Source of the DNA: an uncultured Selenomonadales bacterium
Lineage (GTDB): Bacteria > Bacillota > Negativicutes > Selenomonadales > Selenomonadaceae
Length of the DNA: 50,245 bases
Assembly: GCA_937915725.1 (NCBI GenBank)
Contig: CALGGV010000013.1
Location: forward strand, 1 to 50,245
Direction: 5' to 3'
The notes under the pieces were generated by a model. That model saw only the letters and a list, made by a program, of their open reading frames with translations. It searched no databases and was not told where the DNA came from. Positions 1-50,245 of the stretch are shown here, one piece after another (positions within the stretch are counted from its first letter, which is position 1; each line of letters opens with the position of its first letter). A program made the translations under genes and the position numbers.

Positions 1-578
1 AAAATCAAAAACAACTGGCGATATTTCGGCACGACCTGCGCCACAATTACCGGCTAATTTCGGCAATGGTTAAGGAGGGAAAATTTCAAGCGGCGATTGA
101 ACATATTCAACTGCAAAATGAACTTTTGGGTAAAACTGATGAATCAGATAAAATTTCGGCGAACTCCATTTTAAACGCGGTAATTTTAACTTATCAAGCA
201 AAGGCGCAAAATTTGGGAATTAAAGTATCAGTTGACGTTCAGGCGTTTGAAATTTCCAACGAAGGAGACTTTGCAATTTTACTTTCAAACTTATTTGACA
301 ACGCAATTTCGGCAAGCTTGAAACAACCCGCTGATTTAAGGGAAATTTTTTTATCAATCCGTCGCGCAGATTTTAAAATTTCATTTGAAATATCAAATCG
401 CTGTGAGGAAATTTTGGAACTAAATGAAAAAGGCTTGCCGGTATGGAAATACGGTACAGGAATGAAAACCTTGTTAAATTTTTTGGAAAAATATCAAGCG
501 CAGGTAAAATTTTTTCAAGCAGATGATTGGTTAAAAATTTCAGTCAGTTGGAAATTTGAAATTCCCGCCGCAAATTAA
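1..578 (+). CDS. Sensor histidine kinase, C-terminal part (5' end lies outside the window)
   Basis: The frame of ORF 66..578 stays open to the window edge and reads ...AIFRHDLRHNY, an H-box-like motif, upstream of the listed Met. Downstream NLFDNAISA (N-box) and YGTGMK (G-box-like) fit a GHKL ATPase of the AgrC/LytS-type kinases. Confidence 0.7.
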   Translation, partial: NQKQLAIFRHDLRHNYRLISAMVKEGKFQAAIEHIQLQNELLGKTDESDKISANSILNAVILTYQAKAQNLGIKVSVDVQAFEISNEGDFAILLSNLFDNAISASLKQPADLREIFLSIRRADFKISFEISNRCEEILELNEKGLPVWKYGTGMKTLLNFLEKYQAQVKFFQADDWLKISVSWKFEIPAAN

Positions 579-1105
579 CATTTGATTTAATTGCGTTTCA
601 GTATGAAGAAATGGTAACCGGCGTTATCAGTATTTCGACTTGAAAAAGAATACGAGAAACAATTAAACCTACAATACAACTACACACAGAAAATTATTTT
701 ACATTTACGCGCAGTCTCTATGGCTAAAAATATTTTCATCAAAGGCGATTTTAAAAAATTCCATTTGGAGTCAGACTTTATAACTTTTAAACAGCCAGTG
801 AAAAATTTTTATCATTCAAAGGTGCACCGTTAAGATTCAACAAATAAAAAAAATCTTTGACGAGAATTAATTCAAAGTTTTGATTGAGCAACTGCGGCAA
901 ATGGAAGACGTTGAAATTATTTTGCGGCAAGACAACGGAACTTTTTCCACGCCACGTTGAATATGCACTTTCATAGTTGGGAAAAATGACGCTGCCAGTT
1001 ATTCAATCGCTACATGAGTTCGGCGTTGAATACAAAAAATTTTTCTCCAAATAAAAAAAGACGCGCAACTTTTGCCACGCGCCGGAAAATTTTATTTGCG
1101 ATTCA

Positions 1106-1861
1106 CTAAGATTTTTTGATTAAGAAAATATCGCCCAATTCTCCACAATCAGCTGTGAAATTTTGAAATTCCCATAATTTTTCAAGCGGATATGTTATTG
1201 CCTTTGAAGTAGAAAGTGCCTCTTCAATCCAAATATAACTTTCATAGAGTTCGCTTAAAAGTTCCATCATTTTTTCGTAAAAACCGGATTTTTGCCATAG
1301 TTGAGGATTAAATTCCATAAAGATTGGCGCAGGATTTTTTCTTAAAATATTTTGTGCTCCAAGTAAAACTTGCGGCTCAAAACCTTCAGTATCAATCCAA
1401 ATATACTTTATATCTTCAGCATTTAAATTTTTTTCTTCAAAATATTTGTCCAGCGAAATAATTTTTACAGTTGCGGTTGATAAACCAGTATACCGTTTAT
1501 TAAGAGTATTTTCTTCAATTAAAGTATTCGCCCCCGGATTAGTAGCTGCCCTATACATTACCTGTTCGCTTTCTTCAATTCCGAGCCCGTAATTTTCAGC
1601 AATAGTTTTTTCTTCCAAATCGTTAAGAATTAAATTCAAGCGCAACATTTTAAAATTTTCGGCGTCCGGTTCAAAGGCAAGCAATTTTAAGTTCGGCGTC
1701 AATTTTTTCAAAAAATAAATTCCTGTCGTGCCGATATTTGCGCCCAAATCCAAAAACAAGCCGGAATTATTGTCAATTTGATAAAATGAATTCGCCATTT
1801 GGTAAAAAAGCCGCATATGAACTTGAGCAAAATTTTGGCGGGATTGATACATGAACCTCAT
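1106..1861 (-). CDS. FkbM-family SAM-dependent methyltransferase domain; probably the C-terminal part of a longer gene split at a poly-G tract
   Basis: LDLGANIGTTGIYF (SAM-binding motif) and IWIDTEGFEPQVLLGA are typical of the FkbM / Methyltransf_21 family. There is no Shine-Dalgarno sequence before the listed ATG. The frame stays open upstream to 1981, directly beside the G8 run. Confidence 0.75.
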   Translation of the reverse strand: MRFMYQSRQNFAQVHMRLFYQMANSFYQIDNNSGLFLDLGANIGTTGIYFLKKLTPNLKLLAFEPDAENFKMLRLNLILNDLEEKTIAENYGLGIEESEQVMYRAATNPGANTLIEENTLNKRYTGLSTATVKIISLDKYFEEKNLNAEDIKYIWIDTEGFEPQVLLGAQNILRKNPAPIFMEFNPQLWQKSGFYEKMMELLSELYESYIWIEEALSTSKAITYPLEKLWEFQNFTADCGELGDIFLIKKS

Positions 1862-1941
1862 AATTTCTATATCTGTTGAAGTGCCAATATAATTTAATCC
1901 TTCTGAAGTTGTGCAAGTAGTATAAGAATTTAACCGCTGCC

Positions 1942-2274
1942 CTAAAGCATAGTGAAAAAGGCGATGAATCTCTGCCCCCCCCTATTTTCCATATTGATTA
2001 GCTCAAAAACTGCGGTAGGGTGTATAATCCAACTTAGAGTATCCAGTGCGTAAATTACACGTTCATCTTTGATATTCAAGGAATGTAACATTGATTTAAA
2101 AAATGAACGTGAATCTTCCTCAAAAATCAAAAGATAGTCCCAATTTTTTTCAGTCAATAAATTTTTATCAGTTGTTGGGGTAAGTGTACCTACAATCTCA
2201 TAATTTTTTTTGATTGTATAATTATCAAGCCATTGTTGAGAAATTCCGGTATAATCGCAAATTAAAATTTTCAT
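1942..2274 (-). CDS. Hypothetical protein; probably the N-terminal part of the FkbM-family gene
   Basis: AGAGGTG RBS 9 nt after the argH stop. The ORF ends 33 nt after a G8 tract (coding strand); a +1 G change would fuse it in frame to 1106..1861. Confidence 0.6.
   Translation of the reverse strand: MKILICDYTGISQQWLDNYTIKKNYEIVGTLTPTTDKNLLTEKNWDYLLIFEEDSRSFFKSMLHSLNIKDERVIYALDTLSWIIHPTAVFELINMENRGGQRFIAFFTML
1975..1982 (-). repeat. Homopolymeric tract, C8 on the plus strand and G8 on the coding strand, at the junction of two ORF frames
   Basis: Counted directly: eight C at 1975-1982. G9 or G6 would join 2274..1984 to 1981..1106 as one ORF of about 389 aa. Confidence 0.9.
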
Positions 2275-2283
2275 TGTGCACCT

Positions 2284-3669
2284 CTATTCAACTTGATTAA
2301 TCCATTCTTTGGCAGATTGAATTTGCATTTTAACTTGTTCGGCTGAAGTGCCGCCTAAAGAATTTCTGTTATTTACGCAAGTTTCGGGCTTAATCGCCTC
2401 AAAAATATTTTCGTCAAATTCACTGCAGAAATTTTTAAATTCGTCAAGCGATAAATCTTTCAAGTAGCAATTTTTATCAATGCAATAATGAACAAGTTTA
2501 CCTGAAATTTCGTGCGCCTGTCTGAAAGGTACGCCCTTTTTAACAAGATAATCTGCTAAATCCGTAGCGTTTGAAAAATCTTCCTCAACTGCGCGACGCA
2601 TATTTTCAGCCTTGACTTTCATACCGTCAACAATCTGCGCGAAGACCGCCAAACTAAATTTAACCGTGTCTATTGCGTCAAAAAGCCCTTCCTTGTCTTC
2701 CTGTAAATCTTTGTTATAGGCAAGCGGCAACGCCTTAACCGTCGTCAACATTGCCATTAAGTGTCCGATAACACGCCCGGTTTTTCCGCGTACAAGTTCA
2801 GGTACATCGGGATTTTTCTTTTGCGGCATCATTGAAGAGCCCGTGCAGTGCGCGTCGTCCAACTCAATAAAATTAAATTCTCTGCTACACCACAAAATAA
2901 TTTCTTCGCTGAATCTTGAAAGGTGTACCATTAAAATTGACGCCGCCGCCAAAAATTCCAAAATATAATCCCTGTCGCTAACCGCGTCCAAACTGTTTAA
3001 ATAAATTGCGTCAAAATCCAATTCGTCGGCAACAAATTTTCTGTCAATAGGTAAAGTTGTACCGGCAAGCGCGCCCGCGCCGAGCGGCATAATATCTGCT
3101 CTGTCATAAACGCCGCAAAATCTGTCTGAATCACGTTGCAACATTTCAAAGTACGCCAGCAAGTGATGTGAAAACAAAATCGGCTGCGCCCGCTGTAAGT
3201 GAGTATAGCCGGGCATAATTACCTCAAGATTTTTTTCAGCCGCGTTGATTAAAGATTTTTGCAGGGAAATTATCAGCGTTTGAATTTCTGTAACCTGCCG
3301 CCTAACATATAAATGCATATCCAGTGCAACTTGATCGTTACGACTGCGCGCCGTATGTAAACGCCCGCCCGCGTCGCCAATTTCGTCTGTCAACGCCTTT
3401 TCAATATTCATATGAATATCTTCAAGTTCAGATTTAAATTCAAATTCGCCGGCTTTAATTTTGTCCTTGATTTTTTTCAAGCCGAAAATAATTTTTGCCG
3501 CGTCATCATTTGAAATAATTCCGCACTTTGCCAACATTTTTGCATGAGCGATGGAGCCGCGTATATCTTCGCGGTAAAGTCTTTTGTCGAAATTTATTGA
3601 CGCTTGAAAATCGTTAATCATTTCATCTGTAGATTTTTCAAAACGTCCGCCCCAAAGTTTTTCGCTAAT
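2284..3669 (-). CDS. argH: Argininosuccinate lyase
   Basis: Fumarate-lyase family signature [11 protein letters not shown], with full-length similarity to ArgH. The conserved N-terminus [13 protein letters not shown] lies upstream of the first ATG (3621). An AAGGAAGGG SD at 3679-3687 sits 9 nt before an ATT codon at 3669-3667, so I propose an ATT start. Confidence 0.9.
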
Positions 3670-3688
3670 TTTAATCAGCCCTTCCTTT

Positions 3689-3785
3689 ATAAGGATTAAG
3701 GACTAAGGATTAAGGACTAAGGATTAGGGATTTTTTTCTTAGCCCTTAACCCCTAGCCCTTAGCCCGTAATTCTTAGCCTTTATT
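3689..3785. repeat. Heptad-periodic imperfect palindrome between argG and argH
   Basis: The left arm is (YTAAGGA)n at 3689-3730, followed by a T7 loop. The right arm is the complement of (YTARGGG)n at 3738-3785. It overlaps the argG stop. Confidence 0.7.
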
Positions 3786-4973
3786 CACCAGCGCACGAAC
3801 TTTAAGCGGCAAGCCGAACAAATTAATAAAACCTGTAGCGTCAGCTTGATTGTAAACGTCGTCATGTTCAAAAGTTACAAATTCTTGACTGTACAAAGAG
3901 TGCGGAGACTTCGAGCCGGCAGAAATTATATTGCCTTTGTAAAGTTTAAGTTTAACTGTACCTGTAACAGTTTTTTGAGTTTCGTCGACAAACGCTGCCA
4001 ACGCCTCGCGCAGGGGAGCAAACCACATACCGTCATAAACCAATTCGCCGTATTTTACCGCTACATGTTGTTTGAAATGGAAAGTTGCTCTGTCAAGGCA
4101 AAGATATTCTAATTCTCTGTGTGCATAGTACAAAATGGAGCCTGCAGGATTTTCATAGACGCCGCGGCTTTTCATACCAACAAGGCGATTTTCGCAAATG
4201 TCAACAATTCCAATTCCATTTCTTGCGCCAATTTCGTTAAGCTCAGTAACAAGTGCAACAGAATCTTTTTTGACGCCGTTAATTGCAACCGGTACGCCCT
4301 GTTCAAAATCAACTGTAATTTCTTCCGGTTTATCGGGGGCGTCTTCCGGCGCAACTGAAATTAAAAACATTGAATTATTGGGGGCGTTCCAAGTGTCCTC
4401 AAGGTCGGAGCCTTCGTGCGAAAGGTGCCAAATATTTCTGTCCATACTGTATTTTTTGTTGTCGGTAGGAATTGGGATATTGTGAGCTTTTGCATATTCA
4501 ATTTCAGCCGTGCGGGAGTCTAAATCCCATTCACGCCACGGCGCAATAATTTTCAATTCGGGCGCAAGTGCTTTTACTGTCAATTCAAAACGAACTTGAT
4601 CGTTGCCTTTGCCGGTTGCTCCGTGTGCAATGGCGTCCGCGCCTTCCTGTTTGGCAATTTCAACCAATTTTTTTGCAATTATAGGGCGTGCAAAACTTGT
4701 ACCGAGCAAATATTTTTCTTCATAGACTGCGCCGGCTTTCAAAGTCGGGAAGATATAATTTTCAATAAAATCTTTGGTTAAATCTTCAATGAAAACTTTT
4801 GACGCGCCGCTTTTTAAAGCTTTATCGTGTACAACATTCAATTCGTCGCCCTGTCCGACGTCTGCGCAAACTGCAATAACTTCACAGCCGTAATTTTCTT
4901 TCAGCCACGGGATAATTACCGAAGTATCAAGCCCGCCGGAATATGCAAGTACAACTTTTTTAACTTTTTCCAT
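3774..4973 (-). CDS. argG: Argininosuccinate synthase
   Basis: [12 protein letters not shown]-binding motif and full-length ArgG-like sequence. The ATG at 4973 has a GGAAGGAAG SD 7 nt upstream; the earlier ATG at 4991 lies inside that SD. Confidence 0.92.
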
Positions 4974-5044
4974 TTTTAAACTTCCTTCCAATTTACAATT
5001 AAATTAACTTTGCAAGTTTAGCAAAAAAAATATACGGCGTCAAA

Positions 5045-5205
5045 TTCTGCCTTGATTGTCAATGAAACAGAAAAAAGGCGCACAGGACGTGCGCCGCACT
5101 CCAGCACAGGATGTACCAAATTTTTTGAAAAAAATTAACTGCCGAATTATTTCTTCTAAAGAAAGAAAAACCGTAATTTTAAAATAAAATAAATTTAAAA
5201 CTTTA
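5045..5205 (-). repeat. MITE-like structured repeat, copy in reverse orientation (boundaries approximate)
   Basis: Contains the perfect hairpin GGCGCAC-aggac-GTGCGCC (5077-5095) and the ctttctttagaagaaata core in reverse complement (5148-5170), both shared with the copies at 10.1, 13.0, 32.8 and 38.3 kb. Confidence 0.5.
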
Positions 5206-5234
5206 ACAATAAGCGTCAAAAATTAGTTTTTATC

Positions 5235-5263
5235 TTGACTTGTCGTGGTAAAATATTTACAAT
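5235..5263 (+). promoter_or_regulatory. Sigma-70-type promoter candidate for the first MCP gene
   Basis: TTGACT (5235-5240), 17-nt spacer, TACAAT (5258-5263). Confidence 0.5.
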
Positions 5264-5358
5264 CTTTTTTGTATTTCGAGAGGCGGTGAATTTTTAATGT
5301 AATTGTAGTATAATTTCAAGCACTAAAATTTTTACCACAAGGGAAGGGGAAATATTGT

Positions 5359-7107
5359 ATGAATAATTTGAGTGTAAGTGCCAAATTGCTTGTTATCAAT
5401 GCAATAGCACTTATCGGCTTAGGAATTGTAGCTTTTATCGGCTACAACGGCGTTCAAAGCGCAAAGGCGGATATTGAGTTGATTTATAATCGATATTATA
5501 ACTCAATGTTTTATGTTTCAAGAGTTCGCTACAATATAAGATACGCGCAAGTTCAATCCACTTTAACACCAATGGTATTTGATGAAAAATTACTTGCCTC
5601 ACGCCGCGCAAAATACGATAAAGCTATAGCTGACGCTGAAGAATATATGGCAGCTTACGAAAAAAATATTGCGGCTGAACCAAATTTGGTAGCTGAACTT
5701 GAAGACGCTAAAGTAGATTGGCAAAAATTTAAAGACGGCAGCGCACATTTAATGCAAATGGCTCCGCCGCCTGCAGCCGCTACAGACAGAGAAATTATGG
5801 CTAACCACAGAAACGCCGCTATGGATTATTACGAAGAAAATTGTATGCCGTACGCAGTTTCAGCCAATGAAAAATTTTCTAAAGTACAAGATGGCGTCCG
5901 TGAACGTTCAGATACACGTTTTAATCAATCTATGGAAGATATTGCCGGTATCGTTATGAAATTCTTCGTTACTGTTGGTATTGTTATGGTTATAATTGTT
6001 GTTGTCAGCCGCTACATTTCCAACGGTATTACAAATCCGCTTGACAGAATGGTACAACTTTTCGGACTGCTTAAAAAAGGCGACTTCAGAAAGAGTGATT
6101 TAATAGATCCTAACCGCGGCGATGAATTTGGCGTAATGTCACAAGCTATTCGTGATATGCGTGAAACTATTGCTAACCTTTTGCAGAAAACCAGCCATTC
6201 TTCCGAGCAATTAGCGGCGTCTTCACAAGAACTTAACGCAAGTGCTAACCAAGCCTCTCAAGCCTCCGAGCAAGTTGCACAATCCGTTACAAAATCTGCC
6301 GGTGAAGTTGTCGAACAACAAAAAGACGTTGGCGATTCACTTGACGCTATTAATGCCGCTATGGTTTCAATAGACAATATCGGCAAAACTGCGGATAATG
6401 TTTCTTCACATGCTACAAAGGCTAACAATCAAGCTACCGTCGGAAATAAAGCAGTTGATGACGCGGTACAACAAATTATCAGCGTTGAAAAAATTGTTAA
6501 TGATTCTGCGGCAACTGTTGATAAACTCGGTAAACGTTCACAAGAAATTGGACAGATTGTTGAGGCTATTTCCGGAATTGCCGAACAAACAAACTTGCTT
6601 GCACTAAACGCGGCTATTGAGGCGGCGCGTGCAGGTGAACACGGGCGCGGCTTTGCTGTTGTTTCTGAAGAAGTTAGAAAACTTGCAGAAGAATCCCAAA
6701 ACGCGGCTCAACAAATTGCCTCGCTTATCGGCTCCATTCAAGCAGAAACTACAAATGCTGTTGACTCAATGCAAAAAGGCAATGCGGCAGTTAGAGCCGG
6801 TACTGAATCAGTAGAAAAACTGCGTGATACTTTTGAAGATATACGCGGGGCGACAGATAATGTTGCAGTTGAAGCGCGCAATATGGTTAAAGAACTTGAA
6901 GCTATTGCTAAAGCTACTGAAAAAATTCGTGACAATTCACAAGCAATTTCAGATAAAAGCGCGCACGTTTCAGGCGAAATGGAAAGTGTATCAGCGGCGG
7001 CAGAGCAACAATCTGCATCTGCGGAGGAAATTTCTTCTGCGTCTGATGAACTTTCAAGACTTGCACAAGATTTACAAAATTCTTTGCAGGCGTTCAAATA
7101 CGACTGA
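5359..7107 (+). CDS. Methyl-accepting chemotaxis protein (paralog 1)
   Basis: N-terminal TM helix, helical sensor region, second TM helix, HAMP domain, and the highly conserved signalling hairpin [36 protein letters not shown]. Confidence 0.9.
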
Positions 7108-7135
7108 CAAATTTTTTAACCGTAAAATTTTTAAG

Positions 7136-7166
7136 CGGCGAGGATTTTTACCTTGTCGATTTTTTG
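7136..7166 (+). terminator. Rho-independent terminator after MCP paralog 1
   Basis: Stem CGGCGAGG / CCTTGTCG (8 bp, two G-U pairs), 7-nt loop, then ATTTTTT. Confidence 0.6.
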
Positions 7167-7185
7167 GTGTACAAATTCCTTAACA

Positions 7186-7213
7186 TTGACAAAACAAGAT
7201 AAGATTTTATAAT
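7186..7213 (+). promoter_or_regulatory. Sigma-70-type promoter candidate for the second MCP gene
   Basis: TTGACA (7186-7191), 16-nt spacer, TATAAT (7208-7213). Confidence 0.55.
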
Positions 7214-7258
7214 TCTATTGTACATAAATAAATCCATCAAAGAAAGGGGAAATTTTAG

Positions 7259-9010
7259 ATGATGGATAATTTTTCGGTTACCATGAAATTAGTTATCCTA
7301 AACGTGGTAGCGGCTATTGGTATTATCATTATGGGATTTGTAGGGTATTTCGCTGTAAATACCGCCAAAGACCGGCTTGAGGTTATGTACAAAACCAACC
7401 TCAATTCAATTTATCACGTGGCGCGTTGCCGCTATTCTGTAAGATACGCGCAGGTTCAAATGTCCGTATTCCCGCTGTCTACTGACGTTGCGTTGGGCGA
7501 TTCACGCAAACAAAAATATGCGTCCGCAGTTAAAGACTTTGAAGACAATTTGGCAGAATACGAAAAAATTATTGCAGGCGATCAAGAATTAATAGCTGAC
7601 CTTGCCCCTGCAAAAGTCGAATGGGACGCCTTCAAAAAAGCCGGTGATCAATTAATGACAATGGCTCCGCCCCCCGAAGCTTTAACAGATCCTATGGCTT
7701 TGGCGGCACACAGAAATAACGCCATGCACTTTTATGAACAAAATGGTATTCCGCATGCTGTAGCTATCGGCGATATTTCCGGCGAAATGCTTAACAAAGT
7801 CCGTGAAAAAGCTGATTCAATGATGCAGGACAGCGTTGCAGCCGTTAATTCAATGGTTTTCAGAACTTTTGCAATTACCGCGGCAATGATTATCATACTG
7901 CTTCTTATCAGCTCCGTTGTTATGAAATCTGTTACAAATCCGCTTAAAAATATGGTTGAACTTTTCCATTTGCTTAGAAACGGCGACTTCAGAAAGAGTA
8001 GCCTTATTGACCCGAACCGCGGCGACGAATTTGGCACAATGTCACAAGCTATTCGTGATATGCGCGAAACTGTCAGCAAACTTATTCAAAAAACTGCAAA
8101 TTCTTCAGAACAATTAGCGGCGTCATCTGAAGAATTGACTGCAAGTGCTAACCAAGCCTCTCAAGCCTCCGAACAAGTTGCACAATCCGTTACAAAATCT
8201 GCAGGCGAAGTTGTCGAACAACAAAGAGACGTCGGCGATTCACTTGACGCTATTAACGCCGCTATGGTTTCAATCGACAATATCGGCAAAACTGCTGATA
8301 ATGTTTCTTCACATGCTACAAAGGCTAACAATCAAGCTACCGTCGGAAATAAAGCAGTTGATGACGCGGTACAACAAATTATCAGCGTTGAAAAAATTGT
8401 TAATGATTCTGCGGCAACTGTTGATAAACTCGGTAAACGTTCACAAGAAATTGGACAAATTGTTGAGGCTATTTCCGGAATTGCCGAACAAACAAACTTA
8501 CTTGCACTAAACGCGGCGATAGAGGCGGCGCGCGCAGGCGAACACGGGCGCGGCTTTGCTGTTGTTTCTGAAGAAGTTAGGAAACTTGCAGAAGAATCCC
8601 AAAACGCGGCTCAACAAATTGCCTCGCTTATCGGCTCCATTCAAGCAGAAACTACAAACGCGGTTGACTCAATGCAAAAAGGTAATGCGGCCGTTAGAGC
8701 CGGTACTGAATCAGTAGAAAAATTGCGTGATACTTTTGAAGATATACGCGGGGCGACAGATAATGTTGCAGTCGAGGCAAGAAATATGGTACGTGAACTT
8801 GACGCCATTGCTAAAGCTACAATGAAAATCCGTGATAATTCGCAGGCAATTTCAGATAAAAGTGCAAATGTTTCACAGGAAATGGAAAGTGTATCAGCGG
8901 CGGCGGAGCAACAATCTGCATCTGCGGAGGAAATTTCTTCTGCGTCTGATGAACTTTCAAGACTTGCACAAGATTTACAAAATTCTTTGCAGGCGTTCAA
9001 ATACGACTGA
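7259..9010 (+). CDS. Methyl-accepting chemotaxis protein (paralog 2)
   Basis: Same architecture as paralog 1. From the HAMP domain to the stop it is nearly identical to paralog 1 at the DNA level, while the N-terminal sensor region is diverged. Confidence 0.9.
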
Positions 9011-9039
9011 CAAATTTTTTAAAATTAAAATTTTTAAAT

Positions 9040-9071
9040 CGGCGGGGATTTTTACCCTGTCGATTTTTTTT
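9040..9071 (+). terminator. Rho-independent terminator after MCP paralog 2
   Basis: Stem CGGCGGGG / CCCTGTCG, 7-nt loop, then a T8 run. It is part of the duplicated segment. Confidence 0.65.
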
Positions 9072-9130
9072 GCAACAAAAAAACCGCCGCCAATTCCTGA
9101 CGACGGCAAATTTATTGTAAGATATAGAAA

Positions 9131-9646
9131 TTATTTAACATTGACAACAATTTCAGCTGCATTTTCGCCGACAATTTCTGCGCCGCTGTCGAGTAAAACT
9201 TGAGTAACTTTTTTGCTTAAATCGCCGCCCGCGCCGGTAATTGCAACTTTTGCGCCTTTAAGAGCCGCCGCGCTTGCCTCACTGAAAGAAATTTCATCGC
9301 CAACACGAATTTCCGGAATAGGTTTATCTTCGACGTGAACACTTCCAGCCAAAAGGTCGCCCTTGCCGCCGTCAAATTTAATAATCATGTGACCGAGCGT
9401 GCGAATATTGCTGTGAACGTCTTCGCCGACTTTGATAACTGCAAATTCTTTTCCTGCAACTTTGAGGACATCGCCGGCTTTAATTTCGCCGTCAAGTTTA
9501 TTGCCGCTGTGCAAAACAGAAAATTCACGGAGCTCCGGCAATACCATTGAATCATCAAACATAACCAGCATTTTTACAACGTTTAAGAATTTTGGAACGT
9601 CGCCGCCAATTCCTACAATTTTTGTACTGTAATATTTTTTCGACAT
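9131..9646 (-). CDS. PTS glucitol/sorbitol IIA-like domain protein with a 48-aa C-terminal tail
   Basis: The first 120 aa or so are collinear with SrlB as I recall it (IVGIGG..., LGHMIIKFDGG..., AGSVHV). The tail KGAKVAITGAGGDLSKKV resembles a Rossmann GxGxxG start. No other PTS genes are nearby. Confidence 0.6.
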   Translation of the reverse strand: MSKKYYSTKIVGIGGDVPKFLNVVKMLVMFDDSMVLPELREFSVLHSGNKLDGEIKAGDVLKVAGKEFAVIKVGEDVHSNIRTLGHMIIKFDGGKGDLLAGSVHVEDKPIPEIRVGDEISFSEASAAALKGAKVAITGAGGDLSKKVTQVLLDSGAEIVGENAAEIVVNVK

Positions 9647-9767
9647 TCAGAACCCTCCAATACTACAAATAAATCTAACTTTAAAGTTACATTCGGCAAG
9701 CCGTTAATTTATCCTGCCGACCTTTAAAAATTTTCTGTCAATTTTTTTTCGTGCAAATATTTTTTTC

Positions 9768-9796
9768 TTGACAATTTAAGATGTTGGTGTTATTAT
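9768..9796 (+). promoter_or_regulatory. Sigma-70-type promoter candidate for tRNA-Leu
   Basis: TTGACA (9768-9773), 17-nt spacer, TATTAT (9791-9796), 12 nt upstream of the mature tRNA 5' end. Confidence 0.6.
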
Positions 9797-9808
9797 TACC
9801 GCCGTAAT

Positions 9809-9895
9809 GCCGAAGTGGCGGAATTGGCAGACGCAGCAGACTCAAAATCTGCCGTAGGCAACTACGTGCCGGTTCGAGTCCGGCCTTCGGCACCA
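9809..9895 (+). tRNA. tRNA-Leu (anticodon CAA), CCA encoded
   Basis: Folded by hand: acceptor GCCGAAG/CTTCGGC; anticodon stem GCAGA/TCTGC with loop CTCAAAA; long variable arm CGTAG..CTACG; T-arm GCCGG-TTCGAGT-CCGGC; discriminator A plus CCA. Confidence 0.95.
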
Positions 9896-9930
9896 TTTTT
9901 TTTGCAATAAATTTTTAAGATATATTAAAG

Positions 9931-9961
9931 CGGTTAAGTTTTTGGCTTAGCCGTTTTTTTG
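9931..9961 (+). terminator. Rho-independent terminator after tRNA-Leu
   Basis: Stem CGGTTAAG / CTTAGCCG (one G-U pair), loop TTTTTGG, then T7. Confidence 0.6.
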
Positions 9962-10002
9962 CGCCCAAAATCAACCTAAAATCGCCCAAAATGGCGGAAA
10001 AT

Positions 10003-10290
10003 TTCAACGTAGCAGGGCTTACAAAATTTCTTTAGAAAAAAAGTATTAACCGGCGGAAATTTTTCAATTAACGGCTAAAATTTCAACACAGCAGGGCTTG
10101 CAAGTTTTTTTTAGAAGTTTTTTACAAAGATTTAAAAATTAACAAGTCGGCATTTCTTTTTTTCAAAAACGGAGTGCGGCGGGCGTCTTTTGCGCCTTCT
10201 AATCTTACTTTTGTCAACATACTCTAGGTAAAGTATTAAACGTCGGAAATTTTACGAATTAGCAACTAAAAATTTGCTTAATCTTCGTTT
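10003..10290 (+). repeat. Tandem duplication of a roughly 75-nt unit; the second unit is interrupted by a MITE-like element
   Basis: Unit 1, 10003-10077: aaaatttcaacgtagcagggcttacaa...gtattaaccggcggaaattttt. Unit 2 starts at 10078 with the same sequence, is broken after tttagaag by the element, and resumes with gtattaaacgtcggaaatttt. Confidence 0.65.
10113..10231 (+). repeat. MITE-like structured repeat copy
   Basis: tttttacaaagatttaa...ttaacaagtcggcatttcttt...cggagtgcggcgggcg...tttgtcaacatactctagg. The termini tttacaaa / tttgtcaa are inverted. Confidence 0.6.
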
Positions 10291-10327
10291 TATGTTAAGA
10301 TTGTAAAAAATTTTGGGAGTGATTTTA

Positions 10328-11935
10328 TTGAAAAAAATTTGTGGAATTTTTTTAACAGCGTTAATTTTTTTTGTGTCAAATACGACAAGCGCGGCGCGGA
10401 CAAAAATTTTATTTATACCGCACGATGATCGCCCCGTTTCCTGCTATCAAACGGCGGAAATTGTCAAAGAAACAGGCGCAGAAATTATAATGCCGCCGAT
10501 TGAACTTTTGGGCTTAAGCGGCTCCAATGAACACCCCGACCAACTTTGGAAATGGTTTGAAGAAAATGCAAAATCTGCGCGCGCGGCGGTAATTGCGTCC
10601 GATTCTTTACTTTACGGCGGTTTAATTCCTTCCCGCAAGCACGAATTTTCACAAGAAAAAATTTCTGCGTGGGTAGAAAATTTTAAAAATATCCGTGAAC
10701 AAAATCCGGAAATGAAATTGTACGTTTTCGCCTCATTAATGAGAACTCCTATGCAAGGAACAAAGGGCGATATTGAAGAGCCGGAATATTACGCGGAATA
10801 CGGCGCAAATATTCACCAATACACCGCACTTTTGGACAAGCAGGAAATTTCACGCCTTAACAACGAAGAAAAAAATTATTTTAACTACCTTGAAAATTCA
10901 ATTCCGCAAAATGTTTTAAATGACTGGATGAATCGCCGTGCTAAAAATTTTTCAGCTACAAAAAAAATGGTAGACTTCACAAGCGCGGGGATTATTGATT
11001 ATTTGATTGTCGGACGTGACGATAACGCGCCACTTTGTCAAACACACAAAGAAAATCGAGAGCTTTTAAATTACGCGGCGAAAAATAATCTGCCTAAAGA
11101 AAAATTTCAATCGCTTGCCGGTATCGACGAATTTAATTTGTTACTGTTGACACGCGCAATTAATGAAATTCGCGGCAAAATTCCTGCTGTTAATGTGCAA
11201 TTTAACAAAGGCGTTGGCGGTAAAACTATTCCCGCTTTTTCTGATGAACCTATAAAAGTTTCTATCGAAGACGAAATTATTATTGCAGGCGGGCAAGCCG
11301 TGAAAAATCCTAAAGACGCAGATTTTGTTTTGTTGGTGAACACCGATATTAACGGCGAAACTTTATGGAGTCATAATCAGCCGCCGAGCGATAAAAATTT
11401 TGTACCAAATTTAATTCCTACCAACAGTACTAATAATTTTGTAGAATTGGTTGAAAAAAATTTAAAAAACGGCTATAAAATTGGAATTGCCGATATAAAT
11501 TATTGTAACGGCTCTGATAACGCACTTATGAAAATTTTGCACGATAAAAATTTACTTTTTAAATTTCAATCTTACGCAGGCTGGAATACTGCCACAAATT
11601 CAACCGGCTTTGCACTTTCGACGGGAATTTTAGCAAAGTACATGATGAATGATTCCAAAAATAAACTTTTGGTGCGCCGTTATCTTGACGATTGGGCGTA
11701 TCAAGCAAATATTCGCTCGATTGTCGGTAATGAATTATTTTATATGCCGCGCGGCGTTATTGCCTATTACCAATTTGATGGCGAAAGGGAATATGTTGAA
11801 AGGCGGGAGACGGAATTAATGCAAAGTTTTGCAGCTGAAAATTTGCCGCCTTATAGATATTTGCGCGGCTTGAAAATTACTAATCCATGGAACAGAATGT
11901 TTGAATGTCACATTGAATTTGGCTCAAATGAATAA
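10328..11935 (+). CDS. DUF4127-like secreted protein
   Basis: TTG start 8 nt after a GGGAG SD gives a signal-peptide-like N-terminus, MKKICGIFLTALIFFVSNTTSAA. ILFIPHDDRPVS and SDSLLYGGLIPSR match my recollection of the DUF4127 family. Confidence 0.55.
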   Translation: MKKICGIFLTALIFFVSNTTSAARTKILFIPHDDRPVSCYQTAEIVKETGAEIIMPPIELLGLSGSNEHPDQLWKWFEENAKSARAAVIASDSLLYGGLIPSRKHEFSQEKISAWVENFKNIREQNPEMKLYVFASLMRTPMQGTKGDIEEPEYYAEYGANIHQYTALLDKQEISRLNNEEKNYFNYLENSIPQNVLNDWMNRRAKNFSATKKMVDFTSAGIIDYLIVGRDDNAPLCQTHKENRELLNYAAKNNLPKEKFQSLAGIDEFNLLLLTRAINEIRGKIPAVNVQFNKGVGGKTIPAFSDEPIKVSIEDEIIIAGGQAVKNPKDADFVLLVNTDINGETLWSHNQPPSDKNFVPNLIPTNSTNNFVELVEKNLKNGYKIGIADINYCNGSDNALMKILHDKNLLFKFQSYAGWNTATNSTGFALSTGILAKYMMNDSKNKLLVRRYLDDWAYQANIRSIVGNELFYMPRGVIAYYQFDGEREYVERRETELMQSFAAENLPPYRYLRGLKITNPWNRMFECHIEFGSNE

Positions 11936-12977
11936 ACGAATTTTTGAATTAGATATTTTGCGCGGCTTGTCAATAGCTTTAATGATAATCGTTGACGCGC
12001 CGCCGGACGTAATTTATCAAACACTGCAACATTCGGCGTGGGAAGGAATAAATTTAGCTGATACAGTTTTTCCGGCGTTTGTATTTGCAATGGGCGTGGC
12101 AACGGCTATTTCAAGTTCAAGGCGTCAACCTTCGCTGAAAAAAATTTGCCTTCGCGCAGGAATTTTATTTCTTGTAGGATTTTTGCTGAACGTCCTAATA
12201 TATTTTTGTTTTGAGTGGGCGAAGTTGAGACTTTTTGGAGTATTTCAGCGATTAGCTTTAACATATTTTTGGGGAACTTTGATTTTGCTGAAATTAAAAA
12301 ACGCCGCCCAAATTTCAGCGGCGGCTTTTTTGTTGTTAATAATCTCGTCATTAGGATTTCACATTTACGCGCCGGACGCACCTTTTTCGGAAATTGAAAA
12401 TATTAGTGGCGCGGTTGATAAAATTTTTCCCGGCGTGAATCACATTTACACTTCAACACACGACCCCGAAGGCTTATATGGAACTTTAAATAGCGTGGCA
12501 TCAATGTTATTTGGAATTTTGGCGGGAAAATTTCTGCTGAAAAATGAAATTTGGAAAATAATTTTATACGGCGCAGGAATTTTTATTTTAGGTTACGGCT
12601 GGAGTTTTTTTGATATTATTGCAAAAAAAATTTGGACAACGCCTTTTGCACTTTTGAACGCGGGCGGCGATATGATTTTTCTTGCGTTGTTGTTAATTTT
12701 ATTTGAAAAGTTGCCGCGTACAAAAAAATTTTTTCGTCCGTTTGATTCATTGGGAAAAAATCCATTTTTCTTTTTCGTGGCGGCGAATGTTTCAACAATT
12801 CTTTTATGTTCGATAAAAATTTTGGGTACGCCTCTTTGGCTTTTAATGTACAAAATAACTTTTCAAGGATTTATCAGCCCGGAATTTGGCACAACTATTT
12901 TTTGTTTGATATGGTGTATCTTGTGGATAATTCCGGCAGAAATTTTAAATCAACGCGGGATTATTTTAAAAATTTAA
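11928..12977 (+). CDS. Polytopic membrane acyltransferase-like protein (DUF1624 / HGSNAT-like)
   Basis: The ATG at 11928 overlaps the upstream stop by 8 nt. ELDILRGLSIALMIIVD is a typical N-terminus for this family. At least 9 hydrophobic segments. Confidence 0.55.
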   Translation: MNKRIFELDILRGLSIALMIIVDAPPDVIYQTLQHSAWEGINLADTVFPAFVFAMGVATAISSSRRQPSLKKICLRAGILFLVGFLLNVLIYFCFEWAKLRLFGVFQRLALTYFWGTLILLKLKNAAQISAAAFLLLIISSLGFHIYAPDAPFSEIENISGAVDKIFPGVNHIYTSTHDPEGLYGTLNSVASMLFGILAGKFLLKNEIWKIILYGAGIFILGYGWSFFDIIAKKIWTTPFALLNAGGDMIFLALLLILFEKLPRTKKFFRPFDSLGKNPFFFFVAANVSTILLCSIKILGTPLWLLMYKITFQGFISPEFGTTIFCLIWCILWIIPAEILNQRGIILKI

Positions 12978-13004
12978 GGGCTAGAAAAAATTTCCCTAAT
13001 CACT

Positions 13005-13173
13005 AGGAATTTTTTACAAAGATTTAATTTATAAATGTACTTTCTTTCTTTGGTGCAAAGAAAGAAAGTTACCAAAGAAAGAAACTGCCGAATATAATCG
13101 CATCACGCGATTAACATTCGGCGGGCGCACGTCCTGTGCGCCCAAATTTTGCTTGTTTGTAAACATACTCTAA
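13005..13173 (+). repeat. MITE-like structured repeat, longest copy
   Basis: ctaggaattttttacaaagatttaa at the 5' end and tttgtaaacatactctaacc at the 3' end. Internal perfect 13-bp hairpin CTTTCTTTCTTTG-gtg-CAAAGAAAGAAAG (13040-13068) and hairpin GGCGCAC-gtcct-GTGCGCC. Confidence 0.65.
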
Positions 13174-13181
13174 CCACTAAA

Positions 13182-13544
13182 TCAGCGTCCGAAAGTGTCC
13201 CATGCAATTTCAGTAAAATAAATTACGGTAACAACTTCATCAGCAGTAATACGGCGTTTGTAAATTTCCTCAAAATTTTTCATCAACGCCTCTTTAGTGT
13301 TAATTTCCGGATTTTGATGCTCCAAGTCGATTGAAGATAAAGTTCCCATAGTTTTAACGCGGACTTTGTCAAGATAAGCGCGGTACAAAAATTCTTTCGT
13401 ATCACCCGGTCTGCCAACAGTTATCCAAACAACCGAACTTTCCGGAAAAAGATTTGAAACATCACCGAGACGCACTGTACAATTTTTACTGCGCGCCATT
13501 AGCATTTCACGGTGTTTTGGATCTCTAAAATTTAACGCCATCAT
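13182..13544 (-). CDS. Small conserved hypothetical protein (possibly ASCH-like)
   Basis: Intact 120-aa ORF in an operon-like position downstream of the aminotransferase. The family call rests on weak motif resemblance only. Confidence 0.4.
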   Translation of the reverse strand: MMALNFRDPKHREMLMARSKNCTVRLGDVSNLFPESSVVWITVGRPGDTKEFLYRAYLDKVRVKTMGTLSSIDLEHQNPEINTKEALMKNFEEIYKRRITADEVVTVIYFTEIAWDTFGR

Positions 13545-13571
13545 TTGAAAAACTTCCTTTCAGTCAATTTT

Positions 13572-13641
13572 TTAAGGACTAGGGGTTAAGGACTAAGGAA
13601 TTTTTTTTATTAAACCCTAGCCCTTAATCCTTAATCCTTAT
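13572..13641. repeat. Heptad-periodic imperfect palindrome, second copy of the 3.7-kb element type
   Basis: TTAAGGACTAGGGGTTAAGGACTAAGGAA, then a T-rich loop, then TTAAACCCTAGCCCTTAATCCTTAATCCTTA. It overlaps the stop of the aminotransferase gene. Confidence 0.65.
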
Positions 13642-14815
13642 ATTCGGAGGCTAATTTTTTGAAAAGCGGTAAAGATTTTTCAATAGTTTCAGTTTTAATG
13701 CAATAGGCGGCGCGGAAATATCCTGCACAGCCGAAATCTGCGCCCGGCACAAGCAATAAATCATATTTTTTGGCGCGCTCACAAAAAGCGTAATCGTCAT
13801 CTTCCAACGCCTTAGGGAAAAGATAAAACGCGCCTTGAGGCTTAACACATTCAAATCCCGCGTCAATTAAACCTTCATACAAAAGTTTTGCATTTCGTTC
13901 ATAAATTGAAATATCCGAAGGCTTGCCTGCACATTTCGCTATAACCAACTGCCATAAACTCGGCGCGTTGACGTGCGTCAAAACTCTAGCCGCGCCTGCA
14001 ATCGCTCCAAAGATTTTTCCAAAATCTGCAACAGCGTCCGGTACAACGATATAGCCGATTCTTTCGCCGGGCAATGAAAAACTTTTGCTGTAAGAATAAC
14101 AAACTAAAGTATTGTCGTAAAAATTCGGCACGTAGGGAACGTCAACGCCGTAAGCAATTTCTCTGTAAGGCTCGTCAGAAATTATAAAAATTGCGTGGTT
14201 AAATTCTTCAGATTTTTTGTTGAGAATCTGCGCGAGAGTTTTAATAGTTTCGACGGAATAAACCGCGCCGGAAGGATTGTTTGGCGAATTGATAATTACG
14301 GCTTTAACTTTCGGCGTCAACATTTTCTCAAAGGCGTCAAAATCAATCTGCCAATCTTTAGGTTGCGCGGGAACTACATTTAATTTCGCTCCAACTGATT
14401 CAACAAAAACTTTGTATTCCGGAAAATACGGCGCAAAAGTTATAAATTCGTCGCCGTCCTCTGCAAGTGCCTTGAAAGAAATTGTAATAGCGGCGGCGGC
14501 TCCTGCCGTGATAAAAATATTTTTGCCTGCAAATTTTGTACCAAAACGTTGATTAATACTTTGCGCCAAAATTTCTCTAACTTGCGGGTTGCCCGGCGCA
14601 ACTGTATAACCGTGAACGGCTGAAGGTTCATAATTTTGCAGAATATCAACAGCCGCGTTCTTTACAAATTCCGGCGTCGGAACATTTGGGTTGCCCAAGC
14701 TGAAATCAAAAATATTTTCTTCGCCGACTTCTGCCGCACGTTTTCTGCCAAATTCAAAAATCGTACGAATTGTAGATTTTTTCGTTCCCAATTCATACAT
14801 TTTTGCTGAAACCAT
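13631..14815 (-). CDS. Class I/II PLP-dependent aminotransferase (aspartate/aromatic type)
   Basis: Full-length similarity, including the PLP-lysine motif YSYSKSFSLPGERIGY and the INSPNNPSG motif. Confidence 0.85.
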   Translation of the reverse strand: MVSAKMYELGTKKSTIRTIFEFGRKRAAEVGEENIFDFSLGNPNVPTPEFVKNAAVDILQNYEPSAVHGYTVAPGNPQVREILAQSINQRFGTKFAGKNIFITAGAAAAITISFKALAEDGDEFITFAPYFPEYKVFVESVGAKLNVVPAQPKDWQIDFDAFEKMLTPKVKAVIINSPNNPSGAVYSVETIKTLAQILNKKSEEFNHAIFIISDEPYREIAYGVDVPYVPNFYDNTLVCYSYSKSFSLPGERIGYIVVPDAVADFGKIFGAIAGAARVLTHVNAPSLWQLVIAKCAGKPSDISIYERNAKLLYEGLIDAGFECVKPQGAFYLFPKALEDDDYAFCERAKKYDLLLVPGADFGCAGYFRAAYCIKTETIEKSLPLFKKLASEYKD

Positions 14816-14921
14816 AAAAAAATCACCTCCAAAAATTTTCGATATATTATCACAAGCAGAAAAAATTTTAAAGCAGGATTTATCAAGACTTTGTATAAAT
14901 TTTGTTTTGGGAGGCGATAAC

Positions 14922-15488
14922 TTGAAAAAATTTTTTACAATATTTTTTATCTGTTTAGCAATGGCGGCGAATATTTCGGTTGCGCGCGCAGATATGATCC
15001 GTGTTTCTGATGTTGACGTTCAAAATTTTGTTCATTCGATAGCCAATGTGATTTACAGTGAAGAATTTCAGAAAGAAAAGCCGTTACTTTTAACAAACGC
15101 CGCAAAAATTGAAAATACCGAATTTCCGGAAATTGGAAAGACGGCTTATGTTTGTCAATTCGGCTTAAAAACTGCAACCGCGCCGGACGGCGAAATAATA
15201 TTTTTCATTGACAGCGAAGAAAAAGTTTTTGCATTTAAAATTGTAGGTTATTCAAATCAATCAGCCGAAAATGCAAGCGTTTTACTTTTTATAGCGTTGC
15301 AAAATTTAGGGTTGACTCAAGCTGACGCAGAATTTTTAATAAATAATTTAAGCGATGATGAATTTTTGGCAAGTTCGATTGTTTGGAGTGAAACAAAAAA
15401 TCGTTGTTTTGTGTTAATGGCGGGAGCGCGGGCTCAATCTGCTGAAGGTTTTCAATTTGTGGTTGTGGCAAGCGATAAAAAAGATTAA
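14922..15488 (+). CDS. Secreted hypothetical protein
   Basis: TTG start 8 nt after a GGGAGG SD gives the signal peptide MKKFFTIFFICLAMAANISVARA. The longer listed ORF (from 14691) overlaps the aminotransferase gene antisense and is rejected. Confidence 0.6.
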   Translation: MKKFFTIFFICLAMAANISVARADMIRVSDVDVQNFVHSIANVIYSEEFQKEKPLLLTNAAKIENTEFPEIGKTAYVCQFGLKTATAPDGEIIFFIDSEEKVFAFKIVGYSNQSAENASVLLFIALQNLGLTQADAEFLINNLSDDEFLASSIVWSETKNRCFVLMAGARAQSAEGFQFVVVASDKKD

Positions 15489-15504
15489 TTTTGGAGGCGG
15501 TAAA

Positions 15505-16032
15505 ATGTCAGATTTACTTGAATTAATGCGCACGCGGCGCAGTGTAAGACAGTACACGGAAGAAAAAATTTCAGACGAACAAATTAAAAAAATTTTAAGC
15601 GCGGCGTTGCTTGCACCTTCCGGTCATTCAAAATATCCTTGTGAATTTATTGTAGTGAAAAATTCTGAAACGCTGGAAAAAATGTCACATTGCCGCGTAG
15701 GAGTTGCCAAAATGTTGAATCAAGCGGCGGCGGCTATTGTTGTAATTGCGGACGCTGAAAAATCTGATACTATCGTTGAAGATTCTTCAGTTGCGATGAT
15801 GAATATGGAATTAATGGCAACTTCGCTGGGAATTGGAAATTGTTGGATACAGGTTAGAAATCGTCCCGCAGAAAATAATTTGCCGAGTGAAGATTTTTTG
15901 AGAGACATTTTAAAATTCCCGCAAAATTTCAAATGTCAATCGATTTTATCTTTGGGAATAGCGGCTAAACAACCGCGCCCGCGTGAATTGGAAAAATTAA
16001 ATTTTGACAAAATCCACGAAGAAATTTTCTAA
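15505..16032 (+). CDS. Nitroreductase-family protein
   Basis: ATG preceded by a GGAGG SD. RRSVRQY...AALLAPSG is the typical nitroreductase N-terminal motif. Confidence 0.8.
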   Translation: MSDLLELMRTRRSVRQYTEEKISDEQIKKILSAALLAPSGHSKYPCEFIVVKNSETLEKMSHCRVGVAKMLNQAAAAIVVIADAEKSDTIVEDSSVAMMNMELMATSLGIGNCWIQVRNRPAENNLPSEDFLRDILKFPQNFKCQSILSLGIAAKQPRPRELEKLNFDKIHEEIF

Positions 16033-16055
16033 AACGATTCTATAAATTAAAAATA

Positions 16056-16085
16056 CCCGTCAAAAAAAACGACGGGCTTTTTTAT
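16056..16085 (+). terminator. Rho-independent terminator
   Basis: CCCGTC, 9-nt A-rich loop, GACGGG, then CTTTTTTATT. Confidence 0.6.
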
Positions 16086-16227
16086 TGTCTAAAAATCGCA
16101 AGCGGTAATTTTCAATAAATGCTACAACACATTAAAAAATTGCAAGAAAAATTTTCTACAGATGTGAAGGAATATTTCAAAGTTTGCATAAGTGTTATTA
16201 AGAAATTTTTGTAAGAAGGGATTTTTA

Positions 16228-18225
16228 ATGAATTTTAGTAGTATCAAAGCAAAGTTAATTTTTCTGTTAATAATCATTGGCGCAATACCGATGATTATTG
16301 CTACCGTGATCAGCTCTGCCAACACAGTATCAAACACCATTGAATCTGTCAAGGAAGACTTAAAAATTAAAAATGATTTTATCGCTCAGGATATTTCTTC
16401 GATGATTGGAAATAATTTTATTGCATTGCGCCTTTTGGCTTTAAATCCGACGATACAAGATTATTTAACGACAAATTCAGCCGCCGATATACCGCAAATG
16501 AAAACTTTGATTCAAAACAGCAACAGCCTTTTCAATGATTCAAGCAACATAGTTTTGACAGGCAGTGACGGCTAGCAAATTGTACGCAGTGACAGCGCAA
16601 AACTTGTTAATCTTAAATCACGTGATTATTTTCAAGAGGCGATGCGCGGCAACGAAAATGTTTCAGATGTTATCGTAAGTAAAACCAGCGGCTTGTCAAT
16701 CGTTGTTATTGAAGTACCTGTAAAAAATTCTGCAGGAAATGTTGTAGGAATGTTACAGCGCAATTACAATATTTCAATTTTAAATGAAGTGGTTAATTCT
16801 CAAGCCGACGAAAACACAGAAATTTTTATTCTTGATAAGCACGGTAAATTGGTTGCACATTCCGGCGTTGAAATTAAATCTGAAGAAGACAGGCTAGATA
16901 TGAGCAGTTACGAATTTTTCAAAAAGGCGCAAACTGTAAAATCCGGCACTGAAGAAGAAAATTTGGCAGGTGAACATAAAATCGTAAGTTTCGCCCTTGA
17001 CGAGCAAACAGGCTAGATTATCGCAACTACAAAGCCTTATTCTTTCGCAACGGCTCAAGCTTACAGTCAAGCTTATACTTTGGCGGGAATTGGGCTTGTA
17101 TTGATGATTATTATTACCGTCATTGCCACATTCATTGCCAAAAGTGCAGTTAAACCTATTCAGTTAATCAGCAATACCGCCGCCGAAATTTCTGCAGGCA
17201 ATTTGGCTGTTGAACAAGTTCCCGTTAATTCAAATGACGAACTCGGACAAGTTGCAACCGCCTTTGATAAAATGACTGACAAACTTAATAATTTTTTCCG
17301 AAAAGCTCAAAAAAGTACAAATGAAGTTGCAAATGCATCCGAAAACCTTAACAATAATTCGCAACAATCCGCTGAAGCCGCCAATCAAATTGCCGCGTCT
17401 ATTACAAAAGTTGCCGCCGAAACTTCCGAGCAAAAAAATTTTGTCGTAGCCGCAATTAATACCGTTGACAATATGCAACACTTGCTTGAAATTATTGAAA
17501 AAAATTCTAAGGAAATGGCGGACGCCTCCATTAAAACAAGCAGCACTGCAGAAAACGGCGCAGGAACTATCGGCAATGCTGAAGACGCTATGAAGTCATT
17601 AGAAAAAACCGTTCAAGAATCTGCAAAAGTTATTCAATCGCTCGGCGAACATTCAAAAGAAATTGGGCAGATTGTAGATACTATTTCAGCTATTGCCGCT
17701 CAAACAAATTTGCTTGCGTTAAATGCGGCTATTGAGGCGGCGCGCGCAGGCGAACACGGGCGCGGATTTGCTGTTGTTGCAGAGGAAGTTAGAAAACTTG
17801 CCGAACAGTCAAGCACTGCCGCCGACCAAATTAATCAGCTGATTCAAAATGTTCAAACTCAAACTGATAAAGCCGTTGAAACTATGCAAGCGGGTACTGT
17901 TATGACAAGTAAAAGCGTTGAAATTGTTCACGATACGGGCGATGCTTTTCGTGAAATTGTTAAGCAAGTTGAGGCTCTTTCCGATAAAGTTAATCAAGCA
18001 ACAACCGCCGTACAAAAAGCCAATGAAGGCAGGATTCAAATAACCAACGCAATAAATAAGATTGAAACTGCCGCCGCCAATCTTTCTACTGAGGCTGAAA
18101 CAGTTTCTGCCTCAACGCAAGAACTTTCTGCATCAATCGAAGAAATTGCCGCGGCTAGCCGTCAACTTTCCGGTATGGCTGAAGAATTGGATTCTGATAT
18201 AAATACTTTCAAACTTCGCCGCTAA
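16228..18225 (+). pseudogene. Methyl-accepting chemotaxis protein (double-Cache-like sensor) interrupted by two in-frame TAG codons
   Basis: ORFs 16192..16575, 16642..17016 and 17080..18225 are all in the same frame and read through as one MCP. The only breaks are TAG at 16573-16575 and TAG at 17014-17016, each preceded by GGC. The signalling domain ([33 protein letters not shown]) is intact. Confidence 0.8.
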
Positions 18226-18240
18226 TTTTTGGCAACCTAA

Positions 18241-18276
18241 TATAAAAAAAACGACGCTGAAAAATTTTTGCGTCGC
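18241..18276. terminator. Hairpin terminator between the convergent MCP and cas6 genes
   Basis: CGACGC, 12-nt loop, GCGTCG. On the minus strand the stem is followed by a T9 run, so it best fits termination of the cas operon. Confidence 0.55.
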
Positions 18277-18382
18277 CTTTAATTTGAAATTTATGAGTAA
18301 TTTTGGCAAAAACTTTTTTATCATTTCAAAATTTTTCAAATTGCCACCGCCGTTTTTGAATCAACGTAGCAAATTAAATATA

Positions 18383-19171
18383 TCATAAAAAGTTTACCCG
18401 AGTTTGTCCAAAACCTTGAGCGCACAATCTGCCGACGCCGGAATATTCGCCGAATTTCGCAAGCAACATAAAAACTTTTTGTACGTCAGAATTTATTTCT
18501 TTCAAACTGTATTTAAAATTTCCCCAAAATCCTAAAGTTCCTCTGTCATTTGCCAAATAAAATTTTTTACTGCGCCCTTGCCATTCTGTCAGCCGAATTT
18601 GCGCCGTTATTTCCTTGATAACTTTTTTATCGACAGCCGCCGGCATTTGTACTTGTGTCCATTTGTCGGCTAGCGAAGGAAAAATTAAATCTGCGCGAGG
18701 GTACGGCGCGTCGAAATCGTCAATTCTGAATGATACAGGCGTTAAAAATTCAAATTCAATTTCGTTTGCAGGCGAAAGTTTTTTCACGTTTGAAATAAAT
18801 TCTTCTTCAGTTAAAATTTCTGAATTAAAATCTTCAACAGTCAAAATTAATTCTCCAACTTGAATTTTGTAATTTATTGGAATTGCCAACGCCGCCTGTA
18901 AGATTTCGCCGTTTAAGCCGGTTACACGCCAAAAAAAATTATCGCCGCGCCTAACTTGCCAACGCCCTTCAATATTTGGAATATTTTTTAACGGGTCTAA
19001 AAATGAAACTGTGAACGGCTTGATATTTAATTTTTCGTGGACAAAATTTTCAAGCTCCGGCGAAAATTCATGCAGAATTTTGAAAAATACCGCGTGCATC
19101 AACCGCCCGTTTATCAGCGGCAGTCGCGCAGAATTTTCAGCCCGCAATTTGTATGAAACAGCCCCTATCAT
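18383..19171 (-). CDS. cas6: CRISPR-associated endoribonuclease Cas6
   Basis: About 260 aa with the C-terminal glycine-rich loop GVGRLCAQGFGQTRV, typical of Cas6. ATGA overlap with the upstream gene. Confidence 0.75.
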   Translation of the reverse strand: MIGAVSYKLRAENSARLPLINGRLMHAVFFKILHEFSPELENFVHEKLNIKPFTVSFLDPLKNIPNIEGRWQVRRGDNFFWRVTGLNGEILQAALAIPINYKIQVGELILTVEDFNSEILTEEEFISNVKKLSPANEIEFEFLTPVSFRIDDFDAPYPRADLIFPSLADKWTQVQMPAAVDKKVIKEITAQIRLTEWQGRSKKFYLANDRGTLGFWGNFKYSLKEINSDVQKVFMLLAKFGEYSGVGRLCAQGFGQTRVNFL

Positions 19172-21210
19172 TTCACAACCTCAAAAATATTTGGCAAAAT
19201 CAAACGCTGTTTAAATTTTTCGCTAAGTTCAAGCCTGCCCCTTATGTATTCGCCGAGCATTGGTTCAATTTTTTTGCTCCAGTCTTTTTTGTCAACATTA
19301 TCCCAATCCAGCATTAAATTTAATTCTTCCAAAATTTTTTCCCACGCCTCAAACATTCCTTGACTTTTGATATATTTTTTGAAGGCGTCAAGATATTTTT
19401 CAGCGTCAACTTCTTTATAAGGATTTTTAAAGCCGTTTGAATCGAAAATTTCTGTGTAGGCAGTTTCACTTTCAATAAAAAGTTTTGGCGTAACTTTGAT
19501 ACTGCCGAAACCTAAAGATTTTCCCATTCCGATTTTGTACGCGGGATTTTTTGCGCCATTTAAATTGAAAATCATCATAAGTGCGCCGAGTTCAATTTCA
19601 CTTAAATTTTGGAAACGAATTTTAGATTTAAAGCGGTTGCCTTTCTTCAGCGGCGTTAAATCTTTCGTCATACGTTTTTCAGGCGGTTTTCCAACGTCAA
19701 GATTTCTTTCGGCGTCATTCGCCTTCCAATTCCAATTTTTGTTGTGCCAGTAAAGTTTGTAGCCGCGCAGTTTGACAGAATCTTTTTCCCAATGATTTAA
19801 AATTGCGCCGCCTTGCTTTAAATAAAGTTGGTAAGAAGTCGGATTAGGCTGCATAAGTGGATGAGCGGCGGCAGTTTCCATAGTTTCAACAGTAGAAATT
19901 GGTACAGCGTCTTCAAAACAAACGCGGCTTGCCCAATTTTCCTTACTGCCAAAAACCGCGTCCGCAAAATCTATAATTTTTTCACTTTGCAAATTTTCCG
20001 GTACAATATCGCCGATTGAATTTTTGTACGGAATTCTAAAGCATTGCCCGTGCCCAAACGCCGTAACCTGTCCGCCTTCGTATAAAAAATGACACGGTAT
20101 CAAAGATTTAACGTCATCAGGAAGAGAATTACCACAAAGTTTTTCAAGTTGTTCACGTTTCAAAATTCCTCTGTCTGTGAAAAGATTGACGCCGCGCCGG
20201 TTTCTGTCATGTTCATAAGATTTTAAAACTTCGTCCGGCAATTCAATTCTGTGCTTTTCGCTCCAGTCAATATCAGCAAGACTTAAAAAACGAATTATTT
20301 GCTTGCCGTAATTTAATTCTGCATTTTTTTTGGCAATTTCTTCAGCAGTCAACCCTTTCAAACTTGCACGGTATTCTTCGTATTTTTCCCTAGTCAATAA
20401 ATTTTTGTAATTATCTGGTTTTCTTTGCGTATCTGCCCATTGGTTTCCGGTTACAATGTACGCAATTTCACCGTACCATTTAACGCGAGAATCTATAAAT
20501 CTAACCGGACCGAATACTTCTTGAAAATCTTTAATCATAATAAAATCATTTTTGCGCTCAATATTAGGTTTCAGCGGCGCAATAAAATATTTGTTGTCTG
20601 TAGTTTGAATCAGAAAACCGGGACGCGCATTTTTGCCTTTTTCGCCTTCCATTCTTGCCTTGTAGGTGTTGCATAAATCTTCCATCCATTTTGGCGCGCC
20701 ACTTGGAGCCATTAAACACCGAAAATAAATATGCTCGTCATTAAAATCTTCGCCCTTGCCTTGCGATTTTGTACCGCCACGAAACGCGCCGCAAGTTACA
20801 ATTTTAAAAATATTTTTGAACATACCGCGCAGAGAACTTCCGGAAATTATAAATTTATCGACGGGCGCAAAACTTTTTTTACCATTGCCGCCAAAAAATA
20901 ACGGAGTCCAATTTTCAATTTCAAGTTCAATTTCGCCGCTGATTTTTCCAAATTTTTTAATGTGATCTTTGAAATCGTCAACTGTTTCAATTTCTGAAGG
21001 CAAAATTTTTTCAGGCAGTGAAACAAAATTATAAGGCGCGGTTGCAATTTCTGTTGAAATTTTTGGCGCAAAATGTTTAACGGGAGCATTTTTTTTAGGC
21101 GGCGGATTTTTTTTGCCTTTGCTGTAGGAAAAATTTTTTTGCGCCGGTTTTTCTTTCGGCAATGCTACGCCGCCAAATTTTGCTAATTGTTCTCTCCAAT
21201 CTTCAGCCAA
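19168..21210 (-). CDS. Large type III RAMP protein (Cas7-like with a big insertion; TIGR03986-like)
   Basis: Lys/Pro-rich N-terminus followed by APYNFVSLP; RAMP motif ISGSSLRGMFKN; C-terminal G-rich loop GMGKSLGFGSIKV. TTG start with an AAGAAGGTG SD. Confidence 0.65.
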   Translation of the reverse strand: MAEDWREQLAKFGGVALPKEKPAQKNFSYSKGKKNPPPKKNAPVKHFAPKISTEIATAPYNFVSLPEKILPSEIETVDDFKDHIKKFGKISGEIELEIENWTPLFFGGNGKKSFAPVDKFIISGSSLRGMFKNIFKIVTCGAFRGGTKSQGKGEDFNDEHIYFRCLMAPSGAPKWMEDLCNTYKARMEGEKGKNARPGFLIQTTDNKYFIAPLKPNIERKNDFIMIKDFQEVFGPVRFIDSRVKWYGEIAYIVTGNQWADTQRKPDNYKNLLTREKYEEYRASLKGLTAEEIAKKNAELNYGKQIIRFLSLADIDWSEKHRIELPDEVLKSYEHDRNRRGVNLFTDRGILKREQLEKLCGNSLPDDVKSLIPCHFLYEGGQVTAFGHGQCFRIPYKNSIGDIVPENLQSEKIIDFADAVFGSKENWASRVCFEDAVPISTVETMETAAAHPLMQPNPTSYQLYLKQGGAILNHWEKDSVKLRGYKLYWHNKNWNWKANDAERNLDVGKPPEKRMTKDLTPLKKGNRFKSKIRFQNLSEIELGALMMIFNLNGAKNPAYKIGMGKSLGFGSIKVTPKLFIESETAYTEIFDSNGFKNPYKEVDAEKYLDAFKKYIKSQGMFEAWEKILEELNLMLDWDNVDKKDWSKKIEPMLGEYIRGRLELSEKFKQRLILPNIFEVVK

Positions 21211-21808
21211 TTTTTACACCTTCTTTGGAGCAACTGTTCTTACTCATCGCAGTTGCAGGTTCAATCGCCACAAAACGATAATCACTGTAGCCGCAAAGTC
21301 CGGTTTTTTCGTCGCTTGAAATATAATTGCGCGTCAAAAGTCCGTACCATTTAGAATTTTTATCTTCGCAGGGAATTTCCATGCAAAGTTTACGTTGCTT
21401 ATCAAGGAGTTTTATAAAACCGTCGGACACGCTTTTATTTTCGCCCCAGAGCCGCGAAAAACTGTCTACAAAGTACCTTTCGCCGCCTTCGGTATCTTTT
21501 ATATATCTGCCGCAAAAATCGCCGTCAACGCGCTTTAAATGCAATTCTGCAGTTTCGTTAAAAATTCTGCACTCAAGCCAAAATTCCGGCGTAATTTCTG
21601 CGCGCGCAAAAAGTTTTTCGCCTTCAAATTTTCCCCAAATAATATTTTGAATCTGCCACGCCACAAAAACTGCGCGAGCGTTTTTAAATTTTTCCTTGAC
21701 AAGATTTTCAACGACATTCAAAGAAATTTCGCAGTTTATATTTTCAATTTCAGTGGAACATTGGCAAATTTTTAAGCCAACATTTTTTGCAATTTTTAAG
21801 CCGTTCAT
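21203..21808 (-). CDS. csx19: Small type III-D-associated protein (Csx19 / TIGR03984-like, tentative)
   Basis: About 200 aa, sitting between RAMP genes as in III-D loci. ECRIFNETAELHLKR resembles my recollection of the Csx19 motif. Both ends overlap the neighbouring genes. Confidence 0.45.
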   Translation of the reverse strand: MNGLKIAKNVGLKICQCSTEIENINCEISLNVVENLVKEKFKNARAVFVAWQIQNIIWGKFEGEKLFARAEITPEFWLECRIFNETAELHLKRVDGDFCGRYIKDTEGGERYFVDSFSRLWGENKSVSDGFIKLLDKQRKLCMEIPCEDKNSKWYGLLTRNYISSDEKTGLCGYSDYRFVAIEPATAMSKNSCSKEGVKIG

Positions 21809-23121
21809 TCAGATTCACCCCAATTCTTAACAGCCGCGACAAATTCTGAAAGTGCGTCTGTATCGCCTTCAGTAACTTTGCCATTTTCGCCGAGCTTGTA
21901 AGTTTTGCCGTTAAAATTTATTTCGGCGGAAATTCCCTGCAAAGTACCGCGTCCAATGCATTTTTCGCCGCCAATAGCAACTTTTCCCAGCCATAAATCA
22001 CGCAGTAAAAAAATTGCCAAGCCCGCCTCAAAATTTTTTGCACTTAAAATTTCAAAATGTATGTGCAAAGTCGGCGCGTTAATTTTCTGATAAACCGGCT
22101 TAGTTTTGAAAAGCGCGCCCTGCAAAGTTCCGCCGGTAAATCTGTCAATTTTATTTCTTGCGTGTTCAAATTCAGAAACTTTTTCCGGCTCAATGTAACT
22201 TTCAGAAACTATAAAGCGGCTTTTAATTTTTTCGTCGCCTTCAGAATTGCCCATTAAATTATTTAAAAATTTTTCGTCAAGATTCAACTTTTGAAAAATG
22301 TACTCGGCGCGGTGGCGGAAAATTCCTTTCAAACTTGTACCCGGAATTACAAAATCTGAAAGACTTTTCATACTTACAGCCGAAATTTTTTTATTGCGGT
22401 CGTCGTCAGAAATTTCATAGTCTCGCACAATGAATGACGAATTGAATTTAAAATCCGCGTCAACAACAAAATTTTCACTGTCTGCCGAAATAATTTGAGC
22501 GGAGGAAATTTTTTCAGACGCGGTTTTATCTGTAAGCCAAGCGATAACGTCAGCTTTTTTTGTAAAATCGAAAAATTGGGCGTCAATTTCTTCAGCCGCC
22601 GCAAGTCCAAAACCTTTTGCAGTCAACGCGCCTAACCTTATACCGTTTTCAAGTTTGCCCAAAATTTCGGCAATGGTATTTTTAATTTGTTCAATTTCGG
22701 CAAAGTGGCAACCGCGCAAATTTACCAGCATATTAATTTTGCCGCGTGCGCCGCGTTCCACCGCCTCATAATCGTATTTTGCGCCGTCAACGCCCGTACC
22801 CGTCCAGCTGTTAATTTTTACGCCGTCACGGGAAATTATTTCGCCGCCCGTAAGTTCAATATCTTCAATTTGAATCGCACTTTGAAAATTATCCTTGTCG
22901 CCGAAAATTTTTTTGAAAACCTTAGAGCCGCTAAAATCTTCACGCAGGACTCCGCAAATTGAAGTTCCCGGGATAAACGGTACGCCCGCTTGATTTTTCA
23001 AAACGTGAATATCTTTGAAATTGTCAAAATTTTCGCCCGCGCCGTCTCCAATTAAAAGCGGCGATTTTAAAACCAATTCGCCCGTAATTTTAATTTTGCC
23101 GATAATCTGTGAATCAGTCAT
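21805..23121 (-). CDS. Fused double Cas7 (Csm3/Cmr4-like) RAMP protein
   Basis: Two RAMP modules: GVPFIPGTSICGVLRE and VIPGTSLKGIFRHRAEY, with a terminal G-rich loop GGEKCIGRGTLQG. Confidence 0.7.
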   Translation of the reverse strand: MTDSQIIGKIKITGELVLKSPLLIGDGAGENFDNFKDIHVLKNQAGVPFIPGTSICGVLREDFSGSKVFKKIFGDKDNFQSAIQIEDIELTGGEIISRDGVKINSWTGTGVDGAKYDYEAVERGARGKINMLVNLRGCHFAEIEQIKNTIAEILGKLENGIRLGALTAKGFGLAAAEEIDAQFFDFTKKADVIAWLTDKTASEKISSAQIISADSENFVVDADFKFNSSFIVRDYEISDDDRNKKISAVSMKSLSDFVIPGTSLKGIFRHRAEYIFQKLNLDEKFLNNLMGNSEGDEKIKSRFIVSESYIEPEKVSEFEHARNKIDRFTGGTLQGALFKTKPVYQKINAPTLHIHFEILSAKNFEAGLAIFLLRDLWLGKVAIGGEKCIGRGTLQGISAEINFNGKTYKLGENGKVTEGDTDALSEFVAAVKNWGESE

Positions 23122-24643
23122 TTTTGCCGCCGCCTTTCATTGCCGCGTTTTTCCGCGCAAATCTCAAAAAGTTTTGCAGGTACTCATAACAAAATTCATC
23201 TGCAAAATCTGTAAACTTGAAATTAATTTTCTTGAAAAGATTTTCATCGCCGAGCGAAATTGTTTTATTTTCGTAGGGTAATTTTGCCGCGCCGGTCAAA
23301 ATATTATACAGTGTTTGTTCTTCCAGATAAATTTTTTTCAGATTGTCTTGAAAAATGTTGCCGTCCTTACTTTCAGTATTAACTTGTTTACTGAAATTTT
23401 GACGAACATTTTCTTTGCCGACGGTTGAAAGTAAATTGTCAAGGCGTGAGAAAAAGTGCGTAAAATTGCCGCCGCGCAGTTGTGAATTTAATTTTTCGGC
23501 GTCTTCGTGTGCGTAAATTCTCAACTGCTCCAAGTATTTATTAAGCAAAATCTTTCGTGCAATTTCTAAAGTTTCGTCTGAAAAATTTTCCGGTCTTATA
23601 ATTTTCGGCTTTAACTTTGCTAATATGAAATTTTCCGGTTGCCAAAATCTAAGTTGCCCAAAACCTTCTTCAGTGCGCGTACCAAATCCGCTGTACATTT
23701 TTTCGCACAAATTATTTTTATCGGCGTCAGTCAAACTTTTTAAAATTTCAAGTTCAAAAACTGTACCGGCGGCAAGTGCCATAACGCGCGGGCGTTTCAT
23801 TCCCCACGGTACTACAAAATTTTCAATTTCAATTCCGGACGCAAAAATTTTCCCCAACTTAAAATTTTTTTCAAGCTTATCTAAAACTGCAGCCTGTAAA
23901 ATATTTTCAGCACTTATAAAATTATCTTCAATCGCAATTAACGGACTTTCAAGCCGCAAATAAATTTTTTCGCCCAAATTTACCGCCTTAATTTCCTCAA
24001 CCGCGCCAAAACTAAATCTGCACTTGCCGTACTGCGTAAATTTTGAACGCCCGAGCCGCGTCTCAAAAGTTTTATTTTCTAACTCTAATTTGTCAATCAA
24101 AGATTTTTCGCCCAAAATTTCCCCGCAAAAAATCTGTCCTTCTTCCAACGCCTCGTAATTGTAAATGTGCCCTTCCTCACTTTTGCCGGAAATTCTTTCC
24201 TTGCCTTCACTGCGCGACATATGCATAAAAATATTTTTATTTATTGACGCAGTAAAAATTTTTTCGCCGTCAACAATTCCATAACCGCGCAAAGATTTAT
24301 AACCGGCGGGCGGCGTATCTTTCAACAAGTCTGCAATATTATTTTCGTTGCCGGTACCTTTTTTGCCGCGCTGAAGTGAAAGTGGCAAAATAAAACTGCG
24401 CGCGCCGTTAATTTCAGGATTAGCCGAAAGAAATTTTAAGCCGCCATAAAATAATTCTTGAAAATTTTTATCGGCGTGCGCCTTATTGCCCAAATTTTTT
24501 TCTTGCACATAACGCGCCGCCAAAATTCCACGAATTATCGAGCCGCGAATTTCTGAATGACTGCCGGTCATAATTGTTGAATTGCTTGCCGCCGCAATTA
24601 CAACCGGCGATAATGTTTCAATTTTAAATTTAAGCCGGTACAT
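23114..24643 (-). CDS. csx10: Cas5-family RAMP (Csx10-like)
   Basis: N-terminal RAMP motif GSHSEIRGSIIRGILAARY and G-rich loop GFGTRTEEGFGQLRF. The ATG at 24643 is 7 nt after an AAAGGGGG SD, so I prefer it to the listed GTG at 24649. Confidence 0.55.
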   Translation of the reverse strand: MYRLKFKIETLSPVVIAAASNSTIMTGSHSEIRGSIIRGILAARYVQEKNLGNKAHADKNFQELFYGGLKFLSANPEINGARSFILPLSLQRGKKGTGNENNIADLLKDTPPAGYKSLRGYGIVDGEKIFTASINKNIFMHMSRSEGKERISGKSEEGHIYNYEALEEGQIFCGEILGEKSLIDKLELENKTFETRLGRSKFTQYGKCRFSFGAVEEIKAVNLGEKIYLRLESPLIAIEDNFISAENILQAAVLDKLEKNFKLGKIFASGIEIENFVVPWGMKRPRVMALAAGTVFELEILKSLTDADKNNLCEKMYSGFGTRTEEGFGQLRFWQPENFILAKLKPKIIRPENFSDETLEIARKILLNKYLEQLRIYAHEDAEKLNSQLRGGNFTHFFSRLDNLLSTVGKENVRQNFSKQVNTESKDGNIFQDNLKKIYLEEQTLYNILTGAAKLPYENKTISLGDENLFKKINFKFTDFADEFCYEYLQNFLRFARKNAAMKGGGKND

Positions 24644-24645
24644 TT

Positions 24646-25308
24646 TCACGCCCCCTTTGCTATTTTTTCGACTGAAAATTTTTTATCCAAATTTATTATT
24701 TCGCAGGAAATTTTTCCAAAGCCACGATTTCTTTTTGTACCGGCGGCTGTCAAATTTTTTATCGCCAATGCTATTAAATTTAAAATTTTGTCGTTAGGAT
24801 TCAAAATTTCAATCTTGCCAAAAAATTCTACGCCCGCGTTTAAAACGTTCAAATTGTGCAGAGAACCTTTGGCGGCAATTCCATTTTCCAACGCCGTCTG
24901 ATAACGAATTGAAGTAAAAGTTTTCAAAACTTCGGAAGGGCGGAAAATTTCAGGATATTCTTTCTGTAAAAAATCCCATTCGGCGCAAATTTTTTTGTAC
25001 TTGTCAAACGGGCAAATATAAAAATTCGACACAACAATTTGAATATCTGAAACATTTCCCGAATCGTCTGACATTCTGTGAAAAAGATTTTCCGGCGTCT
25101 CCAAATTTTCAGTATCCATTCCGGCAAGTTCAAACATTTCAAAAATTTCAACCGCACTTTCATAAAGCAAGCCCTTAAATCTTTTGGCGGGAAAATAAGG
25201 CAAGCCGTAACTGTCATGAACTATTTCGGCGTCAATATTTACATTTGCTTGACCGGAGCCCAAATGTATTGGCGATTCAACCTTAATTTTTACTTCAAAT
25301 TCTTCCAT
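24646..25308 (-). CDS. Cas7-family RAMP (Csm3-like)
   Basis: GSGQANVNIDAEIVHDSYGLPYFPAKRFKGLLYE and the C-terminal loop GTKRNRGFGKIS. GGAGGTG SD. Confidence 0.7.
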   Translation of the reverse strand: MEEFEVKIKVESPIHLGSGQANVNIDAEIVHDSYGLPYFPAKRFKGLLYESAVEIFEMFELAGMDTENLETPENLFHRMSDDSGNVSDIQIVVSNFYICPFDKYKKICAEWDFLQKEYPEIFRPSEVLKTFTSIRYQTALENGIAAKGSLHNLNVLNAGVEFFGKIEILNPNDKILNLIALAIKNLTAAGTKRNRGFGKISCEIINLDKKFSVEKIAKGA

Positions 25309-26954
25309 TTTTCAGCCACCTCCGGCGAATAAAAATCCATTAATTCTATTGCGTCAACATAGGGCGTGCGCGGCGAATTTTCCGTACTCCACAATAAATC
25401 CGTTATGCAAGTTTCCCAATTCGGCACTACCGGCAACTTTTGCCCTTGAACTTCTAATTGCTGTAAAAATTTTGCTGTATCGTCTTTGCCGCGCTGTAAA
25501 ATTCCCCGCAATTCTTTAATTTTGCCTTGCGTCATAACGTACGGAAATTGCGTTGTGCAGGATAATAAATTTTCGATATTGTAACGGGATTTTTTTTCGT
25601 TGCCGACTTGATAAGGTCCAAAATGCAAATTGCCGCGTGCGCCGGTATATTCACGCTCTCGAATTTGTTCAAGCGTCGGAGCTTGTTCGCCGTGTAAAAT
25701 CGCAAAATCTAACCAACTTGAAATATTTTTTTCAGCGCGCATAGATTCTTTGGCGGCGTCGCAAAGTTGCTCGGCTAATACGTAGCCTCTAAAAAATGGA
25801 TAAGCCGTCGGTAAAATCGCAACGCCCGCGCAACAATCCATTTTCCTTGAAACTTCTTGAGTTAAATTTTCCGGCGAATTTTTGGGCGTTTCCTCGTTCA
25901 AAATTTCCATTAAAGTTTTTGTAAATAAAATTGCCATATTCGCAGGGCAAATGAAAGTTACGTCATCGCCGCCAAGTATCAGCGGGCGTATCGGCAAAAT
26001 TTTTTCATTTTTTAAATCTAAAATATCTGCGAAAAGATTTTCAGTTTTTGCGGCAATAATTTTCAAAAGTAAATCTGCAAACGCGCCTTCAGTTTTTCTG
26101 CGAATTTCCCTTGAAAGTTTGCGCCTTTCCTGCAAATTTTTACAACTGCGAAATTTTACGCCCATATTATTGCCGTCAATGTGAATTATCGCAAAATAAT
26201 TTTCGCCGTCTTTTTGTCCGAGTTCGTCAACTTTTGTTGGAAATTCCCATTCTTCCATTCGCACGGAAGAATTTTTTAATTTAAAAATTTTATTGAAACG
26301 CGCCTTTAAATTTTCATTGGCAACTTTTGAAATTTTCGCCTTAACTGCCGTTTCTTGCGAATAAAATCTAATTTCATCATTCGGCTTTACAATTTTTTCT
26401 GAATCGCAGAAATTCGCCGCCTCGCCGTCAATTTCGCAACTTAAAGTTAAGCCGGTGTAAGGAACATTCACGGCAGGGAAAATATTATTCTGATTATTTT
26501 TCAATTCGCTATAAAGTTCAGAAATATCATCTTGATTCAATTTGCCGTCGATAATATTCAATTCGCCCAACGCCACACCAATTTTTAAGCCGGGGCGTTT
26601 TTCCAAAAGTTTCAAGGAAAAATCTTTGACAACTTCACAGCGTTTATCTTCCTTCGCAGAATCAAAAAGAATTAAAGCATTGCCGCCGCCAATATAAGCC
26701 ACGCAACAACTTTTCATATTTTCCCACGGCGTCTCAATATCTTTTGCGGCGTCCCACACAGTGTCTTCAGCTGACGAAAAATCATCTTCCTCAAAAAAAT
26801 TTTCCAACGTTTCTTTAACCAAAATATCAAAAAAAATTCTGTCCACAATGTACGACGCGCCTATATTTGTTCGCAGTAAATTTCCGGAATAAATGTACCA
26901 CTGAATGGAGCGCGTATCAAAAAGCAACGCGTTATATTTTATTTTCTCTTCCAT
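25290..26954 (-). CDS. cas10: Cas10-like polymerase/cyclase subunit; short form with no HD domain
   Basis: Starts directly with a palm-1-like segment (LLFDTRSIQWYIY...IGASY...YIGGGNALILF). The second palm has AIIHIDGNNMG and an intact GGDD (LILGGDDVTFICP). At 554 aa it has no room for an N-terminal HD nuclease. Confidence 0.7.
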   Translation of the reverse strand: MEEKIKYNALLFDTRSIQWYIYSGNLLRTNIGASYIVDRIFFDILVKETLENFFEEDDFSSAEDTVWDAAKDIETPWENMKSCCVAYIGGGNALILFDSAKEDKRCEVVKDFSLKLLEKRPGLKIGVALGELNIIDGKLNQDDISELYSELKNNQNNIFPAVNVPYTGLTLSCEIDGEAANFCDSEKIVKPNDEIRFYSQETAVKAKISKVANENLKARFNKIFKLKNSSVRMEEWEFPTKVDELGQKDGENYFAIIHIDGNNMGVKFRSCKNLQERRKLSREIRRKTEGAFADLLLKIIAAKTENLFADILDLKNEKILPIRPLILGGDDVTFICPANMAILFTKTLMEILNEETPKNSPENLTQEVSRKMDCCAGVAILPTAYPFFRGYVLAEQLCDAAKESMRAEKNISSWLDFAILHGEQAPTLEQIREREYTGARGNLHFGPYQVGNEKKSRYNIENLLSCTTQFPYVMTQGKIKELRGILQRGKDDTAKFLQQLEVQGQKLPVVPNWETCITDLLWSTENSPRTPYVDAIELMDFYSPEVAEKWKNLK

Positions 26955-27059
26955 AATTTCCCCTCCCTAAAAAAATTTTTCCACAGCTAAAAAAAATATT
27001 CCTGCAACAAAAAGCCGCTTTTGTGTCCTCAAAAAATATAAGTATTAAAAACAAATTTA

Positions 27060-27088
27060 TTGACAAAATATGGAGCAAGGAATAGAAT
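27060..27088 (+). promoter_or_regulatory. Near-consensus sigma-70-type promoter for the sheath-like operon
   Basis: TTGACA (27060-27065), 17-nt spacer, TAGAAT (27083-27088). A TAAGGAGGG SD follows, 6 nt before the GTG start at 27140. Confidence 0.6.
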
Positions 27089-27139
27089 AAATTAACAATG
27101 AAATAAATCTGAATCGGTTAACGATAAGGAGGGTTTTAG

Positions 27140-29332
27140 GTGGCAAAAATTATTAGCCAGACTAACGCTACGATGCTTTTTGAGGAAATTAATCCTGAAA
27201 AATTAGACTTGCTCACGTTAGTCGGCGATGTCAAAGGCTTTGACAGTTTGTCAGACGAAAAAATTAAGGAAATCCTGGAAACTCTTTGTGTAAAAAATTT
27301 TGATGAGTTCATTGAAAAATTTGATCCCGTTGTTTATTCTTTCTTCAACGCAAACACACAAAAAGTTATGTACACCTTGAAAAAGCCGGAGTCAATACCG
27401 GACGATCTTTTGACTGAAATTCATTTGAATTTGCAAAATGATTTTCTTAGAATGTTGCTTACGCTTGTTGATGCAAAACGTTCTCAAGGTTTACTCAATG
27501 TCGATTTTAAATTTGAAAATTTGACAGATTTAATTTCGCCCCACAAAATTATTGAAGATATTAAGCAAAATCGTAAAGAATTGCGCTATACTTATTCGCA
27601 GTACGTACAACTTGATGACGACGACCCCAAAAAGTTGGATATTGGCGATAAGCTTAACATTATGATGGAAGAGGCTAGCGTCAACTACAATAATGTTATG
27701 GCAATGTTGCCTTTGGCGATTGAGGATATTAAAACGCGGCTGTTACTTTCAAGCGGTGGCGGCGGCGGCGATTCTGCTCCACTTGCATTGGGCGTCTTGA
27801 CTATGGGCGAACAGGGCGAATTGAAAGTTATCGAGGCTCCTAAAGAAGAAAAATCCACTGCCCTTGTTACACTTGATGATAAAGTGAATGAAGGCTTAAT
27901 TGAAGTTATCGGCGAAGATTACGAGGCACTCAACGAAGAAAATCACAACGATTACGTTAAAGCACTTGTAACGCGCACTTTCTGTCCTTTGCCTTCAACT
28001 ATGGTTAGTGAAATTGATATTGCAAAAGAAGTTGAAAATTATAACGCCTATCTGCAATTCTACAAAGAATCTAAAGACGATTTCATTAAAACTGTTAAAC
28101 CGCTGATTGAAAAAATTCTCGGCGTCAGACTTTTCTTTGAACAATATCCTTCAAAATTGCGCGGTATGAGACCAACTTTGCTTATCACAAATATTAGCAA
28201 TGAAATGATGGCTAAGGCTCCAAATATTCCGCGCCTTGTTACTTATCTTAACACTGTAAACGGCAAAAATAATTTTGACAATACAATTTGGTATGCTATT
28301 TTCCCGTCGGTTGCATTTGATGCAGGCAGTAAACCTAAATTGACTCGTCAAAGATTTAAAGGCAATGACGCGCCTACAAATACCAATGTTCACAGCGTTG
28401 AATCCTTAACCAGAATTTTGGACGTTTTAAAAGATTTCCGTATTCAATGTTTCTTCAGTTTCGCCTCAAATGAAAAAAATACTTTCAACGCAATGGCTAC
28501 TGAAGGTATTGAAAAATATATTGATAAATCTTTGCCGCTTACGGCTAAGGCGTTCAGTGAATTTGCTATTCCTTGTTTCCCTAACTTTACTATAATTCCA
28601 AAAGATAAATCCGGCGTTGTTCTTGATACAAAAATGGAAGTCAACGAAAATAATTTGGCTGAAATTTCAAAGGCAAAACAGGATATTATGAAACTTTGGA
28701 TTGACGGCGTTTACGTTGGCGCGGCTTATGTTGCCGCCGGGCTTGTTGCTACTTATCAAGACCCGGAATATCTGAAAATGATTTTCCGTCGTAATATTGA
28801 TAATGAATTGCCGGGCGTTCGTTTCGATATTGAAACCGGCGATAATTCACTTTTGGTTTACACCACGCTTGCCAAAGAAATTACCGGCTTTACCAATCCT
28901 ATCAAAGACGAAATTAACAAAAAATGTTTCGGCTTTGTATTCTCTTCAGAAAATGCAATGTTTAACGGAATGCCAATTACAAACGTTATGGTTTACAAGT
29001 CCAGAAACTTGCTTTACGATGAAGATAACGGCGTTTACGAGCCAATTTATAAAACTCAAGTCACAACTTATATTCAAAGAGTTTTGCGCAATATGTCCAG
29101 CGATTTCAAACAAGATAAAATTGTGCGTTTCTTCAGCAGTAACCCCGCGTCGCAGTCCAGCAAATGGCTTGACAAACGCGAAAGACTCAATGCTATTATC
29201 GGTACCGGCGATGATATTTCTTACAATATTGACGAAGAAAACGGAATTTGCACTTTGAATATCACTTTCAATGGCAATGTTAAAAATCTTGAAATTGAAA
29301 CAAGCCGCACAACTTCTGCAAGACACGTTTAA
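27140..29332 (+). CDS. Contractile-sheath-like protein, apparent TssB(VipA)-TssC(VipB) fusion
   Basis: The N-terminal 170 aa or so carry LLTLVGDVKGF, VKNFDEFIEKFDPVVYSF and VDFKFENLTDLISPHKIIEDI. These are in the same order as the VipA motifs I recall (LLAIGDYT; IDKMTFDEVL; LRFKTLKDFEPENIVQQV). A Gly5 linker (27755-27769) follows, then about 520 aa collinear with remembered VipB landmarks. The call is by eye only. Confidence 0.5.
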   Translation: MAKIISQTNATMLFEEINPEKLDLLTLVGDVKGFDSLSDEKIKEILETLCVKNFDEFIEKFDPVVYSFFNANTQKVMYTLKKPESIPDDLLTEIHLNLQNDFLRMLLTLVDAKRSQGLLNVDFKFENLTDLISPHKIIEDIKQNRKELRYTYSQYVQLDDDDPKKLDIGDKLNIMMEEASVNYNNVMAMLPLAIEDIKTRLLLSSGGGGGDSAPLALGVLTMGEQGELKVIEAPKEEKSTALVTLDDKVNEGLIEVIGEDYEALNEENHNDYVKALVTRTFCPLPSTMVSEIDIAKEVENYNAYLQFYKESKDDFIKTVKPLIEKILGVRLFFEQYPSKLRGMRPTLLITNISNEMMAKAPNIPRLVTYLNTVNGKNNFDNTIWYAIFPSVAFDAGSKPKLTRQRFKGNDAPTNTNVHSVESLTRILDVLKDFRIQCFFSFASNEKNTFNAMATEGIEKYIDKSLPLTAKAFSEFAIPCFPNFTIIPKDKSGVVLDTKMEVNENNLAEISKAKQDIMKLWIDGVYVGAAYVAAGLVATYQDPEYLKMIFRRNIDNELPGVRFDIETGDNSLLVYTTLAKEITGFTNPIKDEINKKCFGFVFSSENAMFNGMPITNVMVYKSRNLLYDEDNGVYEPIYKTQVTTYIQRVLRNMSSDFKQDKIVRFFSSNPASQSSKWLDKRERLNAIIGTGDDISYNIDEENGICTLNITFNGNVKNLEIETSRTTSARHV

Positions 29333-29356
29333 TTTTGAAGTAGAGGGGTTTTTGAT

Positions 29357-29782
29357 ATGGGTTTTAGAGTTTCAATTACCGGCGGCAATGACGTTTCTTT
29401 TGACGAAGGGATTATTACCGGCGTAAACTTTATTTCAGATACGCCCGATAATGCAAATGCAAGATCAACAGACCTTAGCGTCATTATGAAAATTACCGGC
29501 AGAATTAATTTTTCACTCGGCGCAGAAATTAGCGATTCAACCGTTGAATTGGCAAATTGGGCGTTGATGCCTTCAGATCAAGCGGATTGTTACCGCAGTG
29601 TTGAAGTTCAAGTCATAAACGGCGGGCAAGTTGTACGCCAGTATACTTATCCTAACGCCTTTGTTATGGATTACACTGAAGATTTGAACGATGAAGAAGG
29701 CGTCGGTACTTTTACCATTTTGCTGAAACAAAAGAAAGATTTAACGGCAAAAGTGGAACTTAAAGGCAATTTTGAGGCATAA
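29357..29782 (+). CDS. Hcp/TssD-like tube protein candidate, paralog 1
   Basis: 141 aa. The pattern ...W.....YRSVEVQV..GGQVVRQYTYPNAFVMDYTEDLNDEEGVGTFTILLKQ resembles the Bacteroidetes-type TssD (PF17642) layout. It lies immediately downstream of the sheath-like gene. Confidence 0.45.
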   Translation: MGFRVSITGGNDVSFDEGIITGVNFISDTPDNANARSTDLSVIMKITGRINFSLGAEISDSTVELANWALMPSDQADCYRSVEVQVINGGQVVRQYTYPNAFVMDYTEDLNDEEGVGTFTILLKQKKDLTAKVELKGNFEA

Positions 29783-29797
29783 AGGCGGTGATTTTTT

Positions 29798-30223
29798 ATG
29801 GCATTGGCATTTTCTACGGCAGATCCCGAAATTACGCTTGAAGAAGAAAGTACTAAAAAAATTATTTTCAGAGTCGAAATTCCGCAAGACAGCCGCGCGC
29901 GTACAAAAGATGTTGGCGTAAGTTTAACTGTTATTGGAAAAATTATGGCTGATACTGCACAACTCGGCAACGCGGCTGACAGTACCGCAAAGCTTATGGA
30001 ATGGTCGGTTATTCCGGCAGAGAAAAAAGAGGCTTACCGCAGCGTTACCTTAAAAGTCACAAGCGGCGGAGTTGTTACGCGCCAATATGAACTTCCAAAC
30101 GCTTTTATTGTCGATTATCATGAAGATTTTGAAAGCGATGACGGTATTGGAGAATTTACGCTTGTTCTTAAGCAGATGAAAAATAAATTGGCTGATGTAA
30201 AAGTTACAGGCGGTTTCACCTGA
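29798..30223 (+). CDS. Hcp/TssD-like tube protein candidate, paralog 2
   Basis: 141 aa and clearly paralogous to 29357..29782 (YRSVTLKVTSGGVVTRQYELPNAFIVDYHEDFESDDGIGEFTLVLKQ). Confidence 0.45.
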   Translation: MALAFSTADPEITLEEESTKKIIFRVEIPQDSRARTKDVGVSLTVIGKIMADTAQLGNAADSTAKLMEWSVIPAEKKEAYRSVTLKVTSGGVVTRQYELPNAFIVDYHEDFESDDGIGEFTLVLKQMKNKLADVKVTGGFT

Positions 30224-30243
30224 TAAAAAAATTTTGCAAAAAA

Positions 30244-30278
30244 GGGAGACGGCTGAATTTTTTAATTCGCTGTCTCTT
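30244..30278 (+). terminator. Intra-operon hairpin (attenuator/partial terminator candidate) between the structural and accessory genes
   Basis: GGGAGAC GGCT GAATT tttt AATTC GCT GTCTCTT gives a stem of about 14 bp with one bulge, followed by a weak U-tract (TATTGT). Confidence 0.35.
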
Positions 30279-30301
30279 ATTGTATGGAGAGAATTTAATT
30301 T

Positions 30302-30784
30302 ATGAATTATTATGAAATTCTCGGAGTGGACAGACAGGCAACGGCTCAAGAAATAAAAAAAGCGTATAAAAAGTTGGCGAAAAAGTGGCACCCCGATTTA
30401 AATCGTGACGACCCAAAAACCGCTGAACAAAAAATGAAAGAAATTAATGTTGCTTACACTACCCTTTCAGATGAAGTTGCCAGAATTGACTACAACAAAA
30501 AACTTGACGCCGAAAAGGCAAATTCTGAACATTCTACAAAAACTAAAAAATCTGACGCTCATAAAACCGGAACTGCCAAAAAATCTTCCACCGGTACTTC
30601 AACTGCAGGGGTTAATTTTAAAAATATTCACTCCAGTTTTGAAACTTTTTTCGGTTTTAATCCTAAAACGCACGAAGTTACAAATGAAGATAAATTAAAT
30701 ACATTTTCTGCAAATAAGAAAAAGAAAAATCCGCTTGATACAACAGATTTTTTTGAAAAGTTTATGGGCTTTAAAGTTAAATGA
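30302..30784 (+). CDS. J-domain (DnaJ-like) protein with a Lys/Thr-rich tail
   Basis: [33 protein letters not shown] contains the HPD motif. It has no zinc-finger or C-terminal DnaJ domains. Confidence 0.85.
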
Positions 30785-31320
30785 CACGGTACGATTTTTA
30801 TACGGCTTTAATCGGCATCATCAGTGTATTTTTTTCGCTTGCAATTTATTTCGGCGAAATTAATTTTTATGCAAAAATTTTTCTGATAATTTGCGGCGCG
30901 GCGATTTTTTCTCATTCGACTTTTACTTTGTATCGCATCTTGAAAGAAAAAAATTCTGCGCAAGAAAATTTTTACTCAAAAAATATCAGTCAAATTTCCC
31001 TGTTGAATCAAAAAGGCGAAATTATTTCTTCATGGGAACTTTATGGCAAAAATTCGGCGGTTATCGGAAAAGACTTTGGAGAAAATCAAGTTGATATAGA
31101 TTTAAGCGAAACTCCATACGCGGCAATGATTGATATTGAACACGCGGTTTTAAATTACGCGGACGGGAATTGGTACATTGAAGACTTGGACAGCCAAAAC
31201 GGTATTTCAATAAAAAAATTCGGGCAGGAAGAAATTTATAAATTAAGTTCGTCGCAGCCTTGCAAATTAGATTTTGGCGATATTATTTTTATTGGTGTTT
31301 GCCAACTAAAATTGAATTAG
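30781..31320 (+). CDS. Membrane-anchored FHA-domain protein
   Basis: Two N-terminal hydrophobic helices, then an FHA-like core (SAVIGKD...[30 protein letters not shown]). ATGA overlap with the J-domain gene. Confidence 0.7.
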
Positions 31321-31332
31321 AGAGGAATTTTT

Positions 31333-31875
31333 ATGAACGGTTTAATTCGCTGTCAAAACGGGCATCTTTTCAGCTCCCGCCGTTACGGTACAATTTGCCC
31401 TTATTGCAACCTTGAAACTGCGACGCCGGAAAAAAAAGAAGTACCTGTGACGGACGAAGAAACTATAAACGCGCTTTTAATGAGTAATATTCGCCCTGTT
31501 TGCGGCTGGATTGTTTGCATTGAAGGCGCACGCAAGGGCAAAGATTACAAAATTCACGCCGGAAAAAATTTTGTCGGTCGCGCAGATGATATGGATATTC
31601 AAATTTTGGGCGATAACGCAATATCCCGCCGCAACCACGCAGTTTTAGTTTACGACCCCAAAAAACATGAAACAGTTTTGTTGCCCGGCGATTCAAACGG
31701 AATTGTTTATTTGAATGACGCGGCTTTATATTCGCCGACAGTTTTGAGCGTTTATGATGTTATCGAACTTGGCAACAGCAAATTTTTATTTATTCCGTTT
31801 TGCGGCGATCATTTTCGCTGGGAAGATTTACCGGAGCAAGACGATAAAAATTATTTGCAGTACGGAAAGGAATAA
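31333..31875 (+). CDS. Zinc-ribbon plus FHA-domain protein
   Basis: N-terminal C..H...CPYC ribbon, and an FHA core (NFVGRADDMDIQILGDNAISRRNHAVLVYDPKKHETVLLPGDSNGIVYLND). Confidence 0.7.
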   Translation: MNGLIRCQNGHLFSSRRYGTICPYCNLETATPEKKEVPVTDEETINALLMSNIRPVCGWIVCIEGARKGKDYKIHAGKNFVGRADDMDIQILGDNAISRRNHAVLVYDPKKHETVLLPGDSNGIVYLNDAALYSPTVLSVYDVIELGNSKFLFIPFCGDHFRWEDLPEQDDKNYLQYGKE

Positions 31876-31880
31876 TTTTA

Positions 31881-32702
31881 ATGGCGGATATTTTAATTCC
31901 GGCATTTCTTTTTTTGTGTATGGCGGCTTTACATTTTTTGAGAAAAAAAGAAATTTCAACGCCTAAAAATTTTTCTGCAGAATATGAAATTGGCGCGGCG
32001 TCAACTTTCGGCACTCGTGAAATTCAACAAGATTATTTTGGCATAAAGAAAAATAACGGCGTTTTGTTAATGACATTGGCGGACGGTATTGGAGCCGACG
32101 GCGAATTTGCGGCAAAATTGGCTGTCGATACTTTCAGAGATTTATTTGAAAAAGAAAATGCAATTATAAAGCCGCAATATTTTTTTAAACGCGCCGCCAA
32201 TGCCGCTCACAAAAAAATTACAAACACTTTGGAAGAACGGCAAGGCGAAAGTTCAATAGCCGCCGTAATTTTGAAGGACGCGCAATTTTTTTATACTGTA
32301 GTTGGAAATTGCCGCGTTGCAGTTTTTAGGGGCGGCGATTTAGTTCCGGTTTCTGAAGGACAAACTATCGATATTTTGGCAAGACACAGTTACAGCGAAG
32401 GAAAAATTTCAAGGCAAGAAACTTTGGAATTGCTTAATAAACACCGCAGTTATAATTTTTTGGGGCAAGATTCTTTTTCTGAAATTGAATTTTTGAGCAA
32501 GCCGATTGCACTGCAAAAAAAAGATATGCTTGTAATTATGAGCGAAGGAATTTTTAACACTTTACGTTGGGTTGAAATTGAATCCGTCTTGGAAAGAAAT
32601 TTTTCAGCCCAAAATACAGCAGATGAAATTATTAAACTTGTGAATAATTCGCCGATAGTTTCAAAAGACAACGCCACAATTTTAATTTGTCGTTGTCAAT
32701 AA
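31881..32702 (+). CDS. PP2C-family Ser/Thr phosphatase with an N-terminal TM helix
   Basis: LADGIGADGEFAAKLAVDTF, VVGNCRVAVFRGGDLVPVSEGQT, VIMSEGIF and DNATILICR match the PPM motif order. Confidence 0.75.
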   Translation: MADILIPAFLFLCMAALHFLRKKEISTPKNFSAEYEIGAASTFGTREIQQDYFGIKKNNGVLLMTLADGIGADGEFAAKLAVDTFRDLFEKENAIIKPQYFFKRAANAAHKKITNTLEERQGESSIAAVILKDAQFFYTVVGNCRVAVFRGGDLVPVSEGQTIDILARHSYSEGKISRQETLELLNKHRSYNFLGQDSFSEIEFLSKPIALQKKDMLVIMSEGIFNTLRWVEIESVLERNFSAQNTADEIIKLVNNSPIVSKDNATILICRCQ

Positions 32703-33116
32703 TTTAAATTTCAATTCTACGCCGCCTAAAATCGCCGTGAAAGTGTCTTGAAGAATTTTTAGGATTTTTTTACAAAATTTTATTTTATTAACAAGTCGGC
32801 ATTTTAAAACGCCTAGCAAAGAAAGAATCTTTCGCCCTGCAGGTAAAAACGGAGTGCAGCGGGCGTCCTTCGATACTTCAAATATTAAATTTGTAAATAT
32901 ACTCTAAGTAATTTCCTTAAAAAATTTTAAATCCTTTAAATTTTGATTTTAGTGCGTGGAATTTGGCAATAAAATTTTCCAATTTCAGTAACTTAAATTT
33001 CAATTCTACGCCGCCTAAAATTGACGAGAATGTGTCTTGAAAATTTTTTACATAAAATTTACCTTAAAAAATTTTTAAACCCCTTAAATTTTGATTTTAG
33101 CGCGTGTAAAGGTTTA
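32703..33116 (+). repeat. Tandem duplication of a roughly 115-nt segment; the first copy is interrupted by a MITE-like element
   Basis: ttaaatttcaattctacgccgcctaaaat...gtgtcttgaa occurs at 32703 and 32993. ccttaaaaaatttt..aaattttgattttagYgcgtg occurs at 32925 and 33062. The segments are contiguous in copy 2 but separated by the element in copy 1. Confidence 0.7.
32757..32908 (+). repeat. MITE-like structured repeat copy inside the sheath-like operon
   Basis: taggatttttttacaaaatttt...ttaacaagtcggcatttt...cggagtgcagcgggcg...aaatttgtaaatatactctaag. Confidence 0.6.
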
Positions 33117-35264
33117 ATGATGAGAAAATCCAACAGCATTTTTAAAACGGCATTTGTATCGGAGGCGGGCGCGGAACTTGCCAACAATGATTATTTTGCT
33201 TATGTTGAAGATGATGATTTTGCTTGCTACGTTTTGGCGTCGGGCATTACTGATTTTGAAACTTCAGAGGCGGCAAAGGAAGTTGTTGAACATTTAATCT
33301 TGAGTTTTGAAGAAAAGCCGAGTATGTCAAAATCAACTCTTTTGCAATATATGAACGAAACTAACGAAAGACTTTTGAACAGCACTCACTCGCGCAGATT
33401 AAAAGCCTCCGTGATAATGTTGGTTACGGATTATGAAAAATTTCGGTACGTTGCTGCCGGTAATGTCCGCTTGCGAATGTACCGGCAGGGACGTTTTTTT
33501 TTGAAATCTTCGGATATGTCGTTGGCGAATGATTTAATCGAAAAGGGCGAAAGTTATACCCCGCTTGATAAACATGAGGAACGGCATAATTTATACGCTT
33601 ATCTTGGCAAAAAAGATTTTTTTAAGCCTTTTATTTCAAAAGTTCAGAAATTGGCGGACGCAGATATTATTTCTTTGTATTCGCAGGGCTTGTGGGAACA
33701 TGTTGACGAACAAGAAATTGACGAAGTTTTTGCAGAGGCATCGGATAAGCCTCAAGAATCCGTTGATTTTTTGGAAGAAATTTTACTTTCACGTCAGCCG
33801 GAAAATCTGAAAAGTTACACTGTAGCCGCAATTTTTATAGATAAAATTTTTCGTGACCCCGAACGCGAAAGAAAACGTTTGCTTTACATAAAAATTGCCG
33901 TCATTATTATTATCATTCTCATTATAGTGGCAATTATTTTTTATATTTTGGACAGAATTTATCAAGACAAAGTACAAGATTTTGAAAGTACAATGCAACA
34001 ATCGCAAGAATTTATGGCGAATGGAAATTATAAACGTGCGCAAGAAGTTTCAAAAAAAGCTCTGGATTTAGCGCAGGAATTGAAACGCAATGAAGACGTA
34101 AAAAATATACAAGAAGACTTGATGATTTTAGATAATATTGTACAGGCTGATATTGCCTACAATGAAAAAAATTATTCGCTGGCATATGAAGATTATATGA
34201 ATGCTCTGAAATATTCTTCCGGAACTGATAAAGAAATTCGCAATTACATTCAACGCCGTTTGCATATGATTGAAAATCGGCTGGATATTCAGCAATTTCT
34301 GTTGTTGGGCGATTATCTTTTTCAAAATGGCGAATACGACGAGGCAGAATCTTTATATTTGAAGGCGATTGAGAGAGCCTCAACAGTCCACGATAACGAA
34401 GGGCGAAATAGCGCAACAGCCGCGCTTGAAAAAGTTTATGATAAACGCGCTGAACTGCGCAAAGACGCCGAGCAAAAATTAGACGCCAAAAAACAAGCCG
34501 CCTTGAATGACGCACTAAAAAGAGGCGATGATTTATTGGCGGCGGGCGATATTGAGGGCGCAGAAAAAGCTTATCGTGACGCAAGAAACCTTTCAGATAA
34601 TCCTGCAGACCGTACACAAACGGACGCGGCATTGAATAAAATTAATTCAGCACGTGACGACAAGTTGAATAACGCTGTACAAGCCGCGCTGAAAAAAGGC
34701 GATGATTTATTGGCGGCGGGCGATATTGACGGCGCAGAAAAAGCCTATCTTGACGCAAGAAACCTTTCAGATAATCCTGAAGTAAGAATTCAAACAAATG
34801 AAGGCTTAGGAAAAGTTGCAGAGGCGCGGGATAAAAAAATTTTGGAAGAAAGAACTACAGCTGAAGAACGCCAAAAACTTTTTGATGACGCTGTACAAAC
34901 TGAACTTAAGGGCGATTCTGCCTTTGAATCCGGCGATTACGCCTCCGCGCAAATGTACTATATGACGGCTATTGAAAAATTCAGCAATTTATCTGAAGAG
35001 CCAAAAGTTAAAGCTATTCAAAATAAATTCGACGCGTCTAAATCTAAAGAAACTGAATCACACTCTCAAAAAGCAGACGCCGAAAAAGCTGAAGAAAACG
35101 CCCGCAATTTCTACATTGAGAAAAATTTTGCAGAGGCACAGGCGGCGGCAACTCAAGCTAAACAACTTTACAGCGAACTCGGCATGAAGAGTAAAGTTGA
35201 CGAAATGGATATTTTACTTCAACAAATTGCCGTTGACTCTATGATTTCTGATTCCTTAAAGTAG
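33117..35264 (+). CDS. PP2C-like (possibly degenerate) domain, TM helix and helical-repeat (TPR-like) protein
   Basis: The ATG at 33117 lies just past the duplicated segment. The N-terminal domain follows PP2C order but reads ASGITD where DGMGG is expected. TM helix IAVIIIIILIIVAIIFYIL. The C-terminal helical repeats include a near-identical 58-aa duplication. Confidence 0.6.
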   Translation: MMRKSNSIFKTAFVSEAGAELANNDYFAYVEDDDFACYVLASGITDFETSEAAKEVVEHLILSFEEKPSMSKSTLLQYMNETNERLLNSTHSRRLKASVIMLVTDYEKFRYVAAGNVRLRMYRQGRFFLKSSDMSLANDLIEKGESYTPLDKHEERHNLYAYLGKKDFFKPFISKVQKLADADIISLYSQGLWEHVDEQEIDEVFAEASDKPQESVDFLEEILLSRQPENLKSYTVAAIFIDKIFRDPERERKRLLYIKIAVIIIIILIIVAIIFYILDRIYQDKVQDFESTMQQSQEFMANGNYKRAQEVSKKALDLAQELKRNEDVKNIQEDLMILDNIVQADIAYNEKNYSLAYEDYMNALKYSSGTDKEIRNYIQRRLHMIENRLDIQQFLLLGDYLFQNGEYDEAESLYLKAIERASTVHDNEGRNSATAALEKVYDKRAELRKDAEQKLDAKKQAALNDALKRGDDLLAAGDIEGAEKAYRDARNLSDNPADRTQTDAALNKINSARDDKLNNAVQAALKKGDDLLAAGDIDGAEKAYLDARNLSDNPEVRIQTNEGLGKVAEARDKKILEERTTAEERQKLFDDAVQTELKGDSAFESGDYASAQMYYMTAIEKFSNLSEEPKVKAIQNKFDASKSKETESHSQKADAEKAEENARNFYIEKNFAEAQAAATQAKQLYSELGMKSKVDEMDILLQQIAVDSMISDSLK

Positions 35265-35272
35265 GTTAAGTT

Positions 35273-37951
35273 ATGGCGCAAAAAAAATATTATGAACATG
35301 ATTTAAAAAGAATGACGGTTTACCATTTGCAAGAAATTGCACGGCGTGAAAAAATTATCCCGGCGGTTGCCAATCGCTTGGATAAGGAACTTTTGATACA
35401 AACAATTTTGCGTTATCGCGGCGCAGAAAAAGCCTTGTTGATAAATGAATTTCGCGCAGAAGATTATCAACGGCTTGAAAATTTTTTCCCTCACATAACC
35501 TTTCAGCCGCAACCAATAAATTTGAAATGTAACGCCGGTATAAAAGTTTGGCAAGGATTAGCCGTAAATTTTTTTGACAATATCACAATAAATTACACGC
35601 CAACTTTAAGCGGTACAAATGCTTTTATTGTTGACAGCCAAAAAAATTTGTGTTGCATTTTCAACGTTGAAGAAAAAATTAACGATAAAAATTTTCTGTA
35701 CCTGCGCAAAAATAGGGATCTGCCCTGCCGTGAATCGCAGATTAAAAATTATTTTCTGATTCTGATGGAGCGCGTTTACTCTGAACAATTTTTTAATTTT
35801 TACAACGGTAAAGCCTCTATGATTCAAGAAAATATTCCCGCGTATTGTCTGCAACTTTTGAACTTTCAAGTTTTGGAGCCGGAAATTTTAAAAATGCCCG
35901 TTGCAATAGATTTTGGAACTTCAAGCACAACCGCCGGCGTTTTGGATTTCAAAGAAAAAAGCAGCGTTGCAAAACTTCACAATGAAAGTATTAAGCACGC
36001 CCTTTTTTACGATTTTGACGGCAAAGAAACTGATTTAGTTCCAACAATTATTGGCGTAAAATCTTTAGAAAATCCTGAAAAACCGAAATATATTTTTGGC
36101 TATGACGCCTTCAAATTTTCGGCGTATATGGACGAGGGCTTTTCGGTTTTTTACGATATAAAACGCTGGATTTCAGATTTTGACAAGGAAGAAGAATTGA
36201 CTGATAATTTGGGGCGGCGCGTTTTTGTCAGTCGAAAAAAAATCCTGCGCGAATTTTTTATTTATATAATTCACGCGCTGGAAGATTATATTAAGGGGCG
36301 CGTTCGCTATGTGCACATTTCCGGACCGGTTAAGCAAAAGGGAAAATTTCAACATCTTTATAAAGAAATTTTGCCCGAATACGCCGTTGAACAAAAAGAA
36401 ATGATTGATGAAAGTGTGGCTGTCCTTTACAACATTATCAGCGAATTTATCGAAAATAAAACCATTCGCAACCGCCAAAAATACAGCGCGTTGGTTATCG
36501 ACTGCGGCGGCGGAACTACGGATATTTCGTCTTGCAGTTTTTCAGTTGACAATCAGCGCGTTTCTTACGCCATTGATATTGAAACCGGCTATGAAAACGG
36601 CAGTACAGATTTTGGCGGAAATAATTTGACTTATCGAATTTTGCAGATTTTAAAATTGAAAATCGTTGAAAATCTTTGCAAGCAATATTTAAATCGCAGC
36701 CCTTTAATTACGGCGCAACGGGAATTTTACGGCGAAAAATTTTCTTTTGACCAACAAACTTTTTTGAAGGCGTCAGCAATTCCAACTTTAAAAAGTTTGC
36801 TTAAAGATTTTAATTTGGACGTTTTCAGGTACATTGATGAAAACGGCGTCGCCTCAATCTACAAAAATTTTGAAAGTGCTTATGCACAAGCTGAAGAAAT
36901 TTTGCCGACTAAATTTAAAGAATGGGAAAATAAAAATCGCAGGGAATATTTTTTAGTGCGGAATAATTATTATTTTTTGTTTGGAATTGCAGACAGAATC
37001 AAGCAAGCATTTTTTCAAAATTACGGAATAATTCAAGTTTTGTTGGCGATTGAAGGCAACCACGATAAGCCGAGCCGAAATTGGGAAATTAATCGCCAAT
37101 ATGAATTTTTCGGCGATAATTTAATAAAAATTCCGCTTGACAAATGGAAGTTGACTTTGAAAAATTCTGAAGGGCTTACCTTGATAAAAAATTTGCCGGA
37201 TATTTCTTTCAGTATTTTTGAAATTGAGCCGATTTTAAACCCGGATATTTACAATATAATTCGGCAACTTTTGGATCCGATTTACGAGAGCGGCGAAATT
37301 GAAAATTACAGCTTGATAAAATTAAGCGGGCAGTCTTGCAAAATTGATTTATTTCGCACTTCGTTAAAAGAATTTGTACCGGGCAAATTGATAAAATCTA
37401 AGCCCAGAGCTGAAAAAAAATCTGAACAAAATGAATTAAAAATGTCTTGCATTGACGGCGCGTTAAAATATCTGCGCGATAAAAAATTTGGTTACGCTGA
37501 TATAAAAATAAAAAATCGCAGTCCGCATTTGCCGTACATTTTAACCGGCTTTACTCATACCGGCGAAGAAGTTACATTGATTGACGACGCGCAGTCTAAA
37601 GAAAACGGCGTCCTTTCCCGCAATATTGAAGATTTAACTTTGACTGTCTACCTTAAAGATAATGAAAAAAATTTGCGTCAAGAATTGATTTACGAATGCA
37701 CGCTTGAAGAATTTGACGAGAAAAAACAGGAAGAAATAGAAAAGATTTACGGCGAAAATATTCCGCAAGATGAAACTGATACAATCGTGAACGGCGAAGT
37801 AAAATTTTTTATTTGGGTGGAGTCTCAAGATTGGGGATTTGTAATTGTGCCGGTTTATCGTGAAGATGAAACTTTGTACGTCGGCAAAGAAAAATTTTTC
37901 AATTTTGAAAATGATCAGTGGATAAAAAATTTCTTTGACGGCTTGAAATAA
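35273..37951 (+). CDS. Atypical Hsp70/actin-fold ATPase (892 aa) with an N-terminal extension
   Basis: Phosphate-1-like VAIDFGTSSTTAGV and phosphate-2-like LVIDCGGGTTDISS. The N-terminal 200 aa or so start with a SAP / Rho-N-like helix pair (MTVYHLQEIARREKIIPAVANRLDKELLIQTIL). There is no canonical DnaK substrate-binding domain signature. Confidence 0.7.
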   Translation: MAQKKYYEHDLKRMTVYHLQEIARREKIIPAVANRLDKELLIQTILRYRGAEKALLINEFRAEDYQRLENFFPHITFQPQPINLKCNAGIKVWQGLAVNFFDNITINYTPTLSGTNAFIVDSQKNLCCIFNVEEKINDKNFLYLRKNRDLPCRESQIKNYFLILMERVYSEQFFNFYNGKASMIQENIPAYCLQLLNFQVLEPEILKMPVAIDFGTSSTTAGVLDFKEKSSVAKLHNESIKHALFYDFDGKETDLVPTIIGVKSLENPEKPKYIFGYDAFKFSAYMDEGFSVFYDIKRWISDFDKEEELTDNLGRRVFVSRKKILREFFIYIIHALEDYIKGRVRYVHISGPVKQKGKFQHLYKEILPEYAVEQKEMIDESVAVLYNIISEFIENKTIRNRQKYSALVIDCGGGTTDISSCSFSVDNQRVSYAIDIETGYENGSTDFGGNNLTYRILQILKLKIVENLCKQYLNRSPLITAQREFYGEKFSFDQQTFLKASAIPTLKSLLKDFNLDVFRYIDENGVASIYKNFESAYAQAEEILPTKFKEWENKNRREYFLVRNNYYFLFGIADRIKQAFFQNYGIIQVLLAIEGNHDKPSRNWEINRQYEFFGDNLIKIPLDKWKLTLKNSEGLTLIKNLPDISFSIFEIEPILNPDIYNIIRQLLDPIYESGEIENYSLIKLSGQSCKIDLFRTSLKEFVPGKLIKSKPRAEKKSEQNELKMSCIDGALKYLRDKKFGYADIKIKNRSPHLPYILTGFTHTGEEVTLIDDAQSKENGVLSRNIEDLTLTVYLKDNEKNLRQELIYECTLEEFDEKKQEEIEKIYGENIPQDETDTIVNGEVKFFIWVESQDWGFVIVPVYREDETLYVGKEKFFNFENDQWIKNFFDGLK

Positions 37952-38290
37952 TTTGCCCTGCTATAAAAAATTTTGATAGTTTTGTAGTCCAGCTATAAGT
38001 CTACCCGGAAAAATACCCTGCGGGGCTTTTTATTTTTCAAATATTTCAGTTTCAAGGGATTTGAGAATAAGCAACAAGGGAGCTGTTAAAATCGACAGAA
38101 TCAATACCGGCGGTTAAACCAATAAATTTAACAGAGCCGGAACCGATTTTAGCGATAAAATCATTGCCATCGTTGAACATAGAATCGTTGCCAGCACCAG
38201 CCCCCACTTTCAAGAAAATTTTTTTATGTCTCGAATTTGCATTTGTAATTGTTTTAAAGTGATTAATTTCAAAGTCCCTCCCTCGCTTTG

Positions 38291-38378
38291 CTAGGATTTG
38301 TTTACAAATTTTTCTTTTTTAACAAGTCGGCATTTCTTTCTTTAGAAGAAATAAATTACCAAAGAAAGAATCTTTTTT
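38291..38378 (+). repeat. MITE-like repeat, 5' half only, truncated at the prophage-remnant boundary
   Basis: ctaggatttgtttacaaattttt...ttaacaagtcggcatttctttctttagaagaaataaattaccaaagaaagaa, after which similarity ends. Confidence 0.55.
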
Positions 38379-38593
38379 TTATTATTTGGCGCGCCATTCG
38401 GTCTGCCTTTTTTATTCAAAATATCTTGCTTGCCAATATAATAATTTTTCAACTTTTGCTGATATTGCAAAAATCTTTCAGAAGTCAATTCATAACTGCC
38501 TGTGATTTTTACTTCGCCACGCTTTAAGGATTCAATCAATCTTACGTCAACCGCCGTTTGTGTGGTAAACAATTCTACTGGTAAATCAATCAT
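38342..38593 (-). CDS. Small phage-like hypothetical protein; its C-terminus runs into the MITE fragment
   Basis: GGAGGA SD 7 nt before the ATG at 38593. The last 12 codons or so are encoded by repeat sequence, which suggests truncation. Confidence 0.4.
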   Translation of the reverse strand: MIDLPVELFTTQTAVDVRLIESLKRGEVKITGSYELTSERFLQYQQKLKNYYIGKQDILNKKGRPNGAPNNKKKILSLVIYFF

Positions 38594-38670
38594 TTTGGAT
38601 CCTCCATTACAATGCAAAATTACCTTTGCTGATACGGCGTGTACGTGCAGATTAAGGAAATCTTTCAAGC

Positions 38671-38950
38671 TCACCTAATAACGGTTTTACTTTTAACTTT
38701 AAAACCTGCCAAACTGCGAATATAACTTTGCGCTTGTTCTTTACCTGCTTGACTGGGGTCTTGCGGTATCAGAATTTTTTTACAGCCGTATTCAAATTTA
38801 TCAGTTTCAGCCATACTTTTAACAAGTGATCTGATATTAGCAGCATTTGCCGCTATCCTTTTTACATCAAGTATAAATATATTGCCCATTTTTCATTCTG
38901 CCCATCAAAACACCTGCAGTTCTGTCAGGGTCTTGATTTAAAAGATTGAC
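38671..38950 (-). pseudogene. Phage terminase large-subunit remnant (C-terminal nuclease-domain fragment, frameshifted)
   Basis: ...DPDRTAGVLMGRMKNG in one frame continues as NIFILDVKRI...ILIPQDPSQAGKEQAQSYIRSLAGFKV in another. The frame break is near 38865-38895. The N-terminal ATPase part is absent. Confidence 0.55.
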
Positions 38951-39132
38951 TTAGTATGGATTCTCTTTGCACTTTAATCCTGTTGATAAAAATTCCAACA
39001 ACAATTTAGATTTATTCTGTAAGTACTTTATGATAATGCTGTTGCAGAAAATTTCTTCAATTGTTTGAAATGCTTATTTGCCTATATTGAAGGTTATCAC
39101 AACTACATTCATATTTTTTCTGTTCGTTTTTT

Positions 39133-39819
39133 CTAGAAACACTCACTTTTTGCACTTTTCATTTTATCCATAAGCTCTTCTAATCCTGTTTTGGGGTCGA
39201 ATATTTCATATTCGGGCTCTTTCCAAGTCATATTGCCGTTGGTATCATAATATTTTTCAAAACCTGATCTATACGTTGGAGGATTAGCTAATATCAGTGC
39301 GTTTGGATTATCTATAACTTCTTCAAGATGTTTCCACATATCAAGCGTACGGTAATTCATACCACCGAGAATATCTTTAGCACGATTCAGCTGCTCACTT
39401 AAAAATTTAATATGTTCATCACGCCGCTTTTCCATATCGACAAGATAATTATAAAAATAATCTTTTTCGGCATTCTTTGCCATACTTAAATATTTCCACG
39501 CATACAAAGCAGTAGCAGGGTCTAAAAGTTCTTCATCTCTGAAACCTTTAGCTTTTAAACAAAGTTCTTCTAAAGGTTGCCCTGTTATTGCGTATCCCAT
39601 TATTGAAGTAAACATTGAAACGTCTGAATTTTCAATTTGAGAAGTTTTAAAACCGGCTTGAATTGCCAAATGTGATAAAGCGAATGCACCTGCACAAGGT
39701 TCAATAAACTTTGTATAGCCATTTTTCAAAGCATTTCCAACAAGCGTTTTCAAAAATTCTTGTTCCGATGTAGTTAACGTTGTTAAGAAAAAAATACCCG
39801 GTGCTCGAAAACCTTGCAT
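39133..39819 (-). CDS. Dam-like (D12-class) N6-adenine DNA methyltransferase, orphan, phage-type
   Basis: FIEPCAGAFAL (motif I-like) near residue 40 and LILANPPTY (motif IV-like) near residue 180, with the same spacing as in Dam. No adjacent endonuclease gene. Confidence 0.5.
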   Translation of the reverse strand: MQGFRAPGIFFLTTLTTSEQEFLKTLVGNALKNGYTKFIEPCAGAFALSHLAIQAGFKTSQIENSDVSMFTSIMGYAITGQPLEELCLKAKGFRDEELLDPATALYAWKYLSMAKNAEKDYFYNYLVDMEKRRDEHIKFLSEQLNRAKDILGGMNYRTLDMWKHLEEVIDNPNALILANPPTYRSGFEKYYDTNGNMTWKEPEYEIFDPKTGLEELMDKMKSAKSECF

Positions 39820-39884
39820 AAATCATCAACTATTTTTTTAATATAAAAGCCTCAACCATTTTCTGATTGAGGCGTTATTTTCAT

Positions 39885-39958
39885 TGGTACGCCGATCAGG
39901 ATTCGAACCTACTTCTCCCGGCTCAGAACCGAGCATTTTTCCACTAAACTATCGACGG
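39885..39958 (-). tRNA. tRNA-Gln-like (anticodon CUG), CCA encoded, slightly non-canonical
   Basis: Hand fold of 74 nt: anticodon stem CTCGG/CCGGG with loop TTCTGAG; T-loop GGTTCGAATCC; D-loop with AGTGG. C1-U72 and 49-65 are mismatched. It abuts the stop codon of the upstream gene. Confidence 0.6.
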
Positions 39959-40750
39959 TTATTTATTAATTATATCAAGTATGCCAACCATTCCAACCGA
40001 CGCAAGCTCTATAGCGGCTTTCAGGTCTATTGCTTTTTCCTGTCCTTTTTTATTTACTCTATAGACTTGAACAGTTGAATCACTTAGCAAAATAAATCTC
40101 AATTTTTCTATCGTGTCAAAATCAAGTAAAACATCTGCTTTACCTTCAGATATAAGTTCGCGTGCGTCCTTGTCAAAAAGCCGTGTTTGTTTGCCGGTTT
40201 TTCTGTCAACTTGATAGTATACATCGCCGCCTATATACGGCAAATACTCTCTAGGTTTCCATATGCTGTATTCAATTCGTATCAAAGGTTTTTCATTATC
40301 GGAAACAGCAGATTCTTCTTTAATTTCGTTTTTAACATTCATTGAAGGAGCAGGAATTTTATTTTTTATCGGCGATTCATCTTTCAATTCTGATATAATC
40401 TCACCTGTTTTTTCAAACCACCATTTGGCAAATATTTGGCGGTGACACCATTCACCGACTTGTCTAACGTCTTCATAACAACAAAGTACAACATCTTTAC
40501 CAAGTGCCAAATATTGCTCCAGTTGTTTAGATATTCTTTCAACTCCAACTCTCTCAAGATGTGCAATATATAAATCTATAAACTGCTCTTTTACGTTAAT
40601 ATTGAAAATTTCTTTTGGCGGCGCAATATCAATGATATTTCCAGCGCGTTCGTAAGCCAAACGAAATCTCGGAAGATACCGAACAATACCAACAACCGTA
40701 TAATTTCCACTTTTTAATTCAGGATTTTGAAAACGACTTATGTAAATCAC
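39959..40750 (-). CDS. DUF488-like domain protein with an uncharacterised C-terminal half
   Basis: GTG at 40750 is 7 nt after a GAGGAGGA SD. VVLCCYEDVRQVGEWCHRQIFAKWW matches the DUF488 signature (LLC.E....CHR). Confidence 0.5.
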   Translation of the reverse strand: MIYISRFQNPELKSGNYTVVGIVRYLPRFRLAYERAGNIIDIAPPKEIFNINVKEQFIDLYIAHLERVGVERISKQLEQYLALGKDVVLCCYEDVRQVGEWCHRQIFAKWWFEKTGEIISELKDESPIKNKIPAPSMNVKNEIKEESAVSDNEKPLIRIEYSIWKPREYLPYIGGDVYYQVDRKTGKQTRLFDKDARELISEGKADVLLDFDTIEKLRFILLSDSTVQVYRVNKKGQEKAIDLKAAIELASVGMVGILDIINK

Positions 40751-40849
40751 CGTAAATCCTCCTCGCGCTTTTACACTACACACATTCCACTTATCAAAAC
40801 ATTAGCACGATTCTACATATTAACATTTTAACTTTTGGCAAATGCCTTG

Positions 40850-41281
40850 TCAATGACATCTTTGTGACATAACAGCATACTCTATGATTTCGGGATTACC
40901 CGCTTGGTAATAAGCCCCAAGCGCATTTAGTAATTCACAAAAGTGACACGGAGCTATAGATTCCACCTCAATCCCAACTTTTAGCATAACATTTTTTACT
41001 GCCATAAACTCGCGTTCACAACCACTGATACGAATTTTAGCCGCACTCATTTTTTCGCCGTGATCGGTATAACTTTCAAACATTGCGTGGGATAATACAG
41101 TTTCTTTACTTACTAAAGTACCTATTGTTAATTTAGCAAGCGTAATTTTATAATTGCCCGGTACCGTCGCAAACAGAGTATATTTTTCAACGCCGTTTCC
41201 ATACACATAAGTTGGTAATTCGCAAGAATTTTTAATATCAAATGGCTTTAACTGTACATTCTTAATCATTTTTATTTTCAC
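40850..41281 (-). CDS. Hypothetical protein (prophage remnant)
   Basis: Intact 143-aa ORF, co-oriented and tightly spaced with its neighbours. No recognisable motif. Confidence 0.4.
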   Translation of the reverse strand: MKIKMIKNVQLKPFDIKNSCELPTYVYGNGVEKYTLFATVPGNYKITLAKLTIGTLVSKETVLSHAMFESYTDHGEKMSAAKIRISGCEREFMAVKNVMLKVGIEVESIAPCHFCELLNALGAYYQAGNPEIIEYAVMSQRCH

Positions 41282-41290
41282 TCCTTTTAC

Positions 41291-41494
41291 TTATATAAAT
41301 TCGGCAAAACCAAAATTGCATTTTTGACATTTGCAATTAAAACCACGACCGAATTTATTCTGAATCTGCTCAATAATATCTTTTTGTTTAGATACTATTT
41401 TAATGTTTCCGCGCTTATTAAATTTAAATCGGATAGTGCTTTTAGCCTCTACAACAACATCATCACTTCCGCACTTCGGACATTCAATTTTCAT
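41291..41494 (-). CDS. Small zinc-ribbon protein (prophage remnant)
   Basis: CPKCGS ... CQKCNF, a pair of CxxC motifs within 67 aa. Confidence 0.45.
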   Translation of the reverse strand: MKIECPKCGSDDVVVEAKSTIRFKFNKRGNIKIVSKQKDIIEQIQNKFGRGFNCKCQKCNFGFAEFI

Positions 41495-41507
41495 TTATAT
41501 AACCTCC

Positions 41508-41936
41508 TCAATCAAACCACGCATACATTTCATCATTTATATTAAAATCATCTGCATTTCTGAATAATTCTATAAATTCATTTTCCTCCGCCTTTGATTC
41601 TGCAGGTGCTATTTTTTCAATACCATCTAGGCTAACTCGATAATCCGAACGTTCAATAGAAACTACATATCCCATTACGGTATAGTCTGGATACTTTTCC
41701 ATAAATTTAATAAACTCTCGAATAGTGGGACTGTCATTTTGATACTCTTCCACATCGACAAATTTTAAATCTACCAATTTTTTCAATTTCTCAAGATTAA
41801 GATTCTCAAACCTGCGAATACCACCCGTATAAAATCGGGGCTCGTATTTTCCAAAAATAATTTCATCGCGCATTTGCACATTTTCATTTAACTTAAATTG
41901 TATTATAGCATAAAAAAAATTCCCGCAATTTGACAA
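41508..41936 (-). CDS. Hypothetical protein (prophage remnant)
   Basis: Intact 142-aa ORF, co-oriented with its neighbours. No recognisable motif. Confidence 0.4.
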   Translation of the reverse strand: MSNCGNFFYAIIQFKLNENVQMRDEIIFGKYEPRFYTGGIRRFENLNLEKLKKLVDLKFVDVEEYQNDSPTIREFIKFMEKYPDYTVMGYVVSIERSDYRVSLDGIEKIAPAESKAEENEFIELFRNADDFNINDEMYAWFD

Positions 41937-41994
41937 TTTTTCAATTCATTGTACAATTTTGCTATTCAAATTAAAATAAAAGTGGAGGCACATT

Positions 41995-44900
41995 ATGGAC
42001 AATGAAAAAAACAATGTCATTTCAGATATTAGAAAAAGCGGCGTTATGAAATTGGCAGTAATTGGCAGCGTAATTATTGCCTTCATTTTAATAATTGGAA
42101 CATTTTGGAGCGGCAAAAGTGCAAGCACAGATACTGAAAAAGCCGTCCGAAATGTCAGCCTTTTGTATCTTGACGAATTGGCGGGAAGACGTGAACAAAT
42201 TGTATCCGCTGCGCTTAGCAATTATATTAATAATATCAACGTCGCATTGGAACTTATAACCAAAGAGGATCTGTCCGGCGTCGAGAATTTGCAAAAGTTT
42301 CAAGCGAAAGTCAAAAGAATGTACGGATTTAAAAAATTTGCATTCGTTGCAAATGACGGCTTGATTTATACTGCAACCGGCACGCGCAATGATATAGATA
42401 TTTATCAATTTGACTACAAAAATATGACTGATACTTCAATAATTGTAAGAAATTTAAGAAACAGCAATAAAAAATTAGTCGTGGCAGTCCCTATAGATAA
42501 TTTGCCCTTTGAAGGAAAAATTCTTGTTGCCTGTTTTATGGAAATTGATATGAATGACATGTTAAATTATGTTTGCATTCAATCAACCGGCACTACAACT
42601 TTTTGTAACCTTTATACAGAGGATGGATTTTCTTTAACAAATATCATACTCGGCGGACTTTTAAGCGGCGATAATCTTTTTGAGGAACTTAAGCGCGCCA
42701 CATTTGAAAAAGGATATTCTATAGGCGAAATGAAAAAGGATTTTGCTGAAGGCAGAAAAGGTTATATTTCTTTCAATTATGATAATGTGCGCGGTACAAT
42801 GTATTATGTTCCGGTTCATGGGGCGGATTGGTTTTTAACTTATTTTATTCGTGAAAGTATCATTGGAGATCAAGTCAATTCAATTTCAGCCGGAATTGTT
42901 CAAAGAAATTTAGTACAGCTAATTTTAACGGCACTTGTATTAATGAGTATTTTTGGAATTATGATTTTGCAAGTGCGCCGCGCCGCCAAATTAAATCTTG
43001 AAAAAGAAATTTCAGAAACTGAAAACCGCGTCAAACAACAGGAGCTTGAGGAACAACTTGCACTGCAAGAAGAACTTTTATCACAGGAACAATTAAAAAC
43101 TCAACAAGACAATATGATAACCGCGCTTGCCGCCGATTATCGCAGTGTCTACTATATCGATTTAGACACGGGCGACGGTATTTGTTATCGTGAAGATTCT
43201 AAAATTGAAAATGCAAAATCTAACGGCGAAAAATTTAAATTTTTGGAGTTTTTCACAAATTACGCGCTGACTTATGTTGTTGAAGAATATCGAGAAGGAT
43301 TTTTAAATTTCATTAAGACTGAAAATATTCGATCTGGGCTTTTAGAAAATCCAATTATCGTTTACAGATATTTGGCGCGCCACGACGACAAAGAAAGTTA
43401 TGAAATGTTGAGAATGGCGGGTGTTCGTAACGCTGGGGAAAGATATGATAACCAAATTCACAAAGTCGGCGCAGGTTTTACAGATATTGATTCTGAAATG
43501 AGAAACGCGCTGGCGAAAAATCAAGCGTTAAATGACGCACTGAAAGCCGCTGAAGAGGCAAGCACTGCAAAAACTGTTTTTCTTTCCAATATGAGCCACG
43601 AAATTAGAACGCCTATGAATGCAATTATCGGGCTTGATAATCTTGCAATGAATGAACCAAATATTTCTGACAAAATGCGCGATTATCTGAAAAAAATCGA
43701 CAGCTCCGCGCAACATTTACTCAATTTGATAAATGATATTTTGGATATGTCAAGAATTGAGAGCGGACGCCTTACCATAAAAAATGAAGAATTTTCCTTT
43801 TCAGAATTCATTGAACAAATTAATACAATGTTCAGCGGGCAATGCGCCGAAAGAAAATTGGAGTACAACTGCCGAATTAACGGCGAAGTTGAAGATTTTT
43901 ATATTGGCGACGTTATGAAACTGAAACAGGTTATGATAAATATTTTGGGAAATGCCGTAAAATTTACACCGGCGGGCGGCAAAATTGATTTTATTGTTGA
44001 AAAGACGGCTAATTTTAAAGGCAAGTCCACTTTCAAATTTATTATCAAGGATACCGGAATTGGAATGAGTGCGGAATTTCTGCCAAAACTTTTTGACACT
44101 TTCAGTCAAGAAAATTCCGGCGCGGCTAATAAATATGGAAGTTCCGGACTCGGTATGGCAATTACAAAAAATATTGTCGAAATGATGAACGGAAAAATTA
44201 CTGTCGAAAGTGAAAAAGGCAAAGGCACAACATTTTTTGTTACAGTTACTTTGACTGATTCAGAGAAAAAATTTGACGCTGATGAAATTGAAATAAATCC
44301 CGCGTCGATGAATGTTTTAATTATCGACGATGATAAAATTGCTTGTGATCATGCAAAATTAGTTTTGGAAAAAACGGGAATTGCGGCGGAAACTGCACTT
44401 TCAGGCAAAGAGGCTCTTGAAATGATAAAATTAAAATCTGCGCGCAGGGAGCCGTACAATTTAATAATAGTTGATTGGAAAATGCCGGAAATGGACGGCG
44501 TGGAAGTAACGCGGCAAATTCGTTCAATCATTGGCAACGATACGGCAATAATAATTTTGACGGCGTATAATTGGGACGATATAACCGAAGAGGCAATAGC
44601 AGCGGGCGTCGATAGTTTCATATCTAAGCCGCTGTTTTCCGGTCATTTATTGGACGAATTTAAAAACGCACTCAAAAATAAAAAAATGCTCTCTTCCGCT
44701 GTACAGAAAAAAGCAGATTTAACCGGCAAAAAAATTCTTTTGGCTGAAGATATGATTGTTAATGCAGAAATTATGATGGAAGTTTTGAAAATGCGGGAAA
44801 TGGAGCCTGAACACGCAGAAAACGGCAAAATCGCCCTTGAAATGTTTGAAAAATCCGCGCCGAATTATTACGCGGCAATTTTAATGGATATGCGAATGCC

Positions 44901-45105
44901 GGAAATGGACGGTTTGCAGGCAACAGAGGCAATTAGAAAATTAAATCGCCCGGACGCCAAAACTATTCCTATTATTGCCTTGACTGCAAATGCCTTTGAT
45001 GAAGATGTTCAACGCTCGTTGCAATCCGGGTTAAATGCACATTTAAGCAAGCCTGTTAATCCGGATGTTTTATTTGATACGCTTGAAAATCTTATCCAAG
45101 ATTAA
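41995..45105 (+). CDS. Hybrid sensor histidine kinase with two receiver domains
   Basis: TM helix, periplasmic/extracellular sensor, second TM helix and coiled coil. H-box SHEIRTPMNAI and G-boxes DTGIGM / GSSGLGMAI. Two REC domains (DWKMPEMDG and MDMRMPEMDG, each followed by a conserved K in SKP). Confidence 0.9.
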   Translation: MDNEKNNVISDIRKSGVMKLAVIGSVIIAFILIIGTFWSGKSASTDTEKAVRNVSLLYLDELAGRREQIVSAALSNYINNINVALELITKEDLSGVENLQKFQAKVKRMYGFKKFAFVANDGLIYTATGTRNDIDIYQFDYKNMTDTSIIVRNLRNSNKKLVVAVPIDNLPFEGKILVACFMEIDMNDMLNYVCIQSTGTTTFCNLYTEDGFSLTNIILGGLLSGDNLFEELKRATFEKGYSIGEMKKDFAEGRKGYISFNYDNVRGTMYYVPVHGADWFLTYFIRESIIGDQVNSISAGIVQRNLVQLILTALVLMSIFGIMILQVRRAAKLNLEKEISETENRVKQQELEEQLALQEELLSQEQLKTQQDNMITALAADYRSVYYIDLDTGDGICYREDSKIENAKSNGEKFKFLEFFTNYALTYVVEEYREGFLNFIKTENIRSGLLENPIIVYRYLARHDDKESYEMLRMAGVRNAGERYDNQIHKVGAGFTDIDSEMRNALAKNQALNDALKAAEEASTAKTVFLSNMSHEIRTPMNAIIGLDNLAMNEPNISDKMRDYLKKIDSSAQHLLNLINDILDMSRIESGRLTIKNEEFSFSEFIEQINTMFSGQCAERKLEYNCRINGEVEDFYIGDVMKLKQVMINILGNAVKFTPAGGKIDFIVEKTANFKGKSTFKFIIKDTGIGMSAEFLPKLFDTFSQENSGAANKYGSSGLGMAITKNIVEMMNGKITVESEKGKGTTFFVTVTLTDSEKKFDADEIEINPASMNVLIIDDDKIACDHAKLVLEKTGIAAETALSGKEALEMIKLKSARREPYNLIIVDWKMPEMDGVEVTRQIRSIIGNDTAIIILTAYNWDDITEEAIAAGVDSFISKPLFSGHLLDEFKNALKNKKMLSSAVQKKADLTGKKILLAEDMIVNAEIMMEVLKMREMEPEHAENGKIALEMFEKSAPNYYAAILMDMRMPEMDGLQATEAIRKLNRPDAKTIPIIALTANAFDEDVQRSLQSGLNAHLSKPVNPDVLFDTLENLIQD

Positions 45106-45125
45106 AATTTTATTTTAAAAATACG

Positions 45126-45160
45126 CTTTTTCTTTCTTTAGAAGAATAAAAAGGCGCAGA
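45126..45160 (+). repeat. Short fragment of the MITE-like repeat core
   Basis: ctttttctttctttagaagaataaaaaggcgcag matches the ctttctttagaagaaata core of the other copies. Confidence 0.4.
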
Positions 45161-45190
45161 CATTCTTGAAAATTTGAAGGGAACTTTTTT

Positions 45191-46117
45191 ATGTCAAATT
45201 TAAAAAATATTACGGCAGAAACTCATGGAAGTTTCCAAATTAATAACGAAGTTTCAACGCCGCCAATTTCTTTACAAATGGCTACTCAAATTGGTTTGCT
45301 TGAATATGAGAATCCAAATTTTAAAAATTCCGCCGACAAAATTGCTATGGTTGTTTTGAGTTTTGGCACAACTTACAGGGAAACTTGCGAAAAAAATATT
45401 CTGGCAACCGTAAATACCCTTCAAAATGCCTTTAAAAACGTCAAAATAGCCCTTTCGTTCACTAGTCATATAGTCATTAAGCGAATTGCTGAAAATGCCG
45501 GATTTTGCTCTTATAGCGCGCCTGAAGAAACGCTTGAAAAAATCCTGAGCGAGGGTTTTACAAAAATTGCACTTGTACCGCTTGCAATAATTCCAGGACT
45601 TGAGTATAAATATGACATTGCAATTTTTCACGAATACAAAACGTGCTTTAAAAAAATGACTTTGGCAACTCCGCTAATGTATTGGCAAGGACAGGAAAAT
45701 TTCCCCGACGATATTTCGGAAGTAGTGGCGGCGTTAGATTTACCGGCGCAGGAAGAAGGCGCAGCGATTTTATTAATGGCGCACGGCACGCCCGATCCTT
45801 CCAATGCTTACTATTCAGTAATGCAGGAAAGACTTTCCGCGCTTAGGAATGACGCTTTCATTTACACTGTTGAAGGTTTTCCACGCCTTGAAAATTTAAT
45901 ATGCAAACTCAAACTTCAAAAATTTTCAAAGGTAATTTTAAAGCCGTTGATGCTGGTTGCCGGAGACCACGCCAATAACGATATGGCGGGCGAACACAAA
46001 AATATTTTAACTCGCGCAGGCTTTAATGTTGAAGTTCAAATGCAAGGATTAGGCGAAAACTCTAAAATTCGTGAAATTTATTTAAAACGTGCAAGACAAG
46101 CGTTGGATTTACTTTGA
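45191..46117 (+). CDS. cbiK: Sirohydrochlorin cobaltochelatase (anaerobic type)
   Basis: Collinear with CbiK as I recall it: VLSFGTTYRETCEKNI, LLMAHGT, KPLMLVAGDHANNDMAG, GLGENSKIR. It has an N-terminal extension of about 45 aa. Confidence 0.85.
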   Translation: MSNLKNITAETHGSFQINNEVSTPPISLQMATQIGLLEYENPNFKNSADKIAMVVLSFGTTYRETCEKNILATVNTLQNAFKNVKIALSFTSHIVIKRIAENAGFCSYSAPEETLEKILSEGFTKIALVPLAIIPGLEYKYDIAIFHEYKTCFKKMTLATPLMYWQGQENFPDDISEVVAALDLPAQEEGAAILLMAHGTPDPSNAYYSVMQERLSALRNDAFIYTVEGFPRLENLICKLKLQKFSKVILKPLMLVAGDHANNDMAGEHKNILTRAGFNVEVQMQGLGENSKIREIYLKRARQALDLL

Positions 46118-46171
46118 TATAATTTAAAAAATATATTACATTAATAAAAATTAAAATTGGCGGGTGTTATT

Positions 46172-46882
46172 ATGGCTGACGAAAGATTAATTGTAGCGTT
46201 GGATTTTCACAAAATGGAAGACGTGAAAAATTTGGTAAACGAACTCGGAGACAGTGTAATTTTTTACAAAGTTGGAATGGAACTTTTTTATAGCGTAGGC
46301 GCGGGCGTTGTCGATTGGCTCAAAACTCAAAACAAAAAAATTTTCCTTGATTTAAAACTTCACGATATACCAAATACGGTTGCGGGCGGACTTTGTTCGT
46401 TGATGAATTTGGGCGCAGATATTTTGAATGTACACGCGGCGGGCGGCTTTACAATGATGAAAACTGCCGCCGATAAACTGCGCGAAGAATCAGCAAAGGC
46501 GGGAATTGTCAAGCCAAAATTAATTGCAATAACAATTTTGACAAGCATTAATCAAAATGACTGGAGCGGCTTAGGTTACGATTCATTGAAAATTTCTGAA
46601 CAAGTTGTAAGATTTGCAAAACTTGCGAAAGACGCGGGGCTTGAAGGCGTTGTAGCCTCGCCGCAGGAGGCTAAATTAATTCGTGAAAATTGCGGCAAAG
46701 ATTTTCTGATTGTAACGCCGGGTATTCGCCCTGCAGGCAGTGATATTAACGATCAGAGCCGAATTTCTACGCCTGCCGCCGCAATAAAAAACGGCGCAAA
46801 TTATTTAGTCGTGGGCAGACCGATTCGCGCCGCCGAAAATCCTAAGCTTGCCGCCGAAAATATTTTGGCTGAAATTAAATGA
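46172..46882 (+). CDS. pyrF: Orotidine 5'-phosphate decarboxylase
   Basis: [30 protein letters not shown] and VVGRPI motifs. I prefer the ATG at 46172 to the listed TTG at 46157. Confidence 0.9.
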
Positions 46883-47889
46883 ATTTATTAAGTTTGTTTA
46901 GCGGTTGCGGCGGATTAGATTTGGGCTTTAAGCGTGCAGGTTTTAAAATTCCCGTTGCCAACGAAATTGACAAAAATATTTGGCAGACTTTTAAAATAAA
47001 TCATCCTGATACTTATCTTATTGAAGGTGACGTAAGAAAAATTTCTAAAAGAAATATTACACCGTTTTTTTGTGGCGAAATTACGGGAATAATTGGCGGT
47101 CCGCCTTGTCAATCGTGGTCTGAAGCAGGAAATTTGAGCGGGATAAATGACGAACGCGGAAAATTATTTTTCGACTATGTAAGATTGCTAAAAGAATTTA
47201 AGCCGAAATTTTTTCTTGCCGAAAATGTAAGCGGTATGCTTGCCAAAAGACATTCTGCGGCAGTTCAAAATATTTTAAATTTATTTGAAGAATCAGGCTA
47301 CAATGTTACCTTGACAATGGCAAACGCCAAAAATTACGGCGTGGCAGAGGAACGCAAGCGAATTTTTTTCATTGGATTCAGGAAAGATTTACAGATTGAT
47401 TTTAAATTTCCAAAAGGTTCAACTACAGCTGTTTCAAAAAAATTAACTTTGCGCAATGTAATTTGGGATTTACAATTTAGCGCAGTTCCCGCCGCCGAAA
47501 AAAATTATCACAATCCAAATTCTATTAACAATAATGAATATTTTACAGGCGGTTTTTCGCCAATTTTTATGAGCCGTAACCGCGTTAAAACTTGGGACGA
47601 ACAAGCTTTTACAATTCAAGCGTCAGGGCGTCAATGTCAACTTCACCCGCAAGCTCCGCCAATGATTAAAGTTGGAAGAAATGACTGCCGTTTTGTCGAA
47701 GGCAAAGAAAATTTGTATCGCCGAATGACAGTAAGAGAAATTGCGCGGATTCAAGGCTTTCCTGATGATTTTAAATTTGTGTACGAAAATGTTAATGACG
47801 CTTACAAAATGATTGGAAATGCCGTGCCGGTAAATTTAGCTTATGAAATAGCAGTATCAATAAAATTATCGCTGGAGGAAAAATTTTGA
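46879..47889 (+). CDS. DNA (cytosine-5)-methyltransferase
   Basis: All the key motifs are present: [11 protein letters not shown] (I), GGPPCQSWS (IV), LAENVSGM (VI), QGFPDDF, GNAVPV (X). It overlaps the pyrF stop (ATGA). Confidence 0.92.
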
Positions 47890-48844
47890 GCAATAAAAGT
47901 AACAATCAAGGGCGCGCCTATGAATACGCTTGGCTTGAAATTTTGTATAAGACTTTGAAAAATATTCGTCCGACAAAAATTATAAAAAATTCTTCATTCG
48001 ACGCAAATAAAAAATCTTTTGAAATTTTGACTGAAGACCAAAAAAATTTGTATAAAATTTCTGCACAAGCCGCTGTAAAAACTATTTTTGAACTTGAACC
48101 TCTAATTTGCGAAATTGAATATGACGAATTAACTTTAGAATTTTTAAAAGACGAATTTGGAATTAAAGGCGATGTTAGGGATATTGTTATTGGTCGCAAA
48201 AATTTAAATTGGGAAATTGGCTTGAGTATCAAACATAATCATGACGCAATAAAACGCAGTCGATTGAGTCATAAGATTGATTTTGGCAAAGAATGGTTTA
48301 ATAATCCTTGCAGTAGCGAATATTGGCAAGCTGTAAATCCAATTTTTGACAAACTAAAAAATTGAAACTTGAAGGTGCAAAATGGAGCGAAATACCCGAT
48401 AAAGAAAATTCAGTTTATGTGCCGCTCCTTCAGGCTTTTATTGACGAAATAAACACTGCTTACGAAGTTAATAAAAATATTCCGCGCGAAATTATAGAAT
48501 ATCTTATTGGCGTTAAAGATTATTATAAAATTGTAAGCCGCGACAGCGAACGTCTTACAGTGATTGAAACTTTTAATTTGCACGGAACGTTGAATCGACC
48601 GAGTAAAAAAATTGTGTCTGTAATTACCGTTCCAAAAGTTTCCTTGCCGACAGAATTGGTTGCATTGAAATTTAAATCCGGCAGTAAAAATACTCTTGAA
48701 ATGTACTTGAATAACGGTTGGCAACTTAGTTTTCGGATTCACAACGCAAGCACAAAAGTTGAGCCGAGTTTAAAATTTGACGTTCAATTTATCGGAATGC
48801 CACCGAGTATTATCAGTTTAAAATGTTTTTGGAATAATTTTTAA
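47886..48844 (+). pseudogene. Type II restriction endonuclease candidate (HaeIII-family-like, tentative) split by a frameshift in an A6 run
   Basis: TTG start with a GGAGGA SD, overlapping the methylase stop. ORFs 47886..48365 and 48362..48844 differ by one frame and meet at the A6 run (48356-48361); A7 would give one ORF of about 319 aa (...FDKLKKLKLEGAKW...). Confidence 0.6.
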
Positions 48845-48863
48845 AAAATAAATTTTAAAATCT

Positions 48864-49121
48864 ATGTATACTATTTTACAAATTAAAAATCTGGGCTTAG
48901 TGCGTAACGACGAAAATTTAAAAATACTGCTTGAACTTTACAATAAAATTTTTGACGTGGAATTAAGACGGGAAATTGTTTCGTCAATCGACAGACAAAA
49001 AAATGACACGGTTATTTTGGAATTTATCAAGGAAAATTTTTATAAGTGCGGATTTATGGAGCTTGTCTACCAAATGTACCGAACTTGCCTTTACAAAGGA
49101 AAATATAATTTCCAATTTTAA
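48864..49121 (+). CDS. Hypothetical protein, possibly truncated by the adjacent IS remnant
   Basis: 85-aa ORF that ends about 60 nt before the IS200-type end hairpin. Confidence 0.3.
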   Translation: MYTILQIKNLGLVRNDENLKILLELYNKIFDVELRREIVSSIDRQKNDTVILEFIKENFYKCGFMELVYQMYRTCLYKGKYNFQF

Positions 49122-49172
49122 AATCTCCTTTCAGCCGATTTTTTGTAATTTCAATAAAAATTTTCGCAAGGA

Positions 49173-49197
49173 ATCTTCCGACTTTAGTCGGGAGAGG
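49173..49197. mobile_element. IS200/IS605-type subterminal hairpin
   Basis: CTTCCGAC-ttta-GTCGGGAG, a palindrome immediately after the tnpA remnant's stop. Confidence 0.45.
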
Positions 49198-49312
49198 AAT
49201 TGCGATATTGATTTTGTATATATTTCTCTACAGTTTCTTTGCTCATATTGCCAAGAGTTCCCATATAATAACTGTTTGACCAAAGATGACCGCCCCAATT
49301 TGCTCTATGGTA
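49184..49312 (-). pseudogene. tnpA: IS200-family Y1 transposase (TnpA) remnant; only the C-terminal 40 codons or so
   Basis: The minus-strand frame reads NYHRANWGGHLWSNSYYMGTLGNMSKETVEKYIQNQY..., the conserved TnpA C-terminus (LWS.SY..G..G.VS.ETI.KYI.NQ). The N-terminal 100 aa or so are missing. Confidence 0.7.
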
Positions 49313-49364
49313 ATTTCATTTGAATTCATATGTAATATAATTTTTATAGAAGGAAGGTGAGAGT

Positions 49365-50245
49365 ATGGCAAAAGCAATGAAAAATTTTCTGTATCATTTT
49401 GGATTTAAAATCAGAATTTATCCCGACTATCAACAACGAAAAATTATAAAAATAAATTCTGACGCAAGTCGCTTTGTTTATAATGAAATGGTTTATATAA
49501 ATCTGGAACTTTGGAAATTCGGCAATCCGAAAATTTATATCAAAGGCGTAACTGAAAAAAATTTCTGAGTTAAACCTGCTGAAAAATTCTACTGCCGAAT
49601 TGAAAAACAAATATTTCTTTCTGCGTGATGAAAATGTTGATTCATTGGCGATTGATAATGCGAAACAAAATTATCAAAAAGCGTGGAAACTCTACCGAGA
49701 AATTCATTCGCACGGAACGCCAAATTTTCACCGCAAAACTTATCTTGAATCTTATCAGACAAACCCCCATTACAAAACAACTGACGAGGCACATTTGACA
49801 AATGCAAACGTGAGATTTTTGGACGAAAAATATATTCAGTTGTCGAAACTAGGAAAAATCAGATTTAAAGGCTCATCGAAAAGACTGCAAAAACTTTTTG
49901 AAATGGATAAGCAACACGAAATCCGAATTGGAACATTGACAATTTCGCGTGACGGTTGCGGAGATTATTATTTATCAATGCAACTTGCAAGTGACGAACC
50001 TTTTGTAAAAACTTTGGAATTTGTCGGCAGTCAAGTTGGAATTGATTTGAATTTAGAAAATTTTTACGCTGATTCATTCGGCAACATTATCGACAATCCG
50101 AGATATTATCGTTGATAACAGTCCAAAATGTACAGAAACAAAGAAAACTTGTATCAGGACTCCAAAGCAGAGTTATGAAACGCAGAGATTCTTTTCAGCA
50201 TATCTTGAGTGCGGCACTTATCAAGAACCACGATTTGGTCGCGGC
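49365..50245 (+). pseudogene. tnpB: IS605/IS1341-family TnpB (OrfB), frameshifted at least twice, 3' end outside the window
   Basis: FGFKIRIYPDYQQRKIIKINSDASRFVYNE is the typical TnpB N-terminus. The frame changes at the A7 run (49555-49561) and again before 50113. The third frame reads ...QKQRKLVSGLQSRVMKRRDSFQHILSAALIKNHDLVA, typical of the TnpB region upstream of RuvC-II. Confidence 0.75.

What the first reader, a model, noticed from the sequence alone, without database searches (positions are those of the whole stretch)
1106..2274. Poly-G8 tract splits an FkbM-family methyltransferase into two ORFs: a candidate phase-variation switch
On the coding (minus) strand, ...ATG GAA AAT A-G8-CAG... 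(plus-strand C8 at 1975-1982) puts the upstream 110-aa ORF out of frame with the FkbM ORF.

The FkbM frame is open all the way up to the tract. Its only upstream stop is the TAG at 1982-1984, which overlaps the last base of the run. The annotated FkbM ATG has no Shine-Dalgarno sequence. G9 or G6 would yield one protein of about 389 aa.

Slipped-strand mispairing at G/C homopolymers of at least 8 nt is an established ON/OFF mechanism for surface-glycan modifying enzymes in several bacteria. A homopolymer sequencing error is the trivial alternative.
Basis: seen in the sequence. Interest (0 to 1): 0.6.

Follow-up and report, generated by a model that had tools for sequence, protein, structure and literature searches.

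The report
Poly-G on/off switch in methyltransferase gene
A run of eight G's interrupts a sugar-type (FkbM) methyltransferase gene in an uncultured rumen bacterium, and comparison with relatives indicates a reversible slippage switch, one of about 30 in this genome, of the kind known from Campylobacter but apparently not yet reported for this group.

Summary
A G8 run (minus strand, 1975-1982) puts a 110-aa N-terminal ORF (1942-2274) out of frame with a 291-codon FkbM frame (1106-1981). G9 gives 389 aa and G6 gives 388 aa.

More than 100 database homologues are single 380-394-aa proteins that cover both halves.

In rumen Quinella-like Selenomonadaceae the same codon position carries G5 to G13.
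- Copies with no tract (G4 or shorter) are never split: 0 of 33.
- Copies with G7 or longer are split in 12 of 20.
- A change of one G alone restores the full ORF in 11 of 13 split copies.
- Split copies still show purifying selection in both halves (dN/dS about 0.2).

The genome's G/C-run histogram is bimodal (6:39, 7:3, 8:9, 9:17, 10:3). The roughly 30 long tracts lie mainly in glycan-modification genes. They include 5 of the 7 FkbM genes and a DNA methylase. The excess is shared by all 75 genomes of the genus.

Verdict: a slipped-strand phase-variable (contingency) gene, caught OFF in this assembly. The mechanism is known; the taxon and the gene family are new.

An assembly miscount of the tract length therefore stays possible.

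The parts
1975..1982 (-). Poly-G8 tract (C8 on the + strand). The hypermutable switch. It encodes the Gly-Gly(-Gly) linker between the two domains.
   Evidence: Orthologues carry G5-G13 at the same position. In the AF2 model of orthologue P0003 the GGG lies in a loop between helix 86-92 and helix 100-114.
1942..2274 (-). OFF-state product: a 110-aa ORF. Its first 100 residues are the N-terminal small alpha/beta domain of the full-length enzyme. The last 10 residues (QRFIAFFTML) are an out-of-frame tail.
   Evidence: It aligns over residues 1-100 of 380-394-aa homologues. No Pfam family matches. dN/dS is about 0.2 against relatives.
1106..1981 (-). C-terminal frame: 291 codons plus stop. It holds a conserved 70-residue segment followed by the FkbM class I SAM-methyltransferase domain. 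It is translated only when the tract is G9, G6 or another in-frame length.
   Evidence: PF05050 E=4.7e-17 and TIGR01444 E=4.3e-25. There is no ATG, GTG or TTG in frame between 1981 and 1861, although the nearly invariant residues T122, Y129, T132, S133 and D135 lie there.
1852..1863 (-). Internal ATG codons at 1861 and 1852, used by gene callers as the 'start' of the 251-aa or 248-aa FkbM ORF. They are conserved internal methionines, not start signals.
   Evidence: P0006, 248 aa; M142 nearly invariant.
2279..2284 (-). Shine-Dalgarno GAGGTG, 4 nt upstream of the true start ATG (2274-2272). It overlaps the argH stop codon TAG (2286-2284).
   Evidence: Read directly.
1060..1083 (-). Intrinsic terminator after the FkbM stop codon. 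No terminator lies between argH and the gene or between its two halves.
2284..3621 (-). argH (argininosuccinate lyase), immediately upstream on the same strand. The argG-argH-FkbM order is kept in several species of the genus.

Best explanation
The gene encodes a two-domain enzyme of about 389 aa. A small N-terminal alpha/beta domain is joined by a Gly-Gly(-Gly) linker to an FkbM-type SAM-dependent methyltransferase domain. The linker is encoded by a hypermutable poly-G tract.

Slipped-strand mispairing at replication adds or removes a G.
- With G9 (or G6, G12) the ribosome starting at ATG 2274 reads through and makes the full enzyme (ON).
- With G8, as assembled here, it makes a 110-aa fragment ending at 1942, and the methyltransferase domain is not translated (OFF).
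- G7 gives a second OFF frame that stops at codon 166.

The locus is one of roughly 30 such tracts in this genome, concentrated in glycan-modifying genes. The cell population would therefore be a mixture of surface-glycan methylation and modification states.

What is shown:
- the anatomy of the tract and the two frames;
- that the fused protein is the ancestral form;
- tract-length polymorphism at the same site across species, with reading frame tracking length;
- purifying selection on split copies;
- the genome-wide and genus-wide excess of G8-G10 tracts.

What is inferred:
- actual switching within a population;
- the substrate, probably a sugar hydroxyl of LPS or another surface glycan;
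- the selective agent (phage, protozoal grazing or host antibody).
For: - More than 100 homologues are single 380-394-aa proteins covering 100% of the conceptual fusion. Many database 'proteins' of 260-286 aa start just after the junction.
- Junction DNA in about 65 distinct copies from 40 or more assemblies. Tract G4 or shorter: 0 split, 33 fused. G7: 3 split, 1 fused. G8: 3 and 0. G9: 2 and 7. G10: 2 and 0. G11: 1 and 0. G13: 1 and 0. Two contigs break exactly at G10 or G11.
- A change of one G alone restores a 377-389-aa ORF in 11 of 13 split copies.
- Split copies are scattered on the tree. At least 5 changes are forced by well-supported branches.
- dN/dS between split copies is 0.14-0.31 in both halves, the same as between intact copies.
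- Own-genome G/C-run histogram: 5:404, 6:39, 7:3, 8:9, 9:17, 10:3, 15:1. GGG is the rarest Gly codon, at 8%.
- The tracts sit in 5 of the 7 FkbM genes, a hexapeptide-transferase pair, three DUF1919 genes, DegT, an NDP-sugar dehydratase, GT8, an N6/N4 DNA methylase and an autotransporter-like protein.
- Windows of nine or more G's occur in 75 of 75 genomes of the genus, with a median of 29. In other genera of the family the medians are 0-8, apart from one small genus (g23).
- The length spectrum, peaking at 9, matches Campylobacter (53% G9, 26% G10; PMC6321876).
- An independent public assembly of the same locus also reads G8.
Against: - No reads could be examined, so heterogeneity in this sample is unproven.
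- Every public assembly of this very species is G8/OFF. No ON allele of 90% identity or more exists in the protein collection, and those assemblies probably share reads.
- The four closest copies (own, L034, L009, L095) are all split. Taken alone, that could suggest an inherited lesion.
- MutS1 and MutL are present, so the mismatch-repair deficiency that boosts slippage in Campylobacter does not apply.
- The gene sits beside argGH and not in a glycan cluster, so the substrate is a guess.
- Two tract-bearing copies elsewhere (L116, L035) carry extra lesions, and L006 has a TGA at codon 79.
Confidence: 0.8

Rival explanations
1. Homopolymer miscount. The real sequence in the organism is G9 (or G6), the gene is simply intact, and G8 is an assembly or sequencing artefact.
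For: The genome is a 361-contig metagenome bin. Homopolymers are the classic site of indel errors. Reads could not be inspected. G9 is the commonest length genome-wide.
Against: A second public assembly of the locus (MEGAHIT, 149-kb contig) is identical over 3.35 kb, including G8. The genome holds 9 G8 tracts and 17 G9 tracts, so the assembler resolves both lengths. Twelve other independent assemblies show out-of-frame lengths at the same site. Even if this rival is true, the tract remains a mutable contingency tract; only the state called here would change.
Confidence: 0.1
2. Dead gene. The frameshift is a fixed, inherited pseudogenising mutation and the locus is decaying.
For: The four closest copies form one clade and all are split. 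Some copies elsewhere carry extra stops (L035, L116, L006).
Against: The four copies have different tract lengths (8, 10, 7, 5). Each is restored by a change of one G. They differ by dS of about 1, yet neither half has a single additional stop or indel-induced frameshift. dN/dS is 0.14-0.31, as in intact copies. Decay over that distance would have destroyed 389 codons.
Confidence: 0.05
3. The two ORFs are expressed without any DNA change. Either they are two separate genes, or programmed ribosomal frameshifting or transcriptional slippage on the G run makes the fusion.
For: RNA polymerase and ribosomes can slip on homopolymers, so a low level of read-through from a G8 template is conceivable.
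Against: There is no in-frame start codon between the tract and codon 141, although conserved residues lie there. There is no Shine-Dalgarno sequence for ATG 1861. No promoter excess and no terminator occur between the halves. Orthologous split copies would need -1 in some lineages and +1 in others (G7, G8, G10, G11, G13), which no single programmed signal explains. Intact orthologues need no shift at all.
Confidence: 0.05

Closest known systems
Campylobacter jejuni/coli poly-G phase-variable genes (the 'phasome'), including SAM-dependent methyltransferases such as Cj0170 and UbiE_3 and capsule, LOS and flagellin-glycan modification genes (PMC6321876; PMC8437040)
   Same: Intragenic G/C homopolymers of 8-10 (mode 9) in a low-GC genome. 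There are tens of tracts per genome. Most are read as G on the coding strand near the 5' part of genes. Targets are enriched for glycan-modifying enzymes, methyltransferases, autotransporters and DNA methylases. Frame is set by tract length.
   Different: This is a different phylum (diderm Firmicutes, Selenomonadaceae). The organism is an uncultured rumen commensal and not a pathogen. MutS1 and MutL are present here, whereas, from my own knowledge, Campylobacter lacks MutS1/MutL-type mismatch repair. The gene families differ: FkbM, DUF1919 and hexapeptide transferases. Switching has not been measured here.
Vibrio cholerae RfbT/WbeT, the O-antigen terminal methyltransferase whose loss converts serotype Ogawa to Inaba (from my own knowledge; Pfam PF05575)
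   Same: A stand-alone methyltransferase whose ON or OFF state would change one methyl group on a surface glycan. Some orthologues give weak PF05575 hits on top of PF05050.
   Different: The window's own protein does not reach PF05575 at E<=1. rfbT inactivation occurs by assorted mutations, not by a dedicated homopolymer. The substrate here is unknown.
FkbM-family methyltransferases (PF05050 / TIGR01444; structure 2py6 from Methylobacillus flagellatus)
   Same: The domain scores above the curated cut-offs. The glycine-rich SAM motif FLDLGANIGTTG is invariant. The best structural match of the orthologue model is 2py6 (E=1e-10), followed by class I O-methyltransferases.
   Different: It carries an extra conserved N-terminal domain of about 100 aa and a 70-aa bridging segment with no Pfam family. 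The overall TM-score to 2py6 is low (0.33). No biochemical data exist for this subfamily.
Neisseria and Haemophilus contingency loci, e.g. the pgtA poly-G tract in the pilin galactosyltransferase (PMC2193922) and the Neisseria phasomes (PMC5953494)
   Same: Poly-G tracts in glycan-modification genes in species that do have mismatch repair. Some alleles have the tract and others lack it, as seen here for tract-bearing and tract-less copies.
   Different: Those are Proteobacteria living on mucosal surfaces. Those species rely heavily on tetranucleotide and pentanucleotide repeats as well. Here only G/C mononucleotide tracts were examined.

Membership tests
FkbM-family SAM-dependent methyltransferase (PF05050 / TIGR01444) | Profile match above the curated cut-off | tested here: met
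   PF05050 63.1 bits (cut-off 22.7). TIGR01444 88.8 bits (cut-off 37.7). Both on P0001.
FkbM-family SAM-dependent methyltransferase (PF05050 / TIGR01444) | Class I (Rossmann-like) methyltransferase fold with a glycine-rich SAM-binding motif | tested here: met
   AF2 model of the 67%-identical orthologue P0003: pLDDT 94.7, pTM 0.90. Foldseek top hit is 2py6 FkbM, followed by COMT-type O-methyltransferases. The motif L-D-L-G-A-N-I-G-T is invariant in A1. The model is of an orthologue, not of the window's split protein.
FkbM-family SAM-dependent methyltransferase (PF05050 / TIGR01444) | Methyl transfer to a defined acceptor | not testable with these tools
   No biochemical data. Gene neighbourhoods (argGH, guaA, others) give no pathway context.
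Simple-sequence-repeat (slipped-strand) phase-variable contingency locus | A homopolymer of about 7-8 or more inside the reading frame or promoter | tested here: met
   G8 at 1975-1982, at codon 98-100 of a 389-codon gene.
Simple-sequence-repeat (slipped-strand) phase-variable contingency locus | A change of tract length alone toggles between a full-length and a truncated product | tested here: met
   G6 gives 388 aa, G7 166, G8 110, G9 389, G10 167. The same holds in 11 of 13 split relatives.
Simple-sequence-repeat (slipped-strand) phase-variable contingency locus | Tract-length polymorphism at the homologous site among related genomes, with both ON and OFF states | tested here: met
   G5-G13 at the same position. 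For tracts of G7 or longer there are 12 split and 8 fused copies. Tract-less copies are split in 0 of 33. The states are interspersed on the tree. This is between species or assemblies, not within a clone.
Simple-sequence-repeat (slipped-strand) phase-variable contingency locus | Genome-wide over-representation of such tracts relative to composition | tested here: met
   The histogram is bimodal, with 30 G/C runs of 8 or more. Extrapolating the roughly ten-fold drop per added base predicts fewer than 1. The excess is genus-wide.
Simple-sequence-repeat (slipped-strand) phase-variable contingency locus | Length heterogeneity within one population, or a measured high and reversible switching rate | not testable with these tools
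The only other assemblies of this species are identical.
V. cholerae RfbT-type O-antigen methyltransferase (PF05575) | Profile match to PF05575 | tested here: not met
   PF05575 is not listed for P0001 at E<=1. Only weak precomputed hits exist in some orthologues. It is used as a functional analogy only.

The most novel reading that the evidence does not exclude
Quinella-like rumen Selenomonadaceae, which are uncultured diderm Firmicutes with intact MutS/MutL, carry a genus-wide poly-G 'phasome' of tens of contingency loci per genome, like that of Campylobacter.

It is centred on a fast-evolving set of FkbM methyltransferases and other glycan-decorating enzymes. It also includes a DNA methylase with two tracts, a possible phasevarion.

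Stochastic surface-glycan and epigenetic switching would then be a major lifestyle feature of an abundant rumen commensal. It would probably be driven by phage or protozoal predation and not by host immunity.
Probability: 0.7. Interest if true: 0.65.

Novelty: new member of a known kind. Interest (0 to 1): 0.55.

Why it matters
Homopolymer-driven phase variation has been worked out almost entirely in host-adapted pathogens such as Campylobacter, Helicobacter, Neisseria and Haemophilus.

Here the same genomic signature appears in an uncultured rumen commensal lineage of diderm Firmicutes, and in every genome of its genus. The signature has three parts:
- a bimodal G-run spectrum peaking at 9;
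- tracts placed in glycan-modifying genes;
- ON and OFF alleles at homologous sites.

This has three consequences.
- Many 'frameshifted' or 'split' genes in these metagenome bins are switches. They are neither errors nor pseudogenes, and annotation should treat them so.
- Quinella populations are probably mosaics of surface types. That is relevant to phage and protozoal predation in the rumen and to attempts to culture or target these low-methane-associated bacteria.
- It offers a case with intact mismatch repair for studying how contingency loci arise. Here three glycine codons in an inter-domain linker have become a G9 tract.

Tried and rejected
- Other alleles of the same species: I looked up the exact proteins (P0006 and ArgH) in public assemblies. 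Only the same project turned up, with an identical G8. No ON allele of 90% identity or more appeared among the homologues.
- Assembly breaks at tracts: none of the 722 contig ends of the own genome lies in a G/C run. Two metagenome contigs elsewhere do start in the tract.
- Mismatch-repair loss as the cause of instability: rejected, because MutS1 and MutL are present.
- Own promoter for the C-terminal half: promoter-like hits are no more frequent than in shuffles, 8 against 6.4.
- Sequence search of the PDB with the family profile gave nothing useful (E about 0.5). Only the fold search was informative.
- Glycan-cluster context for the substrate: the neighbours are housekeeping genes (argGH, guaA, others) and differ between species.
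- Literature: no paper in the held library links Quinella or Selenomonadaceae to phase variation, and none links FkbM to it.
- Earlier notes of this scan on the same genome concern other loci and did not bear on this finding.

Full report
**1. What is in the sequence**

On the minus strand the window reads ...CTA ATC AAT ATG GAA AAT AGG GGG GGG CAG AGA TTC..., with eight G's at 1982-1975.

- An ORF of 110 aa runs from ATG 2274 to the stop at 1942. It is preceded by GAGGTG at 2284-2279, which overlaps the argH stop codon.
- A second frame is open from 1981 to the stop at 1106, a total of 291 codons.
- The only stop ahead of that frame is TAG 1984-1982, which shares its last base with the run.
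- Changing the run length alone gives first-stop positions of 388 aa (G6), 166 (G7), 110 (G8), 389 (G9) and 167 (G10).

One nuance concerns the start codon. The public gene call for the C-terminal part starts at ATG 1852 and gives 248 aa. Three bases after ATG 1861 sits an AGG that could pass for a weak ribosome-binding site for that second ATG. Both ATGs are conserved internal methionines in the family.

An intrinsic terminator follows the gene at 1083-1060. No terminator separates argH, the 110-aa ORF and the FkbM frame. Promoter-like matches do not exceed chance.

**2. What the protein is**

The C-terminal frame matches the FkbM methyltransferase domain: PF05050 at E=4.7e-17 and TIGR01444 at E=4.3e-25. 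The N-terminal 110 aa match no family.

I searched the large protein collection with the conceptual G9 product of 389 aa.
- It returned 387 relatives. Most of the 120 best listed are single proteins of 380-394 aa that cover 100% of the query, at 45-67% identity.
- The few with names come from rumen Selenomonadaceae and Quinella.
- The fused two-domain protein is therefore the normal form.

An AlphaFold2 model of the closest full-length orthologue (P0003), built with 100 homologues, is confident (pLDDT 94.7, pTM 0.90).
- It shows a small alpha/beta N-terminal domain, a loop at residues 94-99 that contains the GGG, a helix at 100-114, and then the methyltransferase domain.
- The best structural match is the FkbM structure 2py6 (E=1e-10). 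Class I O-methyltransferases follow.

The poly-G tract thus encodes a glycine linker in a loop, a place that can tolerate one glycine more or less.

**3. The tract in relatives**

The organism is an uncultured rumen Selenomonadaceae bacterium. Its genus in the genome collection contains 'Quinella sp. 1Q7'.

I collected the homologous locus from species representatives of the family, extra regions, GTDB contigs and metagenome contigs. In each I compared the frame of the N-part with that of the C-part and read the junction DNA.

Counts over distinct sequences:

| Longest G run at the junction | Split | Fused |
|---|---|---|
| G4 or shorter | 0 | 33 |
| G5 | 1 | 1 |
| G6 | 0 | 1 |
| G7 | 3 | 1 |
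| G8 | 3 | 0 |
| G9 | 2 | 7 |
| G10 | 2 | 0 |
| G11 | 1 | 0 |
| G13 | 1 | 0 |

- Two further contigs begin exactly in a G10 or G11 tract.
- Closely related pairs differ in state. L090 (G9, fused) and L102 (G10, split) are one pair. L101 (fused) and L035 (split) are another.
- In 11 of 13 split copies a change of one G alone restores an ORF of 377-389 aa.
- L116 and L035 carry further lesions, and L006 has an in-frame tract but a TGA at codon 79.

On a maximum-likelihood tree of the C-terminal parts, split copies are scattered. Well-supported branches force at least five changes of state, and split copies sit next to in-frame tract-bearing copies. The four copies closest to the window (own G8, L034 G10, L009 G7, L095 G5) are all split, which could suggest an inherited lesion.

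That reading does not hold up.
- Their tract lengths all differ.
- Each is one slip away from ON.
- Pairwise dN/dS is 0.14-0.31 in both halves, at dS of about 1. Comparisons involving intact copies give the same range.

A frame that had been dead over that distance would not have kept 389 codons free of stops. These genes must spend much of their evolutionary time in the ON state.

The two-gene reading fails as well. The C-terminal frame has no start codon between the tract and codon 141, yet nearly invariant residues (T122, Y129, T132, S133, D135) lie in that stretch.

**4. The genome around it**

The window's genome is 2.66 Mb in 361 contigs, with 38.7% GC. Counts of its G/C runs by length are 5:404, 6:39, 7:3, 8:9, 9:17, 10:3 and 15:1.

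- The fall of about ten-fold per added base up to length 7 predicts well under one run of 8 or more. There are 30.
- GGG is the rarest glycine codon, at 8%. GGG-GGG-GGG triplets are over-represented, 3 observed against 0.18 expected.
- The tracts are mostly read as G on the coding strand, in the first third of genes.

Pfam assignments of the tract-bearing genes:
- five of the genome's seven FkbM genes;
- two neighbouring hexapeptide-transferase-like genes;
- three tandem DUF1919 genes, each with its own G9;
- a Methyltransf_24 protein;
- a DegT aminotransferase, an NDP-sugar dehydratase and a GT8 glycosyltransferase on one contig;
- an N6/N4 DNA methylase with two tracts;
- an autotransporter-like 898-aa protein;
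- several sensor or regulator genes.

The same excess is found across the genus. Windows of nine G's occur in 75 of 75 genomes, with a median of 29. Other genera of the family have medians of 0-8, except one small genus.

The length spectrum and the gene classes closely resemble the Campylobacter phasome, which has 53% G9, 26% G10 and 5-81 phase-variable genes per strain, including SAM-dependent methyltransferases and autotransporters (PMC6321876). Unlike Campylobacter (from my own knowledge), this genome encodes MutS1 and MutL.

**5. Context and likely role**

The order argG-argH-FkbM is conserved in several species of the genus. ArgH is 83-93% identical between them, but the methyltransferase only 55-66%. 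The gene is thus a fast-evolving occupant of a conserved slot.

More distant homologues sit next to guaA or other unrelated genes, and some genomes carry tandem copies (L011, L033). No neighbouring genes point to a substrate.

Three lines suggest an O-methyltransferase that decorates a surface glycan:
- the family as a whole, and the weak RfbT-type hits in some orthologues;
- the company the gene keeps in the genome's tract set;
- the reported LPS genes of Quinella (PMC9585023).

This is an inference and has not been shown.

**6. Alternatives**

- **A miscounted homopolymer.** It cannot be excluded without reads. However, a second public assembly of the locus is identical, including G8. The assembler also distinguishes G8 from G9 at 26 other sites. 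Even then the tract would still be a switch.
- **A fixed pseudogene.** Contradicted by the selection analysis.
- **Programmed frameshifting, transcriptional slippage or separate genes.** These do not fit the variety of out-of-frame lengths in relatives, or the lack of start signals.

**7. Novelty**

The mechanism is textbook. The library searches found no paper connecting Quinella, Selenomonadaceae or rumen bacteria to homopolymer phase variation. None connects FkbM genes to it either, and the Quinella genome paper does not mention it.

I file the locus as a new member of a known kind. The wider point is the genus-wide poly-G phasome in an uncultured rumen commensal with intact mismatch repair. 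That is the more interesting lead, and it is supported by counts only.

**8. Limits**

- There is no read-level evidence.
- The comparisons are between species or assemblies, which are not independent samples.
- All genomes involved are metagenome bins.
- ON/OFF calls for the other 29 tracts were made mechanically and only partly checked by eye.
- The substrate and the selective agent are unknown.

Noticed in passing
Own genome G000, contig C83:10746-10753 and 10872-10881 (outside the window): An N6/N4 DNA methylase (PF01555, E=2.6e-29) carries two poly-G tracts (G8 and G10) in one 313-codon frame. Both are currently in frame. It is a candidate phase-variable epigenetic regulator ('phasevarion').
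   Followed up: partly
Own genome G000, contig C254:7490-9365 (outside the window): Three tandem DUF1919 paralogues each have a G9 tract at about codon 12, just after a conserved IVWIQGVNQN motif. By eye one is in frame and two are out of frame.
   Followed up: partly
Own genome G000, contigs C3, C26, C98 and C149 (outside the window): Four further FkbM-domain genes carry G/C tracts (G8, C15, G8, G9), so 5 of the 7 FkbM genes have one. C149 has the same layout as the window's gene: an N-terminal domain of about 100 aa, then ...NPTGGGG..., then the FkbM domain. The two hexapeptide-transferase genes on C67 also have a tract after a small N-terminal domain.
   Followed up: partly
Window 1106-3621, compared with L009/L053, L005/L079 and L012/L055: argH is 83-93% identical between species, but the adjacent methyltransferase is only 55-66% identical. 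The gene evolves much faster than its conserved neighbours, or it is exchanged between lineages.
   Followed up: partly
L011 (G102:C226) and L033 (G163:C39): Some relatives carry two tandem copies of the methyltransferase. In L011 both copies have an in-frame G9 tract.
   Followed up: no
L099 and L107 (metagenome contigs): These contigs begin exactly inside the G11 or G10 tract of the homologous gene. This fits assembly graphs breaking at a length-variable run.
   Followed up: no
Family-wide scan: genomes G111, G108 and G156 of the genus, and genus g23: A few genomes have far more windows of nine or more G's (150-370) than the genus median of 29. A second small genus (g23, 47-60 windows) also shows an excess. 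The cause could be very long tracts, sequencing artefacts or larger phasomes.
   Followed up: no

What the first reader, a model, noticed from the sequence alone, without database searches (positions are those of the whole stretch)
18383..26954. Stand-alone type III-D-like effector operon with no CRISPR array, adaptation genes or cOA-responsive effector in 50 kb
Seven translationally coupled genes overlap by 4-19 nt or sit 2 nt apart. They encode a Cas10-like protein, Cas7, Csx10-like Cas5, a fused double Cas7, a Csx19-like protein, a 680-aa RAMP beginning APYNFV, and Cas6.

The Cas10-like protein is only 554 aa. It has no N-terminal HD nuclease but an intact GGDD palm, so cyclic-oligoadenylate synthesis is plausible while DNase activity is not. 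Yet I saw no CARF, SAVED, Csm6/Csx1, Can or NucC-like gene, no repeat array in any intergenic region, and no cas1/cas2.

The complex could use an array in trans, or it could be a CRISPR-independent derivative. Cas6 is retained and appears intact, which argues for RNA processing of some kind.
Basis: partly seen in the sequence, partly recalled or inferred. Interest (0 to 1): 0.7.

Follow-up and report, generated by a model that had tools for sequence, protein, structure and literature searches.

The report
Truncated type III-D CRISPR locus, array lost
This is an ordinary type III-D CRISPR-Cas effector operon in a Selenomonadaceae genome whose spacer-acquisition genes and repeat array were deleted or replaced, leaving small recognisable stubs, so it is a stripped copy of a known system and not a new CRISPR-independent machine.

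Summary
The seven overlapping minus-strand genes (18383-26954) are real. They encode Cas10 (HD-less, GGDD intact), Cas7, Csx10 (Cas5-Cas11), Cas7-2x, Csx19, Cas7-insertion (TIGR03986) and Cas6. This is the gene order of the solved Synechocystis type III-Dv complex, except that Cas7 is not fused to Cas5-Cas11.

There is no array, cas1/cas2 or CARF/SAVED gene in the window or in 10 kb beyond each end. This is secondary loss. A close relative (L003) shares the same nitroreductase neighbour and carries cas6-cas2-cas1-leader-array-terminator. The window keeps only the first about 7 codons of cas2, the start of the leader, one degenerate terminal repeat (16087-16107) and the terminator. A nonsense-mutated chemoreceptor gene fills the gap.

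Across 41 complete operons in other species, 27 have a 37-nt-repeat array, 21 have cas1/2 and 30 have CARF genes nearby, so the family is a canonical cOA-signalling system.

The same array-less junction occurs in two other metagenome samples. The window proteins keep all catalytic and family-invariant residues, and dN/dS among these strains is about 0.27. The operon may therefore still work with an array and effector elsewhere in the genome, or it may be a young relic. I could not see the whole genome. Ordinary; low novelty.

The parts
25290..26954 (-). cas10 (554 aa): HD-less type III-D Cas10 with two palm domains. Palm motifs are D13, H258-D260-G261-N262 and GGDD 328-331.
   Evidence: PADLOC Cas10d 1.9e-113 and Pfam Cas10-Cmr2_palm2. 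PDB 8S9T chain C (III-Dv Cas10) 3.7e-20. Motifs conserved in 56 relatives.
24646..25308 (-). cas7 (220 aa), equivalent to the N-terminal Cas7 domain of the III-Dv Cas7-Cas5-Cas11 fusion. The catalytic Asp D26 is present.
   Evidence: PADLOC Cas7_IIId 2.5e-34, plus a match to the N-terminal 195-205 positions of the fused Cas5_IIId profiles. Residues 3-55 align 1:1 with 8S9T chain A residues 3-55, so D26 matches the published catalytic D26. D26 is conserved in at least 93% of 49 relatives.
23114..24649 (-). csx10 (511 aa): Cas5 variant with a C-terminal Cas11-like extension (Cas5-Cas11).
   Evidence: PADLOC Cas5_IIId 1.3e-44, and profile PDLC02091 positions 215-669 of 709. TIGR02674 Csx10 1.7e-15, below its cutoff. 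Residues 8-349 align with 8S9T chain A residues 250-602.
21805..23121 (-). cas7-2x (438 aa): two fused Cas7 domains. D37 is the domain-1 catalytic Asp. The domain-2 loop carries D239-D241.
   Evidence: Pfam RAMPs x2 and PADLOC PDLC02111 6.2e-93. PDB 8S9T chain D Cas7-2x 2.3e-18, with D37 aligned to the published D33. The domain-2 Asp position is only approximately mappable.
21203..21808 (-). csx19 (201 aa): III-D-specific subunit needed for complex assembly in III-Dv.
   Evidence: TIGR03984 1.8e-29, above its cutoff. PADLOC Csx19 2.3e-30. Role taken from PMC11026444.
19168..21210 (-). cas7-insertion (680 aa; TIGR03986 family RAMP with a large insertion domain).
   Evidence: TIGR03986 4.6e-95, model covered end to end. 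The C-terminal Cas7 part matches Cas7-11 structures at 1e-11 and 8S9T chain E.
18383..19171 (-). cas6 (262 aa), intact. It keeps the family-conserved H26 and H45.
   Evidence: TIGR01877 above its cutoff and Pfam CRISPR_Cas6. Conservation.
26955..27018 (-). Conserved cas10 upstream leader or promoter region containing the motif TTTGTTGCAGGAA. DNA homology to relatives ends at its upstream edge, about 27018-27022.
   Evidence: blastn boundaries. Alignment of five loci.
18336..18386 (-). cas2 stub. Its ATG overlaps the cas6 stop (ATGA), as in relatives. The first 7 codons (MIYLICY) match Cas2 (MKYLICYDIP...); the sequence then turns unrelated and stops after 16 codons.
   Evidence: Sequences. blastn homology to L002, L003 and L004 ends at 18365-18367. 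L003 Cas2 confirmed by Pfam.
16192..18225 (+). Methyl-accepting chemotaxis protein pseudogene (one frame, two in-frame TAG stops at 16573-16575 and 17014-17016). It occupies the place where relatives have cas2-cas1.
   Evidence: TAG is a normal stop elsewhere in the window.
16108..16155 (-). Remnant of the start of the CRISPR leader (the sequence that follows cas1 in L003).
   Evidence: Alignment A2. Sequences.
16087..16107 (-). Single degenerate terminal CRISPR repeat, TACCGCTTGCGATTTTTAGAC. It has 3 mismatches to the 3' core of the family repeat, TACCGCTTGCGGTTTTGAAAC.
   Evidence: It is the only hit in the window. It is homologous to the degenerate last repeat of the L003 array.
16055..16077 (-). 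Intrinsic terminator that closes the (former) array. It is conserved with L003 and is followed by the shared nitroreductase gene (15457-16032).
   Evidence: The nitroreductase is 92% identical to that of L003.

Best explanation
**What it is.** The region is the effector half of a canonical type III-D CRISPR-Cas locus. Its architecture sits between III-D1 and the Synechocystis III-Dv variant: cas10, cas7, cas5-cas11 (csx10), cas7-2x, csx19, cas7-insertion, cas6.

**How the encoded machine should work (inferred from the III-Dv structure and biochemistry).**
- Cas6 cuts a 37-nt repeat to give a crRNA with a repeat-derived 5' tag.
- One copy of each subunit assembles on the crRNA.
- Complementary RNA is cut at about three sites by the Cas7 aspartates: D26 of Cas7, D37 of Cas7-2x, and an Asp in the D239-241 loop of Cas7-2x.
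- Target binding switches on the GGDD palm of the HD-less Cas10 to make cyclic oligoadenylate.
- In relatives, cOA would activate the neighbouring CARF-HEPN (Csx1/Csm6-type) RNases.

**What happened in this lineage (shown by sequence comparison).** The other half of the locus was lost.
- cas2 (all but about 7 codons), cas1, most of the leader and every repeat except a degenerate terminal one were deleted or replaced. A now nonsense-mutated chemoreceptor gene sits in their place.
- No CARF or WYL genes lie upstream of cas10, where some relatives such as L002 carry them. An unrelated, widely conserved operon is there instead.

**Consequence.** As encoded here, the operon cannot acquire spacers or make crRNA from a local array.

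**Is it still active? (inferred, not shown)**
- About 50%: it still works with an array and a cOA effector elsewhere in the genome.
- About 40%: it is a recently orphaned relic.
For: **Subtype and subunits.** (profiles; PDB 8S9T III-Dv chains match Cas10, Cas7, Csx10, Cas7-2x and Cas7-insertion).

**Mechanism of the reference system.** PMC11026444 describes a single-copy subunit complex with a 37-nt crRNA. Its catalytic residues are D26, D33 and D246, and its cOA activates Csx1.

**Family context.**
- The operon is conserved in about 45 loci of Negativicutes and other anaerobes.
- Of 41 complete operons, 27 have an array, 21 have cas1/2 and 30 have CARF genes in the fetched flanks.
- Repeats are 35-37 nt, typically ...ACCGCTTGCGGT(A/T)TTGAAAC.

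**Loss.**
- L003 shares the nitroreductase neighbour (92% aa, 87% nt) and has cas6-cas2-cas1-leader-7 repeats-degenerate repeat-terminator.
- Window homology to relatives stops at 27018 and 18367, and resumes at 16113 (L003 only).
- The cas2 stub, leader stub and degenerate repeat are visible.

**The junction is not an assembly artefact.** The same cas6-stub-MCP junction is present in contigs from two other samples (L072, L073).

**Intactness.**
- The window proteins deviate at 0-2 family-invariant positions per protein, mid-rank among orthologues from loci with and without nearby arrays.
- All catalytic motifs are retained.
- dN/dS against contigs of about 96% identity is 0.27 (51 synonymous, 54 nonsynonymous; binomial P = 1.6e-10 against neutrality).
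- The upstream motif conserved with relatives is retained.
Against: **Genome coverage.** Only about 68 kb of a contig of about 149-173 kb was visible, and none of the rest of the genome. A trans array, cas1/2 or a CARF gene can be neither shown nor excluded.

**The dN/dS signal is not clean proof of selection after the loss.**
- The adjacent chemoreceptor pseudogene also gives dN/dS of 0.21, with four-fold higher synonymous divergence. This suggests recombination or gene conversion contributes to the differences.
- Only one of the 96%-lineage contigs (L072) demonstrably carries the junction.

**Signs of decay.**
- One strain contig (L079) has an 11-nt frameshifting deletion in cas7.
- Neighbouring genes (MCP, HaeIII endonuclease, TnpB) are pseudogenes.

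**Direction of change.** It rests mainly on one syntenic relative (L003) plus the stubs.

**Domain-2 Asp.** The catalytic Asp of Cas7-2x domain 2 could not be mapped exactly and is not universally conserved.
Confidence: 0.85

Rival explanations
1. Functional in trans. The operon is an active interference module that draws its crRNAs from a compatible CRISPR array elsewhere in the chromosome. That array could belong to a second CRISPR-Cas locus that also supplies Cas1-Cas2. It would signal to a CARF or other cOA effector encoded elsewhere. This refines the best explanation and does not contradict it.
For: - All seven ORFs are intact and keep catalytic and invariant residues.
- cas6 is retained.
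- dN/dS is about 0.27 among array-less strains.
- The array-less junction is shared by strains from at least three samples, so it has persisted.
- The conserved upstream motif is kept.
- Other species carry the operon with no array or cas1/2 in the fetched flanks, for example L005, L009 and L031.
- From general knowledge, many type III loci lack their own adaptation genes and use arrays of co-resident systems.
Against: - No array or CARF gene is visible in about 68 kb.
- The locus's own array was lost, not merely absent.
- The dN/dS control (the MCP pseudogene) behaves non-neutrally.
- The whole genome was not available.
Confidence: 0.5
2. Decaying relic. After the loss of array, adaptation genes and effector, the operon has no function. 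It is simply too young to have accumulated disabling mutations in the sequenced strain.
For: - Stubs of cas2, leader and repeat show a destructive event.
- The surrounding genes are pseudogenes: MCP with two TAG stops, a frameshifted HaeIII endonuclease and a fragmented TnpB.
- One strain contig has an 11-nt deletion in cas7.
- Relatives also show decay. L019 has an insertion of about 2.6 kb in the csx10 region, and L020, L021 and L035 have fragmented genes.
Against: - There is no lesion in 8.6 kb of coding sequence in the window, nor in contigs L073, L074, L076, L077 and L078.
- Synonymous changes are in excess.
- Invariant residues are kept.
- Most apparent frameshifts in L075 and L079 turned out to be scaffold N-runs.
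Confidence: 0.4
3. CRISPR-independent derivative. The complex has been repurposed. For example, it could be guided by a non-CRISPR RNA processed by Cas6, or it could act with the divergently transcribed 730-aa/DnaJ/FHA/PP2C/TPR operon as a new output module.
For: - The genes are intact despite the lack of an array.
- cas10 shares a 185-nt divergent intergenic region with an operon of unknown function. The N-terminus of its TPR protein hits a PADLOC candidate-defence profile, PDC-M21C, at 2.2e-12.
Against: - The neighbour operon accompanies the III-D genes in none of 68 related loci.
- Its 730-aa protein is 69-92% identical across Negativicutes and Lachnospiraceae, independently of CRISPR.
- No second copy of the repeat or any repeat-like hairpin exists in the window to feed Cas6.
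- The proteins show no lineage-specific change at conserved positions.
- The stubs show recent loss, not an evolved architecture.
Confidence: 0.05

Closest known systems
Synechocystis sp. PCC 6803 type III-Dv CRISPR-Cas (PDB 8S9T/8S9U/8S9V/8S9X; Nat Commun 2024, PMC11026444)
   Same: - Same gene order: cas10, (cas7, cas5, cas11), cas7-2x, csx19, cas7-insertion, then cas6.
- The Cas10 is short, HD-less and carries GGDD.
- The catalytic Asp of the first Cas7 (D26) and of Cas7-2x domain 1 are conserved.
- Relatives of the window locus, like Synechocystis, have Csx1/Csm6-type genes upstream, and cas6, adaptation genes and an array downstream.
   Different: - Cas7 is a separate 220-aa protein here, not fused to Cas5-Cas11.
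- Sequence identity is low (E-values 1e-14 to 1e-20).
- This particular locus has lost its array, cas1/cas2 and CARF genes.
Type III-D1 (multi-subunit III-D with csx10 and csx19, as described in bioRxiv 10.1101/2022.06.13.496011)
   Same: cas10, csx10 and csx19 are present, and the first cas7 is unfused.
   Different: III-D1 is described with four separate cas7 genes and a separate cas11. Here two Cas7 domains are fused (Cas7-2x), Cas11 appears fused to Cas5, and the last Cas7 carries the large insertion.
Type III-D2 and III-E (Cas7x3/Cas7-5 with CorA and SAM-AMP signalling; Cas7-11 gRAMP)
   Same: They share the TIGR03986-type Cas7 with an insertion domain. The C-terminal Cas7 part of the 680-aa protein matches Cas7-11 structures at 1e-11.
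   Different: - There is no Cas7x3, no Cas7-Cas5 fusion, no CorA and no Csx29.
- Csx19 and Cas10 are present.
- Relatives carry CARF-HEPN genes, which points to cOA and not SAM-AMP.
Incomplete or orphan type III loci that lack adaptation genes and arrays (for example the incomplete III-D locus noted in Stygiolobus azoricus, PMC7694759)
   Same: The effector genes have no local array or adaptation module. Function, if any, depends on other loci.
   Different: Here the loss can be reconstructed at nucleotide resolution from stubs and a syntenic relative.

Membership tests
Type III-D CRISPR-Cas | Cas10 large subunit (the HD domain is often absent in III-D) | tested here: met
   PADLOC Cas10d 1.9e-113, full length. 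Pfam Cas10 palm2. No HD domain. GGDD present.
Type III-D CRISPR-Cas | csx10, the signature Cas5 variant | tested here: met
   PADLOC Cas5_IIId profiles 1e-44 to 1e-16. TIGR02674 Csx10 1.7e-15, though only 57 bits against a cutoff of 177. PDB III-Dv Cas5 domain 1.3e-14.
Type III-D CRISPR-Cas | csx19 (frequent III-D-specific subunit) | tested here: met
   TIGR03984 102.6 bits against a cutoff of 35.
Type III-D CRISPR-Cas | Several Cas7 (RAMP) backbone subunits with a catalytic Asp | tested here: met
   There are four Cas7 domains in three genes. D26 (Cas7) and D37 (Cas7-2x) map to the published catalytic residues. The domain-2 Asp maps only approximately.
Type III-D CRISPR-Cas | A CRISPR array that supplies crRNA (local or elsewhere in the genome) | tested here: not met
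   There is no array in the window or within 10 kb of either end; only one degenerate repeat remnant remains. The rest of the genome was not testable.
Type III-Dv (Synechocystis variant) | cas7-cas5-cas11 fused into one gene | tested here: not met
   Cas7 (220 aa) and Cas5-Cas11 (511 aa) are separate ORFs overlapping by 4 nt. They match the N- and C-terminal parts of the fused profile and PDB chain.
Type III-Dv (Synechocystis variant) | cas7-2x double fusion, plus cas7 with a large insertion (TIGR03986), plus csx19 | tested here: met
cOA-signalling type III system | Active cyclase palm (GGDD) in Cas10 | tested here: met
   GGDD and the palm motifs are conserved. Enzymatic activity was not tested.
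cOA-signalling type III system | A CARF/SAVED-type effector that responds to the messenger | tested here: not met
   There is none in the window by Pfam, PADLOC or tblastn with the relatives' CARF-HEPN and Csx20 genes. CARF genes are present next to 30 of 41 related operons. The genome-wide check was not testable.
Type III-D2 / III-E | Cas7x3 with Cas7-5 and CorA (III-D2), or a single Cas7-11 gRAMP (III-E) | tested here: not met
   There are only partial, sub-threshold hits to the gRAMP models (45-57 bits against cutoffs of 700-800). No CorA is present.

The most novel reading that the evidence does not exclude
An array-less, adaptation-less and CARF-less type III-D effector operon has been kept intact under purifying selection in a Selenomonadaceae species. 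The reason would be that it performs a job not needing its own CRISPR module. The bolder reading is that it is guided by a non-CRISPR RNA, or wired to a non-CARF output such as the adjacent uncharacterised DnaJ/FHA/PP2C/TPR operon. The milder version, an obligate trans-user of another locus's array, is far more likely but is already a known behaviour of type III systems.
Probability: 0.05. Interest if true: 0.65.

Novelty: new member of a known kind. Interest (0 to 1): 0.2.

Why it matters
It matters little for CRISPR biology as a class. The system type, its HD-less cyclase-only Cas10 and its subunit architecture are already described and structurally solved.

It has modest value in two ways.
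- It is a clean, nucleotide-resolution example of how a type III locus is dismantled. The effector cassette is conserved as a block from 27018 to 18367, and the adaptation/array and ancillary modules are swapped out around it.
- It documents a large, mostly unannotated Selenomonadaceae/Negativicutes clade of III-D systems. More than 1000 Cas10 homologues were found, and those listed are unnamed or labelled 'hypothetical protein'. The clade has an unfused Cas7 and a Cas5-Cas11 architecture, between III-D1 and III-Dv.

If whole-genome data showed that the orphan operon is maintained without any compatible array, it would become more interesting.

Tried and rejected
1. **Neighbour operon as a new ancillary module. 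Rejected.**
   - tblastn finds none of its nine genes next to the III-D operon in 68 related loci.
   - Its 730-aa protein is conserved at 69-92% identity across distant Firmicutes.

2. **AlphaFold2 of the 730-aa protein** with a 12-sequence alignment. It failed (mean pLDDT 35), so no fold search was run. phmmer against PDB gave nothing meaningful.

3. **TAG reassignment or pyrrolysine** as an explanation for the two in-frame TAGs in the chemoreceptor gene. Rejected: six other genes in the window end in TAG.

4. **Frameshifts in strain contigs as evidence of decay.**
   - The apparent indels in L075 (cas7-2x, cas7-insertion) and in L079 (csx10) are scaffold N-runs.
   - Only an 11-nt deletion in cas7 of L079 remains as a candidate.

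5. **The MCP pseudogene as a neutral control for dN/dS.** It gave 0.21 with much higher dS. It is therefore not a valid neutral control, and it weakens the selection argument.

6. **Promoter scan upstream of cas10.** It was uninformative in this AT-rich DNA: 49 hits against 27.5 expected, and no listed minus-strand site between cas10 and the neighbour gene.

7. **Rfam scan.** It found only two tRNAs and no CRISPR-DR family.

8. **The two-copy 40-nt repeat at 9998-10116** as a mini-array. Rejected: it is unrelated to the family repeat, has only two copies at 85% identity, and lies downstream of a tRNA.

9. **Walking further along the contig.** This was not possible: look-ups are restricted to window-encoded proteins, so only 10 kb on each side could be added.

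10. **HD-like motif reported for III-Dv Cas10 (H354/D355/D356).** The aligned window segment reads N-S-P, so it is not present here.


Full report
**Observation**

Profile searches support every assignment.

| Gene | Best profile evidence |
|---|---|
| Cas10 (554 aa) | PADLOC Cas10d, full length, 1.9e-113; Pfam Cas10 second palm domain |
| Cas7 (220 aa) | RAMP/Cas7_IIId, 2.5e-34 |
| Csx10 (511 aa) | Cas5_IIId, 1.3e-44; also the Csx10 TIGRFAM, below its cutoff |
| Cas7-2x (438 aa) | two RAMP domains; Cas7_IIId, 6.2e-93 |
| Csx19 (201 aa) | TIGR03984, above cutoff |
| Cas7-insertion (680 aa) | TIGR03986, end to end, 4.6e-95 |
| Cas6 (262 aa) | TIGR01877, above cutoff |

GGDD (residues 328-331) and the other palm motifs are invariant in relatives.

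**What kind of system it is**

- Cas10 matches at 3.7e-20 and Cas7-2x at 2.3e-18.
- The window's Cas7 aligns residue-for-residue with residues 3-55 of the fused Cas7-Cas5-Cas11 chain.
- The window's Csx10 aligns with residues 250-602 of that same chain.
- PADLOC's fused Cas5_IIId profiles are likewise split between the two window proteins.

The operon therefore has the III-Dv order (cas10, cas7|cas5-cas11, cas7-2x, csx19, cas7-insertion, cas6) with one fusion not made. That places it between III-D1 and III-Dv as those are described in the literature.

The III-Dv paper (PMC11026444) reports several properties of the reference system.
- One copy of each subunit assembles on a 37-nt crRNA.
- Cleavage occurs at three sites through D26, D33 and D246.
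- The Cas10 has no canonical HD domain, retains GGDD, and makes cOA that activates Csx1.

The window has D26 in Cas7 and D37 (equivalent to D33) in Cas7-2x. The second Cas7-2x domain has a DDD loop (239-241) in the right region, but the exact equivalence is uncertain and the position varies among relatives.

**Organism and family**

- The Cas10 is 100% identical to a protein on a bioreactor-metagenome contig.
- It has more than 1000 homologues. Named hits are Selenomonadaceae and Quinella, at 62-80% identity, and are annotated as hypothetical.
- A scan of one genome per species returned 68 loci. The gene set is conserved in about 45 of them, from Selenomonadaceae through Megasphaera, Anaerovibrio, Phascolarctobacterium and others.

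**What normally surrounds the operon**

I clustered all flanking ORFs of loci L002-L061 and annotated the recurrent clusters.
- The commonest neighbours are one or two CARF-HEPN proteins of the Csx1/Csm6 type (PADLOC CARF2--CARF_HEPN, about 1e-130; 34 loci).
- Others are Csx20, two WYL/WCX regulators, a small CARF protein, Cas1 and Cas2.
- A k-mer array finder found CRISPR arrays of 35-37-nt repeats, typically ending ...ACCGCTTGCGGT(A/T)TTGAAAC.
- Of 41 complete operons, 27 have an array, 21 have cas1/2 and 30 have a CARF gene within the often short fetched flanks. Only two have none of the three.

The family is thus a canonical, adaptive, cOA-signalling type III-D system.

**What is missing here, and why**

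The following are absent from the window.
- No array was found by four methods.
- No homologue of any of the recurrent neighbours was found.
- No CARF or SAVED hit appeared in Pfam or PADLOC scans of the other ORFs.
- Ten kb beyond each end also lacks arrays and cas genes.

The absence is secondary. Locus L003 (77% identical Cas10) shares the nitroreductase gene on the cas6 side (92% aa, 87% nt). Between cas6 and that gene it has cas2, cas1, a leader of about 280 nt, seven repeats, a degenerate last repeat and a terminator.

DNA homology between the window and L002, L003, L004 and L019 is confined to 27018-18367. It ends about 17 nt into cas2. For L003 it resumes at 16113, running through the terminator into the nitroreductase gene.

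At the corresponding places the window retains four remnants.
- A cas2 start codon overlaps the cas6 stop (ATGA). Seven Cas2-like codons follow (MIYLICY), then unrelated sequence and a stop.
- About 45 nt resemble the start of the L003 leader.
- A single degenerate repeat core, TACCGCTTGCGATTTTTAGAC, lies at 16087-16107. It is the only such hit in the window.
- The terminator hairpin is conserved.

The interval in between is filled by a methyl-accepting chemotaxis gene on the opposite strand. That gene carries two in-frame TAG codons and is therefore a pseudogene.

On the cas10 side, homology to relatives stops about 65 nt upstream of the ATG, just beyond a conserved TTTGTTGCAGGAA motif. Where L002 has WYL and CARF-HEPN genes, the window has an unrelated divergent operon.

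**Is the junction real, and is the operon still constrained?**

- The identical cas6-stub-chemoreceptor junction occurs on contigs from two other metagenome samples, at 96% and 99% identity. It is not an assembly artefact and is shared by a population.
- The window's seven proteins differ at only 0-2 of the positions that are invariant in 17-21 close orthologues. That is mid-rank in a leave-one-out comparison with orthologues from loci with and without nearby arrays.
- Against non-redundant contigs of about 96% identity covering parts of all genes except csx10, I counted 51 synonymous and 54 nonsynonymous differences. This gives dN/dS of 0.27, with P = 1.6e-10 against neutrality.

There are three caveats.
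- The neighbouring chemoreceptor pseudogene gives a similar ratio (0.21) with four-fold higher dS. Recombination with functional copies may therefore shape these differences.
- Only one of the divergent contigs demonstrably carries the junction.
- Most apparent frameshifts in strain contigs were scaffold N-runs. One 11-nt deletion in cas7 (L079) may be real.

**Interpretation**

The evidence supports a truncated canonical III-D locus, not a CRISPR-independent derivative. Whether the surviving effector module is active depends on an array and a cOA effector elsewhere in the genome, which I could not inspect. I rate 'functional in trans' at about 0.5, 'young relic' at about 0.4 and 'repurposed' at about 0.05.

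The divergent neighbour operon is not a candidate output module.
- It is absent next to all related III-D loci.
- Its 730-aa protein is conserved at 69-92% identity across distant Firmicutes.

**Novelty**

The system type and architecture are known. PADLOC already has profiles for the unfused form. Orphaned or incomplete type III loci are also known (for example). This is a new member of a known kind, with a well-resolved history of module loss. Interest is low.

Noticed in passing
window 27140-37951 (+): An operon of unknown function is transcribed divergently from cas10. Its first gene encodes a 730-aa protein with no Pfam, NCBIfam, PADLOC or PDB match. That protein is nevertheless 69-92% identical across Selenomonadaceae, Dendrosporobacter, Clostridium colinum and Lachnospiraceae, and NCBI labels it 'transcriptional regulator'. 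The other genes are two 141-aa unknowns, a DnaJ-domain protein, two FHA proteins, a PP2C phosphatase, a 747-aa TPR protein and an 892-aa unknown. The N-terminus of the TPR protein hits the PADLOC candidate-defence profile PDC-M21C (2.2e-12). AlphaFold2 on the 730-aa protein failed (pLDDT 35).
   Followed up: partly
window 16192-18225 (+): A dCache-HAMP-MCP chemoreceptor gene reads in a single frame but is interrupted by two TAG codons (16573-16575, 17014-16), both in the context GGC TAG. A strain contig (L072) has a 17-nt deletion in the same gene. Its 3' end and terminator are 85% identical to a sequence about 10 kb upstream of cas10 in L003, which hints at a rearrangement.
   Followed up: partly
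window 46879-48844 (+): This is a HaeIII-type restriction-modification pair. The C5-cytosine methylase (46879-47889) is intact. The HaeIII-like endonuclease is split by a frameshift into two ORFs (47886-48365 and 48362-48844), leaving an orphan methylase.
   Followed up: no
window 49600-50115 and L070 9766-10950: A TnpB/IS605 OrfB-type gene is broken into three ORFs: HTH_OrfB_IS605, a 171-aa middle part and a Cas12f1-like TNB domain. It is a decayed transposon-associated nuclease.
   Followed up: no
window 38342-41936 (-), tRNA at 39888-39958: This is a low-GC patch (about 34-35%) next to a tRNA gene. It carries a phage-type Dam-like methylase (39133-39819) and several small ORFs with no family hits. 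It is probably a remnant of an integrated element.
   Followed up: no
window 9998-10037 and 10077-10116 (+): A 40-nt direct repeat occurs in two copies (85% identical, 79 nt apart). It lies downstream of a tRNA (9809-9892) and upstream of a DUF4127 gene. It is unrelated to the CRISPR repeat of this family.
   Followed up: partly
window about 26990-27018 (-); L002, L003, L004, L019 at about 9925-9960: The motif TTTGTTGCAGGAA(A/T)A is invariant about 50-60 nt upstream of the cas10 start in five otherwise diverged loci. It could be a promoter element or an operator, for example for the WYL regulators found in relatives.
   Followed up: partly
L019 12360-14975; L032 and L040 (Selenomonas sputigena ATCC 33150): Relative L019 has an insertion of about 2.6 kb interrupting csx10. 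It also has a different 35-nt-repeat array plus a cas2 8-10 kb upstream. The complete S. sputigena genome carries two diverged copies of this III-D operon, each with its own array (37-nt and 35-nt repeats).
   Followed up: no
L009 (Selenomonadaceae RGIG6124), whole locus: This is another species in which the complete seven-gene operon has no array, cas1/2 or CARF gene within 9.8 kb upstream and 3.2 kb downstream. It may be an independent case of a stripped effector module.
   Followed up: no

Follow-up and report, generated by a model that had tools for sequence, protein, structure and literature searches.

The window analyzed here (the whole stretch of DNA, 50,245 nucleotides) contains two operons that face away from each other across a 185-bp divergent intergenic region (26955..27139). 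To one side lies cas10, on the minus strand with its ATG at 26954, and to the other a gene for a 730-amino acid protein, on the plus strand with its GTG at 27140. These coordinates agree with the first-pass annotation of the locus, which described a type III-D-like operon and a sheath-like operon sharing one control region, and proposed that the first might signal to the second.

The minus-strand operon and its decayed surroundings

The minus-strand operon comprises, in order, cas10, cas7, csx10, cas7-2x, csx19, an insertion-containing cas7 and cas6. Cas10 (25290..26954, 554 amino acids) has a GGDD palm, with the motif LILGGDDVTF, and no HD domain, and matches PF22335 above cut-off (E = 1.9e-09). 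It is followed by a Cas7/Csx7 RAMP protein of 220 amino acids (24646..25308), identified by family profile matches, and by a Csx10-like Cas5 variant of 511 amino acids (23114..24649), whose match to TIGR02674 (E = 1.7e-15) scores 57.1 bits, below the curated cut-off of 177. The double Cas7 (cas7-2x; 21805..23121, 438 amino acids) matches RAMPs in two stretches (E = 9.8e-37). Csx19 (21203..21808, 201 amino acids) matches TIGR03984 (E = 1.8e-29; 102.6 bits against a cut-off of 35), and PF27799 Csx19 is already on record for this gene. The last two genes encode the insertion-containing Cas7 (19168..21210, 680 amino acids; TIGR03986 at E = 4.6e-95, 320 bits against a cut-off of 161) and Cas6 (18383..19171, 262 amino acids; family profile matches). 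Together, these genes form a type III-D effector module whose Cas10 has the GGDD palm, and the earlier reading of a type III-D-like operon with a Cas10-like GGDD cyclase is borne out by PF22335, the LILGGDDVTF motif, TIGR03984 and TIGR03986.

All seven genes match type III-D and III-Dv systems in content and order; the III-D/III-Dv gene order has been described for Synechocystis III-Dv (PMC11026444), and III-D has been subdivided (PMC13294483). III-Dv differs in having a cas7-cas5-cas11 fusion, whereas Cas7 and Csx10 are encoded here by separate genes. Rumen Selenomonadaceae and Quinella commonly carry relatives of this cas10, at 62–80% identity, and in the type III-D relatives the operon is followed downstream by cas2, cas1 and an array built on the repeat ...ACCGCTTGCGGTTTTGAAAC. 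The present copy differs from these relatives in carrying only one degenerate repeat.

This lone repeat (16087..16106, minus strand) is a remnant of a lost array, with 3 mismatches to the repeat core of the relatives and 0 such occurrences expected by chance. It sits in a stretch that, at 87% identity, corresponds to the end of the array and the nitroreductase flank in one relative, L084. Where L084 has cas2, cas1 and its array, the window has a chemoreceptor (MCP) gene split into three ORFs (16192-18225), and neither cas1 nor cas2 was found anywhere in the 50-kb window, nor was a CRISPR array (TRF, repeat searches and an independent array scan). The cas effector genes, by contrast with what has been lost, are all intact. 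The III-D locus is a decayed copy that lost its adaptation genes and array and retained its effector genes, which selection may be keeping. No Csm6, Csx1 or CorA-type ancillary gene is present at the locus, and no known ancillary effector was seen either there or in its relatives.

The plus-strand cassette and its predicted folds

The plus-strand operon (hereafter the cassette) has nine genes. The 730-amino acid sheath-like protein (27140..29332) is followed by two Hcp/tube-fold paralogs of 141 amino acids each (29357..29782 and 29798..30223), which are 35% identical to one another, and by a J-domain protein of 160 amino acids (30302..30784; PF00226, E = 1.7e-24). Next come two FHA proteins: one of 179 amino acids (30781..31320), recognized by a family match and membrane anchored by a hydrophobic N terminus, and one of 180 amino acids (31333..31875), whose Cys-rich N-terminal stretch with one C-x2-C pair is a possible zinc ribbon. 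A PP2C phosphatase (31881..32702, 273 amino acids; family matches) precedes a protein that combines PP2C-like, transmembrane and TPR regions (33120..35264). The latter has 714 amino acids from its ATG, which is the gene call on record; the ORF is open from a TTG at 33021. The last gene encodes a divergent Hsp70-like ATPase of 892 amino acids (35273..37951), with Hsp70 motifs and a conserved N-terminal extension, and homology to relatives stops at its stop codon (37952). A phage-type methylase lies 1.2 kb downstream of the cassette.

Cassette proteins are labeled “transcriptional regulator” or “membrane-associated protease 1” in public records. Both labels appear wrong, as nothing found here backs them, and a literature search for the second label found no paper. 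Full-text searches of the literature found no published description of a sheath/tube/Hsp70 operon, although one may still exist.

The 730-amino acid protein matches no Pfam, NCBIfam, PHROG or PADLOC family, 62 of its relatives also match no Pfam or NCBIfam family, and no useful match came from searching PDB sequences, PHROGs and PADLOC with this protein and the 892-amino acid protein. Its own family comprises 546 clusters at 50% identity, and homologs from 62 of these clusters were aligned for an AlphaFold (AF2) model, which has good confidence, with a pLDDT of 85.8 and a pTM of 0.87. The sole standout PDB match of this model is the Azotobacter vinelandii type VI secretion system (T6SS) sheath, 9n4v_A, with an E value of 2.5e-3 and a probability of 0.99 but a TM score of only 0.22/0.38. 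Among viral models, the only clear matches are two unnamed Myoviridae/Caudovirales proteins (E = 4e-5 and 3e-4). Identity with TssB or TssC was considered and rejected, since comparison with alignments built from five plasmid T6SS loci gave hhalign probabilities of 0.2% for TssC and 2.3% for TssB. Of the earlier sheath-like assignment, a weak fold-level similarity to the T6SS sheath stands, and profile similarity to TssB/TssC is absent. We lean toward “sheath-like” as a call at the level of predicted fold and gene context, distinct from family membership.

For the first of the two 141-amino acid tube proteins, the 42 matches of the model (pLDDT 78.9) in the PDB at E ≤ 1e-3 are tube proteins without exception, with TM scores of 0.46–0.66 under either normalization. 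The best is the antifeeding prophage (AFP) tube 6rao_F, and the others include PVC, Anabaena and Streptomyces contractile injection system (CIS) tubes and T6SS Hcp, Flavobacterium Hcp1 among them. At the sequence level the similarity is weak, the sole profile match among PDB sequences being Flavobacterium Hcp1, 6bdc, at E = 0.15. The modeled protein clearly has an Hcp/tube fold.

The 892-amino acid protein contains the motifs AIDFGTS and IDCGGGTTD...GSTDFGGNN, characteristic of Hsp70 phosphate binding, which agree with its earlier description as Hsp70-like. DnaK is its sole profile match in the PDB, at E = 1.5, and this match falls exactly on this signature. No Pfam match was found for the protein itself; a Paenibacillus homolog matches PF00012 at E = 0.0033, below cut-off. 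Taken with the J-domain protein in the same operon, it is read as a very divergent Hsp70.

The 185-bp region between the operons

The start of cas10 is the complement of CAT at 26952-26954, and its ribosome binding site (RBS), GGGAGGGG, is the complement of 26960-26967. This RBS and a second motif, TGCAGGAA, at 27006..26999, lie in a minus-strand leader (26955..27021) that moves with the cas module: DNA homology to the cas relatives (L082-L088) stops 53–67 nt upstream of cas10, at 27007-27021, and TGCAGGAA is invariant in an alignment of six cas10 upstream regions. On the other side, the GTG of the 730-amino acid gene is preceded by its RBS, AAGGAGGG, at 27126-27133, and homology to relatives of the sheath operon begins at most 22 nt before the gene (∼27118), so that the RBS and the gene are shared. 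Between these limits lies a junction of ∼100 bp (27022..27117) that matches neither set of relatives. It is species specific and holds the plus-strand promoter; outside the window it recurs in a single contig, L091, which comes from another sample and, being 99.2% identical over 3 kb, from the same species.

The near-consensus promoter noted earlier for the plus operon is present. This sigma-70-like site (27060..27088, plus strand), 80 nt before the 730-amino acid start, matches the consensus at 11/12 positions: TTGACA occupies 27060-27065 and, after 17 nt, TAGAAT runs to 27088. At a lenient threshold, a scan found 3 sites in the surrounding 700 bp against 2.1 ± 1.7 in shuffled sequences, a count that is not significant alone. 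The 11/12 site is still credible because most of the rumen-clade relatives shown carry a comparable site (9–11/12) at 62–106 nt upstream of their own 730-amino acid genes, in DNA that cannot be aligned; the exceptions are L009, with its site at 153 nt, and L004, with none. No promoter-like site was found upstream of the 730-amino acid gene in loci where a co-oriented vWA gene is present. From these sequence comparisons, the promoter is best read as the cassette's own, outside any shared control region.

The gap therefore divides into a cas leader, the ∼100-bp junction, and the promoter and RBS of the cassette. Of the proposal of one shared control region, the gap itself is real, but it consists of two module-specific leaders joined by species-specific DNA, and is not an evolved shared control region. 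The GC profile is uniform, with no compositional break between the two modules, so composition argues neither for nor against recent transfer.

Some secondary coupling might nonetheless act at the level of transcription only, with the divergent promoters interacting through supercoiling, overlapping −35 elements or one repressor site, and the products not interacting at all. The gap is short enough for this at 185 bp, the plus-strand TTGACA overlaps a minus-strand TTGTCA at 27060-27066, and AT-rich 8-nt inverted repeats flank the promoter. These repeats, the only ones in the gap, are probably due to chance, because they are short and AT-rich in DNA of ∼37% GC. A scan for sigma-70-like sites of at least 9/12 found none for cas10, and no credible minus-strand promoter, inside the 185 bp, and the conserved TGCAGGAA, 54 nt from the plus-strand −35 hexamer, belongs to the cas module. 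We consider such coupling unlikely, though it fares best among the alternatives to a chance juxtaposition.

Neighbors of the two modules in other genomes

A scan of a genome collection found the 730-amino acid gene in at least 333 Firmicutes species. We compared the best 80 of these 333 loci with 10-kb flanks, 63 of them having at least 2.5 kb of upstream sequence. They derive from Selenomonadaceae, Sporomusaceae, Lachnospiraceae, Oscillospiraceae, Erysipelotrichaceae, Clostridia, Paenibacillus and Brevibacillus. Among the 80, nearly every locus of sufficient length has the nine cassette genes in collinear order, the cassette is 60–70% identical across classes, and the window shares DNA similarity with these loci only over 27118-37952. 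Directly upstream of the cassette, 53/63 loci encode a vWA protein of ∼575 amino acids, a gene that was not found anywhere in the 50-kb window. Close relatives that lack it have mixed upstream genes (glycosyltransferase, AcrB, two-component/kinases, an MmeI-type enzyme and DnaB), with no Cas family among them. In cultured Selenomonas, the cassette is surrounded by ruvA, ruvB, queH, spoIID and queA. The label “accessory island” does not hold for the sheath operon, which in these cultured relatives stands in core-genome surroundings.

The first-pass annotation had asked whether sheath/Hsp70 operons recur beside cas10/RAMP genes. None of the 80 cassette loci matched any of the seven Cas proteins within ±10 kb (tblastn, E < 1e-5), a search to which highly divergent type III genes may be invisible. 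A separate, independent scan placed CRISPR arrays in 3/80 loci, all Selenomonas and all 7–8 kb from the cassette. We rejected these arrays as a link, given that ruvA, ruvB, queH, spoIID, queA and the vWA gene intervene and that the repeat is different.

The same comparison was made from the side of the cas module. A cas10 scan of metagenome contigs returned no relatives, and these were taken instead from contigs encoding cas10 homologs. Five independent contexts, at 75–80% identity, have the same cas gene order and, where sequence is available, other upstream neighbors: TraG/VirD4-like genes in L082 and L084, MJ1673/MJ1674-like genes in L085, and RT, cas2 and cas1 in L089 and L090, while the L087 contig begins 445 bp upstream of cas10.

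Comparison of the cas genes and the nine cassette proteins with Pfam, NCBIfam and PADLOC found no CARF, SAVED or CorA-type family, and a structure-level search covered two of the nine cassette proteins. That no receiver is visible holds for the whole III-D lineage and is not particular to this locus.

Considered together, these data favor a coincidental juxtaposition, in which two unrelated modules were set back to back by a lineage-specific rearrangement and do not form a coupled system; we put the probability of this reading at about 0.88. The adjacency is found in one species only, and the layout therefore gives no evidence of joint working. The minus-strand module has lost cas2-cas1 and its array, but a conserved leader of its own remains over ∼65 nt. 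On the plus strand lies the conserved Firmicutes cassette, which the vWA gene precedes in most genomes; here and in the closest relatives, a candidate sigma-70 promoter of its own, just upstream of the first gene, takes the place of that gene. The rearrangement would be placed in the lineage of a rumen/bioreactor Selenomonadaceae species. As a counterpoint to chance adjacency, the juxtaposition is stable enough to occur in two samples.

The cassette could also be an anti-phage or conflict system in its own right, adjoining CRISPR through the clustering of defense genes. Parts of this kind occur in the predicted Hsp70 conflict systems of Kaur et al., 2020 (PMC7159879), in which an Hsp70-type ATPase, a J-domain/TPR partner, vWA, FHA and PP2C are found together, as they are in and beside the cassette. 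There are also weak PADLOC matches to the candidate families PDC-M21C and PDC-M61B, and the methylase downstream is of phage type. However, the PADLOC matches fall on generic PP2C and ATPase parts, and in other genomes the cassette adjoins housekeeping or miscellaneous genes rather than defense genes. The Kaur et al. systems center on GTPases or MoxR ATPases with variable effector domains (PMC7159879), whereas the cassette has no GTPase, MoxR or effector domain and is strongly conserved and syntenic rather than diversifying. Co-localization in a defense island is thus improbable, and more so than transcriptional coupling.

Functional coupling, in which sensing of target RNA by the III-D complex would lead a Cas10 nucleotide signal to trigger the sheath/tube/Hsp70 module in abortive infection or delivery, is very improbable: Cas10 keeps its GGDD motif, the III-D locus and its relatives offer no known ancillary effector, and the operons diverge across only 185 bp, but the two modules do not co-occur in the 80 cassette loci or the five independent cas10-relative contexts, the junction is confined to this species, the cassette contains no CARF, SAVED or CorA family, it has a much wider distribution than this III-D lineage and, with its identity across classes, is unlike a defense accessory, and the array and adaptation genes are gone from the cas locus. 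Recurrence beside cas genes and a ligand-sensing fold in the cassette were the two observations named beforehand as deciding on co-regulation or signaling between the operons; the first was seen in 0/80 loci and the second neither as a family in the nine proteins nor as a structure in the two searched, and the proposal is not supported, functional coupling being largely refuted. On the coincidental reading, the III-D complex, if given crRNA in trans, would work by itself, combining RNA-guided RNase activity with a Cas10 cyclase.

The back-to-back placement at this locus should thus not be taken as guilt-by-association support for a new effector of type III CRISPR, and the residual value lies in the cassette itself, not in a CRISPR link.

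The cassette as a candidate Firmicutes machine

In the T6SS, a TssB/TssC sheath acts with Hcp under threonine-phosphorylation control by Fha, PppA and the vWA-bearing kinase PpkA. The cassette resembles this arrangement in several respects. Hcp-fold genes directly follow the gene of a large protein that has a T6SS sheath as its closest fold in the PDB; the operon also encodes FHA and PP2C proteins, joined in most genomes by a vWA protein; and a dedicated ATP-dependent chaperone is predicted, which may have a ClpV-like role. It differs in that profile similarity to TssB/TssC, a baseplate, a spike, a membrane complex, ClpV and a kinase are all absent from the cassette, the predicted chaperone is an Hsp70/J pair, and the hosts are Firmicutes, mostly monoderm. 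In detail, none of the nine proteins was recognized as a baseplate (TssE/F/G/K, gp25/gp6-like), spike (VgrG/PAAR), membrane complex or tail fiber component, and no Ser/Thr kinase domain was seen among the cassette genes of the window or among the additional genes of two other loci, L022 and L063.

The loci of AFP, PVC and the Streptomyces CIS contain 15–20 phage-tail-like genes, including those for a baseplate, spike, tape measure and AAA+ ATPase. The 141-amino acid protein, with the AFP tube as its best structural match, links the cassette to these systems; the baseplate, spike, tape measure and AAA+ ATPase, in contrast, were not detected in it.

We tentatively suggest that the cassette is an undescribed Firmicutes machine, a tube-in-sheath polymer lacking baseplate and spike, with membrane FHA/PP2C (and vWA) control and an Hsp70/J pair instead of a ClpV-type AAA+ ATPase, although we hold this somewhat less probable than not. 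In such a machine, the 730-amino acid protein and the two Hcp-like proteins would probably build a membrane-associated tube-in-sheath polymer, the assembly of which could be gated, as in the T6SS, by FHA/PP2C threonine-phosphorylation signaling. The vWA protein would take part in most genomes, and the kinase would have to come from outside the cassette. Assembly or recycling of the polymer would fall to the dedicated Hsp70/J pair, in the role that ClpV has in the T6SS.

To our knowledge, contractile sheath-tube systems are regarded as comprising the Gram-negative T6SS and phage-tail-like CIS with full baseplates. If our suggestion is correct, a sheath-like/Hcp-like pair in hundreds of Firmicutes species, with its own Hsp70/J pair and phospho-signaling, would widen this picture. 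Carriers of the cassette include gut Lachnospiraceae, Faecalibacterium-type MAGs, Clostridium botulinum and Paenibacillus, and the cassette would be a concrete target for cryo-ET and genetics.

Conservation and composition of the sheath-like cassette

The plus-strand cassette (27140-37951) occurs in at least 333 Firmicutes species. Its gene order, which is found in the window and in nearly all of the best 80 of the 333 loci carrying relatives, runs from a sheath-like gene through two Hcp-like genes, a DnaJ gene, two FHA genes and two PP2C genes to an Hsp70-like gene. In most genomes, a vWA gene lies ahead of the cassette. The 730-aa protein retains 60-70% identity between classes. Searches of Pfam and NCBIfam returned no family match for the 730-aa, 141-aa or 892-aa cassette proteins; NCBI labels the first of these a "transcriptional regulator" and the second a "membrane-associated protease 1."

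In many relatives, the PP2C-TPR and Hsp70 genes are separated by two additional genes, as at L022 (17751-19297) and L063 (17521-19525). In Selenomonas, one of the two encodes a Sel1-repeat protein and the other a protein of 241 aa; both are missing from the window's cassette. Judged from a weak match to TssD/Hcp (PF17642, E 0.0056), the 241-aa protein would count as a third tube-like protein, in an extended form.

Repeats within the cassette and ORFs directly after it

The PP2C-TPR gene (33120-35264) is associated with two repeats. A gap of ∼420 bp precedes it in the window, unusually long compared with ∼80 bp in relatives, and contains a 43-nt direct repeat (32919-32961 and 33067-33109; 88% identical, 148 nt apart). 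The gene itself includes a 111-nt repeat (34511-34621 and 34685-34795), which results in a duplicated TPR-like unit in the encoded protein. Directly after the cassette lies a run of small unannotated minus-strand ORFs (38342-41936) that includes a DAM-like methylase of phage type (39133-39819; PF22555, E 3.2e-64). These ORFs may represent the remains of a prophage, or else a small mobile element.

Array remnant and chemoreceptor genes

A single degenerate CRISPR repeat, ACCGCTTGCGATTTTTAGAC (16087-16106, minus strand), is all that remains of the array, and is followed by a terminator-like hairpin. Beside it, a dCache-HAMP-MCP chemoreceptor gene on the plus strand is broken into three ORFs (16192-18225) and occupies the slot taken by cas2, cas1 and the array in L084, a contig with a related III-D operon. 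Because L084 also carries an intact copy of this chemoreceptor gene 10 kb away, across the cas genes, an inversion or deletion is suggested. Two other methyl-accepting chemotaxis genes, of the 4HB-HAMP-MCP type (5359-7107 and 7259-9010; 582 and 583 aa), are tandem paralogues.

The region upstream of cas10 and candidate accessory genes

Alignment of the regions just upstream of cas10 from the window and from L082, L084, L085, L087 and L089 reveals a motif, TGCAGGAA (window 27006-26999, minus strand), that is invariant in all six. It lies ∼50 nt upstream of cas10 in a leader that is otherwise only loosely conserved. The motif does not fit the sigma-70 consensus, and may serve the cas operon as its promoter or as a regulatory element. 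In this III-D lineage, the stretch upstream of cas10 is a rearrangement hot spot: in one relative, L082, a second cas6 and a seven-repeat array with a different repeat lie directly upstream (8422-9710), and in L089 an RT-cas1-cas2 adaptation module takes up this position.

In the subset of window ORFs that was scanned against Pfam, no match to PF27247/PF27248 (MJ1673/MJ1674-like) domains was found. Genes with these domains adjoin this lineage repeatedly in independent contigs (L085 3379-7168; L089 3231-5039 and 19139-19516), and may be accessory genes of this III-D lineage.

Follow-up and report, generated by a model that had tools for sequence, protein, structure and literature searches.

[quoted passage not shown] We regard it as evenly balanced whether Firmicutes (Bacillota) have a native class of type-VI-like secretion systems that has gone unrecognised, with this operon as its core; such a class would combine a sheath unrelated in sequence to TssC with a baseplate and envelope complex built from novel proteins, would use Hsp70/J recycling instead of ClpV, and would deliver orphan VgrG/DUF4280 toxins. 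The putative machine is described here from genes and models, and the term sheath-like is used at the level of the predicted fold.

Operon Organization and Genomic Setting

Nine ORFs, all co-oriented on the plus strand, were confirmed at positions 27140-37951 of the window, i.e., the whole stretch of DNA that was analysed (50,245 nt). The arrangement given in an earlier note on this DNA, tightly spaced genes behind a near-consensus promoter, was thereby confirmed together with its coordinates. The features are as follows.

27060..27088, plus strand: sigma-70-type promoter-like site TTGACA-17-TAGAAT, predicted from sequence (11/12 consensus matches)
~27127-27133, plus strand: ribosome-binding site AAGGAGG preceding the GTG start at 27140
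27140..29332, plus strand: 730-aa sheath-like protein with a possible TssB-like N-terminus, a helical insert and an alpha/beta core (AF2 model and Foldseek)
29357..29782, plus strand: 141-aa Hcp/tail-tube-like paralog A (family alignment with paralog B)
29798..30223, plus strand: 141-aa Hcp/tail-tube-like paralog B (AF2 model and Foldseek)
30302..30784, plus strand: 160-aa J-domain protein with a low-complexity tail (Pfam DnaJ 1.7e-24, 86 bits vs. cut-off 27.8)
30781..31320, plus strand: 179-aa FHA protein with two N-terminal TM helices (Pfam FHA 3.2e-8, above threshold)
31333..31875, plus strand: 180-aa FHA/YscD-type protein with an N-terminal Cys/His cluster (Pfam Yop-YscD_cpl 1.2e-8, FHA 2.6e-6)
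31881..32702, plus strand: 273-aa membrane-anchored PP2C phosphatase (Pfam PP2C_2 2.9e-9, 37.2 bits vs. cut-off 24)
32684..33110, plus strand: intergenic region with a 289-bp-period duplication (repeats D2 and D3; overlapping alignment blocks against locus L015)
33117..35264, plus strand: 715-aa PP2C-like/TM/TPR protein (747 aa from TTG 33021) with a degenerate PP2C-like N-domain
35273..37951, plus strand: 892-aa Hsp70-like ATPase of atypical type, its N-terminus SAP/HeH-like and its C-terminal half uncharacterised

Promoter-like sites with 11/12 matches occurred just twice in 11.8 kb, one of them being the site at 27060-27088. The sole exception to the tight gene spacing was a 415-bp gap (32703-33116), and the closest relative is without ~235-290 bp of the duplicated intergenic region. 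The most likely start of the eighth gene is ATG 33117 rather than TTG 33021. In comparison with the closest relative, dN/dS was 0.06-0.19 across all nine genes, a value that averages over both lineages and indicates purifying selection, and the 730-aa gene was the most constrained of the nine (0.06). Synteny with relatives covers exactly positions 27118-37952. The operon is bordered by a type III CRISPR-Cas operon and, at the opposite end, by phage-like and restriction-modification (R-M) genes, and the flanks of the block vary among strains.

Tube and Sheath-Like Proteins

The two 141-aa proteins are firmly predicted to have an Hcp/tail-tube fold. They are 35% identical, fall into one family alignment and are both retained in 71 of 77 loci. 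Searched against PDB sequences, the profile of the tube family matched Hcp1 of F. johnsoniae (6bdc, E 0.003); the Pfam TssD model matched paralog B below threshold (E 0.011), and weak TssD matches were present in 18 of 30 family members. The structure of paralog B was predicted using homologous sequences from database matches and yielded a moderately confident AF2 model (pLDDT 72), for which each of the top 50 Foldseek PDB matches was a tube protein (E 1e-5 to 1.6e-3, TM 0.5-0.6), namely the tubes of PVC and AFP (top), Hcp1, B. fragilis Hcp5 and phage tail tubes. This comparison, run on paralog B, agrees with the earlier description of both genes as Hcp/TssD-like paralogs.

The assignment of the 730-aa protein as a TssC-like sheath is a fold-level one and is less certain. 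Its sequence had no match in Pfam, NCBIfam, PHROGs, PADLOC or PDB sequences, 66 diverse members of its family were likewise without a Pfam match, and the family profile retrieved nothing from PDB sequences, TssC chains included. Using hhalign, the family profile (full length, and C-terminal half only) showed no homology to a TssC profile from eight genomes (prob 0.15-0.18%). Comparisons by hhalign with single TssB, TssC and Hcp sequences of E. coli also gave nothing. The AF2 model was confident (pLDDT 87, pTM 0.88), and its best Foldseek match in PDB was 9n4v_A (prob 1.00, E 2.5e-3, rmsd 14.9 Å), which was checked and is a genuine TssC; the TM-score was modest (0.43 by target length, 0.24 by query length). 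All other matches had E-values of at least 0.1, the only other one of high probability being the third, a chain of a phage phi812 baseplate entry (prob 0.80). The N-terminus of the family aligned colinearly with a TssB profile, a weak match (P 0.005, range 0.005-0.013) that weakly suggests a TssB-TssC fusion. Of the fused TssB-TssC-like sheath postulated earlier, the sheath-like fold and, weakly, the TssB-like N-terminus are thus retained, whereas sequence profile searches for TssC were empty.

The nil sequence signal by all profile methods, the low TM-score by query length with its large rmsd and a helical insert of ~235 residues without a sheath counterpart (approximately residues 100-335 of the model) would all fit a 730-aa protein that is not a sheath but another scaffold, the block then being a threonine-phosphorylation/chaperone module in which the Hcp-like proteins serve as rings, chaperones or carriers that do not contract. 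We consider this reading very unlikely, as no PDB match other than TssC is notable, the gene always lies directly upstream of the tube genes and in relatives near VgrG and PAAR-like genes, and the protein combines its weakly TssB-like N-terminus with the strongest constraint in the block. This protein is called "transcriptional regulator" in databases, a label that, like the further database name "membrane-associated protease 1", was unsupported by any search, and the latter was used in no paper found.

Chaperone and Phosphorylation-Related Genes

The earlier note had linked the tube and sheath-like genes to FHA/PP2C signalling and a J-domain/Hsp70-like pair, and the domains concerned were verified within one syntenic operon. 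The J-domain protein has an intact HPD motif ("WHPD" in the translation) and is not a DnaJ ortholog (TIGR02349 score 94 vs. cut-off 377). The 892-aa protein is Hsp70-like and not a DnaK ortholog: its family profile (A6) aligned with the ATPase domain of E. coli DnaK (hhalign prob 74%, E 2.7e-5, DnaK 5-241) over a region that takes in the Hsp70 signatures IDLGTTNS, DLGGGTFD and NGDTHLGGEDFD, which supports its naming as an atypical Hsp70-like ATPase. The protein itself had no Pfam match and no detected substrate-binding domain, its relatives had weak Pfam matches to HSP70 (1/20) and Actin (2/20), and the family profile retrieved no Hsp70 from PDB sequences. Distant loci also contain this family (L095, L096) or, in L097, true PF00012 HSP70 proteins.

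Transmembrane segments were predicted in three operon proteins. In the 179-aa FHA protein the hydrophobic segments lie within residues 6-51, consistent with the TM-FHA protein noticed previously. Of the zinc-ribbon-FHA protein the FHA/Yop-YscD_cpl part is above threshold, and the N-terminal Cys/His cluster is a possible zinc ribbon as read from the sequence. This 180-aa protein is the best-conserved regulatory component (54-76% identity in genomes beyond its own family). The NCBIfam TagH/VI_FHA match had an E-value of 0.051, and the FHA proteins are not Fha1 orthologs. The 273-aa PP2C phosphatase, also as noted before, has a TM segment at residues 2-20, DGxG and DN motifs (read by eye) and an NCBIfam Stp1/IreP match of 1.7e-21, which is below the curated cut-off. 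The 715-aa protein likewise corresponds to its former description as a PP2C-like/TM/helical-repeat protein, with matches to NCBIfam Stp1 (8.8e-14, below cut-off), TPR_2 (5.5e-10) and PADLOC PDC-M21C (2.2e-12), a TM segment at residues 260-278 and an internal 58-aa repeat (D1). The positions of its metal-binding Asp residues read, by eye, SG and SQG; a pseudophosphatase is therefore inferred, the PP2C-like N-domain being probably inactive.

Gene Content of the Window and of Related Loci

As stated before on the basis of the sequence, the remaining T6SS components were not recognisable within the window. Neither in the operon nor in the rest of the window was there a Pfam/NCBIfam match to the baseplate proteins TssE/F/G/K or to TssA, and the window likewise contained no TssJ/L/M membrane complex, VgrG spike, PAAR tip, ClpV or any other AAA+ or Clp protein, and no Hanks-type Ser/Thr kinase. 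No baseplate, membrane complex, tape measure or kinase was recognisable in any related locus either.

The nine-gene block is conserved as a unit: at least 80 Firmicutes genomes share its synteny, which extends over Negativicutes, Clostridia and Bacilli. A genome scan with 13 closer sequences found at least 392 species loci, and 546 clusters were counted at 50% identity. The hosts include monoderms (Lachnospiraceae, Clostridium, Paenibacillus, Brevibacillus) and the diderm Negativicutes. A tblastn search with the 730-aa protein found no homologs in phage and plasmid collections; the block is not phage- or plasmid-borne. A prophage tail remnant was rejected given the lack of PHROG matches and phage homologs and the conserved non-phage gene set.

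In sister Selenomonadaceae, whose sheath-like protein is 88-89% identical, vWA, Rhs and VgrG-like genes flank the operon, and in the closest relatives (86-92% identity) the Hsp70-like gene is followed by Sel1 and a 431-aa gene, both of which are missing here. The block of Lachnospiraceae includes genes for a VgrG-like protein, a DUF4280 (PAAR-like) toxin and an Imm11-like protein. The VgrG-like proteins of relatives consist of Phage_GPD, Phage_base_V and DUF2345, and their PAAR-like proteins carry a fused peptidoglycan hydrolase. At 26-29% identity, relatives still have the sheath-like, tube, VgrG, DUF4280 and Hsp70-like proteins and two uncharacterised proteins, and lack FHA, PP2C and DnaJ; as they do without it, the FHA/PP2C/J part is a subfamily add-on and not the defining core. 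Two uncharacterised genes, u427 (~430 aa) and u231 (~230 aa), belong to the family-wide core, u231 and the Hsp70-like gene being kept even at 26-29% identity. Their profiles matched neither PDB sequences nor single TssE/F/G/K sequences of E. coli, a test of low sensitivity, and a baseplate role for them could be proposed purely by inference.

Since VgrG, DUF4280 and Rhs genes lie in or near the blocks of relatives, the window shows part of a larger secretion system. The earlier proposal of a stripped-down, spike-less and possibly cytoplasmic machine is not supported, given the VgrG-like, DUF4280, Rhs, Imm11-like and vWA genes of relatives, and "minimal" does not describe the family, whose loci are larger through spike, toxin, immunity, vWA and the two uncharacterised genes. 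The vWA, u427 and u231 genes are absent from the window (u231 and u427 were searched in all six frames); together with the spike and toxin genes of this genome, they must be encoded outside the window or have been lost. The parts needed by a T6SS-like machine but missing from the window (VgrG, PAAR, vWA, u427 and u231) count against the preferred reading.

Loss is the essence of a second reading, that of a decaying or orphaned remnant in which rearrangement removed vWA, VgrG/Rhs, Sel1, u427 and u231 and left no working machine in this strain. Synteny with the closest relatives ending exactly at both block edges, the missing genes downstream of the Hsp70-like gene, the absence of core genes u231 and u427 from all six frames and the 289-bp duplication within the operon fit this reading, which is nevertheless quite unlikely considering that the nine ORFs are intact, that dN/dS is low, though averaged over both lineages, and that the contig, of at least 149 kb, extends beyond the 50-kb window. 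Spike and accessory genes of T6SS are, moreover, frequently dispersed across genomes.

A third reading takes the assembly to be an intracellular, non-secreting sheath-tube whose role, like that of the cytoplasmic contractile systems of Streptomyces, would be in stress-induced cell death or in anti-phage abortive infection, with FHA/PP2C sensing the trigger and Hsp70/J controlling assembly. The window is without spike, PAAR and toxin, the operon lies between CRISPR-Cas and phage-like/R-M genes with strain-variable flanks as in variable islands, and the PP2C-like and Hsp70-like proteins have weak PADLOC candidate-system matches. The VgrG, PAAR-like-peptidoglycan hydrolase fusions, Rhs and Imm11-like proteins of relatives, on the other hand, are the mark of toxin delivery between bacteria, membrane anchors are present in three components, and seven of the nine proteins had no PADLOC match, that of the Hsp70-like protein having an E-value of 0.006; we therefore hold an intracellular role to be unlikely. 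A known PADLOC defence system was rejected, the matches being weak and to two candidate-system models only.

Comparison with Known Contractile Systems

With canonical T6SS the T6SS-like system shares TssC as the best structural match of its sheath-like protein, an Hcp-fold tube, FHA and PP2C proteins, VgrG-like, PAAR-like, Rhs and immunity genes (in relatives) and an ATPase able in principle to recycle a sheath. It differs in the lack of TssC sequence homology, in a sheath apparently made of one 730-aa chain, in having no TssE/F/G/K, TssJ/L/M, TssA, ClpV or locus kinase, in an Hsp70-like and a J-protein in place of an AAA+ unfoldase, and in its Firmicutes hosts; T6SS is described as Gram-negative, for example in PMC13584744. 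As in the PpkA/PppA/Fha1 pathway, FHA (two proteins) and PP2C are present, above Pfam thresholds, whereas no kinase is in the window and the FHA proteins fall outside the Fha1 orthologs.

To our knowledge, the FHA/PP2C/J/Hsp70 set is not part of T6SS-ii or T6SS-iii. By sequence, the tube family lies nearest to Hcp of the Bacteroidota type (Pfam PF17642; PDB 6bdc), a likeness to T6SS-iii of Bacteroidota. Both T6SS-ii and T6SS-iii have recognisable TssB/TssC and baseplate proteins (IglA/IglB vs. TssC profile: 1e-118), unlike the loci of the 730-aa family. Shared with the Francisella T6SS-ii are a DUF4280-type PAAR-like protein (here in relatives), represented there by IglG (PMC5014421), and, in the proposed machine, a sheath recycler other than ClpV. 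In Francisella, the T6SS sheath is disassembled by the general chaperone ClpB and not by ClpV (PMC7182274), so that ClpV is not the sole possible recycler.

The extracellular and cytoplasmic systems PVC, AFP, AlgoCIS and Streptomyces CIS resemble the block in the tube (PVC and AFP being the top Foldseek matches), in two tube paralogs and in a single-chain sheath, Streptomyces CIS also in Gram-positive occurrence. In contrast to PVC/AFP-type systems, a gp25/gp6/gp7 baseplate, tape measure, tail fibres, cap and Afp15-type ATPase were recognised in no locus here, the best sheath match is TssC and not an eCIS sheath, and there was no PHROG match. The only phage-type baseplate modules in relatives are VgrG-like gp27/gp5.

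Proposed Machine

In the favoured T6SS-like reading, the 141-aa proteins would form hexamers that make up a tube, around which the 730-aa protein would polymerise as a contractile sheath. One paralog would form the bulk of the tube and the other might act as tube initiator or adaptor, comparable to the second tube paralog of PVC/AFP. The TM-FHA, zinc-ribbon-FHA, TM-PP2C and pseudo-PP2C/TM/TPR proteins may provide a membrane platform for assembly, which in relatives would also take in the vWA membrane protein and the ~430-aa and ~230-aa uncharacterised proteins. Assembly would be gated by threonine phosphorylation through a kinase encoded elsewhere, FHA reading and PP2C erasing the mark as in PpkA/PppA/Fha1. 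After firing, the J-protein could bring the Hsp70-like ATPase to the contracted sheath for its dismantling, replacing ClpV. How the tube would pass the thick Gram-positive wall is unexplained by the T6SS-like reading.

Implications

T6SS is treated as a Gram-negative weapon, and contact-dependent antagonism in Firmicutes is ascribed mainly to T7SSb/LXG toxins. If the proposed system is real, a sheath-tube-spike machine in hundreds of Firmicutes species would change the picture of T6SS as Gram-negative only, firing across a thick cell wall would pose a new mechanical problem, and Hsp70/J would represent a second, independent solution to sheath recycling beside the AAA+ unfoldase. The literature searched, of which coverage was incomplete so that a prior description is possible, contained no description of the block, in keeping with the earlier note, which knew of no described contractile system of such composition.

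A 2021 survey of PAAR proteins reported orphan Phage_GPD and DUF4280 (PAAR_H2) modules in Firmicutes, with no T6SS/eCIS genes nearby, and could but speculate on an unknown translocation system (PMC8651086). Lachnospiraceae, Selenomonadaceae and more distant relatives have these gene pairs in or beside the block, which links the modules to a sheath-like/tube/Hsp70-like core; the window itself has none. If real, the proposed system would answer a question that the survey raised, by accounting for the orphan toxins (VgrG/DUF4280/Rhs) of Gram-positives. Species with the block include abundant Lachnospiraceae and Selenomonadaceae of gut and rumen as well as the cultivable Clostridium beijerinckii, Selenomonas ruminantium, Sporomusa and Paenibacillus, and since several cultured hosts exist the hypothesis is directly testable.

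Operon structure and selection

Nine same-strand open reading frames (ORFs) occupy positions 27140-37951 and encode, in order, a 730-aa sheath-like protein, two 141-aa tube paralogs, a J-domain protein, a TM-FHA protein, a zinc-ribbon (Zn) FHA protein, a PP2C phosphatase, a PP2C-like/TM/TPR protein and an 892-aa Hsp70-like protein. The nine-gene operon described in the earlier note was borne out in its ORFs, their lengths and the promoter site. The GTG start of the 730-aa gene (27140) is preceded by the ribosome-binding site AAGGAGG, and the intergenic spacing is abutting or below 80 bp, save for a 415-bp gap between the seventh and eighth genes. The following signals and repeats were located in the operon:

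27060-27088, + strand: promoter-like TTGACA-17-TAGAAT, 11/12 matches, one of two 11/12 sites in the region
32684-33110: 289-bp-period duplication (78-nt and 43-nt repeats) inside the 415-bp gap
34511-34795: internal tandem duplication of 174 nt (58 aa), copies 88% identical, within the TPR/helical stretch of the eighth (pseudo-PP2C) gene

A 39-nt piece of the intergenic duplication reappears at 38297-38335, just 3' of the operon, and the closest relative is without approximately 235-290 bp of the intergenic region; the duplication could be a trace left by a small mobile or recombining element. For the eighth gene the probable start is ATG 33117, the point at which the homology of the relatives begins. 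The region of the 58-aa duplication is the worst-aligning part of this gene in comparison with relatives.

Nucleotide alignment with the closest relatives extends from 27118 to 37952 and ends at both edges, so that the nine-gene block behaves as a unit. Relative to the closest relative, the 730-aa protein had a dN/dS ratio of 0.06 and the other eight genes had ratios of 0.10-0.19, and all nine genes are under purifying selection. A decaying remnant in the source strain would account for the absence of core genes and the break in synteny, but the ORFs remain intact and under constraint, the view covers just part of the genome, and we regard this explanation as quite improbable.

Sheath-like and tube proteins

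No match in the profile libraries or among PDB sequences was obtained for the 730-aa protein, its family profile or 66 diverse relatives, and the profile-profile comparison of the family with TssC, using a TssC alignment built from eight genomes, was null. The AlphaFold model was confident (pLDDT 87, pTM 0.88) and had one notable PDB match, with probability 1.00, E 2.5e-3 and a TM of 0.43 by target length: chain A of the extended sheath-tube complex of Azotobacter, which was checked and is TssC; the sole other high-probability match was a chain from the phage phi812 baseplate entry. Among viral models the top match was an unnamed 529-aa Caudovirales protein. The N-terminal 175 residues aligned colinearly to the TssB profile (P 0.005), two of the most conserved stretches of TssB pairing with conserved motifs of the 730-aa family, which is suggestive of a TssB-like N-terminus. 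The identification as a sheath rests heavily on genomic context and is considered likely. The fold-level and modest nature of the sheath evidence leaves some room for a protein that is not a sheath at all, which we consider very unlikely. The family is publicly annotated as 'transcriptional regulator', a name that was rejected as it was without support from any search.

The two 141-aa paralogs putatively forming the tube share 35% identity. The Pfam TssD model matched one of them weakly (E 0.011), as it did 18 of 30 relatives, and the family profile matched Hcp1 (6bdc) in the PDB at E 0.003. The top 50 PDB matches of the AlphaFold model (pLDDT 72) were tube proteins only, namely the PVC and AFP tubes, Hcp1 of several bacteria and phage tail tubes, and the predicted structure thus confirms the tube fold. 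Of the loci compared, 71 of 77 retain two tube paralogs, recalling PVC and AFP, which also have a second tube paralog. In a Dendrosporobacter locus (L001, 12301-14821) three tube paralogs occur with a YkuD (L,D-transpeptidase) gene among them, which hints at a link to peptidoglycan remodelling. The public annotation of the tube family is 'membrane-associated protease 1'; this name was supported by none of the searches, no use of it was found in the papers searched, and it was rejected.

Chaperone and regulatory proteins

The J-domain protein has a clear Pfam match (1.7e-24) with HPD present. The 892-aa protein had no Pfam match, and its family profile (20 orthologs) aligned with residues 5-241 of E. 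coli DnaK (74% probability, E 2.7e-5). Judging from this alignment, which covers the phosphate-1, phosphate-2 and Hsp70-specific NGDTHLGG motifs, the protein appears Hsp70-like in its ATPase domain, the remainder being uncharacterised.

Two FHA domains and one PP2C domain each scored above the Pfam threshold, and the first FHA protein and the PP2C protein carry N-terminal TM segments. A second PP2C-like domain, which is degenerate, precedes a TM helix and TPR-like repeats; its metal-binding aspartates are missing (read by eye), and on this basis it is probably a pseudoenzyme serving as a scaffold. In a Selenomonadaceae relative (L085, 1-2542, - strand), a Pkinase, PP2C_2 and VWA triad lies on the opposite strand, a few kb upstream of the operon. 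This triad might supply the missing kinase, or it might be a TerY-P-like module with no relation to the operon.

Distribution and gene content of related loci

For the sheath-like family, a word-indexed search gave more than 2,486 proteins, 546 clusters were obtained at 50% identity, and a relative was present in at least 392 species-level genomes. The best 80 of these were all labelled Firmicutes or unclassified, bar one contig that is probably misbinned. The hosts include Selenomonadaceae, Sporomusa, Pelosinus, Propionispira, Dendrosporobacter, Lachnospiraceae and several Clostridium species, as well as Anaerovirgula, Marinisporobacter, Wukongibacter, Paenibacillus and Brevibacillus. One contig labelled as a Bacteroides thetaiotaomicron MAG (L066) has the complete block, and its sheath-like protein shares 66% identity with that of the window, as in Lachnospiraceae copies; misbinning is more likely than an occurrence in Bacteroidota. 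No homolog of the 730-aa protein was found in phage or plasmid collections, and a prophage tail remnant was rejected given the lack of a homolog in the phage collection.

Nearly all complete loci have the gene order sheath-like, tube, tube, J, TM-FHA, Zn-FHA, PP2C and PP2C/TPR, with the Hsp70-like gene coming next wherever the retrieved stretch extends far enough. Among the loci examined, a vWA membrane protein adjoins the sheath-like gene in 62, and genes of two conserved families of about 427 and 231 aa (u427 and u231) precede the Hsp70-like gene in about 25. Lachnospiraceae have cassettes between the J and FHA genes encoding VgrG-like proteins (Phage_GPD, Phage_base_V, DUF2345), DUF4280 proteins, one of them fused to phage-tail lysozyme, and Imm11-like proteins. 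In sister Selenomonadaceae, with sheath-like proteins 88-89% identical to that of the window, vWA, Rhs-repeat and VgrG-like genes and a gene for a 643-aa protein without assigned identity are directly upstream and divergent, and the closest relatives (86-92% identical) encode a Sel1 protein and a 431-aa u427-family member after the Hsp70-like gene. None of these extra genes (VgrG-like, DUF4280, Imm11-like, vWA, 643-aa, Rhs, Sel1, u427, u231) had a match in the window by tblastn or HMM search of the six-frame translation.

The greatest insight comes from relatives at 26-29% identity. Their loci contain sheath-like, tube, VgrG-like, DUF4280, u231, Imm11 and Hsp70-like or true Pfam HSP70 genes, with u427 in one locus, and contain no FHA, PP2C or DnaJ genes. 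Judging from this gene content, the ancestral core consists of the sheath-like, tube, spike and PAAR-like proteins, two further conserved proteins and an Hsp70-type ATPase, and the FHA/PP2C/J/vWA set is an addition in the window's own subfamily.

Relation to known systems and proposed mechanism

Tube and sheath-like proteins together with VgrG, PAAR-like toxins and immunity genes are the signature of a contractile toxin-delivery machine, and the locus probably belongs to a variant form of contractile injection systems. Of the earlier proposal, the sheath-tube operon wired to FHA/PP2C and J/Hsp70 and the absence of canonical parts from the window stand; the spikeless minimal machine does not, as relatives carry VgrG-like and DUF4280 proteins. 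The locus differs from the canonical T6SS in most defining features, having no sequence-recognisable TssB/C, baseplate, membrane complex or ClpV, and from eCIS in having no phage baseplate, tape measure, fibres or AAA+ ATPase. The T6SS is the most similar in working, and the divergent Francisella and Bacteroidota classes are the nearest conceptual neighbours.

We propose a T6SS-like cycle whose assembly, firing, disassembly and gating steps are inferred. The machine would assemble on a membrane platform and fire a VgrG/PAAR-loaded tube, after which the contracted sheath would be taken apart by the J-protein and the Hsp70-like ATPase. According to one report, the Francisella T6SS disassembles its sheath by ClpB and not ClpV (PMC7182274), so that ClpV is not the sole possible recycler. 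By analogy with PpkA/PppA/Fha1 systems, the FHA and PP2C proteins would gate assembly via threonine phosphorylation; the locus has no kinase, which would be, at a guess, a housekeeping Hanks-type enzyme.

No description of the nine-gene block was found in the literature, the coverage of which was incomplete, and an earlier description is possible. The nearest published statement, in a 2021 PAAR survey (PMC8651086), concerns orphan VgrG-like/DUF4280 modules, for which an unknown translocation system was speculated; the present analysis offers candidates for the sheath, the tube and the recycling components of that system. The locus suggests that Gram-positive bacteria possess a T6SS-like weapon, and the family is present in cultured strains.

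Surroundings of the operon

The operon is flanked by the following features:

18383-26954, - strand: type III CRISPR-Cas effector operon (Cas6, several RAMP proteins, Cas10 palm domain), divergent from the sheath-tube operon
38342-41936, - strand: phage DAM-like methylase (3.2e-64) and several ORFs without Pfam matches, beyond the end of synteny at 37952
46879-48844, + strand: HaeIII-type restriction-modification pair, C5-cytosine methylase intact

The type III CRISPR-Cas operon occupies the position of the vWA, Rhs and VgrG genes in sister strains, and no CRISPR array was detected across the entire window by Tandem Repeats Finder. These defence-island-like surroundings, and the absence of a spike from the window, would fit an intracellular device for cell death or defence; such a device, which we consider unlikely, conflicts with the toxin and immunity genes that relatives carry as cargo. 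The 3' neighbour of the operon is phage-like DNA, at the place of which relatives have the Sel1 and 431-aa genes. The HaeIII endonuclease is represented by two overlapping ORFs (47886-48365 and 48362-48844), and its gene is probably frameshifted, as one ORF matches the N-terminal half of the Pfam model and the other its C-terminal half.
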